Source: Paraphysomonas bandaiensis
Lineage: Eukaryota > Protista > Chrysophyceae
Assembly (NCBI GenBank): GCA_965644295.1
Contig: CBFFRP010000277.1
Coordinates: 124,001 to 188,000, forward strand
DNA length: 64,000 nt
Reading direction: 5' to 3'
Part shown: in pieces, positions 1 to 64,000 of the stretch
Layout: the number at the start of each line of letters is the position of its first letter
Numbering within the stretch: the first letter of the stretch is position 1
Notes under the pieces: generated by a model
Told to the model about the DNA's origin: nothing
Database searches by the model: none
Seen by the model: the letters and a program-made list of their open reading frames with translations, nothing else
Made by a program: the position numbers and the translations under genes

Positions 1-412
1 ACAGAATGTATTCTCTTTTTTTGTCTTGGTGTCACCAATACTCTGCTGTATATGAATGATATGACTACAAAAATGATCCATACACGCTTTTATGTACAGA
101 ATGTTGCGAAATGTACGCCACACAAATATATAGCCTTTCAAAATATACTGTACATGACCAGGAGCAGATGTGAAAAGCAGAGTGCGCCGACATGTTTCTG
201 TTTTTTTGTCCATGTGGATATGACGAACTGTGTCTCATTGATATACCTATACGAGTCGTAGTCGTCACCTACAGCCGTACTCCCTTGCCTTGCCATCGTA
301 TATGATGACTGTCATGTGGATGGCCTGTTTCAGAGATAGGCTTTCGATATGTGTGTATCGACCGTAGTAACATTAGCACACTGCTTGAAGGTAGTTATAT
401 TAGCTCTCCAGT

Positions 413-1330
413 ATGAGTGAGGACGGAGTCAATGTCGATTCCATTCCTGAGAAGTTTGAAAAGATTCTAGACTTTATCCCTGAGGAAGAGGAGGTCGTCT
501 ATTGGCTCAACGCCAAAAATTCTGACTTTTGGGAATATTTTTCGTATATTAACAATGAAACATTCTGGAGCTGTCCACCGTTTAGTTTTGTGTTTGCATG
601 CTGCAATGCTTTCAATCTGCCTTGTTTGTATGCCGATTACAAAAACAATTCGAATAAAATATTGATTGGAACAGACGAGTCTTTAATAGTTGGATCACTT
701 GATGATACATCCTGTTGCTGCTGCTTTTCACCTAATTTTCACGCAACTGCAGATGTATATTCTTGGAAACATATTAAATTTATAGGTAGCAAACAGGAGT
801 TTGAACAGAAAAAGCAAAACCATGACTCATCCTTTTCTTGCTTGCCACGAACGGTTTTCCTGCGTAAACCTATGGATGTTCTTCTTGTTGCTAAAAGGAC
901 TAAAGAAAACGTATCGCGTGGTATCTGGCTCGATTTTGTTGAGGACAGTGACGCGCGGATAGGCGAGATCAAGGCTCTACGCAGCCGCTTGAAATCCAGA
1001 CGACGAGTTGTACAGCGCAAAAGTAAGGGGCATATGCAGCTTGTGGAGTTGGGGACATCGGCCTCGCAGCGGACTTCTGAATACTCAGAGGGATCTTCAA
1101 CACCAGAACCAAGTCCTAATCGTATGACAAGGGCACCAATTCCACGCCTAAAGGAGGGTTCTCCTACCCCTAATCCGGTGAATACTGAAGAAAAGGTGGA
1201 AGACGAGGTATTGTCGTCGTCTTCGGAAGATAGTTATAAGGATGATGAAGGAAACGATAGGGAAAGCACTCATGATGATGTCAACACCATTGATCTTTAT
1301 AGCGATAAAAAGGATTCTTCACGTATATAA
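413..1330 (+). CDS. Hypothetical protein, 305 aa, single exon; Cys clusters in the N-half and an acidic low-complexity tail
   Basis: Long ATG-initiated ORF with coding-like composition; no family recognised. Confidence 0.7.
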   Translation: MSEDGVNVDSIPEKFEKILDFIPEEEEVVYWLNAKNSDFWEYFSYINNETFWSCPPFSFVFACCNAFNLPCLYADYKNNSNKILIGTDESLIVGSLDDTSCCCCFSPNFHATADVYSWKHIKFIGSKQEFEQKKQNHDSSFSCLPRTVFLRKPMDVLLVAKRTKENVSRGIWLDFVEDSDARIGEIKALRSRLKSRRRVVQRKSKGHMQLVELGTSASQRTSEYSEGSSTPEPSPNRMTRAPIPRLKEGSPTPNPVNTEEKVEDEVLSSSSEDSYKDDEGNDRESTHDDVNTIDLYSDKKDSSRI

Positions 1331-1633
1331 CCACACAGTTCGTTGTCCAATATGTGTGTTTTGGTTATATACGTGGTTGTCATGAATTGATCCACTAGCT
1401 GACACCATCTGATGCAGTTTAATCCAGTGTACTAGTGAGTGGGTGTAATGTAGACGCTTCCTCAGCATTTTTAGTTTTCTGATGCTGTGATCTATATGTA
1501 AACTGCGCTATTTTTGAATGCGTGATGTGCACTATTAACTAATAAGAGCGCTGTTATACATTCGCCATTGTATTTACGAGTAAGAGTATTCTTCAACTGG
1601 TAAAATCTCTGTGAGTTACTTATATATGTATGA

Positions 1634-1879
1634 AAGTCTTATTATTAGCAGTAGGCGTTAAGCGTTAAGAACCAACACCAGATGAGTTGTTAGTTGAAGA
1701 CTAGTCAAGAAGCTAGATCGACCTCTACCCTCTACCAGGGATAGGGAACAATATATTGTATTGCAATCTATTTTCCCTATCCTACCAGTAATTAACTAGA
1801 ATAAATTCTCATATCCTACTATTTAACGCTACAGAAGCTGCATGTGCGTCGACACAAGCACCAAGGTGCAACCACTTCC
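1634..1879 (+). repeat. Dispersed repeat family A, copy 1 (partial)
   Basis: aagtcttattattagca...acctctacc...atcctactatttaacgctac.gaagctgc.tgtgcgtcg..caagcaccaaggt..accacttcc aligns with 61207-61385. Confidence 0.8.
1739..1782. mobile_element. 44-bp mini inverted-repeat element with a 6-bp target-site duplication
   Basis: TIR ggatagggaa/ttccctatcc flanked by taccag (1733-1738 and 1783-1788); absent from the homologous repeat copy at ~61285 (cctctacctgtaactaa). Confidence 0.65.
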
Positions 1880-1998
1880 AATCTTGTGTGTGAGGGAGAA
1901 GCTCTCTGCGGACTGCGGACGATAGTCCTTGAAATACAGAATGATTGTAGATTCATTTGTAAATGACTCTCATCCCAATTTTGTCTGAAAAAAGAGAA

Positions 1999-2152
1999 TA
2001 TCTATTATTCAACCTAGTCAAATTGGTTGAATTACCTTGTCACTCCAAAATTGGTGTAAAACCTAGTCAAGTAGTTGAAAAACCTAGTCATTTAATAATT
2101 CATGTTTTCAGTTTACAATAATGACTAGGTTGACTAGGTGTTTTAGGGTATT
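1999..2152. repeat. Dispersed MITE-like repeat family B, copy 1
   Basis: acctagtca x3 (2012, 2061, 2082) then inverted tgactaggt x2 (2122, 2131); homologous to 41367-41480. Confidence 0.7.
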
Positions 2153-4138
2153 GAATAGGTGCATTGCGAGGCCGGCCGCGTTTCCTAGCAGAGGCTTGTT
2201 GATTGAGCTAGACAGGTGCTTCGCATCATTGTCCCCTGGTGACAACATTAAGAAATAATATAAAGGACTATAAATGTATTACACATACCTCGCAAGTGAT
2301 GTACGGCTAGCGAGTGGGGGCAGTATCGACCATTGTCCATATGATTTGCACATTCTGTGCTCAATGAATAAGATTCTCTTTGAGTTCACGTACCTATAAA
2401 ATTTATTTGCTGTTAAGGATGTATAATCGATAAGTAATTAACCTCATTTCTACCCTAGACTATAATATCCATGATACTGTATGACTAACGACACACTTCT
2501 CATGACACAGTATGACAAATGACATTTTGATTACTATTTCTAATTATTCCGTTTTACGTGATAGTTATATTCTACATCTTTATTCACTTCCTACATTGTT
2601 GTGTTCATCACTTTTCCTACTCGCCACTTAAAAATTTGCATTATAGTACTCACAACATTTTTCTTACTGTTATTAAGATGAAATCTTCATATTATACACA
2701 CTGTATTCGAGTCAGTTATACTTGTACATTACTTGATTAATGTGGGAAAAAGACAATACATCGCAGTTTGTATACTCCAACTCAAACATCATTGTTCAAT
2801 AAACTTTCTATATCTTGAAAGTTATGGGCAATGTTTTAAGAGAAAATATATCTGATAATGATATCAAGCAAGAGATTAAAAGTTATGTTGTTACTATATT
2901 GCAACATACAGGACATGAATTATCCTGTTTATACCTTTCAGTTTTTAGAACGTCTTCGTATTTATAAAAATACGGAGTTTTGGTTACCGCACAGTCAACA
3001 AGTATTAGATTCCGCACAAGCAGCCTCCTTAGTACATTAGTATTATTTTGTGCTAGATAGACTTCTGTTTAGTTTTGATACTTACATGCATATTGCTAAA
3101 TAATTAGACAATGTCATTATATATCTAGATATAGTCATATTATAATATTTCATTGCATTTTTCCTTCGTGAGATTGATTAACCCATATACAATATTAGTT
3201 GGACCTTATTATTGTATAGATTCTTTAAACCACGAAGATAGGAGAGTTGCATAACTATTATATCTCTTATTAAATATTCGCTTTACTCAATTACAGTTAT
3301 AACATCTTCTTGCGACGACATTAGTAATTTTTTAAAAGTTTACTAAATTTTTAATAACTGTTATAATAGTATATATTATATCATATATATATTTCTATGT
3401 TACTTGCACATGTGGGAGTTATTGTTGTAAATTGCTCATTGTTAACTAGATCTTAGAGAGAATTTGTCGTTAGACTAGATAGATTAATTAATATCGTTTA
3501 CACGAAGTTGTGATAAACAGCACAAGCTCATTTTGTTCCACGCATAATCTCCTACACATGTGAACCTTTCGTTACTAGACATATCTTGAAAGATCAAACT
3601 ATTTCAATTTCTCAATATCATCACAGCATTTGTACATCACTACATTTCACTGTATTCAAGTACATTGTCTTCAAGTGGCATACTGAATATCCTAGCATAA
3701 CATCCATATTCTAATAGTTATGTGTATTGAGTTATAGCGTATCTTTAAAATAATATACTACTACTACTGCGGGTATACCACACAACAACGTACGATGGTG
3801 GGCAATATATATAGGTGGGCAAAATCTTACTTAGTATATTATTACCAGGACTGTGTATCAATTAAGTTTCTATTAATTGACGCTTGCTGCAGTCAATTAT
3901 AATTCCAATTATTACTTGCTTTCAATTATGCATTTATTTAATACTAAATTACATTAGCTCCCAATATAGCAATATAGCTACCTCACTGTCATTTTATTCC
4001 AGAGGCGACGGCTCCTGCGTAAAACGTAGTAATTCTTAACAACTTTTGAGTGTAAAGAGATTGTATTTTATTACCAATTAAGTGAAGCAAACTGGAGTCA
4101 ATTATAATTTCAATTATGATTTGATGTCCCAATTTCAA

Positions 4139-4540
4139 TTATATAAATTTTAAATATGGACAATTAATTGATACGCAGCCCTGAGTATTAAGGCTTCTAG
4201 CTAATTTATAATTCTCAACTCGCCATAAATTTGGTGCGTTCATACCTTCAGTCCTATATATATCAACCAGACGACCAATTCCTCCCGCGCAGAAAAATAT
4301 CTTGGTGACCTCATCCGCTGAGAAATTATCTCCTTTATACCGTGCACGACAATACTCCTTCAGGAATTCAGGGGTGCGAGGAGGACGGGTTGAGATATAG
4401 TACACAACCCACACTTAATACTAGGGTATATCGACTCGCCCGACTGTCCAGAGTGGGCTTCAAAGACATATTCCACATTTTGACTGTGCCCCGAAAATCG
4501 ACCACTTCTTCCCTGTCCTGCTTCTCAAATCAGTATTATT
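4139..4540 (-). pseudogene. Probable degenerate coding fragment
   Basis: GC-richer island in an AT-rich spacer; protein-like translation (EVTKIFFCAGGIGRLVDIY) with no proper start. Confidence 0.3.
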
Positions 4541-4857
4541 GATTCTAGTTCAGAAGGGGCGGTTGAAATATTAACGTGTCCTGAACTGACAGCACGTAAA
4601 ATAAAATGTTGCCGCCATGATCTTATTATGTAGATGGGCGTAAGGAATCACATCTCACATTTCTGTGCATTGAATATATAACAACAAAGAAGTGGCGTAC
4701 ATATATAAATATATCTGCCATATATGACATTAACTCTACATAGCACTGTATCGTATTGTATTGTACTTCACTGTGACCTTAAATGGATGATCATATTCAT
4801 ACTAACAGCTGCATGGACTGCTATATGATCCCACTGAGATCTGCACTGTACAGCCGG

Positions 4858-4880
4858 AGTACAGTACAGTACAGTACAGT
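4858..4880 (+). repeat. (CAGTA)n pentanucleotide microsatellite upstream of the TOG gene
   Basis: agtacagtacagtacagtacagt seen directly. Confidence 0.8.
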
Positions 4881-5254
4881 GCTGGTATTGTACTTTTCTA
4901 GATTGGATGGAGAAAATAAACTTCAATTGTGACCAAAAACTGTCTGAAATATGTGTGAAAATGCAGGAGTTGCTGTTTGCAGTAGTACAGCATGATCTTG
5001 CAGTAGTGTATACAGAGGTACACAAATGCTGCATATACAGAGTGTACTTCTGACGGATGATCCGATAGTGTATGTAGTTTAGTATGGTGTGATCTATTAA
5101 GCGGTATGGCTATTGGAATTATTACCACAATGGTGTGAAAAACTGGACACTACCAGTGATGTCTATCATCCCACCTACTGCAGTGTTTCTGCAAGCACAT
5201 ATGGTCTCTATTAACTGTATCGGCTGATCTGATCTGAGCTGATCTATTCATAGC

Positions 5255-8200
5255 ATGGACTCTGTTGATGAGGTGTTATCTCGCTTCACTGATATTCAGA
5301 ATAAACTATACAGTGACAAGAGACTCGATGATCTATTCGATATCACATACGTGTATTCACAGCTAGAGCGTTTTTGTAATGATGTGGACACCACTGTCCT
5401 TGTACAGGGGATTAATATACTTCACGACAGCATCATATTAACGAAAGGCACCAAGAATGAAGTGTTTGATTCTCAAATATCTGTGATTATTAGATCAGTT
5501 GTTAGGTGTCTGGATATCCCCAAAGACGAAGTTTCTACCATGGCGGAGTCTTTACTTCTGGATATTTGTAGTGATCAAAATTTCTCTATACTGATTAAAA
5601 AAGAGGTGGAGAAATCACGTTCATGTGGAAGTCACACTTTATCATCGCTAGAAGTCTTGGATCGGATACTTCTCAAAGCTACGGCGCCCCAGGCATCATT
5701 AATTTGTACTACAGGAGAAAATATCGATGACCGATTGGGCACTATGAATGTAAGCTCCGCTTATGGCAATGGTGTGAAAAACTCTACATGCTGTGATACC
5801 AATTCCGTCCTGCTAGAAATCAGCTTCCTTCCCCAGTCTACTACTGAGCAATGGCTGCTCGCTAGAGGTCCTGAAGAGGTCCTGATTTATACCCGCAAAT
5901 ATTCTTCGTTGTTATGTTCTGAGTGCAGGTGTCAAATGTACTTGACGAAGTGTACCAACTGTACTTGTCCCTGAACGAAGACAGACGCACCCGTTGTGTA
6001 GGCGAGGTTTCCAAACTTGTAAATCATGCGATACGCAGTATGAAGCTCAATGATGTTGCGGTGGTAGTTAATGGCTTGCAGCTGTTAGAAGCTCTCGTAA
6101 GTGATCATGCCAACGAGTTCATTCCGGAGTTGAGTGCCCTATTTCCTCGAATTCAGGTGACTCAGTGGACTTAGTATTCTGTAGCATTCTTTATTGGGTC
6201 TGTTTAGTCGTCACAATTTGTATTACTGTTAACATTTGTGTGTAGCAATACATGGATGACTCGAGAGTGACAGTGCGCCACCACGCCCTTCGCCTCGGTG
6301 GTGCCTTAGTCGTCCGCATCCCATTTTCTAGTACAGGTCGGTATGTTTTCGGATGTATTGATTGCAAACCTTCTCATCCCGAGATATCACTCCGATGTGC
6401 CTCATTGGCTCTTCTATGTGTACAACCCTCGCGCTCTGTCATTAACCCGCTTATATCCCGCATCGTTCTCATTGCCGGAGAGTACCTGGGAGTAACAACA
6501 ATGAGCATACCTGACTCACAGACACCAGTTCAGAGTACTGCTGCCCAAGAAGCTGCTAAAGACTTGGTCGCAATAGCTCTGATGATCCTCTGTTTCTCTG
6601 GAAACGAGGATGTCTGTGACTGCGATGCTGGTATTGAAGACGTTCTTCCTAGAAAGCTGTGCAGCCTTGTCGGAATCCCTCCAACCTTTTCCTGTAGTAG
6701 ACAAATATGTCAGCGCGCGCTTCAGTCCAACTTCCCTTCCCTTGAGAGCGAATCTTATACTTCTACCCTTGCCGCACTCGCCATGGAGAGCTCACTTAGT
6801 GACGACATGTGTCCGTCTGCCCGTCGTGGTAAAATGACGACAGGCAAATCACTATCTGAGGAATGTGAAGGCAGTGGGTATGACTCGGGAAGGCCTGTTG
6901 TGTCGTACCCTACTACGACTTCATTACCACAGACTGTGCCCGCATCTGACAATAATAGTCAGAGCAAGAACACCACACCTGGGATACGTATTGAAATCCC
7001 ATCTTCACCTGCTCTCCGTTCGCATCACCCATCCACTAGCGAGAATAATTCTTTGGAGTGCAGTATGACACTTAACAATTATCAACCCTCATGGACACCC
7101 TGTGACTCGGGTGTGACAGGGTATGCCTCCCTCGCATCTCCTTGGGCATGTACAAGTAAACGTATGGAGGCGGATGGGGATAATGATTTGGACAAGAGTA
7201 AATTACGGTCCATCAAGAGGGGTGGGCGGAAACCCGGCTCACGACTACGGGCGCGGACTGCAGACCAAACTTCGCAGTCAGATGAGTGGACAGCGGGGTC
7301 TCTTCAAAATGCTCCTGCCACCGCATTTGGTCGTATTGGTGGTAGCTCGGAGGGAGACATGCCTTTGCATGAGTTGAAGACGCCTGTCGACACTCCAAGC
7401 CCAGATCCCATAATTGGATCGAACACACCAATTGAACTGGGTCGCTATTCTAATGACGGCAAGAGAGAGCATCGGCTTGAGGGAAAGTCCCGGGCTCCAT
7501 TGCCTCCGAGGCCTATGGTTCCGACAGCCAATCACCGATCAAAGTTAGTCCTTGAGAGCAATGGGTCTGGGGTAGAGACACACCTTTCCCTCCGAGTGGG
7601 CAATTATGATTGCGACAGTGATACAAAACTGAGCGCTGAGGAAGATGATCGCGATCCCCACAGAAGCGAGACGGAGTTTGGCATGCCAAAGCGACCACAT
7701 TTATCGAAGCCGAAGAACATAGCGCTTTCAACTGGGTCTGACGAAGACAGTGGGAACGGATTCGCGATATGTGGGTCATCTGTGTTTGGAAGTAATGATG
7801 CTGCTGATGGGGATGGGTTTTCATTCGTTGCGTCTCGGCCCCCTCGACGTAATCGTCATAATCCTCAACGAAAGGAACCCTGCAAAACATCACTTAGTGA
7901 CCCGCACACAGATGAAGACAAGATAGCTCGAGTCGCGAGATCTTCCGATGACGATAATGGTGTTGCAAGTTCTCAAGAGACTTTTGAATATCTTTCCACA
8001 GACCAGCTGCTACCTTGTGTTAAGCCGAAGAGGGATATTAATAAAGTTGTTAGTGGTCTTGCAAATCATGACTGGCCTGATATATTTCACACACTCAACA
8101 TCGTACGGCAGCTTGCTATTCACCATGGAAATGACCTTCATTCGAGCGGTCACCTTCATACCATCGTTCTGGGTGTCATGAAACAAGTTGAGAACTTGAG

Positions 8201-9956
8201 ATCGGCAGCTGCGAAGAATGCTATTCTTGCATTAGGAGATATATATCGCGGACTCAAAGTTGGAGTAGATGCGGAAGTTGCAGCCTCAGGAGCCGTTCTT
8301 ATCAAGGTGTCATCCCATTTCGTATTATCTTCTGGATCTCACGTTTTTTTCTAATCAGAGAGTTGCCGATAGTAGTGTTTTTATTAGTGAGAGTATTGAT
8401 GATTCTCTGACTGCAATGATCGATAATGTCAGTCCATCCCGTACGCTCACAGCACTGCTTTCAGGAATCGACAATCGTAGTGGCTCGATACGAGGTCAAG
8501 TTGTCCGCATGATTGTCATCTTATTTCAGAATAGGTAGTGGTATTTCAGAATGTACTTTACATGTATGTCATTTTATGTGTGTGACAGGACAATGGAATT
8601 GAATAATACGAAGGACTTAGAGGCTCTCTTTTCCAAAATGCCGAAGATGCTTGCAGACACGTCACCAGAGTCGAGGACCTTTGGACGAGAGCTTGTGAGA
8701 TTGCTCCTGACATCGCGCTTGACAACAAAAAAATATATGGAAGAATTATTGTCTGAAGAGATTGTGAAGAAATCGTTACGGCAGTCAGGAGATTATATCA
8801 CGAATCGGTTTTCTTCCCTTACACGATCACCTGGTGGAAATCGAAGCGGAAGTCCCGTGAGTCGTTACAATTTGTCGAATAAAACGAAAAAGAATTCCTG
8901 TCGTCAATTGAACGGAACAGGGGACCTTTCTATTAACGTGCGTGATGGATCAGATTATGACAGTCCAACTGAGGACCTCGTAGTGTCTGGTAGGAGTCCC
9001 AGAGCCGGATCTAACTGTGCCGGAGGAATTGCATCGATGAGTCGGAAAAGGGGGGGATGTAACGTAGAGAGTCAGGGACGGACTCTCACTAAACTTCAAC
9101 AGGAAAATTACCCTGAGATAGTGGCCCTGCCGGGAATTATTAATGGCCTGTCAAGCAAGAACTGGAGTGAAAGACGAGACAGCCTCACCACACTCTGTGA
9201 TTCTATGCTTCTAAACTATGAGCTGTTTGCTAAGGCTGGAAAGTTACAGGAGTGTATGGAGAGTATGCTTGAACGATTTGATGATGGATCTGTAAAGGTG
9301 GAAGTTAGATGATATGTGTATCATTTCTCATTGTTTGGGTTTGTTTAGGTTGTGCTACATGCGGTGTCCTGTGTAAGTCGAGCGCATGCCCAATATCCAA
9401 ATATTCTTTCGACCATGCTGTTAACAAGCCTTCCTGCGGTGTTAAATGTGGAATCATCGGCAAACAAGTAGGCAATGTATGTTTTGTGTTTTCTGTAACT
9501 GGTATTTTTAGGCAAGTAGCCAAAGAAGGAGCGTTATTACTAGCGTCTCTTCTTGCTGTCGCTCCCAACACGGCACTATCACAACAACTAGTTGGAATAG
9601 CTCTCCATGATAAAGATCGTGCCAGAGCCGCAGCATTCCGAGCCATGACTAAGTACATTTATATACATATCGCACGAGAAAAGCGAAATGAAGCTCCTGC
9701 GGGAACGATTGCGACAATAATGAAAAGGTTGTGCTCTATGTATAGTGTCTGTATATTGCTGACGACGCCTGTTAATATGTGCAGAAACTTTTACCCAGTA
9801 GTTTGTCAAACTTTGTGTTCGAACAGTTCGAAATCTGAAGTGAAAACCTTTGCGGCAGACACTCTTCGCGCAATTCAAAAGAATTCGAATGAGTATATAG
9901 GGGATTGGACGGACTCGCCAGTTTATAAAGAAGAATTGAAGCGAATTCTATCGTAG
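5255..9956 (+). CDS. Multi-exon TOG/HEAT-repeat microtubule-binding protein (TOGARAM/FAM179/CLASP-like)
   Basis: ORFs 5255, 5923, 6252, 8269, 8551 and 9309 join through GT-AG introns. TOG motifs WPDIFHTLNIVRQLAIHH, NLRSAAAKNAILALGD, LADTSPESR, SSKNWSERRDSL; Ser-rich linkers. Confidence 0.8.
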
Positions 9957-12329
9957 TATTCCTATAAATATCCTTGTGTATGTGTTATGTTTGAAATTGA
10001 GTGATATGTGTCTGTCAATAGCCTTAAATTCAATTTTGGAGGTAGAAGTTGTTGGATCGACTTGAATTTTGCGCAATTCGTTATTACGAAATATGTATAC
10101 ATGCGCTGTGTGTATTAATCAGATTTATAGCAAATGACTTAGGGCAGGATTTGTGCGATTATAGGAAATCATAATGTTGAGATCAGCTGTATGATTGTGC
10201 AGCAATTGAAGAGAGTTTTTGATAGGGGAAACGAACTCATATAATGGGAAAGAATGTTTTCAGTTAATGATTAACTATGACACATAGCATGACGTTTTAT
10301 TCATTTTGGTTGCGAAAGCCTATGTCTCTGTTTGTAACATATACTTCTCGTGTCCATAAGTGATGCGTCCTATATCCACTATCAACTGAATTTATCGTAC
10401 CTCATGAATGACGTGCGTGTTATCCCCATTTGATTAAATTTTATTTTCATCTTGAAATCAGCGGCAGTACAGTACTGCATTCTAACAATTGATGCTGTAT
10501 GTAAAGACAAACTTTTGGCATATTGCTGAAACCTTTATATAACACCAGCAGGAGTATCCTGTAGCTTCTTAATAAGCTTAAAAGAATTCAAATTTCTCAA
10601 TACTGGAATACGTACTGCAATGTGTAATGTACTACTGGAGAGATAATATGCATTGGACTGAAACATAGAAGGGTGTGTTGTCGTCTCCGTATGTGGTATA
10701 TAACGGGAGTGAGATGTTGGTTCAGTATATATTACATATATGTACATGTGTATATTATCTGTATGCTGTATCCTACGCCTCACAGGATTCTTGTAGAATA
10801 GAGTGTATTGCGGAGAGCTAGCTGCAGTATGATTGCATCACACTAAAGAATGATAAAGTCCGGCTTCTATCAGGGCTGCGTAACTATTAATAGCAATTAA
10901 TTTGCCAATTACTATCTAATTAAATTAGCTACTCATTACAAGCACGAATAGCGTCTTCTACTGTACTTGCATTCCACAGAAGTCTATTAAAGCGCAAGAA
11001 CGCAAGGGCCTTCGATCGATGGGGTGCCATGGAACAATCACGAGAGACAGGAGGAAATCCTTCAGATTCGGCTAGTTGTCAACCAACAACTAATTGGAGT
11101 GTAAGATAACTACAATAACAAGGTATGTATACCAATAGTATTCAAAGTAACCTTTAATAAAAACTGATTATATAGTATAGTCCGTCCTCATACACAACCC
11201 CCTTCCACATCATTAGTCTGCAACAAATAAAGACTAGTATTTCGCAACCCATTTCGTAATATAAGCAAGTCTGATTATTACATGAGAACGGTTGTGTACT
11301 GAAACTAGTTTTACATAACTAATAACTGGACTTGCTATATATACTACTAGTGGCGGGCAACCGTTAATCCATTTCATAACATATACAAGAGTCAGTTTAG
11401 GTTTCTTATTTATAATCTATGATTATGGGGTGTCAGTTTCAACATACAGAACTTGCGGTCGCAAAGTACATTCAGCTCGATTTCTCGCAGTATGCTATCT
11501 ATAAGTTGGTAAAAAAGTAAAGTGCCAGTAATTATAACAAAGACATAGCTCTTCACTTCTTAATTTCAGTTCCCCAGGGCGTAGGTGTTCCTACCTTTTT
11601 ACGCGTAGTATATAGTGAAAAAGTATGCATCTAATACAACAATACTATTTTTTATCAGAGAGCATTCACTCTGCTGTACCTTAACCACGTGTCTCTATTT
11701 AACAAGAAATTTCAGCCGTTTATCTACCTTGCTTCTGTGCATGATAATGGCGTTACATTTTATTTGACATACGTAGAAGTATGAGATCATTATAACGTAA
11801 GAATGCTATGTTTCAAAATGTGACGTGCACAATTACAGCACGAGGGGTACATCGTCGAGGGCAAACATTTGATTAGTGACTGACAACAAATACCACAACA
11901 TCGACTGTCGATGAGGGAGCCCCCTTGGGGGTGAGGGAAAGAGTTCTCTTTTTCTAGTATAGTTTTGACTACGGCGTCATTGTATTAATCCGCTTAACAA
12001 ACTATTTCAATAAGATTGCAAAGTCGGTTCCTTTTATTACATATTACCTTGTTGGACTATATTTATACTAACTATATAAATATCTCTTTAAATACTTATG
12101 AATCGTATTTTACTGGGAATGAGTGTGTCATTACGTCATCGGTTCGGTTATTGCTACACGCCCAAAATATATAATTTTATTTTGGCAATAGATTTTCAGG
12201 AGCCGAACTGGACAGAACAAACCAATCAAAAATGCAGATATTGATGTTGTTTTAGAAAAATCAAATAATTATTTAAACAAACAAAGATATCTTCACTTAA
12301 ACAAAGCCCAATATTTATTTAACATGAAA

Positions 12330-15300
12330 CTAGTCAAAATCAAGTGCAGAAGTAGAATCAATCGTGGATAGCTTGGACGGCGCATGTGCAGTTCCATCAT
12401 CGAGGTGAAAAAATAATATCACAGCCGTAACATTATCAATTGAACCACGCTCAATTGCATCATCGACTAACTCCTGCGCAATAACTTCCGCGTCAACTTT
12501 TTCACCAATTTTTTTCCTCACATAATTTACAGCTAACTGTGGTTGAATTACATCCCAGAGACCATCTGTTGCAATTATGCAGAATTCTGTCATTGGTGTT
12601 ACAATTTCTGTGTATATATCCGGTACTGATATGACTGGCGATTTACTTTTATCAATATCCTTAAATGCTGTGTCACCGTAAGCTCTTGAAATAGCCAGAA
12701 CACCATTCACTCTGCAAAATGTTTTAGTAATACACCCTATAAAACTACATGTCGTTAACCTTTTATTTACAACTGATCCACCAGATTTTAACACTCTATT
12801 AATTTCGTCTGCATCATCTCCCACTCTATGTGTTCGATGAACTGAAACGGCTTTTCCACTTCTGCATAAGACACACATTGAGTCTCCCACATTGGCAATC
12901 GTTAGTTTCCGCGACCTGTGCAGACACGACCATGAGCAATTTGTACTTACAACGTAGTGGATAACTATACCTCCCATCATATACTACAATAACGCCAGTG
13001 CTACCAGAAGAATCTCTCGACTTCCGTAACATATCACATACCTACACCACAGACCCATAAGAATCAAAGCCCACTGACATTTACATTTTCAACCTCATTG
13101 TCTACATCATCGCAAGCATCAAGAATTGCATCGTTCAATGTTTTTGACGCATAAAAGGAACTCTTCTCCAGTAACTTGGAAACGATGTTTTCTGACAAAT
13201 ACTTCGAACACTTGAACCCACTGTGCCCATCAAATACACCGGCGATTGTCACGTACTGCAGATAGACCCTTTGTGGCTCGGTCAGTTGAGGGTGTGATAT
13301 TGCCAGAACGTCATCTCCTATGAAAAAATTTTCACCACAACAAGACAAAGCAACAAAAAAGCGATCTTCCTGGCATTTTCTGCATCCTTGTTCAGAATGA
13401 AACACTCCGCCACAGCCATTTCGAGAATTAATGTAAGAACCCTTGAGAATGACATTGTGAGGGCTGTATGCTTCTATTTGATCAGGTGAAAGCGCCGAAC
13501 CACCTTCCGTCAATGCCGAATTCGAAACTGGTCGCATAGCTAATGTGTCCATCATTTTTTCAAAATCGTTCATGGAAAGCTCCTCTGCTTTATCAGACCC
13601 GTAGTCACTTTTAGCTCTAGATAAATGATCTCTCCTTATCGAACCTTGAGCTGTTACTCCGAACCTACTTTCAATAATTTCGTCTGCGTCAGTATCATCA
13701 TCAGCAGACGAATTTCCACACATATTATCTCCATTCGAGAAGCGAAGATTCTTGGGGTACTGTTCATTTAACTTCGCATTCTTACTTAGAGGTGGCATTC
13801 TGTAGTTGCTTGTCTTAGACATCAGCTTACTCTGAAAATCTCTTGATCGCCGAGCTTGTTCGCTTTCATCCATTCCACCTCTATCGCTTCCCAACTCAGA
13901 TCCAGGAGTAGTTTTCTTTGCATTCGAGGTATTATCGCTCGTTGGAATCGATGAGCTCGACTTCATATTATCGTCTTTACTATCACTGTGATCACTATCG
14001 TCGTCGCTGTCATCATCACTGTCAAATTCTTCGTCATCAACCTTCTCAAATACATCAAGTGCCCAATCTGACGCCATTATATTTTCCTCGCCTTCTCCTG
14101 AATTACAGTCCTCGTCAATTTTATCTTTCTTTTCAACGCCGAAGCCAATGGACTTAAAAACTTCGTCATTATCCACAGTATTAACAGGGCCATTCATTGC
14201 CTTGGCCTCTTCGTCTATATACTTATCCGTTATATGTAACGTGTTCTTTCCTTCGTCTTTACTCATCCCAGCAGACTGTGCATGCATATTAGATCCATAA
14301 CTATCTACTGGTCGAGGCGGTACCCGTAACCACGGGTGTGTTATGACTTGATCCATATTGTACCTCAGTTTAGAGTCTTTCTCAAGCATATTAACGAGTA
14401 GATTCCTTAAACCAGGATCTAACGAACTAGGCGGAAATTCAAGTGGGTCGTTGATAATTTTATTGTAGAGAGCCATGATATTACTCGCAACAAACGGAGG
14501 CTGTCCAAATCGAAGCATATACATTGTTGCACCAATAGCCCATATGTCAGCTAATTGCCCGGAGAATGCCTCTGCCGCAGCACACAGCTCGGGAGACATA
14601 AATGCAGGAGTACCAGCAGCATCAACCAACTTTTGTGTGCTTCCATTTTCCAACATTTTCGAAATACCGAAGTCGGCAATCTTCACAACGCCGTCTTCGC
14701 CGACTAATATATTCTGCATACAACTGTAAAATTTCTCCGCATATAAATTAGCACAACTACCAACCTGTGGTTTGATATCACCATGGACAATATTTTGAAA
14801 GTGCAGATATCGTACTCCTGCAGTAACTTGTTTAAATATAACCCACAACTCGGAATCAGAAAGAGGTGTAAATGTCTTGGAGTTCTTGCGCCTTATTTCT
14901 TTAGAGTCCTTGTCCTTATCATCTTTATCGTCTCTCATCTTGATGAAATTTATTAAATCCCCTCGCTTCATATATTCCAACACGAGGTACATTTTATTCA
15001 CCTACAATAAAAGATATTGACGCACATACGAATGAATACCAAGCATACCTTCGGATCATCTAAAACTTCGAATAAGCGCAAAACATTAGGATGTTGCAAT
15101 TTCTTCATAATGGCAATTTCCCTTTTGATATCTTCAAAATATGTCTCAGACGTATTACCCCCTTTTTTCTTCTTCAGCATCTCCTTAGAAAAAATCTTCA
15201 TAGCAAAAAGTTGATCTGTGGTCCTATCTTTACAAAGCTTAACCTGCACATCACGCATTTTATTAAAGCAACTGAGTGTATACTCCCTTTACCTCCCCAT

Positions 15301-16735
15301 AACTTCCTGTGCCCAAAGTATCCAGCAATATAAAATTGTTAACGATATACCTCTTCTTCAACCAGTCACCAGTTGTAGGCTTGGCATGAGTTAATGTTGA
15401 CGGCAGTTGGGCTCTGTTTCTTTTCACATCTTTTGTTTCTTTGACCTCATGTTGCGTATACTTCGACGATCCACCAGAATGAACAATAGTTGACCCAGGC
15501 ATCATTGTTGTATTAGGCCTGCTAAGAGGTGGGTGAGGACGATTTGTAGGAACTGGCTTTGGTCCTGCAGACGCAAAAATTGGATTGGAAGGAGCTCGCT
15601 TAGGACCTACAGGACCAGCAGTATGATGCATTTGTCTCTGCAAGTTCCTTGGGGGAGGGGCTGGTTTAACAGGTTGTCCGATGCGCTTTGCTTGGCTACT
15701 TTCAATGTTTCCTTTCTTCGGAGGAGGTGTACCAGATGATAGACACTGCTGTGGAAGATTTAGTTTCGGCACATTTTGAGGTCTTTTTTGATCCTCGACC
15801 TCGTCATCATAATTTGTGAAAGTGGCATATAAATCATCGTCCATTTCTGAGGCAGATTTAATCAATTGAGATGGAGTATGCTTCACAGGCGTCTTATCGG
15901 GTGCCGAATTGTCAGACGTGGCGCCTCCCATATACGACTCAAAGTATTTAGACTTTGTGTCTAAGCAACTTTCAATATGTGTTGACTTCATATTCGTATT
16001 CGAGGCGGACCAATCATATAACTCACTCTCCTTCTCGGAAGCCTCATCCGAATCATCACTGTCGTCGCCAACACAACGTAAATTATTCAACCGGTCAATA
16101 TACGAATCTTTTTTCTTTGGTGTCTCGTATATTTTCTGGGTTGAATTGATAACCACTTCATTGTGTGGGTCAGGTCTTGGGTCCAACTGTGATCTAATCT
16201 TTGTGGAATTACTCAATTCCAACTGCTTTGCTTGTTCTTTGCTAGAATTTGAGTGTGTTGGATCGCGACACACTTTCTCAGGAGTATAAACGACATTATG
16301 ACCGATCGGAACTTGATGTTTGGAGATGGGACTCGACTGTGCGGTAATGTGACGGGGCTTTACGGAAGGTGGAGGTGGGCGACTCGGCTTCTTTACGCTT
16401 GTATTTTGGGGGGTTGATGGCTTACATTCAGGCTTCATAGTGTCCTTATCACACATTTTGCAATCTCCAACATCGCTTTTGCCACTGCTCTCTGAGTTCC
16501 ATCCGACCGTCGCCTGTTTACTCTTTTTTATTTCACTGAGTTTACTGTCGTATTCCCTTTTGTGATCACCCCACTGAGGCACGCTGTCACCAAGAGCAAG
16601 TTCTTTCATATCAACTGCTGGCGGATTGAGTTTAGGTCCTTCAACATTACTGCCAGTGTCAGGAGAGGCTTCCTTTTTACTCTCTGCACCGACTACATTT
16701 ATTTCCTTTTTGCTCGTAGATGCGGCACCTCCCAT
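12330..16735 (-). CDS. N-myristoylated CAMKK-like Ser/Thr kinase fused to a C-terminal PP2C (PPM) phosphatase
   Basis: MGGAAS start. Kinase motifs LGTGSYGEV, FAMK, HGDIKPQN, DFG, GTPAFMSPE. PP2C motifs QGCRKCQEDR, GVFDGHSG, ANVGDS, RAYGD, ATDGLWD, SIDNVT. The kinase C-lobe and PP2C start lie in one ORF (13064-15001). Confidence 0.9.
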
Positions 16736-17489
16736 ACTCAACAGCAAATCAGTGCGCAGTAACCTACAAGTTACTCACTATGCAATATACGTAGAACTAT
16801 TGTCAAAGCAAGGCACTCTACAATGCCACTTCCAGATGATCAGTAACCATGACTTTGCACCTAACGCCAAAAAAAGACGATCACAGTGTCTAGAAGTACA
16901 TGTTCATAACTTCCGGTTCAGGACAGCTAACACGTGCACTATGTAGATCAGATTTAAAAGATATACACAATATTACTATTCGTCGGGTCTACTCCTGTAT
17001 GCGTATGAATGGCCCTCTGTGAACACTATTATCATACTTCACAATTAAATCAATCCAAAGACTACCTGTGAGGACCAGAGTGAATGTCTTTGAGGATACA
17101 GTAGTGCTACCACGACCACTTCTTTAGTTCCCTGATCTATATCTGCCCTTCACTGGTGTGATCCTTTCTCTTAAAGTGTTAGTTAATGAGGGCTGTAGCA
17201 TCTCTAGTAAAACGGCATTCCCAGCATCTGGACCTACCCCGACTACAGTATGTATTCATGCTGTAGTCCTTTTACCTTAAGATATTTCCACATATACTAC
17301 AGACTACAGCTAAATACGGCAGAGCATTGTACGTAGTTGGTGTATGTATGCACAGAGTGTGTATGTGGTTTGGTAGTTGTGCTTCCTGATAGGGCTGCAA
17401 GGACGATGAGGTTGAGAAGATGGTTTAACACCATAATATACCATCACTGTGGTCCATTAGGAATATTTCAATTTTACCGAGCAATTTGA

Positions 17490-18140
17490 ATGCAAATGGA
17501 CAGTGAATCCAGTGGATTTGTTGATTCGTTATCGAGAAAGTGGCAGTATATATTGGATAAGTCGAGTCCACAAATTACCCTGCGATGGTCAATCATGGCT
17601 GCTTTTACTTGCATGTATGTGCTTCGCGTTTACCTTATAAACGGATGGTATATTGTGACATATGGGCTTGGTATTTATCTCCTTAATCAGCTTATTGGGT
17701 TTCTGTCTCCTCAGGTATCATTCGAACATGATTTCCTGTTGACCATTTGACTTTGCATGCTTCTTTATACAGTTTGACCCCGAAGTTGGTGATGGTGATA
17801 TGAGCCTTCCCACAAGAGAAGGAGACGAATTTAGGTAACATGTAAAGTACTAATTATGTGCAATCTAAGTGCATATTTCAGGCCTTTTGCAAGGCGATTA
17901 CCAGAATTTAAGTTTTGGTATTCGTGCACCCGAGCAGTTGCACTTGCTTTTTTCATGACATTCTTTGAAGTCTTTGATGTCCCTGTATTTTGGCCTATTC
18001 TACTTTTGTACTTCATAGTCTTGTTTTTCCTAACGATGAAGCGGCAAATAAAGCATATGATAAAGCACAAATATGTGCCTTGGAGCTGGGGAAAGCAAAA
18101 ATATAACACAAAGAATTCCGTAAATCATGCGAAAAAGTAA
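17490..18140 (+). CDS. RER1: RER1 ER-retrieval receptor, 3 exons
   Basis: [55 protein letters not shown]; two GT-AG introns. Confidence 0.95.
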
Positions 18141-19031
18141 TTAGATATTGCCCATTTCGCACACTATATTTCTGATCATTGAATTTAAGTAAAAGTGATA
18201 GCGTCCTGCGAAATTATTACACTTTATCTCTTGTACTTTTTTCTGCATACTTACTGGAAGTATACCGTTACTTCTTGTGGCAACGCAAACAACCCTTACA
18301 TTAATGAGGTGAGATTATTCACCCCCCTAATTGCGGAAAAATTTTAGGATAAACTTTCCACAGGAATTTTGTTTGTGAAGTATGAATCATGAATACTATC
18401 TCTCATAACTATTCGCCAACTTTCTTCTTACATACTACAAAGGTAAATATCTGTCGTATATGTGTTATGATAAGTTCGAAAAGACGAGGAGGAGAGTCAA
18501 GCGCTTATTACCCCACCTCCCATAGATCATAGACCATAGAGGCTTCTCTCGTTAATAGTTTACGTTTATAGCCTTTACATCTGATATTTTCATTAACTTT
18601 GGACACATTTTATCTATACTTGTTTTATCTTTTCAGTTGTAACTTTTTGACAAAACAATTGTCAAAGTCATGTGACATGTCTTCTATTTTCTCGTCATCT
18701 TCAACTCCTTTTCAACTGCAACTTTTATTTTTTTCAATGGTTTTGCAACGTTGCTATCTATGTCACAAGAGTTAATTGCATTAATATGTTTATCGTGTTG
18801 CATTTTTCATGAAAATGGAACTCCTAAATAATAAATAATTGACGAAGCACAGTTTCTGTTGAAGTGACAGATCGTCTAATAATATATCATTAGTAAGAAC
18901 TGCAACAACTCCATCGGAAGTATTAAATAAGAGATACATTATGAAATACTTTGCATATTATTATCACTATCTGAACAAGCGAATGCATTGCAATGAACAG
19001 TGCAGCAGCAAAACAAATGTTCTCTGTCAAA

Positions 19032-19982
19032 CTACGCTTTGAATACATTTAGACTTGACAATTCATCAGCAGGGGGCTGAATTGTCTGCAGCATTTCCTC
19101 GCGACGGCGCTTGTGATTAGCCCTATCCACAAATTGGTTCCTGTACCAAATATTAGTTCCCTATTACCGTGTTTCATATAGTTTCAACGTACCCTTTCCT
19201 TTTCCTGACAGATGCTCTCTCCTCGTTAGGAGAAACAAAAGCTGGGTTACTATACACAGTTGCGCCGCCAAGCGAGCCACTAAATATCCTTATCGGAATA
19301 AGCACCATTCTGGGCCCGATTTCAATGAGTTGAGTATCCTTTTCACCTTTATCAGATTTATTTAGTATTTGATAGTTTCGGATCCCTTAAAGCAATTGTG
19401 AGACATGTCGCAAATACATCTGTACAACTTACATATGTTGTTCTTGACAACATAAAAGCACATAATTCTGTCTACGAAAGGCTTAGATTTGGGATGCCCA
19501 AGAGGGGTTCCAAAGGCATCGTTCAGTAGACATTTCAGCACGCGCATGTGTGGGGATTCGTCAAAATGACTGTCGAAATTAAGAAGTGGACGAGATCCAA
19601 GCATACAATTCCCAGTGAGCTTCAGTTCATCCATTGTATGTATATTAACAACATGAAATTTCGCACTGGGCCCATCAGGTGTTTTCGCAATATGCATGTA
19701 CAGGTCTTGTCTCTTCCTACATTCCAAGTAAAGAATCTGATTGCAACTACGCATCTCAGCGATATCATTTATGGCCTGAATATCCCCCTTAGAGTCAAGT
19801 TTGTTGTCTTTCTTGTGATGGGGTATTAACTTCTTTAAATCCTCCATTAGGTGTCGAAATCTTGCATTGATACCTCTGGAGGCGATGATCAACACTCTCT
19901 GCTTATTCGTGTATGCCACAGGCTTGGCTTTCTTCTCCTCTGATTTCGCAGCGGAATTACCTTTTTGTGCGCGCTTTATCAT
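19032..19982 (-). CDS. BRX1: Brix-domain ribosome biogenesis protein BRX1, 3 exons
   Basis: NKQRVLIIASRGI, HTMDELKLTGNC, HPKSKPFVD; spliced IWIRNYQI...EIGPR. Confidence 0.92.
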
Positions 19983-20425
19983 AATGACTTGCTCTTATTT
20001 AATATGATTATAGTATATTAAAGTACACGATATGGTGTGATTGGAGTGCACACGCAGTTCAGTGACTCACCAACCAATAATTACTTCTGTACACTTTGTA
20101 GCTAAAATACTGACTACTCCCCATACATATTAGTACATCTGTATGTACTATACCTACTGCTGTATATGCGTATATGAGCTATATATCCCTGCTTTTTATG
20201 AGGTTGAAATATACTGTTGGACGAGATGGGCGACAGATGAATGGTGCATAAAAAAAGGATGCTGGACTTGTTTTTTATTCTGTTTTTTGTGGCCTTTTAT
20301 GCGTATGCTGTGTGTTAAGTATGAAAAGCGCCGTTTATACATCTCACCTCCATTCAATTACTGTACTGTGGATTATTCATTACTTAAACTCTGTTCACTT
20401 ACTCTGTTGGAGAATCCTAGTTACC

Positions 20426-21519
20426 ATGACTGTTGCAGATGGTAAGAAGTCGAGATCAAAGCGTGTGGAGCGCATATTAAAGAAAAGAGAGCCCTTGCTG
20501 ATTGAGAACACTAAGAAGGTTCTTGTTTTAAGGGGACACAGAACCAGCCAGAATATTATCGATGTATTGAAAGATGTGGTAAGTTAGCTAGAATTCTATT
20601 GTTTTTTGTGGTTATTCTCCTGTAGTCGAAGTTGTCCAAACCCCATACGAAAAGCCTTTCACGCAAAAACGACATTCATCCTCTGGAAGATTGCAACTCG
20701 CTGGAATTTCTTTGCGACAAAAATGATTGTTCATTATTTGCATTAGGTTCGCATTCAAAAAAGAGGCCCCACAACTTGGTGTTGGTATGCGTGCGAATGT
20801 TTGATATCTTGGAGATAAACTTTCTTTTAGGGTCGTCTCCACAATAAGCACGTTCTCGATGTTGTAGAATTCGGTGTTGATAATTTCCGACCGATTGAGA
20901 GTTTTGCTGGTATATCAAAAGCTATCGGATCGAAACCTGCTTTCGTGTTTGTTGGTGACAACTGGGAAGTAGACTCGACACTTTCACGCGTCCAAAATCT
21001 CATTATAGGTCATTTCAGTCGCTGTTGTCTACTCGTATTCACACTGTTGTTACAGATTTTTTCAGAGGAGATAAAGTTGATATGCTTTCTCTGAAAGGAC
21101 TGGATCATGTTATTGCGTGTTTTTCACACGAGGGGGTTATATTGATGCGGCTCTATGCATTAAACTTCAAAAAGTCTGGCAGCAAAGTACGTTTGTGTAC
21201 CGATTGTGTGCTGTTGTCATCAATGTTCGACAGATTCCGCTTTCAACTCTTGCTCCGATGGGGCCGTTTATGGACTTGACCATTAGAAGGACCACGTTAG
21301 CTCCGAACGATATGTTTGATGCAGCTTGTAGGATCCCTAAAGAGTAAGGCGTTCCGTTGGTTGTGTATTTGTATTGATTGTTGTCGCAGACTAAAAGCTA
21401 AGAGTAGAAAGAATGTTACCAAATCAGGTATAGGAGAGTCTATTGGTCGTGTTCACATGAAGAAGCAAAACTTCGATGGGCTGCCTGGAAGAAAGATTGC
21501 AGTGTTGCGCAAGAAGTAG
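20426..21519 (+). CDS. RPF2: Brix-domain ribosome production factor RPF2, multi-exon
   Basis: KKREPLLIENTK, KNDIHPLED, KNDCSLF..GSHSKKRPHNL, MGPFMDL; GT-AG introns. Confidence 0.92.
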
Positions 21520-21895
21520 TATTTCTATAGTCGTTTTAAGTTTGGCATGAAATCGTGTAAGAAAGGAGATATTTATGTGCGAGACATTATCTTACTATTT
21601 TCCTGTAACCGGTTACAGTAGTTGTATTAATTGAATTGACTGTTTTTAAGTGCTACGATTGAGTAGACGAGATAGTTCTGTGGGAAGAGAATTCAGCAAC
21701 GAAGTAGATCAAGGAGAGTATTGCAAACTATAAATATAACGGCCAATGTCGAAAGGCTGACGAAAGAACATGGCGGCTGCTTCGACCTCCACATGATAGT
21801 GCTTAACGTTTAAAGAATGCAATTCATCATTTATATATTACTGTCATTGCGCATGAAAGAGGAACCTTAGCTAAGCGAACGACCAAAATTTTATG

Positions 21896-23749
21896 TCAAT
21901 GTAATGCCGGCTTTGGTAATAATCGAGGGTGGTTAACTAGATGTTCTCCAATTTTTGACCCTCTCTTAACAACGACATAGAAGACATAAGTAACAAACAA
22001 AGCAGTGACAACGCAAGAAACTATCAAGTGCCTAGTTAATGAATCATTTGATGAGATTCGGCCGGAAATTCTCGACGCCACTATAAGTAAGCCTGTAAAT
22101 ATTAACACTAAAAGAACGAACGCCTTATTCAAGTTTTCGCATAACGAGTCTGTCTCTGTGTATCGTTGCGAAAAAGGAGATGGAGCGGACACGTCAGGAT
22201 GATAATTTCCAACCAGAAGATCAATAGCATCCTGTTTCTCACCATCAAGGAAATTGTTGATATAATACCGAACACAAGAATTGACACCATCCTTTAACAT
22301 TCCCTGTAGTGTTCGCTTCCCAGTTTTCGTGAAATCAACTTTTAGAGCCCCAGTCCCCGCGTACAAAATAGACATTTCATTCGCATGAGCAACCCATACA
22401 CTTTTATATATACTTTCAAATTTACTGAATGGCAGCTCCAACACCTTTTCACCTTTCATAATATCTGTCCTCCCTATTTGCATAAGAATCGCACGACGAG
22501 CAAACACTGATTGGACAACGTTAGTACGGTCTAGGTTGTCCATACAATTCGTACGAAACACACCGTTCTGCCATGAAGTAATCTCGCCAGAGCCCAAACG
22601 ACAAAAATAGGATTGTGACGTAAACACATCATCTAAATGAAAAACAAGTTTCGAAATGTTATTCCACTTCCCCTTTAATCTACACTCGTGGTGAAAATCA
22701 AACCAAACATATTGCATCTGAGTAGAAATATTTCGTTGGACTCTATCAACCACTTCTTTAAACTCAACTGCAAGTTTTCCTTGATCATTTTTCCCATCAA
22801 CAAGGTTTATGAACACCACACTGCATGCTCCGGTAGCATCTGAGCAATCATTGACGACATCATTTACATGTTTTTCACACCACTCAATTGATTTATATCT
22901 GTCATCAGATATAAACACCTTAGGATCATACTTCATATGAACAGGGGATGCCCAACTCACAGGTATTGAGCCTCTTATCTGTACATGTGAACAAACCTTT
23001 CCATTTGGAAATATTAAAATTTGTTCGGTTTCGACATAATTGGCAACATATCCTAACTCATCGACTCCACGTCTCGTAAACCTACACCCTTGGCGCATGC
23101 GCGATCTCCTTGAAATGAGAAGTAGAGTAAATTTCTCGTCATCAACTTCACACCCAGGTCGGAAATCTATGTAAGCGGACATAAAAGGTACTATCCACTC
23201 ATCAGCGCGGCAACTGATCATATCCATAACTGAATCTCGATTCCAAAAAAACTTCACATTGGCTCTCATCCAGATGGGATCTAAACGGCGCTTCACATTC
23301 AATCTGGAAAGTCGCTGCTGAGTAGACGTAACGTCGTAAAAATACGAGAAAAAAAAAGTATGCATTTTGAATGCAGAATGTAGCAACTGCAGATATTTAT
23401 CCTCGTCTCGCTGTTTGTTTTCTGATAGAAGTCTCCCATTTCGAAATAGCGGCACCACCACCACTTTTAGAGCCTTACGAATCTCAATACCATTGCATGC
23501 AACAAAGCTTTCTGACTCTACTACTAATGCCACATATGGTCCACTGAGAAGGTCGTAAAATCCAAAAATAGCTTCAATCGGTAAAGTGTGATACTGCCCA
23601 CCGATATCTGCTAACTGGGCTCGATCACAAACTTGCATGTCACGCGACCACCCTTCTTTTATTTGCGTAACCACTAAACATGATCCTGTCTCCAAGTTTT
23701 CAAACACAGCTCTGGTGCCATAAGTTTTTAGCACGCGACCCTTCGTCAT
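21896..23749 (-). CDS. SAC1: SAC1-family phosphoinositide phosphatase, intronless
   Basis: RRG...ANYVETEQ, QIRGSIP, catalytic RTNCMDNLDRTN (CX5RT), two C-terminal TM helices. Confidence 0.92.
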   Translation of the reverse strand: MTKGRVLKTYGTRAVFENLETGSCLVVTQIKEGWSRDMQVCDRAQLADIGGQYHTLPIEAIFGFYDLLSGPYVALVVESESFVACNGIEIRKALKVVVVPLFRNGRLLSENKQRDEDKYLQLLHSAFKMHTFFFSYFYDVTSTQQRLSRLNVKRRLDPIWMRANVKFFWNRDSVMDMISCRADEWIVPFMSAYIDFRPGCEVDDEKFTLLLISRRSRMRQGCRFTRRGVDELGYVANYVETEQILIFPNGKVCSHVQIRGSIPVSWASPVHMKYDPKVFISDDRYKSIEWCEKHVNDVVNDCSDATGACSVVFINLVDGKNDQGKLAVEFKEVVDRVQRNISTQMQYVWFDFHHECRLKGKWNNISKLVFHLDDVFTSQSYFCRLGSGEITSWQNGVFRTNCMDNLDRTNVVQSVFARRAILMQIGRTDIMKGEKVLELPFSKFESIYKSVWVAHANEMSILYAGTGALKVDFTKTGKRTLQGMLKDGVNSCVRYYINNFLDGEKQDAIDLLVGNYHPDVSAPSPFSQRYTETDSLCENLNKAFVLLVLIFTGLLIVASRISGRISSNDSLTRHLIVSCVVTALFVTYVFYVVVKRGSKIGEHLVNHPRLLPKPALH

Positions 23750-24060
23750 CGACCAATCACAATACCCTGTCCTAAGGACCTCTCGCTTAATAGAGTTTTC
23801 GTTAGATAGAAACAGAGGATTATCAGCAATTCAAGCGCTTAAATTACTGGTGAACAGCAAGTACTGACACAGTCTGATACAGTAATGTAATTAGCTCTTC
23901 CTGTCTATTGAGGGGTGTTGGTCATGCAGTGTGTTAGTATCTATCTTCCACAGCAATATTAGGTAGAGAGGATGAGTACAGCAGTATTTGTGGGGGTAGT
24001 TCTATGTATTCGCCTCTGCTGTTTATGGTTTGAACCTCTCTGCTGTGCACAGCAGTATTC

Positions 24061-27000
24061 CTATAACGAAAGAAAATCGGCCCCCTCAAAAAAATCGGCC
24101 CCCCTTTTCATCATCCATTTCCCCCCCCCCCTTGAACTGATATGCACATACACACACGACATTAACTCCAACACCACAACTAACCACAACATACACCAAT
24201 ACAATCAGACACATACACACTGTCTTTACAATGGAGTATTTCAACATTATATGCAGCCATTTTTACCATCACACCCTGTGTCTCGAGTGATTAGACAGAG
24301 GAGCCCTGCGTCCTCAGGATGGCTATTGATCGCTATATGCAGAGCAGTGGGATACATTAACCACTACTGAGACTCTATATTCGACTTACTTCTGCAGACA
24401 AAGTGTTTGGAGAGGTGAGAGGGTGTGGGAGGGTCACGTATCATCTCTGTGGCTTGGATTCTGTGCCGGTCAGTATTTGTCCATAGGGAGGAGGGGTCCA
24501 TACAGTGCATATCAGGTCATACATTCACCAGAAATTTAAAATACGCCATAATAGTATGCCATATTGATGGATGGAGGGCATTGATATGGCATATCAACCA
24601 ATTTGATTAGATTTAAGTGCACCGCTGCCGTCCGTAGAAATTATGTGGATATGCTACCTTGTCACCATCCGAGTCAGCTTATCAGTGTCGGAACAGACTT
24701 ATCGAATGGAAGATAAGCGATATTTATTTGGTAGAAACAGATTTGGCACTTTATGGGCTTCCTTGTGCGTTGTACAATGATTAATGTTGCAAATACCCTT
24801 GACTAGCTTGTTGGTTGCAGGCACCCATGTTAGGGTGCTGTAGGGTCACAGCAAGCAGTGTTCACTCATGTCATATATGTAGGATACCTAATATATTGCA
24901 CTCATTCTGCTTTATTGGGGTCTTGTTACATCTACAATGCCATTGTTGCCATACTTGTCGATTTAAATAGGCTTTACGGCGAGTGCAGCTGATGATTGTT
25001 GAAAGTCTATATATGTCTAGTCTTTGTTGGCTATTCTCAAGACTTTGTCCCGAACTATCTCTCCACGCGACTTGTGTGAATGTGTATGTTTTATGTCTAT
25101 ACATATATATTACCTTTGTATGTACTTTATATGCACATGTGTGTACTACATTTCCCTTATGTTTACTAGGTTTATATGGGTGTACGAGGTTTATTGTATA
25201 TATTACCTACAATGCTACATATAAGCGTCAGTATTCGAATATATGTACTCTTGACTTTATGTATGAGAATATGTTATCTGTGTGTTTTTGTATGCATATA
25301 TATACGAGCGTTCTGAATGTATGTGTATCTGTGTGTTGTCATGTAGATATTTATAATAATAATATGATATCGTTATAGTCGATGTGAACTTGCTTGTATA
25401 AGTACTAGTCATAGTAAAGTAGCTATACATATATGTAGATCTTAAATACAACGATTGGCAGTATGTGTTTACAAGAAGTATAGGTATAAGGTATAAGTTT
25501 GCTTATCACACAAGTGTCTAAATCTAAACTACGAAGGAGTACAGTAGCTGATTTATATTGACAGAAGTAGTGTACTATTCCAAGTTATATGTGGGCTAGC
25601 ATCGAGGTATTTGCTGGAATAATTACATGCATAACAAGACAGTATACTATCAAACCACACATATACCGGCATGAATTTATAAGCAAATATTAGAATATTA
25701 GTCAAGTGGTTATCTAGTTTCAAAATAGCAATCAATAGACGATAACAACCTAGGAATTATAAGCACACCACCAGTACTCTCGCCACTAAACAGATTAGTT
25801 GGGAATATGTGCGAACAATAGCATACAACTACGCAATGTTTTAATGGTTTAAGTATTACGTTTTCAGTGATAATACGGGATGAAGTGGTAGATGTAATGT
25901 TTGACTTAATTTCTTGTGTTTTCGTTTATGTCACACTTCGTTGTCGCGCAGCACATAGAGAGTTGGTTGAGGGTGGTATTGAACCTGGTACTACCATCAT
26001 TTGTCATAATAATCTCCCGCATGTTGAACTTTAGTCAAAGAGTGTTAATCATGAAGTAGTTGTTGAAAGATACAAAGCGGAGATGGCTGCTGGAGATCTT
26101 AAGTTCATTATAGAATACATGTGGATGAAGAAAATATTCGTATAAAGGTTTCAAGACAGCAACAGCTATAAAGCAGAAAGGAAAAGAATAAAAAAGGCAG
26201 AAGATGCGCTGTAAAGAGCAACAAATGAAAGAACTTGACACTTAAAAAAGAAAATCAGAGTCTTAATCGAAACATAGAGCTGATATTACTTTGATAGGCG
26301 GAGGCAAATTGTACATGCTCTATCAGCTCTAGCTGCTCCTACAACCTGGAGCACTGGAACATAAAATGACTAATTCGATTTAAAGACATTCAATAGTTCG
26401 TTGTACCATTGCGTAGTTGTATGCTATTGTTCGCACATATTGTTCTAGAGTACTGGTGGTGTGCTTATAATTCCTAGGTTGTTATCGTCTATTGATTGCT
26501 ATTTTGAAACTAGATAACCACTTGACTAATATTCTAATATTTGCTTATAAATTCATGCCGGTATATGTGTGGTTTGATAGTATACTGTCTTGTTATGCAT
26601 GTAATTATTCCAGCAAATACCTCGATGCTAGCCCACATATAACTTGGAATAGTACACTACTTCTGTCAATATAAATCAGCTACTGTACTCCTTCGTAGTT
26701 TAGATTTAGACACTTGTGTGATAAGCAAACTTATACCTTATACCTATACTTCTTGTAAACACATACTGCCAATCGTTGTATTTAAGATCTACATATATGT
26801 ATAGCTACTTTACTATGACTAGTACTTATACAAGCAAGTTCACATCGACTATAACGATATCATATTATTATTATAAATATCTACATGACAACACACAGAT
26901 ACACATACATTCAGAACGCTCGTATATATATGCATACAAAAACACACAGATAACATATTCTCATACATAAGTCAAGAGTACATATATTCGAACACTGACG

Positions 27001-28165
27001 CTTATATGAAGCATTGTAGGTAATATATACAATAAACCTCGTACACCCATATAAACCTAGTAAACATAAGGGAAACGTAGTACACACATGTGCATATAAA
27101 GTACATACAAAGGTAATATATATGTATAGACATAAAACATACAGATTCACACAAGTCGCGTGGAGAGATAGTTCGGGACAAAGTATTGAGAATAGCCAAC
27201 AAAGACTAGACATGTATAGACTTTCAACAATCATCAGCTGCACTCGCCGTAAAGCCCATTTAAATCGACAAGTATGGCAACAATGGCATTGTAGATGTAA
27301 CAAGACCCCAATAAAGCTGAATGAGTGCAATATATTAGGTATCCTACATATATGACATGAGTGAACACTGCTTGCTGTGACCCTACAGCACCCTAACATG
27401 GGGTGCCTGCAACCAACAAGCTAGTCAAGCGTATTTGCAACATTAATCATTGTACAACGCACAAGGAAGCCCATAAAGTGCCAAATCTCTTTCTACCAAT
27501 AAAGATCGCTTATCTTCCATTCGATAAGTCGGTTCCGACACTGATAAGCTGACTCGGATGGTGACAAGGTAGCATATCCACATAATTTCTACGGACGGCA
27601 GCGGTGCACTTAAATCTAATCAAATTGGTTGATATGCCATATCAATGCCCTCCATCCATCGATATGGCATATTATTTTGGCGCATTTCAAATTTCTGGTG
27701 AATGTATGACCTGATATGCACTGTATGGACCCCTCCTCCCTATGGACAAATACTGACCGGCACAGAATCCAAGCCACAGAGATGATACGTGACCCTCCCA
27801 CACCCTCTCACCTCTCCAAACACTTTGTCTGCAGAAGTAAGTCGCATATAGAGTCTCAGTAGTGGTTAGTGTATCCCACTGCTCTGCATATAGCGATCAA
27901 TAGCCATCCTGAGGACGCAGGGCTCCTCTGTCTTATCACTCGAGACACAGGGTGTGATGGTAAAAATGGCTGCATATAATGTTGAAATACTCCATTGTAA
28001 AGACAGTGTGTATGTGTCTGATTGTATTGGTGTATGTTGTGGTTAGTTGTGGTGTTGGAGTTAATGTCGTGTGTGTATGTGCATATCAGTTCAAGGGGGG
28101 GGGGGAAATGGATGATGAAAAGGGGGGCCGATTTTTTTGAGGGGGCCGATTTTCTTTCGTTATAG
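24061..28165. mobile_element. Foldback-type non-autonomous element: inverted arms 24061-25838 and 26407-28165 around a 568-bp spacer
   Basis: The arms are near-identical reverse complements. gtattc is duplicated at 24055-24060 and 28166-28171. Termini ctataacgaaagaaaatcggccccc carry a duplicated aaaatcggccccc motif. Confidence 0.92.
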
Positions 28166-28402
28166 GTATTCCGTGGTATTTTACAGGACGTACATGATGT
28201 GGCCATGCGTAGAGTGCGTGTACATCACATATGCTCCTGTATACAGCACAGCATATACACACTGTAGCATGGTATGTATGGAATGATACGCAAGTGGAGG
28301 CTGTGGAGAGGAAGGACGAAAGAAACTTACACTCCTTTCAACCCTGCAGATAATATACATCCTCACTGTCGGTATTGCATTGCATTGAAATCAATCACTC
28401 CT

Positions 28403-30940
28403 ATGCGTGCGCTCCGCCTCCTCATCAGGCCGAGGTTGTCGTTCTCTGCAAGGAGCTGCTCAGGTCGTACCTCTTCACTGACTAACACATCCTCCGCAGT
28501 CGCTATACAGTCCGATACAAATAAACTATCCGTCTGTCTCGTAGGTCAACCTAATGTTGGTAAATCTACCCTTTTTAACAGACTGTGCCGCTCGAATCCG
28601 TCAATTGTATCGCCTCTTCCAGGCACCACACGAGACAGAATTGAGGGACACGGTGCAATAGCTGGTCTTTCACTTAGTGTCACAGATACAGGCGGCTACG
28701 ACGATGAAAGTTTACTGTATAGTGATGTTCTCGAACAAACGAAGAAGGCGGTTGCAAGGGCTGATGTTATACTTTTTATGGTTGATGGAAAATATGGACT
28801 TTCTTCTGTAGATTTTGATTTCGCGTCGTGGCTGAGAAAAACTTTAGGGTCAATAGAGCAATCGGCTGATTCTAGTCGCAGAGAAGTCATACTTGTATAA
28901 CTTATACGTTGTGTTCGAATATATCCTAATCTTTATTGCTGTAGGTTGCGAACAAAGTTGAAGGATCCTATTTATCATCATCAGTCTTGGACAGTCTTTC
29001 TGAATCGTCTCGTCTTGGCTTTGGTGATCCAGTGTTGATGTCAGCTGCCAATGGCGATGGAATGGCAGATCTTGCCACGAAACTACTAGAGTGCGCTGAG
29101 GTTTTTAAAATGCGCAGAAATTCTTGTTGTTGTTCATATAAAGATTTTCTCCAGGAGCGGGATATTAATATCGAGTCATTACCTGAGGATACCACAGCCA
29201 TTTCGTTGGAGGAAAGGCCCATTCAAGTTGCTTTTATGGGCAAGCCGAATGTAAGCTTTATTTATTGTACTTATGTAGTATAGATTGATGAGTGCATTAG
29301 GTCGGAAAATCGTCGCTGTTGAATGCGATTCTGAATGATCAAAGAACGATAACTGGACCTTCAGCAGGAGTTACAAGGTAATGTGGGTTACGTATGCGAC
29401 GCTATTTGCTGATAGTGCTATCGTAGAGATGCAATTTATGTAGACTGGGTAGCATTTGGACGCAGGTTTATCTTGGTAGATACTGCAGGTTGAATGTAGT
29501 CCATATGTGCATCATAAGTGTAATTATCGCTTTTCAGGGATTGTCCGAAGTAAAATTGGGAAGCGTTTGTCATCGAATAAAAAATTGCTCAGTGAATCGA
29601 AAGCAGCGACTTCTAAGAATTCTTCTTCAATTGTAAAGCTGTTCAAGTACCTGTAATAAACTGTAATATATCTTTCCGATACATAGGTCCAGATTGATTC
29701 GACGCAGCAATCCCAATTCCTCGCCGAGAAGTCAGTCCAGAGTGCTCTTCATGCGCTGCGGTACTCACTCAATATTTGTTGGCCTATATGTAATACTATC
29801 TTTCTCACAGATATGCGCAAGTCGTTGTTTTGGTGATAGAAGGTTTAGAAAGTGTTGTGGTAACTTTCTTCGTACCTTAATATTGTGTAGGACAACAAGG
29901 ACATTTTACGACAGCAGATCTAAAAATTGCACGGAAGTAAGCCGAAATGATTATTTTATTGAAAACACTTATTTTGTGCAATAATTAGGTGTGCCGATGA
30001 AGGACGGGCATTGGTTGTGTGTGCTAACAAGAGGGATTTGGTCATGAAAAGTGGCCTGAGCGCCCGCCAGTATGAGAAGGTACTTCAGTATTGATATATG
30101 TTGACCATCTAAATATAGTTGGAAGGGTGTAAGAGAGCATGCTACGGCATTTCTTCGTGACTTTGGTGAAGTCCCAATAGTTTCGACCGCAGCAGTTATT
30201 GATAACGGAGCTTCAGCTGGGGATCTGGTGGTAAATTTGCCGAATCAGGGTGTAGATAGGTATGGTGTAATTGGTTATGTCGTTGCGTAACGTTGTATAT
30301 TAGATTGCTGCGAACTATTGTTCGCACACATGATGCTTGGTCGTCGAGAATTGACACCTGGATATTAAATAGGTAATAATGTGTGAACTCTTTGTAGTTG
30401 CACCGGTTATGTTATTTTTAGATGGCTCAAAGATATACAAATTTCGACCCCACCTCCGAGGGCTTATGGACGCATGTCTAAAATCAAATATATGACCCAG
30501 GTGAGTATTCGTTCAGTCTTTGTTAACGATTTGAGTATTAATCAATTATAGGTTAAAATTCGACCTCCAACGTTCGCCTTTTTTGGCAATCGGGAAGTAG
30601 TTTCGCCCACATATTCCAAATTTATTCGGTAAGAATATTATTACCTTCACTGCATCGCACTGATTCCACTTCGTTGGCCAGAAATCGACTTCAAAGTGAT
30701 TTTAATCTAGGTGGAATTCCGATTAGATTGCTATTTCGTAGATCATCAGGGAAAAGTGCCGATGCCTCCAAGATACGGTTTTCGAAAAAGAAGTGGGTGA
30801 AGAATGCTGGTGAAAGTAGGCCCCTTGGTGCTAAGAGAGATAATAAATACCTCGAAATGAAAAGAAAGTTAGCGCAAATTGAACGGCGTCGCCAGACTGC
30901 TAGGCGTAGAAGGATGACGAGAAAAAGAACAAAGTATTAG
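28403..30940 (+). CDS. der: EngA/Der double-GTPase, probably mitochondrial, many short introns
   Basis: Two G-domains (GQPNVGKS/PGTTRD/DTGG/NKVE and GKPNVGKS/GVTRD/DTAG/NKRD), KH-like RPPTF and GIPIRL; Arg/Ser-rich presequence MRALRLLIRPRLSF. Confidence 0.88.
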
Positions 30941-32221
30941 GTTGCAATGCAACAACTAGAAGCCATGACATAGTGTTTGCTATATAAATCATTTTAGGGT
31001 TCGCTGAGCTATTCTATTTGAGAGAATTAAGTTGCTGTGAATTTAAAATACTTTTGTATAGAAACGATTTCATTTTAGTAATTTGAGGTCAAGGAAAGCG
31101 AGGTTATACAACTAGATAGATTGTCACTTCAGATCTACAAATCATTTGTTCTGATGAAAACAACCGTGTTCAGTATACAGCTGCTTGTTGTTGTCATAAG
31201 CAGAGAATTTGTTTTATACTAACGTTAGTGGCATTGATATTCCCCAATATTGTCCATACGCATACATTATCGGTGAATTCCTTCCCATACTGCTATATCT
31301 TTTTATTATCTACAACCGCCAATAAACGTGCCAAGCAATATGTATCACACTAGAATTCTAAATGAAAGGGAAATAGGTGCTGATTCTAATTACATTGAGA
31401 AATACGAGCAGAATTTAGCAAGGCCGTGTTGAGAGTCTAACACTATTTTCTATTACACCCACTTACGTATTCACCAGTAAGAGTTGAACGCTATGTCACT
31501 ACTCTTTCCGGTTACCCAGTAATAAGCATTATAGGAAAAAATTAGTCTGAATTAGCTACTCTCTAGGAACAGGCTCCCACTTTTATATTAGCTTCGAAAC
31601 GGTCTCAACAATGAGGAGTGACGAATGTTACTGAGTGGATGCAACTTTCAGTCCTTGTTGCTAATAAACACGGCCTTGTCGGGTTTAGTGTTAGCTATTT
31701 TCATACTCTGTCCACAAAATAACACGTTCATTATCCTTTAATAGATTCATAAGGCTAGAAAGGGAGTGGACGCAGGAATGAATTCGATTTAGATTACCAC
31801 GAGTGTAAGTGCTTGTGTTACTTGCTACAGCCATATCTTCAATGATACTGTACATGACATACACCCATCATCATGTGGAATACAGCTCAGTACAATGATT
31901 GTACGACTGTGTATTTTCACCTCCTTCTTCCAGATGATGTGGCTGGGAATGAGTGCAGCACCACTTGGTCTTTTTTGTTGTAGTATCATATGCACGGTAT
32001 GTGGTATATACCTTGACGTATATAAAACCATCTCATCTCCACAAATTTTTTTGTGCAATACGGAATGTGCGATTGAGGTTGATTGCACTGCAATGCTGAA
32101 TGACTGTATAGGTATACAGTCGTACATTGAGATGTTCTTTGGGAGTCAATATAACAATCATCGCGTTATATAGGTACCTATATATACTTTCGACTCGAAA
32201 TTTACCTGACGCAAATCAATA

Positions 32222-33731
32222 ATGTACCGCGTAGCTCGTTCTCAAGCATCCAATATTCACCGCATTGCAGTCAAAAGTTGTGGTGCGGTGAGAAACTTGA
32301 ACCTTCATGAATACCAAAGTATATCCCTGTTGAAATCATATGGTGCTACTGTGCAAAATGGACGCGTAGCTGATGACAAGGAGTCCGCCCTTAAAATTGC
32401 ATCTGAGATTTTATCAACTGACCCCTCTTCTGATATCATCGTTAAGGCCCAGATCCATGCTGGCGGCAGAGGAAAAGGTGTATTCACTAACGGCTTTAAA
32501 GGCGGTGTTCAAATAGTGCAATCAAGCGAGAAGGCTGGATATTTTACTGAAGAAATGATTGGAAAGTACCTAGTGACCAAACAGACAGGGGAGAGTGGGC
32601 AGCTTGTTCAGAAAGTGCTTATCAACCAAGTAAGTCACAGCATATATAATCTTCCCACTTCTTTACTTTATACGATAAGGGAATAAACATTACGGATGAA
32701 AAATACTTTGCTATTCTCCTAGATCGTGCGCATAATGGACCAGTCATGGTTGGCTCTCGCAAGGTCAGTGCGGAATTGTTAACGCTTTATTTTGTGTCAT
32801 AACTGCGTTTTAGGGCGGTATGAACATCGAAGAAGTTGCTGAAGAATCACCAGAAGATATTATTAGCATTCCTATTGATATTGAGAAAGGTATGTCTGAA
32901 GAACAGGCCCAAGAGATGGCCCGGCGCATTGATTTCCGAGGAGACCAAGTTGCGAAGGCTGCCTCCAACATGATGGCATTGTACAAACTCTTTCTTGCAC
33001 GCGACGCCACTCAGGTGTGTTGGCAATGGTTACTACCCTTGTTATATAAATTTATACTATAGGTGGAGATAAATCCTATGGCTGTCGCTTCTGATGGAAA
33101 TGTATATTGTGTTGACGCGAAACTCAATTTTGATGACAATGCAGCTTTCCGTCAGAAGGATATATTTGATATGCGCGACACCACGATGGAAGACCCTAGA
33201 GATGTTGAGGCCGAGAAGGCTGGTTTGAATTATATCGCCCTTGATGGTTCCATTGGATGTATGGTCAACGGTGCTGGACTTGCTATGGCTACGATGGATA
33301 TTATTCAGTTGTGCGGAGGCAAACCAGCCAATTTCTTAGATGTTGGCGGAGGCGCAACCAAAGAACAAGTGGCAACTGCTTTCAAAATTCTTGTTAGTGA
33401 CCCAAGGTTCGTTTCTATATCTATGACATATATTCTGTAATTGTTTGTTACAGTGTGAAATCTATATTGGTTAACATATTTGGAGGCATTATGAAGTGTG
33501 ATATTATAGCAACTGGAATTCTTGAGGCTTATGAAGAGATTGGTCTTAACATTCCATTAGTTGTGCGCCTTGAAGGCACGAATGCAGCGGAAGGTCTGCA
33601 GCTATTGGAGAAAAGTGGATTGCCTATTATAACGGCTCGTGGGCTTGGCAAGGTATGTTGTAATCTGTTAGAATAACCACGCTAAGTCACGATCACAGGC
33701 TGCTGAGCAAGCTGTGGCCACAGTAGCGTAG
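32222..33731 (+). CDS. sucC: Succinyl-CoA ligase beta subunit, mitochondrial
   Basis: [63 protein letters not shown]. Confidence 0.95.
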
Positions 33732-34615
33732 AGATCTTGCGTGAAACGAGTGAGAATAGCTGAATATCTTTCTGACTTGTATTCGGTCGATACATAATAA
33801 TAGTAACCTTGTGTCCATCTTGTGCTTGTGATTAGTTGCGTAGCTCTCATGTCATGACTAGATAATTCGAGTCACGCACACTGCCTCGCGTTTCCTGCAT
33901 AGAGCATTGTACACAGGACACTAAACAACTATGGAACACAGTTGTAACATTCGTATCTCGCAAAATATATAATGCTTTGCCATAACAAGAGCCCCATCTA
34001 CAGAAATTACATAATTCTAAATTGCAATAACTATATTGTATATTGTGAACAATAGTTTCTATCCTGTAGTTATTTTACATTTATTCAGTTATTCATTCAC
34101 TGATCAATGGAAGAGAAGCAAAACCAGTAATTTTGTCTGGTTTTGAGCACTGTAAAGTAAGGATGTTCGAGTAGATGGGGCAACAAATCTGTGTTTTATG
34201 AATGGGCACAACAGCTGTACTACAGATCTACCATTTTACATACTACAACAATTATCAATCATTTCAGAGCTTCTACCAATAGTACCCACTTCGGTCGCAC
34301 TTTTATAGTAAGGATTTTAACTATTAATGATTAGAGAAGAGAGTACTCACTATGGAGGGGAATTTTGCTGAAACTCAGGATGAAAGAGCCATACTTATTT
34401 ATATTTTGAATAAGTATTTGTTTAAGTTGTTCTTACAAGGTTTCCAATGGTAGTACCAGGCACGAAAAGAATAATTTTACTTTGAAATTTGTAGACGGTT
34501 ACACGGTTAGGAGTTAGGAAATATATCTTATTAATATACAACACACTAATTGAAGACTAACTATGCTCTGGTATCGGATCGAAGCACATAAAAACTGATA
34601 TCGTCGAGAGAATTT

Positions 34616-35837
34616 CTATCTATTATTTTCTAGCCATTTCTCTGCATCTAGTGCTGCTTGACAACCCATACCAGCAGCTGTAATAGCTTGTCTGCGACAA
34701 CAGTAACGTAATTTAGAACGCAAACGAGAAATACAACCTGTACTTCTTATCCACAACATCTCCACATGCAAAAACGCCTGGCTTGCTTGTCAAACAATTC
34801 TCAGTTGTTTTGATGTAGCCATCTGCGTCTAGCAATATCTACGAAAGGGTTCACCACTAGATACAAAAGACGAAAAACATAGGCACCTGGTTGTCAAGAA
34901 ATTCAGTATTAGGCTTATGTCCGATTGCAATAAAGCCGCCGTCACAGAATACCTTGGTATACATAATATTACACAAAAGCAATATAATGTGTTAATATAA
35001 AGTACTTCTTCTGTTGTACCATCCTCAACGTTGCGGACGTCTACACCGTTCAGCACATGATTGCTTCCTCTCCATCTTGACACTATTCTGTTCTTAAGGA
35101 TGTTTATCTTTTTATTGGCAAGAGCACGCTCCAAAAGAAGCTACAACAAATTGCAATCAATAAGGAATATACAGCAGGCCATATCTGTCAAATACCTTCG
35201 ATGCTTTCAATTTTTTACTTCGATTGAATACCATCACACTGTTTGCATATCTTGATAGAAACAATGCTTCCTCCATAGCCGAGTCCCCACCGCCAATAAC
35301 TACGACATCTTTTTCTTTAAATAAAGCCCCATCGCATACTGCACAAGTCGATATTCCGTATCCCTTGAATTCTTCTTCATTTTCAGCACCAAGCCATATG
35401 GATTCTGCGCCAGTGGCTATAATAACAGCTTTCGTCGTCACAGTACAGTTTGGCAAGTGAATCTTATACGGGTAGGAATCGAAGTCCACTTTTTCGCATG
35501 CCGTTTGCCAAAACTCGGCTCCAAATGTCTTTGCTTGCTGAATCAAGCTATCCATGAGTGCTGGCCCTGGAGTAGCAACAGGCCCACCTGGAAAGTTTTC
35601 AACATCATTTGTTAATGTCAGCTGCCCTCCTGGCATATAGCCAGAAATAACTAAAGGGTCTAAAAGAGCCCTCCCAGCATAGATTGCTGAGGTACATCCT
35701 GCAGGCCCACTACCTAGAATTACAACGTTACGACTGCTGATCGATGAAGCGCTATGAATGAGAGGACTACTGCATAACAGCAAGATCAAAGTCACTTCAA
35801 TGAAAATTGAAAAGACTGAAACCCCACTAGTGCACAT
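34616..35837 (-). CDS. trxB: Low-Mr (TrxB-type) NADPH thioredoxin reductase with an N-terminal hydrophobic leader
   Basis: [26 protein letters not shown], spliced [26 protein letters not shown]. Confidence 0.92.
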
Positions 35838-36210
35838 TATCTTCTCTACGATAGCAACAATACAACAACAGCCTTGAAGTTATCCAAGAATCAAGGCTTT
35901 ATGTCCATATTAATCAACTGTTCGCAGAATTACATCTCACATTGTTGGTTGATATTTATCAGAGATTTATCATAATAAACTAAATATTGCGGTATTTCTT
36001 CTAAAAACCCATATTTTCTTCTCTCTCGTACAGTAATATCATGCCTCTGGAATGTGTCAGCAAAACCTCTCTTCAAGCAAGAACAGGGGAGCAATCTATA
36101 CCTCTAACTTCGACTTCGAAGTCAGTCAATGTAAAGTATTCCAATTAATTATATCAACACCCACTATGTCTTATATCATATGTATGTAGCGACTGCACAG
36201 TAGGGTAAAT

Positions 36211-40984
<4,774 letters not shown>

Positions 40985-41366
40985 AATTTTGCCGCCAAAT
41001 GAGACTGCACACCTATACTGTGCTAATGGCGGCGCGTTAGGGTACTATGTATTTTATAATTATTTGGTTGCGATTTTGTGAAATGTAGGTAGTGTAAGTG
41101 ATACGATAGTGTATTTTAGGTACGAAGTCATATATATATCTTTATATGTTACTCTTAGATTCATAAATGTGTAGTTGTTATTGATGTCGGTAAATTGGAT
41201 TGATTCCTGAAAATATTTAATTTCATACTTAAAGCGGCCATCGTCATGTATGTCTTTTTTCTATAGCTGATATTTATTTTTGTGTTTGCTCCTAATACAA
41301 TGTGTTGAGTTCAGATGTAGAATCTGCTATATATTACGCAATAGGAGAAAGGGTGAATATAGTTGG

Positions 41367-41480
41367 TATCTATTATTAGACCTAGTCAAATTGGTGTAAA
41401 AACCTAGGTAAGCGGTTGAAAAACCTAGTCATTTAGTAATTCATATTTTCAGTTTACAATGGCTAGGTGTTTATGGTATT
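41367..41480. repeat. Dispersed MITE-like repeat family B, copy 2 (more decayed)
   Basis: tctattatt..acctagtcaaattggtgtaaaaacctag...gttgaaaaacctagtcattta.taattcat.ttttcagtttacaat matches 1999-2152. Confidence 0.75.
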
Positions 41481-42039
41481 CACTTAGTCAAAAATAATAA
41501 ATTTCTTTCAAACATGGTAGCATACTCTAGCCATCAATTATATATTTTCCAATATAGGTACTGTAATGTATTTATAGATATAGGATTGACTGACTAACAT
41601 ATGACAAACATATGTAACACGAATATGATGTTTTGAATATTTATAAGGAGGGAATATCGTCCCACACTCGAAACTTTGAAACGAGGGCAATAAGGCTGTT
41701 TCAAAGAACTCGAATGATATGCGTACGATATGGCACATACAATACTGGTTAGCATGACGTGGCCCAAACCCTTAAAGTCTTGGTACGTGGGTTCCACTGC
41801 TGCTACTTACAGCATCAGATTTGGCATTCGAACTCACCAGAAGTATTTTTGAAGTATAATTGCGAAGTCCAGGTTATGAAGATAGATCGCTTGCACTGAA
41901 ATCAAAATGACCTGCATCAGTATCAAAATAAAATATAACTTGGAGTATTTTATGCTCTTCTTTTGAAAGTTGAGTCATCATAGGCTTTCCTACAATTGTG
42001 TACTATAGTAATGAAATCACTTTCGAATGACAGTCAACA

Positions 42040-42345
42040 CCCTCTACAAAATGGACTTGCACCTTTTCGTGGCGTTCTGAGAGATAAGTACCGGAGATAT
42101 TACTCCATATATACAGTCACGCATATTGTGTGGTAATAAGTGTTACTTGTGTAGACGTCTTTGGGCCTTGACGAATAAACAGGCATCCTGGGTATTGAGC
42201 TGCCTGCTGAAGTCAAGCATCCGGGCTGTTTACCTTCTTAAGGACTCAAAATACTGAGGTCAGGCATATCAACATTCTGCTTGCTCTCACTGCGTTTGCG
42301 TTGAGTGACGCACAAGCAGCTTTTGTGGCGTTAAAAAGTAGAATA
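42040..42345 (-). repeat. Dispersed repeat family A, copy 2
   Basis: Its reverse complement matches 61320-61710 (cccggatgcttgacttcagcaggcagc, tgcctgtttattcgtca.ggcccaaagacgtctacacaagt, cacgaaaaggtgc.agtcc). Confidence 0.85.
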
Positions 42346-42380
42346 TCAGACTTAAGTATTGACTCTTAAAGGTCTATTAC

Positions 42381-42523
42381 GTCGATGTGATGCCCAAACC
42401 TGCTGATAGAGGGAATACTCTAATATGAGGGCAGATAACGTGGTTGCAGATTCAACTTAAATCAACATTTTCAAAATTTCAACAGGTTTCGACCGTTTTA
42501 CCAGGTTTGGGCATCACATCGAC
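42381..42523. mobile_element. 143-bp MITE with a perfect 22-bp TIR
   Basis: gtcgatgtgatgcccaaacctg (42381-42402) / caggtttgggcatcacatcgac (42502-42523); TSD not clean. Confidence 0.75.
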
Positions 42524-43342
42524 TTAATTGATAGTAATAAGACATTCACTACTGCTAACAGTCAACATCATAACTAAGATGAAAGATAGTTTCTGTTCGA
42601 ACCGAATGTCGAAGTTGAATGTATATATTTTCCCGGTGCTAATGTTAGCGTTCTGGTAAACCCAATTCAGGTCAAAATAACTCTTTTTGACGAAAAATGG
42701 AAAATTCTCTATTGGGGAAATAATTATATTGTTTACAACAACGCAAGTTTAAGATTTATGTGTAGAGTGTTGAGTTTTGCTCTTTGCGAGCAACTAAAAG
42801 CTGTATTTCAAGGTATTTAATTTATGACTTCTACTTAAAGAATACTGTAGTGGTTAAGAGTATTATGAGAACTAATATCATGATAGTAATCATAGTTGTG
42901 AAGCTGTAATATATTGACCATCATATAAGATCGTAATATATATCTAATATTGTATGAAAATGATTGGTAGTTGCGATAACATGAATTTGGCTTTCGACAA
43001 TGAATGATTAGTGATATTGATCTTAATTTTAATAATTTATAATTCAAGCATTGAGTGTACATTACGTTATAAGATAATTAAGTGTACACCATCATTCAAA
43101 CATGTCAATTTCTGATATAGAGCAACGTTAACAGCTACAAATATTTTGTGGTGAGAATCAACTACTAATATGGGAAATACGATTTAAGTATACAACACTT
43201 CACTATGTCCGTCGTTATGTAATCTAATTCATCAAAACAATATATCACCGTATAATGTACTAAATATGACGGAATCACCACAAAAAGTGTTTCCTAATAT
43301 AATCGATTTCATCATTCTTTGTCGGAATAGCCCAGAAAAAGT

Positions 43343-46300
43343 CTAATCGACTTTCGTAACATTGGCATTATCAGAAGATTGGTTTGCATTCTTATTGGGA
43401 GCCTTTGAAACTGAAATCATTTTCGCTATTGCGTCGGCAATTGATTCGAATGCCTCTTGCTCTTTCCCGGATACAAAGCCCCCTTGGTTTGTCATTATTG
43501 TTTGGTAGACATCCCTTACAGTCATGCTATCGTGCATGGGAGCTCCAATAGCTTGACGACTCATGTGCTCGCGAATTTTAGATTCAACAGAATCGACAGC
43601 TGCATTGGCAGGAGGCGATTCAGCTGGGCACCGATACCGCCCATAGACTACTTCTCCAGTAGTCTCATCCTTTTCAATCACTTCGCCGACCATCACAGGG
43701 TATATCTTTTCGATCAGTTTCAGATTCCTGAGTTCAAGGGCTAATCGATGCTCCAAGAACACATTATCAACCTTAGAATCCGGACGCAGATTGGCAAAAT
43801 TTTGCCAGGCTATCTCTGGGTGATGAATAGCGTCCAGAGAAAGTATCGGTACAAAAGCCTTACTTTGAACGAGACCATCGCAGAAACCCTCCTCCCAAGG
43901 AACGCCTGGTTCTAGACATACCCTGTCCCACCACACCTTTAAACCACGATCCAGCAGCATACTATATAACAACGCAACACGATCGGCATCACTACGGACG
44001 CGATACGACAAAAACACATCGTACTGTGCCTCTTCCCCAGGCATACGAGCTGTAGTTTTGTTGGAAAGAAAAGGATGGGCAAGGGCTCTCGCAGCGGTGG
44101 GTCTATCGCTTGGGTCACGAGTGAGAAGCTGGGAAATAAGGTTACGAGCATAGTTATCCTTCACTTTGGCCAGCTTCGTGTCTTTGAATTCTGGTGTCCA
44201 CTCGTGCAGTAACTTCATATTCTCTTGGTCGATATTATCTTCATCAGAGGATATGAAGAGCGGCTCGGATGAACACAATTGAAACATCTGCAACATATGT
44301 TGTTACCAAACGAAATTAACACATGTTATGGTACGAACCGTAACGCCAAAAGACCACATATCCATAGAAGGATGAGCCGGAACAAGCGAGTAAGGAAGCA
44401 GTTCCTGCCCAGCTGGATGAACACACTCCTCGTCATTCTCGTCTACATCAAAGCGTCGAACGCCGTAGTTCCCTAACTTCTCGTCAAAAAACAACAGCTC
44501 GGGGGCAACATATGCACTGCTGAATTTGAGACCCGCGTAGTGACCTTTAGAGTAGGAAACAGATGCATCTAAATCAATAAGCTTGTATTTTCCATTCACC
44601 CGAACTATATTCAACGGCTTGATATCGCCTGTACTTAAGGTGTTGGTAAAGTAGAAATACAAGGGGTGTACTCACCATGCACTAAACCATTGCTATGTAA
44701 GTGATCCAAAGCCTTTAGGATCTGAGAGCATGTGATCTTAATGATGTCCCACTCGCGTCCACTTATTCTTTCATGAGCCATCACCCGTTGAAGAGTTCGA
44801 TCAGCAGCGGGCATTACAAGACAATAGTTGTATCCACTATATCCTTTATTCGTACACTCTGACTTAAACTTCCTATCCTTGTCGCCATCATGAGTTCGCG
44901 TTATATCCATCACGTACTCATTATCAAGCGAATTATTTACATGGAAGGCCCTCTCTCGCTCAAACTGATCACGACGCTTCATAAACTTCAGAGCAACATC
45001 TTGGTTTTCATCTTTTCTATCTACTGCAAGAGCAACAATACAGGTTGCAGATTGATGCTCCTTAGCTCCATAAGCCCGGATGTCATACCGTTCGTAGAAA
45101 AATAACCTTGATCGAATCAGTTCCTGGCATTTCGGAGTAGCAATATCAACAGCCTTTCTACCATGTTGATCTCTGGCATCAGCCAGTCTGAGAGCTAGGC
45201 CACCGCATATATTTAATACTCCCTCTACAACTTCTACATGTTTCTCATCGACACTAGTAAGAGTCCAGGTCCAGGCGAAGCCGTGCTCAGATGCTGGTAC
45301 CATCATCTCAGTCACTCGATCGATGGGGAGTGTATACGATAAAATCTCCGCAAGGATCTCAGTAGAGCGGTTCACGGAAATAGCGTACTGGTATACAGTC
45401 AGTTTCTTGCCGTTCCTGACGATATTCATACGAGCAGACTCAGGTGACTCTTGAAGGCATTCTTTAATTTTGGACAGCGGTGCATTTTCGTGTAGACGCA
45501 GATAAAGAGGGCATAAGGCGAATTGCAATGTATCTGTACATTTTGGTCCCCCAAGGCTCAAAACAGTTTGTTTTCCATCCTTGGATGACACGGCTGACAA
45601 CTCCTTCACTTGATGAGATCTAACCCTTAGAATTTTGCTGATCACATTAACATGTTTATCATCTGGAGTGAATAGTCTGAGCCAAGCGTTACCGTGATTC
45701 AATATATGTGCCCCTGCTTCATCAAAAGGAAGACTATGAAGTACGACTTGAGTTTTCACAGCATCAGGAAAGTTACTTTTCTCGTCAAGGACTAGATCCA
45801 CTGCTGTTTTTCCTTCGAAGTCAAAATCTCGTATAGTGGACGCATGCTGCGGTAGATGCGCGGAAATAGCTTCGAGAATATCTCCCTTCCTGTCCACAGC
45901 GGCGAGCTCACGGTGAATCGGTAGAGACACTCTTGCAGCAGCACCGGAAGCGGTGATAACATTCAGCTGGGGTGAGTATGTTGTGCAAACTCCAATGCAT
46001 GAGGGGGAAAGAACAAACCATACACCATTTGGATTTTTTGGAAGTTTTCCTTTAACCGGTTTCGACATCACAACAGTATCAGGACGGAGAGATAAGTCAT
46101 ACGCTAGCAAAGCAGACTCTCGTATGGGTACAATTGCACCACTTCCTACCGGTCGGTTAATGTTGGAATTAGACGTTGTCAACGATGAGTCAACTGGAAC
46201 CACCTGAGAAGAATTTGACTTGGAATTTTTATTAGTCGCTGCAGGTTTCCATTCTGACGCTGGTGCTCTCATTCTAGCAACTACGATTTCAGACTTTCCT

Positions 46301-48384
46301 TTTTTTTTAACAACTTCTCGTAAAATTATCCATTCTGAACCCGAATACTCCATTCTGATTGTTACCTCAGTAATACCTTTCTTTGGGTTCGGGTGATGTA
46401 CGTCTGCTGCCCGTACTACACGGGAATAAACAGGTCGGTCATGCACTAACCTATGAGCTGGAGTAAACAGACCGTTAATTTCTGCCGCGTGGAGACCAGA
46501 AACATCGCGAATAACGATCGGCATTGTCGACAAACGTCGGCTCTCTAAAATAGTTTCTGCAACTACTTGAGACGTCTTTTCGCTGCCTAACTCTAACGCG
46601 GTCTCTCCTTTCTTATTACGTAGATTATATAAGGCGTTATGCTTCACAAGAAGGCTTGCAATGGTAATATTGTTTCGACGACAACATATGTGTAATGCAG
46701 TGTCCAGCTCTTCATTCACCGCGTTTATAAGTTGTGCAGACTCTGATTTAATCAGTGTAGAAGCTACATCTTCGTATTCACGGTTACAAGCAATATGTAA
46801 GGCTGTATTATTCCTGTCGTCTGTGCATGTAAGCATTGCACCGTGCTCAATGAGTCCCTCCAGAATTCTAATTTTCTGTGGAACTGCAGCACCTAAAACG
46901 GAGTCTTCGTCGTAGTCGCAGCCTCTCTCCAAGAGTAGAACAGCTACGTCATCACTTCCTGCATCTGAAGCAATCATGAATGGGGTCTTGTTAGCTTTAT
47001 TTCTTATATTAATATTGCATCCGGCAGTGATAAGTAGAATAGAAACCAGGGAGTTGTTCGCTGATGCAGCCATGGATAGCGGGACGCATCCATTGGCGTC
47101 AATAACATTCAAATCCGCATGGGCATCAATGAGTGCAACAGTAACTGCTTGCTTCATAGACTTATAGCACTTGAGACAAACGTCATACTTGCACTCACTG
47201 CAATGTGCATAAGGCAAGTCTTCGTTTACTGTACTGATTCGCGTCATACACATCCGACATTGAACTCCCATATGTGCTTCCTCCTCTGCATTCGAGTTCA
47301 GATCAGCAGAGGTGTAGTGGGCTGGCTGTCCTCTATTCCATTGCATACGGTGGCGTCCAGGATAAGGGCATACCATATCAGTATTAGATTGCTCAGGCTG
47401 GTATTTCCCACGCTCATCCACAACATCCTTAAGCATCAGCTCCACCGCCAGGTGTACGGCTGTCTGCCCCTTGTGAGTGCGTGCATTGATAGAGCACCCT
47501 CCACGTAGCAGCGCTACAACAATATGAATGTCCATTTGAAGAACCCCGAGCATCAGAGCTGTATAACCATCTTTCTGCGTCTGTGCATCTACATTGCATT
47601 GGCTGTCTAATAGGGTTGACACCACATCAACATTTCCAGAAAGGGCACCCTCATGCAAAGCAGTGTACCCATCATCATTGGGCTGGTTGATCGCGGCACC
47701 TAAGCTAAGTAATTGCTCAACGATATCTGCCCGACCACCTCGTGCACTATAGTGAAGTATTGTGCTCCCCAAAACCTTGAAGCCGTTTATAAGACTACGT
47801 TTTTCCAGCAAATGTAGTAGCAGAGCCGAGGTGACTGTTTCTCTTGTCAGATCAGATCCCATATCACAAGCAAGAGTCGTACACGAGCCGGTTGGGAGAT
47901 AGTTGGAGCCTGCTCGAATAAGTTTAACCGCTACATCTGCTTGGTCATGATGAGCTGCAAGCTGAAGAGCTGTTTTTCCCTCTTTTTCGTCGGTAACATC
48001 TTTCTTGAGGTCGGAATTAGTGAGCAGGAGGTCTACCACTGCTCCTTGACCATGAATAGCAGCCATATGGAGAAGGGTATATCCCTGACACTTTAAATTC
48101 ATGTGATGTGGGTAAGTCTGAATATATTTCTTCAGAGATGGAGTGTCCCCATGTTTGGCATACTCGAGAGCAGTGGGCTCCAAAGATGTTAACTATATAT
48201 GTAATTTAGTTACATATAAAGACATAAGTTTCTTTACCTGTTTGGGCTTCTGAGGCTCTTTCTTACGAACTGCAGTGGTCTCATCAATCGTGTCTGCAAC
48301 TGCATTAGCGACATGAGTGACGACATTCATGCCACCGCTGATGACTGATGTCCCCAAATTAAAGAGGGCCCCAAACATATTCAT
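43343..48384 (-). CDS. Ankyrin repeat - ZZ-like Zn finger - protein kinase - TIR domain protein, 4 exons
   Basis: Many TALH/TAVH ankyrin repeats; CRMC...CSECKYDVCLKC; kinase VALK, HGDIKPLN, DLD, YVAPE, DMWSFG; TIR YDVFLSYR, VWWD, FVPILS, DNVFLEHRLAL, IYPV. The three GT-AG introns keep the frame. Confidence 0.9.
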
Positions 48385-48983
48385 CTTCCTTTAAGGTTAC
48401 TCAGTCAAAGACTGTTGAACCTATACAGATGAGTTTCCTCGTAAGGATATTGTTATCTCTATGGAGATATATGAGTGGGGTTAGATTGCGGACAGGGATA
48501 TGCTTATATACACTGTGTCTGTAATATCAACAGCCAGTGCTGTGACAGCAGAGTGCAGTTACAACCCAATGAGTGCGGAACAATCCCCAGTTACGGATCT
48601 TTCTCCCGGTAACGGATCTATCTATCGGTCAGGTCGTGTCTGGAGGACACGAAATTTGCCATAAAATTTGTGCTGCAGAAGTTACTGTAGTGGTTATGTA
48701 CGGCTCCATACGGTGAAGAGGTATAAAGCAACCAGATGCCGTACAAAGCAGGGTACAAGGCAGGGAGATATGTGCCCACCTCACCTGAACCTGGGAAGCT
48801 ATTTTGTACATGTAAATAGAATCAAGTTCTTCATAATGTCTACCCACCCCATTAGTGTAGGTGCATTTGATCAGTTTGTCTGCAATACATTATGTAGTTC
48901 TCAGCTTGAAGGGGTGGGTGATGGTCGCTCTTAAGCCGCAGTCCTTTAGATATCATCATCAGGTATTACTACTCATGAATGAG

Positions 48984-49300
48984 TGTAGGACTATCCACTT
49001 ACATATAGAATATATACGTGTACATGTCCTGTATTATATGATTAGTAGTACAGTACTGTATTGTATACGTGTACCATGTAGTTAGGAATACAAACTGTAG
49101 GGAATGTGATTGTTGGGATTAGCAATAGCCGTTGATATTGTAGACAGTATTATTAGCCGTTGATATTGTAGACAGTATTATTAGCCGTTGATATTGTAGA
49201 CAGTATTATTCATGATTCATTATACGATAATAATCATTATTTTGTACTTCTGTACTTGGGTATTGCTTTGCACACATACACATATGTATGCAAGCCCACA
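48984..49300 (+). repeat. 5' LTR, containing 3 x 28-bp tandem repeat at 49126-49209
   Basis: Direct repeat of 54249-54565; unit tagccgttgatattgtagacagtattat. Confidence 0.95.
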
Positions 49301-49349
49301 GTAATATTACTTAATAAGTAGTACTCAATCTCTGTGATATAACAATATT

Positions 49350-52300
49350 ATGGGGGAAAGTAAGAGAAGCAAAATAAAAGCAGCTCCTCAAATAGAGGAA
49401 TTGTTAGCTGCTTCGGGTTCTTCGTCTAAAAAGACGAAAAGAGAGAGAGAATCCTCTCGAAAACGAGCAAGAGATGCAACAACATCATCTCAAATGCAAT
49501 CTTCTCCTCAAACTGAGACATCAGTAGAGGCTGAAGGAGAATTGAGTGGAGTATCATTTCGTGAGCTCTCTTCTTCTCAACCAAAGAGAAAGAAGCAAAG
49601 GAGTGGAGATCCGCACCCCAACAGGAGTGAGCGCATTGACTTGAATGAAGTCATTGCGACGGAATCCACTCCACATGAAGTAATCAATACCGACTCTATT
49701 CCCTACTTAGGTAGTGTGCAAGATGAGGATATCATCGAATTTTGTGAAAATCTCTCGAAAAGAGATCCTAAAGGGACAAAATTCATAAGGTCAGAAATCA
49801 TGGCACCAACAGTGCGTGATATGCTTCAGTTTCAGCGACAGCAGGATTTTGGAGATGAGTCTGACGAGGACTGGCTAGATCCAAACATTGTAACTACTGA
49901 GGAATTGATTCAGTGGTTAAAGCAAGCCTTTCTAGAGGAAGAGGAGCGATACTCTGATACATTGGAGCCTCTTCCTAGGTTCATAGATAATATCATTGGA
50001 CCAAAGGTTAAGGTGGATATTCATGTTCCTAAAGTATTCTTAAAAGAATATGGACGTCTGAATGAGCTTTATAAGCTCATTCCGGAGGCAAGTCTCACAG
50101 AGGTAGCCTCGGATACCATAGTCAAAACCCTCAAGAAAAACATTAAACTTGTGGGCGGACATTCCTTCAGAAAGGATGCCAAAGAGAAATTTATAGCGGA
50201 TATAGGCCAAGGTCAATCTGCACCAAAAGATTTCGGAGCATTCTGTAGAAAGGTGCGAGAGCTTAACAATGACTATAGTCAAGCTGTGAGAAAAGTAAAG
50301 AGGATGGAAACTAAATTGGATTCCAAAGAAACATCTAAGTCTAACAAGACTAAGAATACAAAAACTTCATCCTCCAGCTCATCCTCAAGTACTAAAGCAA
50401 CAACTGATACTAAGGAAGCATGTTGGATATGCGGTAATCTTCATAAAGGTGACTGCACCCGCAAAACCTGTGCATGGGCTAACCATGAAAAGAAGCCATG
50501 GAAAGATTCCACACAGGGCAAAAAATATGCGGTTATGGGTTGGAGTACCTGCCCTTATGTGGAGAATCCTGATGGTCCTCCAAGATCGAAAACAAGTAAG
50601 TTATCATGCCCTAAGTGTTTATATATAAATGCTATTGACATGAATAATGATATGCTCGATGTCTTTGTATATCCTAAAGCTGATGTCAATGTACAACAGG
50701 TAAAGGAAAATCTAAGAGCTAAAGCCTTATTGGACACGGGGGCTACTGGGAATAATTTCATTAACCAAGAACTTGCTGATATGTTAGTTGCTAGGTATAG
50801 AATTCCATTGCACGAGTGTAACATTAAAATTTGTAGTGCGCTTGATAATGCTTGTTGTAGTAGCAAGCAATATATGATAATAACTATAAGATTAACTGAT
50901 GAGTATAACAATACTCTTGATATTGAGTTGCAATGTTTGATAATAGATAGCACCTTTGATATCATAATTGGTAGAGAAACTATCAAGAAATATAGATTAG
51001 TTGATCATTTTCCATCTCACTTTATGGAAAGAGAGTTAGCAGGGAAAATGCTAGCTACGGCCGCGGGCCATGCTGAGAAGACTCAGCTTCTCTCGGAACA
51101 TATTAGTGAGAGAGCCACATGTTATAATAACATGGAAACATTAAGGCGCCAAGCTAAGGAACACCTTAGTTATAATAATAATTTACTTACAAGTAATAGC
51201 TTGGTTAGTACTATGTATTCACCTCCAATATCATCCATGCGTATAAGTGCATATGAAAAGGAAGATATAGGCGAGATTAGAGATAACTATCTGGAGTCAA
51301 TCCCAGAAGAAATAGTTACAAATACTCAGGAAAAAGTAGAAGGTACTACGTTACCAACTAAAATCTCTGGTCCCGAATCTTTACAAAGGAGGGTGAGAGA
51401 AATCCATGAAATCTATAAGGATAGATTTAGAACCACAGTGTCGGATATGCCAATGGATGTTCCACCTTTTGAATTAGAGGTAGATAGGGATGCTTGGGAA
51501 CAACCAAAACATTGTGGTCCGCCACGAAAGATGGATCGAGTACGACAGTATGCTTGTAAAAAGCAAATCGATACATTTGTGGAGCATGGAATAATACAAC
51601 CAAGTACGGCTCCTTATTATAGCCAGGTATTATTAGTTCCCAAACCAAATGATAAATGGCGATTCTGTGTAGACTATAAAGGTCTAAACAAGCACACACA
51701 GAGGGAACGTTGGCCAATACCTAACATCAAAGAAATGTTAGAACGTATTGGGTCTAAGAAACCCAAATACTTCATAATTCTGGATTTAGTATCTGGTTAT
51801 TACCAGGCTAAAATTTCAGAGTACTCGAGAAAGTGGACGGCATTTATAACCTTCTGGGGAGTATTCGAATGGCTCCGACTACCCATGGGTTTGAGTGGTG
51901 CTCCATCATACTTTCAACGAGTATTAACAACAATTGTGCTTGCCGGGTTGATTATGTTCATATGTGAATTATATCTAGATGACCTGATTATATATGCTTC
52001 TACAGAAGATGAACTAATTGAAAATTACGTTAAAGTTCTAGAACGCTTCAGGAAATACAATGTTTACATTAATCCTGAGAAAGTGAAAATAGGAGAGTCC
52101 GAAGTACAATATGTAGGACATACTCTAAATGAGGAAGGGTTACACTTTACTAGAGAACGTCTGGATAGTGTATTAAATTTCCCAAAGCCTGAAACTATGA
52201 AGGGTCTAAAATCTTTCCTCGGATTGGCAAATTATTTTCGGGATCACGTGCACAACCACTCCTTAGTGGTGAGACCGTTAAATAAAATGCTTCTCAACTA

Positions 52301-54183
52301 TCATAGACGTAAACGTCTACAATGGACAGAGGATGCCAATGAAGCATTTGAAAAGATCAAATTGATGATCCATGAATGTCCAACATTATTTTTCATTGAT
52401 GACGAGTCACCAATATATTTATTGACCGATGCATCTGATTATGGAATAGGAGCATACCTCTACCAAGTAGTAGATGGTGTAGAACGTCCAATAGGATTTC
52501 TCAGTAAAACATTCGATGAAAGAATGATGAATTGGGATACACCTCAGAAAGAAGGATATGCTATATACTATGCCTTAGATAAATGGGACTACCTATTAAG
52601 GTATAGATACTTTACGATCAAAACAGATCATAAAAATATTACTCAGTTGAGAACTGATTACGCTAAGGATAAGAAAGTTCAGCGATGGTTGAAATGTTTC
52701 CAAGCATATGATTATGATCTATGTGATATTAAAGGATCTGATAATGTTGTTGCTGATGCATTTAGTAGACTATGTGCATTAGAATCTAAAATGGAAACAA
52801 AATGTGCTTCCCTAATTCCCGATATTAAAGTTCCAAACAAGGAATGGGAAATTATTAAAAGATTTCATAACAATGTTACAGGTCATCATGGTATTGATCG
52901 TACAATACAAAAATTACGAGACAATGGTCATAAATGGTCAAAGCAAGGGGCACATGTGACAAAATTTATTAAAACTTGTCCTTGTTGTCAAAAGATGAGT
53001 AGAATTAAACCAATAATTAATGCTCATCCCTTTACTGTCTCAACATATGGCCCGATGCAAAGAATAGCAGTGGATTTTATTCAGAGTCTGCATCCAGATG
53101 AGGATGGATACACTAATATATTAGTGATTATCGATTCTTTTTCTAGGTGGGTAGAATTAATCCCTACTAAGAATCTCACTGCCATGGCGGCGGCAAAGGG
53201 GATTGCTTCAACACCTGGGTAGATATGGAGCACCTATTGAGATTCATTCGGATCTTGGACCAGCATTTGTGGATGATTTAACAAAATCATTGATAGAAAT
53301 GGTTGGAAGTAATCAATCATTTTCGATGGCGTATTCTAAAGAAGAAAATGCTATAGTGGAACGTGCTAATAAAGAAATTTTAAGGCACTTAAGAAATATT
53401 ATATTTGATAAAAATGTACTAAATAATTGGTCAATGTATCTACCTTTAGTACAAAGAATTATGAATTCTTCTAAACATAGAAGCACCGGCGTTACTCCCG
53501 CTAGTATTCTATTTGGGAATGCAGTAGATTTAGATAAGAGTTTATTCATTGAACACAATGAGAACTTGGACGGGAACGAACAAAAGCTATCACATTGGAT
53601 AGATAGAATACAAAAGGTTCAGTCCACTATTATGGATGTTGCAAGACGAAATCTTCGCAAACATGATGAAATCCACATGGCAACTGCACCAAATATACAA
53701 ACAAAAGAATTTCCAATAAATTCTTATGTGTTAGTTGAGCATAGACAAAATGCTTTACGTCCTGGACCGGCAAGTAAGTTATTACCATATCTTAAAGGTC
53801 CAATGCGAGTAGTCAATGTTATTGGAGACAAATATACTCTTCAAGATATTGTTACTAAACGTAATAAAGACTATCATATAAAGAAATTAAGGGAATTTAA
53901 TTACGATCCCTCTACTATTGACCCCTTACAAGTGGCATGTAAAGATGGTGGAAACTTTTATGCTATTGACCATATTTCAAAAATAAAAGGTCGAGCTAAA
54001 GGTCCGAAAAGTCAAATAAAATTTCTAGTACATTGGATAGGGTATGAAAAACCTACATGGGAACCATGGGCTAACGTTAGAAAAACGTATGCTCTACAAA
54101 ATTTCCTAACTCAACATCCTGATGAAAATGTAAGAAATTTACTACCTCGAAATGTGGTTTATTCTTCTGATGAAGAAGATTAA
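49350..54183 (+). CDS. Gag-Pol polyprotein (Zn knuckle, protease, RT, RNase H, integrase, chromodomain) with a 1-nt frame break at 53198-53201
   Basis: CWICGNLHKGDC, LLDTGAT, YLDD, TDASDYGIG, H..GH.G...CPCCQ, VDF/HSD/VER catalytic triad, FLVHWIGY..TWEP chromodomain. Confidence 0.93.
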
Positions 54184-54248
54184 TAACAAAGTTTACAGAA
54201 TTGAGTGTCAATATAACACATTAACACATCAATTATAAGGGGAGGTAG

Positions 54249-54565
54249 TGTAGGACTATCCACTTACATATAGAATATATACGTGTACATGTCCTGTATT
54301 ATATGATTAGTAGTACAGTACTGTATTGTATACGTGTACCATGTAGTTAGGAATACAAACTGTAGGGAATGTGATTGTTGGGATTAGCAATAGCCGTTGA
54401 TATTGTAGACAGTATTATTAGCCGTTGATATTGTAGACAGTATTATTAGCCGTTGATATTGTAGACAGTATTATTCATGATTCATTATACGATAATAATC
54501 ATTATTTTGTACTTCTGTACTTGGGTATTGCTTTGCACACATACACATATGTATGCAAGCCCACA
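54249..54565 (+). repeat. 3' LTR
   Basis: Direct repeat of 48984-49300, followed by the TGAG TSD. Confidence 0.95.
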
Positions 54566-56569
54566 TGAGGATACTGGCACTGTAGATAACTGCAGTAGAC
54601 AGCCGCGCGCTTCACTTCACCGTGTCGCTGTTAGTGAATCGTCTGGACGCAGCACATTAGGAGTCGTGTCTTCGCCCATCCATCTGACAGCTGATAACAT
54701 ATGTGACGAAATTGAAAGGGAGATAGTGGAACGGTTGCACTGTGAGCACCAGTTCTGCATGCGTCCTACAGATGAGTCGAGTAGTACAGTGGCAGTACGA
54801 TGTGATGAGCCATGGCACTTGTTCGTTCCTATTGAGCCAGTTGTACTGTCTGGCAACAAGGTTATACTACAGCAAGTTCAAGATATCGAGCCTTCGAAAC
54901 TCAAGCGTGCTAGACGGGTAGCCGAAGATGTATCCCCCGCAGGAGAGGAGCCCGAAATATCATTATTCTCTCCTGCCACGTGCCGTGCGCAGCTTTCAGA
55001 ACCGCGGCTTCCCATTTTAACACCGAAGTATATATCCAGGTCCTCGAGCAGTTCATTCCGAATTCAGATCAGTGCAGGGTCACGAGAAGCTAAGAATCGA
55101 AAATTCTCCCGCAACATACGGAACGAGCTGGATGCTTTATGGTTGTGTGAGTATGCTTTAATATTCCTGGATAATCCCCAAACACTTGAAGACATAGTCG
55201 CTAAAGGTAACTATGATGTGTTGAAAGACCGCGGCCTTGTCACGTCTGTATCGGATTTTGGTTTTAAACTTCACGAACATTTGTTGGGTTCACTTCATCG
55301 TGGCCTACTAAAGCAGGAGGAATTTGATGTCGTAGCCGCCACGCTTCGTCGGGCAGTCCCGCCCGAGCAATCTAGTCATATGTACTCTCCTGTGGTGTTT
55401 GTTCAGCCACCGTCTGACGTGATGCCTTCACCCAACCCAACAGTAGAGACTAGTCTACGTGACACCAAACGCAAGCGACAGGCTGGCGAATCTCCAGTTG
55501 CGCGGGTCACAATGTCTCGTACGTACCCATCACCAACGTCCAAGAGTACTGAACGCACTAGTCCAATGCAGTCGCAACATTTTCATCGCAAAGTCTAAGA
55601 TTTATTTCAAGTTGTGGCGGATATGTTGTAGCTCCACACCATTGTTCCATGTGCTTATGTCACATAATATGTGAATTGTTCTTCTTGTGACATGTCTGTG
55701 ATTATCTTGTTGAGGCAATCACTTATTACCTCTGACCGAAATTTTTGTCTATTATCATCCTTATGTGATCCCGTTTATTCACAACTATCAGATGCATTAT
55801 AATTATCGGTGTTTGCGTGCCGCTTATTGTGCGTTTTCATTGGCTACTAGCGCACGTGGGGCATCGATATAATATTCATGGCATTATTAAAATTGCACGG
55901 GCAGTCTCGAGATTTTTAAAATTAGGAATGACGAAGTTTTCGCGAACGTATATGCGTTTATTGTCATTACTGGAATTTGTTAAGGACTAACAGTAATTTG
56001 TTATTCTATAAAGAAATTTTTCGTTGTGTTGTTGGACGGTGACTGATTCTCTAATCGAATATGTACTTTCTATAATTCTATACAAGCTGTCAGATTCTCT
56101 TAGTAGTACGAGCATTACATGCTTTAAATTTATTCCATCAATTTGAAGCAACGTTGAAGTCGGCACATGCGACTCCAGTTACAAAAATATGATTAAATCA
56201 GACGGAATATATTATATGGTGTGCTATAGAGTAGTGAAGTATACAGAAGCTTAGTTGGTTTATCGATAAATAATGATGTTCGTGTCATAATTGTTACAGT
56301 TGTATGAGCGGTATTTCGGAATTTAGCAGTTAACCAAGATCCATCAACATTTAAGTAAAACTTATGTTGATCACAAAATAAGTAGCGACTTACCTTAAGT
56401 TATTACAAGAATAAATGATTGACTAATATAAACCGGTATAACCGTTAGGGGAATACCAAATCAAGATTCTGGAAAGTGGTTTTGGTGAGATATTGAGAAT
56501 ATTTTAAACATGATCAAGTTTATTATCACATGAAAATTGAGTATCAACATAGCTAAATTAAGCATATAC

Positions 56570-57150
56570 CAACTCATCATAGAAAACTCTGTTTCAATAG
56601 CCTGAGTGTTTATTTCGCTTTCCACAGAAGCAATGAGTTAATTAACTATCAACTTCACCTGAGCATGGGATCTGCTGAGCTCTTGCGCAACTTGCAGACA
56701 ACTGGAATCATGAGCTTGGTATGCATTGGGCAACAGACCGAACAAGTAGTAATGCAACTCTATCGTTGACAGCGATACGCTTCAAGATGGTACTATATGC
56801 CTTAAAGATGGTGTGATCTTCCTTGAATCTGTTTGGACGGCCAGTAAACACATATTCCATGTCTTCAGTATCCTTTTTATGGGTGGCTATCATAAAGCAC
56901 AATAATGTTCAATTGTATTATCAATAACACGACCTTCTTTACAAGCCTAGCACTCTTCTGGGAATCTATTTCAGATTCTAATTATATTTTTACTTCATTA
57001 TTTATAAACAATAATTAATCGGATTTCTTTTACCTTTAGAAGCTGGTTGCCAAATTGAACCGTGAATATCACCAAACCCCCTTTTGATCTTTTAATTCCA
57101 GTTCTAGTAATAGGGTCGTCATGTTCTCTCACATCGGGAGCGCAAAAAGT
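56570..57150 (-). pseudogene. Probable decayed coding remnant
   Basis: Protein-like frames (EDMEYVFTGRPNRFKEDHTIFKAYSTILKRIAVNDRV; QVAQELSRSHAQVKLIVN*LIASVESEI) broken by stops and shifts. Confidence 0.3.
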
Positions 57151-57653
57151 TCTATACAAGCATAATCAATCAATCAATCACTCAACACATTAGAGGCGAA
57201 AAGAACGCAGAAATTTCAGTCAACACACAAAATTTCGGCCCAGCATACTAGAACTAGCGGCAATGGGTGTTAATATGTTCTTTGAGATGTACCAGGACAG
57301 TGCTTCACTTGTCAATGCATTGTATTGGAGTGGACTCAGAATATAGATACATGCATGTATCTCGTGTATACCGTATAGTATCCACTGTACATATCGCCCT
57401 CACGAGATACATTTTTTTGGAGTTGGTGTGTGGAGTGGTTTGATGTACAGTGTGTGTAAAGTGAGTGTATGTGTTGTTACGGTGCGGTACTCTGGTACAG
57501 CTAGTTGTACATGTTCAGGAAACAGACAGATGAATAAGCACAATGTGACACATTGAAACGACCTCTTCAGCTATTCGCCTGTACTTTATATCTGAATAGA
57601 TTGCTGTGATATGGAGCAGAAGGCTGCCTTTTATACAGCGTGAATAACTGAAC

Positions 57654-58052
57654 ATGGGAGCAGGGCTATCATCTGCTCAACTATGGGTAGAATCGCAGTT
57701 AGGCAGAAACAATAATCCTGATTGGAATAATGTTGACCCTCAGTATATGGCTACGCAATGTAAAGATATAGATGAGCTTCTTGCCATTGTGCGAAGTTAT
57801 GGCGGCCCTTTTGACCCGAAGGAATTGGGCGACAATGGTGACGATAATTACGTAGAAACCAACATAATGCCTGATAGTGGAGAGAATAGTGCTGACAATG
57901 AAATGGAAGTTGAAGCCGAGGTAAAACCTGTTATGAAGCAAGGCTCGAGCGAAAAGAAATCCGCAAGTGCTAAAGCCAAGAGAAAGATTCACAGTAGTGG
58001 AGATATGGATACCAATGTACCCAGCGGGAAAGAGCTGGTTACATTGAAATGA
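57654..58052 (+). CDS. Small hypothetical protein, 132 aa, with an N-myristoylation-like start
   Basis: MGAGLSS start, single ORF, coding-like composition. Confidence 0.7.
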   Translation: MGAGLSSAQLWVESQLGRNNNPDWNNVDPQYMATQCKDIDELLAIVRSYGGPFDPKELGDNGDDNYVETNIMPDSGENSADNEMEVEAEVKPVMKQGSSEKKSASAKAKRKIHSSGDMDTNVPSGKELVTLK

Positions 58053-58990
58053 TGAGCTACTTGTTCACTGACTGGAAGCTTGACTTTGGGGTTTCTGTAA
58101 AATGATTTCTTTGGTGACAGTAAGCATATCTACTCTTGTATGCCATTAATTAGTGCATGCTGGAATATGCTTGAGCGATTGTTTTTATATTATAACTTTT
58201 GTATATCTACTATAATTAATCACAATATAACTACTGCAGCTGCATTTATTAGCTAGGTATTTTTTGACATAAAGCCATTAAATACGAGCTGGAAGTATTG
58301 TGTTTGACTGTGTAGTCATTCCATGTTGAACCACATGTATCAGGCACTCATTACACCAATGTTTCGTGTATATACTATATAGGCAATTATATATGGTCAT
58401 GGGTTTTTCAATATTAAACTTCTGGATAAAAACATTGGCACTCACTCTATCCCCACAGGCCTCTACCTCTATAACTCCACCAGAAAGAGGGCGGAAGAGG
58501 TTAAACCTTGGTGTTTGCAGTGATGCGCAAATATCTTCGTCTTTCGTAGCACAAATAGTCGTCTGATGAGGACTATATCACAAACAAAACACATAGCCTG
58601 CAAATTTAGTGCGTACAATAGTACAATATAATAACATAATAGAGGCTAACTATATTATCGATATATTGTTCCTTAGCCCTGCGGCATATAACTACTACAA
58701 AAACTACAAAAGTATAGTAAATAGTGAGAGCTACACAATACACCTATAATTTCTACCTTCATCAATGTAGATAAATCAGAAAGAAATCAGATTTTAGAAA
58801 GCGCGTACAAAATTTTCCAGATAACATGAATATTTAGTTGACAGGACCAGGTCCTATGCATTTTAAATAAACACCGTTACAATCTGATTGTATGTCAAAT
58901 TCGAAAACATCTACTCTATAAACATTATTCGTTTCAAAAATTAATAAACTGAAACTACAACTATAGTTCTCAAACCACTGCAATGAAGTG

Positions 58991-60609
58991 CTAAACTTGC
59001 AATGTAATAACTTCAGCATCGGCAATATCATTGACATATTTCTGAAGTATGGGATCAACTTCTTCTACAAGAAACTCTTTTACCTGTTCAGGTGCCCTTC
59101 CAACAAACAACAATGGATCCATCAGTGCATCTAACGATCCGTGAACAGCGGAAAACAGTGGATCGGCCGCAATACGCTCTAGAAGGTCGTTGGGCGCGGC
59201 CTCTTCCTTTACCCTCCGGCCAGACTCCATCGAATGGGCACGAATTGCCTCATGGAGTATCTATAGTAAGGTCATACAGCTATGATAATGGTGGTTACAG
59301 TATATCAAAGAACCTGTCTGTCCCCACCGGCTTTAACGCATTGCATAAGAATTGCCTCAGTGGTCATGAACGGTAGCTCAAGATCAATCTGAGATCGGAT
59401 CACCGCCGGCCACACCTAGAGCTTATATTTAGAGGAAGAAATAAAACAACAATAACATACATGAAGACCGTCGGAAATATTGGTGAGTACCGTCAAAATG
59501 ACGTCAGCAGCGAGGAAGGCTTCAGGCAACACAATTCGCCTGTTCGATGAATCATCAAGTGTCCGCTCAAACCACTGGCCAGCATGTGTCTGCGATGCAT
59601 TCTACGCGCAGACACAAAATAATCCACATCATAGACAAGTACGAGATAGCAATAAATACTACATACGTGGAATTCATACCTGTGGCAGAGACATGAGGTA
59701 TCGGGCGAGACCACAGACCCTCTCTGATCTCATTGGATTTCGCTTGTATGCCATGGCACTGGATCCTATTTGATTTTTCTCAAACGGTTCCTCGACCTGT
59801 TTCATACTTGCAAGAAGTCGGATGTCGCTTGCCATTTTGTGTGCAGACTGTGCGATCCCGGAGAGAACACTCAACACTTTGAAGTCTATCTTGCGACTGT
59901 AGGTCTGTCCTGATACTGCCACCCAGTTATGAAACCCCATCGACTCGCAGACTAAGCGGTTGAGTACTTTAACCTTGTCATGATTACCCTCGAATAGCTC
60001 AAGGAAGGTGGCTTGAGTTCCGGTTGTTCCCTTCACACCTCTGAGAGGAATTCTATCAACGAGACTCTCGACCTCCTCTACATCCATCAAAAAATCATAC
60101 ATCCATAAGCTGCAGCGCTTTCCTACAGTGGTTAACTGCGCTGGTTGAAAGTGCGTGTAGCCCAGCGTTGGAAGATCCTTGTATTTGTCTGCAAATACTC
60201 GCATTGTATGCAGCAGTTTGACCAATCTGGTTCGAATAAGCACCAAAGATTCTTTTATTTGAATAATATCAGTATTGTCCCCTACATAGCAACTCGTGGC
60301 TCCTAAATGTATTATGGGCATGGCATTGGGACATGCTACTCCAAAAGTGTGAACATGAGCCATGACATCATGACGACACTTCGACTCCATATCTGCTGCC
60401 ATATCAAAGTCAATATCATCCAAATGAGCTCGCATTTCGTCCAATTGTTCAGTCGTAATATTCAGTCCTAATTCCTTCTCTGCCTCAGCAAGAGCAAGCC
60501 ATAGTCTACGCCATGTACTGAATTTCTTCTGTGGAGACCACAGGTAGCTCATTTCTTTAGAGGCATATCTCTCTATAAGAGGGTTCTCGTACTTCTCCTT
60601 TAATTCCAT
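58991..60609 (-). CDS. ADSL: Adenylosuccinate lyase, 4 exons
   Basis: [32 protein letters not shown], signature [10 protein letters not shown], spliced WFERTLDDS. Confidence 0.96.
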
Positions 60610-61206
60610 ATTCAAATGAGTACAGTGGTACTCAATAAATAAAATTAGTTCTTATGTATCTTAAACACTTTGCTCTGTGCGTCTCTTGTATGTAGTGACA
60701 TCAGAGTGGCTGGATTCAGAGTTAAACCAATATCTTCATATCCCATAGAAAATGTGCGGTATTTCTATATTTATTGCAAAAATATGGCCTTTCACAAAAT
60801 AGACGGTATAAAATATCGGTTTTTCGAGTGGGTTTTTATCCTTCATGTACAGTATATTGGACAGTAAAGCCGTGGCATGGACACAAAGGAGACAGACATA
60901 TCTACAGCACATGTGTTGATAAGATGCACAGAGCACCCTGTTAGTTATATCTACATTGTACTTCTTGCAAGTGTAACGGTACCATAATGCGTATTGATGG
61001 CGACTGCTTTTGACAAGTGTCACCGAAATTGTTTTCGGCGTAAAGGGTAAGGAAGTCTTGAGCCCTGTTCAGAGTACAGAATAATGCTGGTTTAAACAGT
61101 TGTCATTGCTATTGACAAGATCTGTATATAAGAATAAATCCGAATGAATGGCATTGGTAATAAGAAACCCACTTATACAACCAAGTAAGCTGAATATTAA
61201 TATTGG

Positions 61207-61710
61207 AAGTCTTATTATTAGCAATAGTCGTTAAAAACCTGCACCAACTTAGTAGCTAGTTGAATGCTAGACAAACTAGTTAGACCTCTACCTGTAACTA
61301 ATCAGTACACACTTTTTTATCCTACTATTTAACGCTACGGAAGCTGCTTGTGCGTCGCCGCAAGCACCAAGGTCGACCACTTCCGCTCTGAGTTCTTAAG
61401 GTGAACATCCCGGATGCTTGACTTCAGCAGGCAGCCCAATACCCCGGTTACCCTTCAGGTGGGCCCTGTCCCGGATGCCCTTGAGGTGAGCCCATTCCCG
61501 GGTGCCTGTTTATTCGTCAGGGCCCAAAGACGTCTACACAAGTGACACTTATTGGTGTCCCTTGTACCACACAAGCATTCGGCTATGAGTGGGCAGAAGA
61601 ATATCTGCTGACTATGTTTGCGGCTCACGTTAGTTTCCCAGAGAAATATCTCCAATACTTATCCCACAGAACACCACGAAAAGGTGCGAGTCCGACTTTG
61701 TTGAGGGTGA
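61207..61710 (+). repeat. Dispersed repeat family A, copy 3 (longest)
   Basis: Overlaps copy 1 (1634-1879) and copy 2 (42040-42345, minus strand); internal ~27-bp tandem cccgg..ccctt.aggtg.gccc. Confidence 0.85.
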
Positions 61711-61972
61711 ATATTAATTACCCCAATACAGAGTAAACTACTATGCTATGCTAGGACACTGTTGACTCTGAAATCATTATCGTTCTGCTCTACGTATAAC
61801 TTCTATGCCTCAAAGAATGCAATATATATATTGTGCTGACTTCGCTGAATTTTTAAGCATAATACAATCAGTGCTAGTTACGCCACATAGCGATTATGCT
61901 ATGTGTTATATAATATTAAGTCACTTTCTGAAAGTAGCAAGGGTAAAAATGAATATAAGAACTAAACTAAAA

Positions 61973-63894
61973 TCAATATTCCACACCATGACTTGCTAAA
62001 AATCGTTCAGCTTGAACATGCCACAAATCACTCATTACTATCTGAAGCCCGAACGCCTTTGCCATACCTCTCATTAAAAGAGTGACTCTACCCGCCATTA
62101 GAAAATTCTCAGGCATTTCAAGACACGAGTCCTCCCGTTCCATCCATTCTAAAAACAAGTGCATATTTCTTCCCTGAAGTATATCTGGTGTATCGCGGTC
62201 ATTGTAAAAACACGCATGACGATAAATAATATCCTCATTATTGTGCTCAGTTCTCATGCCCATCTGTTTATACAGGCGCACAATCTCACTTTTGTCATCA
62301 CGGTGAAAAGCAACTATTAGCTTCGCGAACGTAACTCGATCTTCGACAGACATCGTCTTGACCTATTACAGTTGTTATAGAATAGTAAACGTCACGGAGT
62401 CCAGAGTACCTGTCCGTAGTCGATGAGTCCAAGCCGGCCGTCCTCAAGCAGAAGGATATTCCCCGGGTGGGGGTCGCCATTAAATGATCCACACTCCAGT
62501 ATCTGACTCGCATGAACTTCACAAAGAATCTTCAGCGTGTGGCCAAGGTCAAGCAGCGGTGTAGCAGATGTCTCGTGGAAACTATATTTCCACGGTGCAC
62601 TGATAGCAGTGTTCGAGCCAAATATCTGAGAATACACAGGTTGGAGTGTGTGATTATAAACCCATCGAACACTATTAAGAGAAAATGCCCATTTGTTGAG
62701 GAAAAGCATCCACGATATATACGCGTGCTCATTCTGCGACTGTTCAAGGGTTTTCAGCTCAAGCGTACCATCCTTGACAGCCTGCACTCTCTCCGCTTCA
62801 ATCTCCTCAAAACTTCTCGTGTCCCCACTCTGGGCGGCAAGTGCCTTAAATTGCGCCCGCACTCCATCCACCATCTTCACCCCATGTAAAAAATCCATCA
62901 CAAGCAAGTGCTGGGAACAGAGATTCAAGTGTGGGGCAGGAATATCAACAACATGACCCCATATGGGCAAAACACAACTACGCACGCGATTAAGGTTCTC
63001 TGCCTCTCCACGGTAGTCAAATTCTAGTACAGAATACAATTATACCAAGACTATTATCACAGAAGGCAGAACTACCTGTACAAAACTGTTTCTCAATCTC
63101 GTTGAATGTAGGGAGGAATTGTGGGGTTGCGAGTTTGCAGAACATTCTAAGTGTTGCAATATCTGCTCTGAAACGTCTTTCCATATTTGGGAGCTGAACT
63201 TTCACCGCCACTTCTTGGTGAGATTCTCTTAGTACAGCTCGATGGACCTGACCAATCGACGCTACACCAATAGGTTCAGGATCAAATTCCTACAGGCACT
63301 TTACCATTGGTATCATATTAGTGTGGCGTGGTACCTCAAACACATCATCAAATTCCTTGCCTAATTCTGATTTTAATATGTGTGAAACGTAGCTTTTTGC
63401 TTCGTTGTAGTCAGCAAATTCGCTAGGCACATTATCCTGTGTATCTTTAAGCCATGTCATGTAGGCACCAGGGACAAAATCATCCTGGCGGCAGATGAGA
63501 TGGCGACCGAATAACTTTAGTAAAATACCTGTGCACTCATGAGCTGTGCCGTTTTTAGATAAAACCCTCGTAGTCTATAAGTTGTTGTTTTGATGTGATC
63601 TGTATGTTGATCATGAAGACGGTCGTATCGCTCCATCGCATCGTCATCAGATATGACCCCAATATCTTCGTTAAGGAACTGTACATACCGGTACTGTACG
63701 TATACTGGCAGTACATTTCTGATTATAATATTAGCTTGTAGTTATGCTTATCATTCACCACCAAACCTCCAAAAATCAACTGTTCTTGCAGCTCCTTCAT
63801 CATAATTCGAAAAAGCGTACACCCCACCTATCCCAGCGGCCGTAGTGGCTACGACAGATGATACAATGTAATGCCTCCTTGCAAACCGAAACAT
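61973..63894 (-). CDS. ABC1/UbiB/ADCK atypical kinase, probably mitochondrial, multi-exon
   Basis: LRGFYLKTAQ, GVASIGQVHRA, VAVKVQ, EFDYRGEA, NGDPHPGN, IDYG; presequence MFRFARRH followed by a TM helix. Confidence 0.9.
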
Positions 63895-64000
63895 TAGTCG
63901 GAAAATTATAGTTCGGTTTCGCCTCTTTGGCTTCAATATTAAATATATCCTTGTTTAAACTAATATCCTTCATGTCCTCCCTATACAACAGTACGGAGCA

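Follow-up and report, generated by a model that had tools for sequence, protein, structure and literature searches.

The window, which is the whole 64,000-nt stretch of DNA analysed, carries on its minus strand an expressed ankyrin-kinase-TIR gene that encodes a soluble protein of about 1630 aa. The protein belongs, as a divergent member, to a family of kinase-TIR modules found widely among marine protists, whose members keep the kinase-TIR pair while their N-terminal repeats or sensor domains are swapped.

The coding sequence runs in four exons from 48384 to 43343 (minus strand), with the frame and splice sites already described in the earlier note, and the product has 1632 aa if translation begins at the first ATG and 1630 aa if it begins at 48378, the start that the orthologue P0002 shares. 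All three introns are GT-AG, with lengths of 45, 47 and 51 nt. The transcribed parts are as follows.

43026 to 48493, minus strand: mRNA (transcribed region) from the alignment of contig L014, with the poly(A) end near 43043
48238 to 48384, minus strand: exon 1, 49 codons, with the conserved N-terminal motif MFGALFNLGTS and 62% identity to P0002
48193 to 48237, minus strand: intron 1, 45 nt, GT..AG, with the joint 48192/48238 in the X1 and X3 contigs and a gap in L014
44676 to 48192, minus strand: exon 2, with the ankyrin blocks, zinc finger, middle region and kinase N-lobe
44629 to 44675, minus strand: intron 2, 47 nt, which splits the kinase catalytic loop between HG and D; joint found in all four runs
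44339 to 44628, minus strand: exon 3, from the catalytic loop to subdomain IX
44288 to 44338, minus strand: intron 3, 51 nt; joint found in all four runs
43343 to 44287, minus strand: exon 4, with the kinase C-lobe, conserved linker, TIR, C-terminal tail and stop codon

The JGI transcript contig L014 aligned with the genome from 48493 to 43026 with two mismatches, and the alignment is broken by exactly three gaps, 143 nt in total. The three splice joints recur in RNA contigs from four runs of four studies, two of which are marine metatranscriptome RNA-Seq libraries (one polyA, one cDNA), showing the kinase and TIR in one mRNA. These contigs and L014 confirm the earlier proposal of one spliced frame joining ankyrins, finger, kinase and TIR. 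Additionally, the X1 contig (6651 nt) covers the whole spliced gene, run X9 has a poly-T loose end at 43043, and the positions of the Pkinase profile continue uninterrupted through introns 2 and 3. The gene is found in marine metatranscriptomes of several studies, where it appears constitutively present. Its neighbourhood consists of housekeeping genes and a retrotransposon, with no immune gene cluster, and at least seven silicon-transporter loci are present in this genome, which, together with an Atlas hint, were read as the mark of a diatom-like silicifier.

The protein starts with the N-terminal motif, followed by an ankyrin block, a Cys/His finger, a second ankyrin block, about 340 aa with no domain assigned, ankyrin-like repeats, the kinase and the TIR.

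47434 to 48192, minus strand: ankyrin block 1, about aa 48-300 (Pfam Ank_2 5.6e-30, Ank 1.7e-29)
47158 to 47382, minus strand: Cys/His zinc finger between the ankyrin blocks (C..H, CxxC, CxxC, CxxC), from the translation
46558 to 47139, minus strand: ankyrin block 2, about aa 399-592 (Pfam Ank families)
45544 to 46557, minus strand: region with no Pfam match, aa 593-930, with a beta-rich segment, a low-complexity linker and a helical part
45064 to 45543, minus strand: tentative ankyrin-like helical repeats adjoining the kinase, aa 931-1090 (from the model)
44081 to 45063, minus strand: protein kinase domain, aa 1091-1385, cut by introns 2 and 3 (Pkinase 3.6e-32)
43481 to 44026, minus strand: TIR domain, aa 1404-1585 (TIR_2, 39.7 bits)
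43751 to 43753, minus strand: codon of Glu1495, the putative catalytic Glu in DNVFLEHRLA (translation and profile alignment)

The ankyrin families were found with Pfam E-values of 1e-28 to 1e-50. The finger between the two blocks had been called ZZ-like; the Cys/His cluster is real and its eight ligands are retained in P0002, but the ZZ identity was not upheld. All Pfam scores for the finger were under the cut-off, the best being IBR_1 (1e-4, 22.6 bits against a cut-off of 27), followed by zf-RING_4 (3e-3) and ZZ_ADA2 (6.5e-3, 17 bits against 27.5), and the PDB sequence search gave nothing significant, with CesA RING-like, KKT2/3 and RNF31 IBR at E 0.04-1. The AlphaFold model of the middle region (aa 590-1100), made from a two-sequence alignment, had a mean pLDDT of 47.7 and was usable only for aa 932-1087 (pLDDT 70-90), with aa 593-930 at low confidence. 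For the modelled aa 931-1090, the top structural matches were nearly all ankyrin (Z 7.7, rmsd 3.9 Å over 128 residues, under the caution level for repeats), and the Atlas features were 0.87 to an Ank cluster, so this part is tentatively considered ankyrin-like repeats. Outside the linker, aa 593-930 are 53-58% identical to P0002; neither the beta-rich part (aa 593-690) nor aa 761-930 received a domain assignment.

As the earlier note had stated, neither an NLR NTPase nor a transmembrane helix was found, by Pfam and by the hydrophobicity of windows, respectively. Reading of the middle region revealed no P-loop/Walker A of the form GxxxxGK[ST], Pfam gave no NTPase match in the whole protein, and the sole hydrophobic window of the protein sits within an ankyrin repeat. 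Pfam also returned no SAM, ARM, LRR or NACHT/NB-ARC on the whole protein, and no signal peptide-like segment was seen. The protein has neither the NACHT or NB-ARC NTPase of NLR/STAND receptors nor the extracellular LRR and transmembrane helix that accompany the TIR in Toll-like receptors.

The kinase domain was assigned with 112 bits against a cut-off of 31.7. It keeps the catalytic set, including the beta3 Lys (K1116), the alphaC Glu in FERE, D1221, N1226, D1238 and APE, and also retains DxWSxG and the Arg of subdomain XI. Its non-canonical features are a degenerate G-loop (GAKEHQSATC), HGD (non-RD) and DLD replacing DFG; ATP binding is not assured because the glycine-rich loop is degenerate. 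The motifs HGDIKPLN and DLD, as well as FLSY and DNVFLEHRLAL in the TIR, which the earlier note had listed, are all present in the translation. The kinase had been described as divergent, which stands for HGD and DLD, but these signatures are common to a family in which the catalytic residues are kept. HxD and D[LM]D occur in all 31 kinase-TIR family members of the motif alignment, and the domain is read as an intact-looking Ser/Thr-type kinase with HGD and DLD as family hallmarks, not a one-off degeneration. Its best PDB matches are PAK4 and CaMKII (about 1e-14), and it is nearer to the PAK/CaMK groups than to IRAK/Pelle.

The TIR domain matches TIR_2 at 8e-10 (39.1-39.7 bits, cut-off of 28). 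Its model has a mean pLDDT of 70.5, with about 50-60 in the C-terminal half, and superposes on AbTIR with Z 12.9 and rmsd 2.6 Å over 132/134 residues. The structural comparison with SARM1 that had been suggested gave a match as well (residues 561-700, Z 11.4). All 43 significant Foldseek matches (E <= 0.001) are TIR domains, and the model points to a complete flavodoxin-like TIR fold (betaA to alphaE). By sequence, the best PDB match of the single TIR is AbTIR (2.4e-4), and that of a profile built from the TIRs of this genome is SARM1 (7e-16), where a near-invariant Glu of the profile faces the catalytic Glu of SARM1. Glu1495 pairs with SARM1 E642 in the profile alignment and lies in model helix 97-110. 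Across 14 subfamily sequences, Glu1495, SYRV and DNVFLEHRLA do not vary, which bears out the catalytic position given to this Glu in the earlier note, and at least 90% of 45 TIRs have Glu there. The subfamily likewise shows no variation in the SYR motif or the LExG BB-loop.

NAD+ cleavage is proposed for this TIR, which keeps the SYR motif, the LExG BB-loop and the catalytic Glu of NAD+-cleaving TIRs. Against an enzymatic TIR, position -4 from Glu1495 is Asn, in place of the aromatic residue of NAD+-cleaving TIRs, and the Cys that the family has at -3 is replaced by Val. SARM1 has W at position -4 in the profile alignment, as do AbTIR and plant TIRs. The wider kinase-TIR family reads F-C-L-K-E around the Glu, with F at -4 and a near-invariant Cys at -3. 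PADLOC gave weak, generic matches (ThsB, TIR-SAVED, PD-T4-6 and mad6), with no system assigned.

The absence of the usual Trp at -4 would also suit a TIR that serves as a non-enzymatic assembly domain, recruiting other TIR proteins, with the fused kinase as the output, that is, MyD88 and IRAK in one chain. The model matches the scaffold TIRs IL-1RAcPb, MAL and MyD88 (Z 10.7-12.4), candidate partners are available among the 13 TIR loci of the genome (Roc-TIR, TIR-SAM, TIR-WD40 and TIR-only), and a streamlined MyD88 and IRAK-type pathway has been proposed for choanoflagellate Pkinase-TIR proteins by Richter et al. (PMC6040629). However, the best PDB sequence matches are NADases (AbTIR with the single sequence, SARM1 with the profile). 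Moreover, the subfamily keeps the Glu, SYR and LExG BB-loop without exception; in animal scaffold TIRs the catalytic Glu is missing. An assembly role of this kind is considered rather unlikely.

Here it is proposed, tentatively and at a little less than an even chance, that the kinase-TIR protein is a sensor-type switch with an NAD+-cleaving TIR, for which a role in stress, pathogen or virus signalling or in cell death is plausible. The ankyrin arrays and the zinc finger would bind a protein ligand or keep the C-terminal module autoinhibited, the latter paralleling the ARM domain of SARM1; ligand sensing by the ankyrin repeats is purely conjectural. Ligand binding or clustering would bring kinase-TIR modules together, and the TIR would then consume NAD+ or make an ADP-ribose-derived signal. 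The non-RD kinase may gate the TIR step by autophosphorylation or provide a second output. Self-association is required by TIR NADases; against such a switch, no oligomerising domain (SAM, NB-ARC) was found in the protein.

The orthologue P0002 (1643 aa) has the same architecture and lies on an intron-free Logan contig of 5389 nt. The best-kept parts between the two proteins are the kinase (63% identity), the kinase-TIR linker (94%) and the TIR (66.5%), with 52-56% in the ankyrin blocks. The earlier note had suggested a count of paralogues and of their domain swaps, and this revealed a modest expansion with varied N-termini, with at least four kinase-TIR genes in this genome (one ankyrin, two LRR and one UIM/TKL); its other TIR architectures are Roc-TIR, TIR-SAM, TIR-WD40 and TIR-only. 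Kinase-TIR relatives elsewhere, including EukProt records labelled Picozoa and Paulinella, have Ank, LRR, HEAT, EF-hand, WWE or hydrophobic segments as N-termini, and the Ank-kinase-TIR order also occurs in environmental scaffolds. In many members single BLAST HSPs extend from the kinase start into the TIR, and the family shares the motifs VALK, F.RE, HxDhK.xN, D[LM]D[AST], SSAY.PPE, DVWSxG and RP..HPF. In the TIR tree, the present protein and P0002 fall outside the main kinase-TIR clade, their branch being very long; this may correspond to a TIR replacement or to fast divergence. TIRs of the type seen in this protein form a conserved subfamily of their own, linked to kinases.

A general signalling or metabolic kinase outside defence (for instance in nutrient, light or cell-cycle signalling or NAD+ homeostasis), with a TIR that senses NAD+ or regulates and ankyrins that act as localisation scaffolds, would agree with the apparently constitutive presence in marine metatranscriptomes, the housekeeping neighbours and the closeness to PAK and CaMK groups and not IRAK/Pelle. 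However, the swapping of sensor-like N-termini (LRR, Ank, HEAT, EF-hand and WWE) on a constant kinase-TIR core, and a TIR repertoire diversified as is typical of defence families, point the other way, both being suggestive only, and such a general role is judged unlikely. A fusion produced by assembly or annotation error, or a pseudogene in decay, with kinase and TIR made apart, is a practically negligible possibility, having in its favour nothing other than prokaryote-style gene callers that split relatives into per-exon ORFs, and against it junctions spanned by independent spliced contigs of four studies, a frame open over 1632 codons, an orthologue 53-66% identical in every domain in the same order, and the same domain order in environmental scaffolds.

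TIR domains connect bacterial, plant and animal immunity. Much of the ocean's primary production comes from diatoms, and viruses kill them; to our knowledge, almost nothing is known of their TIR signalling. The virus resistance of microalgae was first tied to TIR genes in 2025, in a haptophyte, and those genes have no partner domains (PMC12489294). What is new here is a cDNA-verified protein with a kinase hard-wired to a SARM1-like TIR, and a kinase-TIR module with an HxD/DLD kinase, formerly thought choanoflagellate-specific, that recurs across protists with its sensor domains swapped. These proteins are a defined family for studying eukaryotic immune-like receptors built without NLR NTPases. 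In the widest reading, which is improbable as it stands, kinase-TIR proteins would constitute, throughout the protists, a class of innate immune receptors that are self-contained and have no STAND NTPase. Swapped sensors (Ank, LRR, HEAT, EF-hand, WWE and TM) would detect viruses or damage, and a non-RD/DLD kinase would license a SARM1-like TIR, which would deplete NAD+ or release a nucleotide signal; the present protein, as the version with ankyrins and a zinc finger, would control the cell death that viruses induce in a bloom-forming alga. Such a class would range over the stramenopile host, Picozoa, Paulinella, environmental stramenopiles and perhaps choanoflagellates.

Among known systems, LRRK2 (Ank-LRR-Roc-COR-kinase-WD40) and RNase L (Ank-pseudokinase-RNase) also place ankyrins ahead of a kinase-fold domain by which a C-terminal effector is controlled, and ANK_LRRK2 and the RNase L ankyrins gave weak matches; unlike these proteins, this protein has no Roc-COR or RNase domain and its effector would be the TIR, so the likeness is one of architecture and logic only. 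Bacterial TIR NADases (AbTIR, PdTIR, BtpA/TcpB and ThsB of Thoeris) include the best single-sequence PDB matches, with AbTIR the best structure, whereas the present gene is eukaryotic, intron-containing and multi-domain, with no known operon partner or ThsA-like effector; what they share is the generic TIR fold and its motifs. Similarly to SARM1/TIR-1, the protein is soluble, has helical repeats in its N-terminal part and the TIR at its C-terminal end, and it has in common with SARM1 the SYR motif, the LExG BB-loop, the insertion before alphaC and the catalytic Glu. In contrast to SARM1, it lacks both the SAM octamerisation domain and the ARM repeats, the kinase is interposed, and the Trp at -4 is Asn. 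The TIR is about 23% identical to that of SARM1. The protein is not an orthologue of SARM1, and it falls outside the ARM-SAM-TIR family, as Pfam found no SAM or ARM but Ank and Pkinase instead.

Richter et al. (2018, PMC6040629) described choanoflagellate 'Kinase TIRs' (Pkinase-TIR, no TM) and 'Kinase TLRs' (LRR-TM-Pkinase-TIR), noted ankyrin-TIR combinations in choanoflagellates, and reported the kinase and TIR architectures as unique to choanoflagellates in that data set. A literature search on kinase-TIR and protist TIR architectures returned nothing beyond that work and the haptophyte study. The protein has the 'Kinase TIR' combination of Pkinase and TIR in one chain with no TM, and, likened by architecture alone, it shares with those proteins the kinase directly N-terminal to the TIR and the soluble form. 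It differs from them in its stramenopile host and in the additional ~1090 aa of ankyrin arrays, zinc finger and middle region. The architecture has a precedent, and the choanoflagellate Kinase TIRs are the closest described.

The gene for the ankyrin-zinc finger-kinase-TIR protein was found on the minus strand as four open segments:

48384..48238, minus strand: exon 1
48192..44676, minus strand: exon 2
44628..44339, minus strand: exon 3
44287..43343, minus strand: exon 4

These are separated by three GT-AG introns of 45, 47 and 51 nt, of which intron 2 interrupts the catalytic-loop motif of the kinase (HG/DIKPLN, the slash marking the intron) and intron 3 its subdomain IX (WSFGVT/MFQL). A word-based protein search returned a 1630-aa protein (P0001) 100% identical to the query. 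Its coding sequence is uninterrupted on a JGI transcript contig of 5325 nt (L014), which aligns to 48493..43026 of the window; two bases mismatch, and the alignment is broken by just three gaps, summing to 143 nt (45+47+51). Logan contigs from four runs of four studies were also aligned to the locus. All three exon joints are present in them, with CT..AC ends on the plus strand; one contig of 6651 nt carries the whole spliced gene, and 1.6-kb contigs from two marine metatranscriptomes, one polyA and one cDNA, bridge the kinase exons and the TIR. No additional introns were seen at the locus in the contigs of these four runs, and a poly-T loose end marks the 3' end of the gene near 43043. The single spliced frame proposed in the earlier note is therefore borne out: cDNA joins kinase and TIR, and the architecture is expressed as one mRNA. 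An artefactual kinase-TIR fusion is excluded. Between 43216 and 48127 of the window, contigs of other runs from the same organism have twelve single-base differences and two 1-nt insertions, both of the latter in the untranslated ends of the gene; these differences suggest strain- or allele-level variation.

The kinase (Pkinase, 3.6e-32, 112 bits) has profile positions running through both introns, and its nearest PDB kinases belong to the PAK and CaMK groups (~1e-14), not to IRAK/Pelle. Its unusual motifs, HGD and DLD, had been noted before as divergent; alignment with 31 relatives does not support reading them as degeneration. HxD (HGD, HCD or HSD), making these non-RD kinases, and D[LM]D, replacing DFG, are both family signatures among these relatives. 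The catalytic residues are all kept (K1116, the alphaC Glu, D1221, N1226 and D1238), as are APE, DxWSxG and the subdomain XI Arg, and the glycine-rich loop is degenerate. By its sequence, this is probably an atypical, active kinase.

The C-terminal TIR (TIR_2, 8e-10, 39.7 bits against a Pfam cut-off of 28) by itself matches the bacterial NADases AbTIR (2.4e-4) and PdTIR, and a profile of the TIR domains of this genome has the SARM1 TIR as best match (7e-16). The near-invariant Glu of this profile aligns with the Glu in the SARM1 segment 'WVHKEIVTAL', E642 when counted from the BB-loop Gly601; the equivalent in P0001 is E1495 (codon 43753..43751). The SYRV and DNVFLEHRLA motifs, this Glu included, are invariant in 14 aligned TIR sequences, so that the catalytic position previously assigned to the Glu holds. 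An AlphaFold model of the TIR from 45 sequences has a pLDDT of 70.5, with high confidence from betaA to alphaC and lower beyond. Its 43 significant Foldseek matches (E <= 0.001) are TIR domains only, and on re-alignment it spans whole TIR domains, including AbTIR with 3AD (Z 12.9, rmsd 2.6 A, 132/134 residues) and SARM1 561-700 (Z 11.4, 23% identity). A TIR-only search gave 39 close relatives with 43-65% identity; those extending upstream all begin with a kinase C-lobe and a conserved ARMxGE linker. In the TIR-only tree, P0001 and its 1643-aa orthologue P0002 fall outside the main clade on a long branch, which, given the motif conservation in the 14 aligned sequences, is read as a distinct, conserved TIR subtype linked to kinases.

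Pfam places two ankyrin blocks in the N-terminal half, at about aa 48-300 and 399-592 (Ank_2, 8e-50 overall), with a Cys/His cluster between them. Translation gives the finger pattern C..H, CxxC, HCxxC, CxxC, and the ligand residues are kept in P0002. The 'ZZ-like' description stands for the Cys/His cluster and not for the assignment to ZZ: the best Pfam models are all under cut-off, with ZZ_ADA2 (6.5e-3) scoring behind IBR_1 (1e-4) and zf-RING_4 (3e-3), and a PDB sequence search gave no significant match for the finger. The finger is of the RING/IBR/ZZ class, with these three sub-threshold families as candidates. No Pfam match was found in aa 593-1090. The model of this middle region, made from two sequences only, is poor (mean pLDDT 47.7); for residues 932-1087 the pLDDT is 70-90 and the model is similar to ankyrin repeats (Z up to 7.7, rmsd 3.9 A, 128 residues aligned), and an Atlas feature search likewise points to ankyrin (score 0.87), giving leads, not proof, for ankyrin-like repeats here. 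The protein has no transmembrane helix by hydropathy scan, the sole hydrophobic window lying inside an ankyrin repeat, and it has neither an NTPase domain nor a Walker A motif. The first ~35 residues (MFGALFNLGTSVISGGMNVVTHVANAVADTID; window 48284-48378, minus strand) are conserved with P0002, with 72% at the DNA level. They match no known family, with a weak DUF6726 match (E 0.018), and may serve in targeting or membrane association.

No protein other than P0001 and its one orthologue was found to have the zinc-finger insertion or the ~500-aa middle region. The two proteins share ~53% identity over aa 560-1172, and 33-94% in individual domains, with the kinase (63%), linker (94%) and TIR (66.5%) all above the ankyrin blocks (52-56%). 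Genes with the same TIR subtype were found on two environmental eukaryotic scaffolds, where a kinase and long ankyrin exons precede the TIR:

L040 (ENA ERZ19037410 scaffold_261), 2890-8996: environmental Ank-kinase-TIR gene
L042 (scaffold_739), 4484-9008: environmental Ank-kinase-TIR gene

Ank-kinase-TIR is therefore a recurrent architecture. A prokaryote-style gene caller cut these environmental genes into per-exon ORFs, and full-length database searches thus under-count the family.

In the 62.6 Mb genome, 13 TIR_2 matches were found, of which at least four are kinase-TIR genes, including the one studied here. The others, and further TIR contexts, are:

L024 (C395), 6667-9640, plus strand: RNI-type LRR (LRR_6), kinase, TIR
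L025 (C15), 7310-9998, plus strand: RNI-type LRR (LRR_6), kinase, TIR
L034 (C164:10000-19999), 699-5789, plus strand: zinc-ribbon repeats, UIM, TKL kinase, TIR
L030 (C299): Roc GTPase upstream of TIR
L033 (C239): Roc and TIR in one 1129-aa ORF
L031 (C407): TIR-SAM
L035 (C235): TIR adjoining a WD40 propeller ORF

Long TIR proteins without any other domain are also present, and the C239 TIR carries the catalytic-motif form VDNVLLE. The paralogous C395 and C15 genes are the nearest kinase paralogues of the gene (34-40% identity); in the C395 ORFs, no hydrophobic segment was found. The C164 gene encodes about six CxxC..CxxC zinc-ribbon repeats followed by UIMs and by a TKL-type kinase whose DFG is canonical; its TIR opens (KFDIFFSH) at the end of a 1531-aa ORF and runs on over two short introns (..VWYDENEM.., ..FCRKELQWAL..). 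A search from the kinase-TIR module of C395 gave 66 relatives, most having both Pkinase and TIR_2, with N-termini that include LRR_6, LRR_8, Ank, EF-hand, HEAT and WWE, some with N-terminal hydrophobic segments. Named sources are the EukProt records Picozoa sp. COSAG01, a single-cell genome for which contamination is possible, and Paulinella micropora. P0001 is colinear with many of them from the kinase start into the TIR, and belongs to this kinase-TIR family with exchanged N-termini.

A retrotransposon lies immediately upstream of the gene, in divergent transcription:

window 49350-54183, plus strand: Ty3/gypsy-type retrotransposon pol ORF, 1290 aa (RVT_1, RT_RNaseH, Integrase_H2C2), then an overlapping 326-aa ORF

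The remaining neighbours are housekeeping-like, with no immune gene cluster around the gene. The genome has at least seven silicon-transporter loci, and Bacillariophyta is the commonest taxon of the best Atlas match; both point to a silicifying, diatom-like stramenopile as the source.

The biological role inferred for the protein is in defence or cell death. Its repeats would act as ligand sensors or as autoinhibitors of the C-terminal module, clustering would switch on a Glu-dependent, NAD+-consuming TIR, and the kinase would gate the TIR step or give a second output. One rival is a scaffold TIR drawing the kinase into TIR assemblies, the same model as that proposed for choanoflagellate Kinase TIRs (PMC6040629); another is a role without connection to immunity. 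P0001, a candidate sensor-kinase-effector protein, is of interest to the TIR-evolution and algal-immunity fields. No published diatom or pan-protist kinase-TIR proteins, and no published description of the HxD/DLD kinase signature, were found in the literature. The choanoflagellate 'Kinase TIRs' are Pkinase-TIR proteins without a TM helix, unique to choanoflagellates in that data set (PMC6040629), and microalgal antiviral TIR genes were first reported in 2025, from a haptophyte and without partner domains (PMC12489294). P0001 departs from the enzymatic-TIR consensus at two positions: it has Asn at position -4, where an aromatic residue is usual, and Val at position -3, where the wider kinase-TIR family has Cys (F-C-L-K-E). 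The SYR motif and LExG BB-loop are common to the TIRs of P0001 and SARM1.
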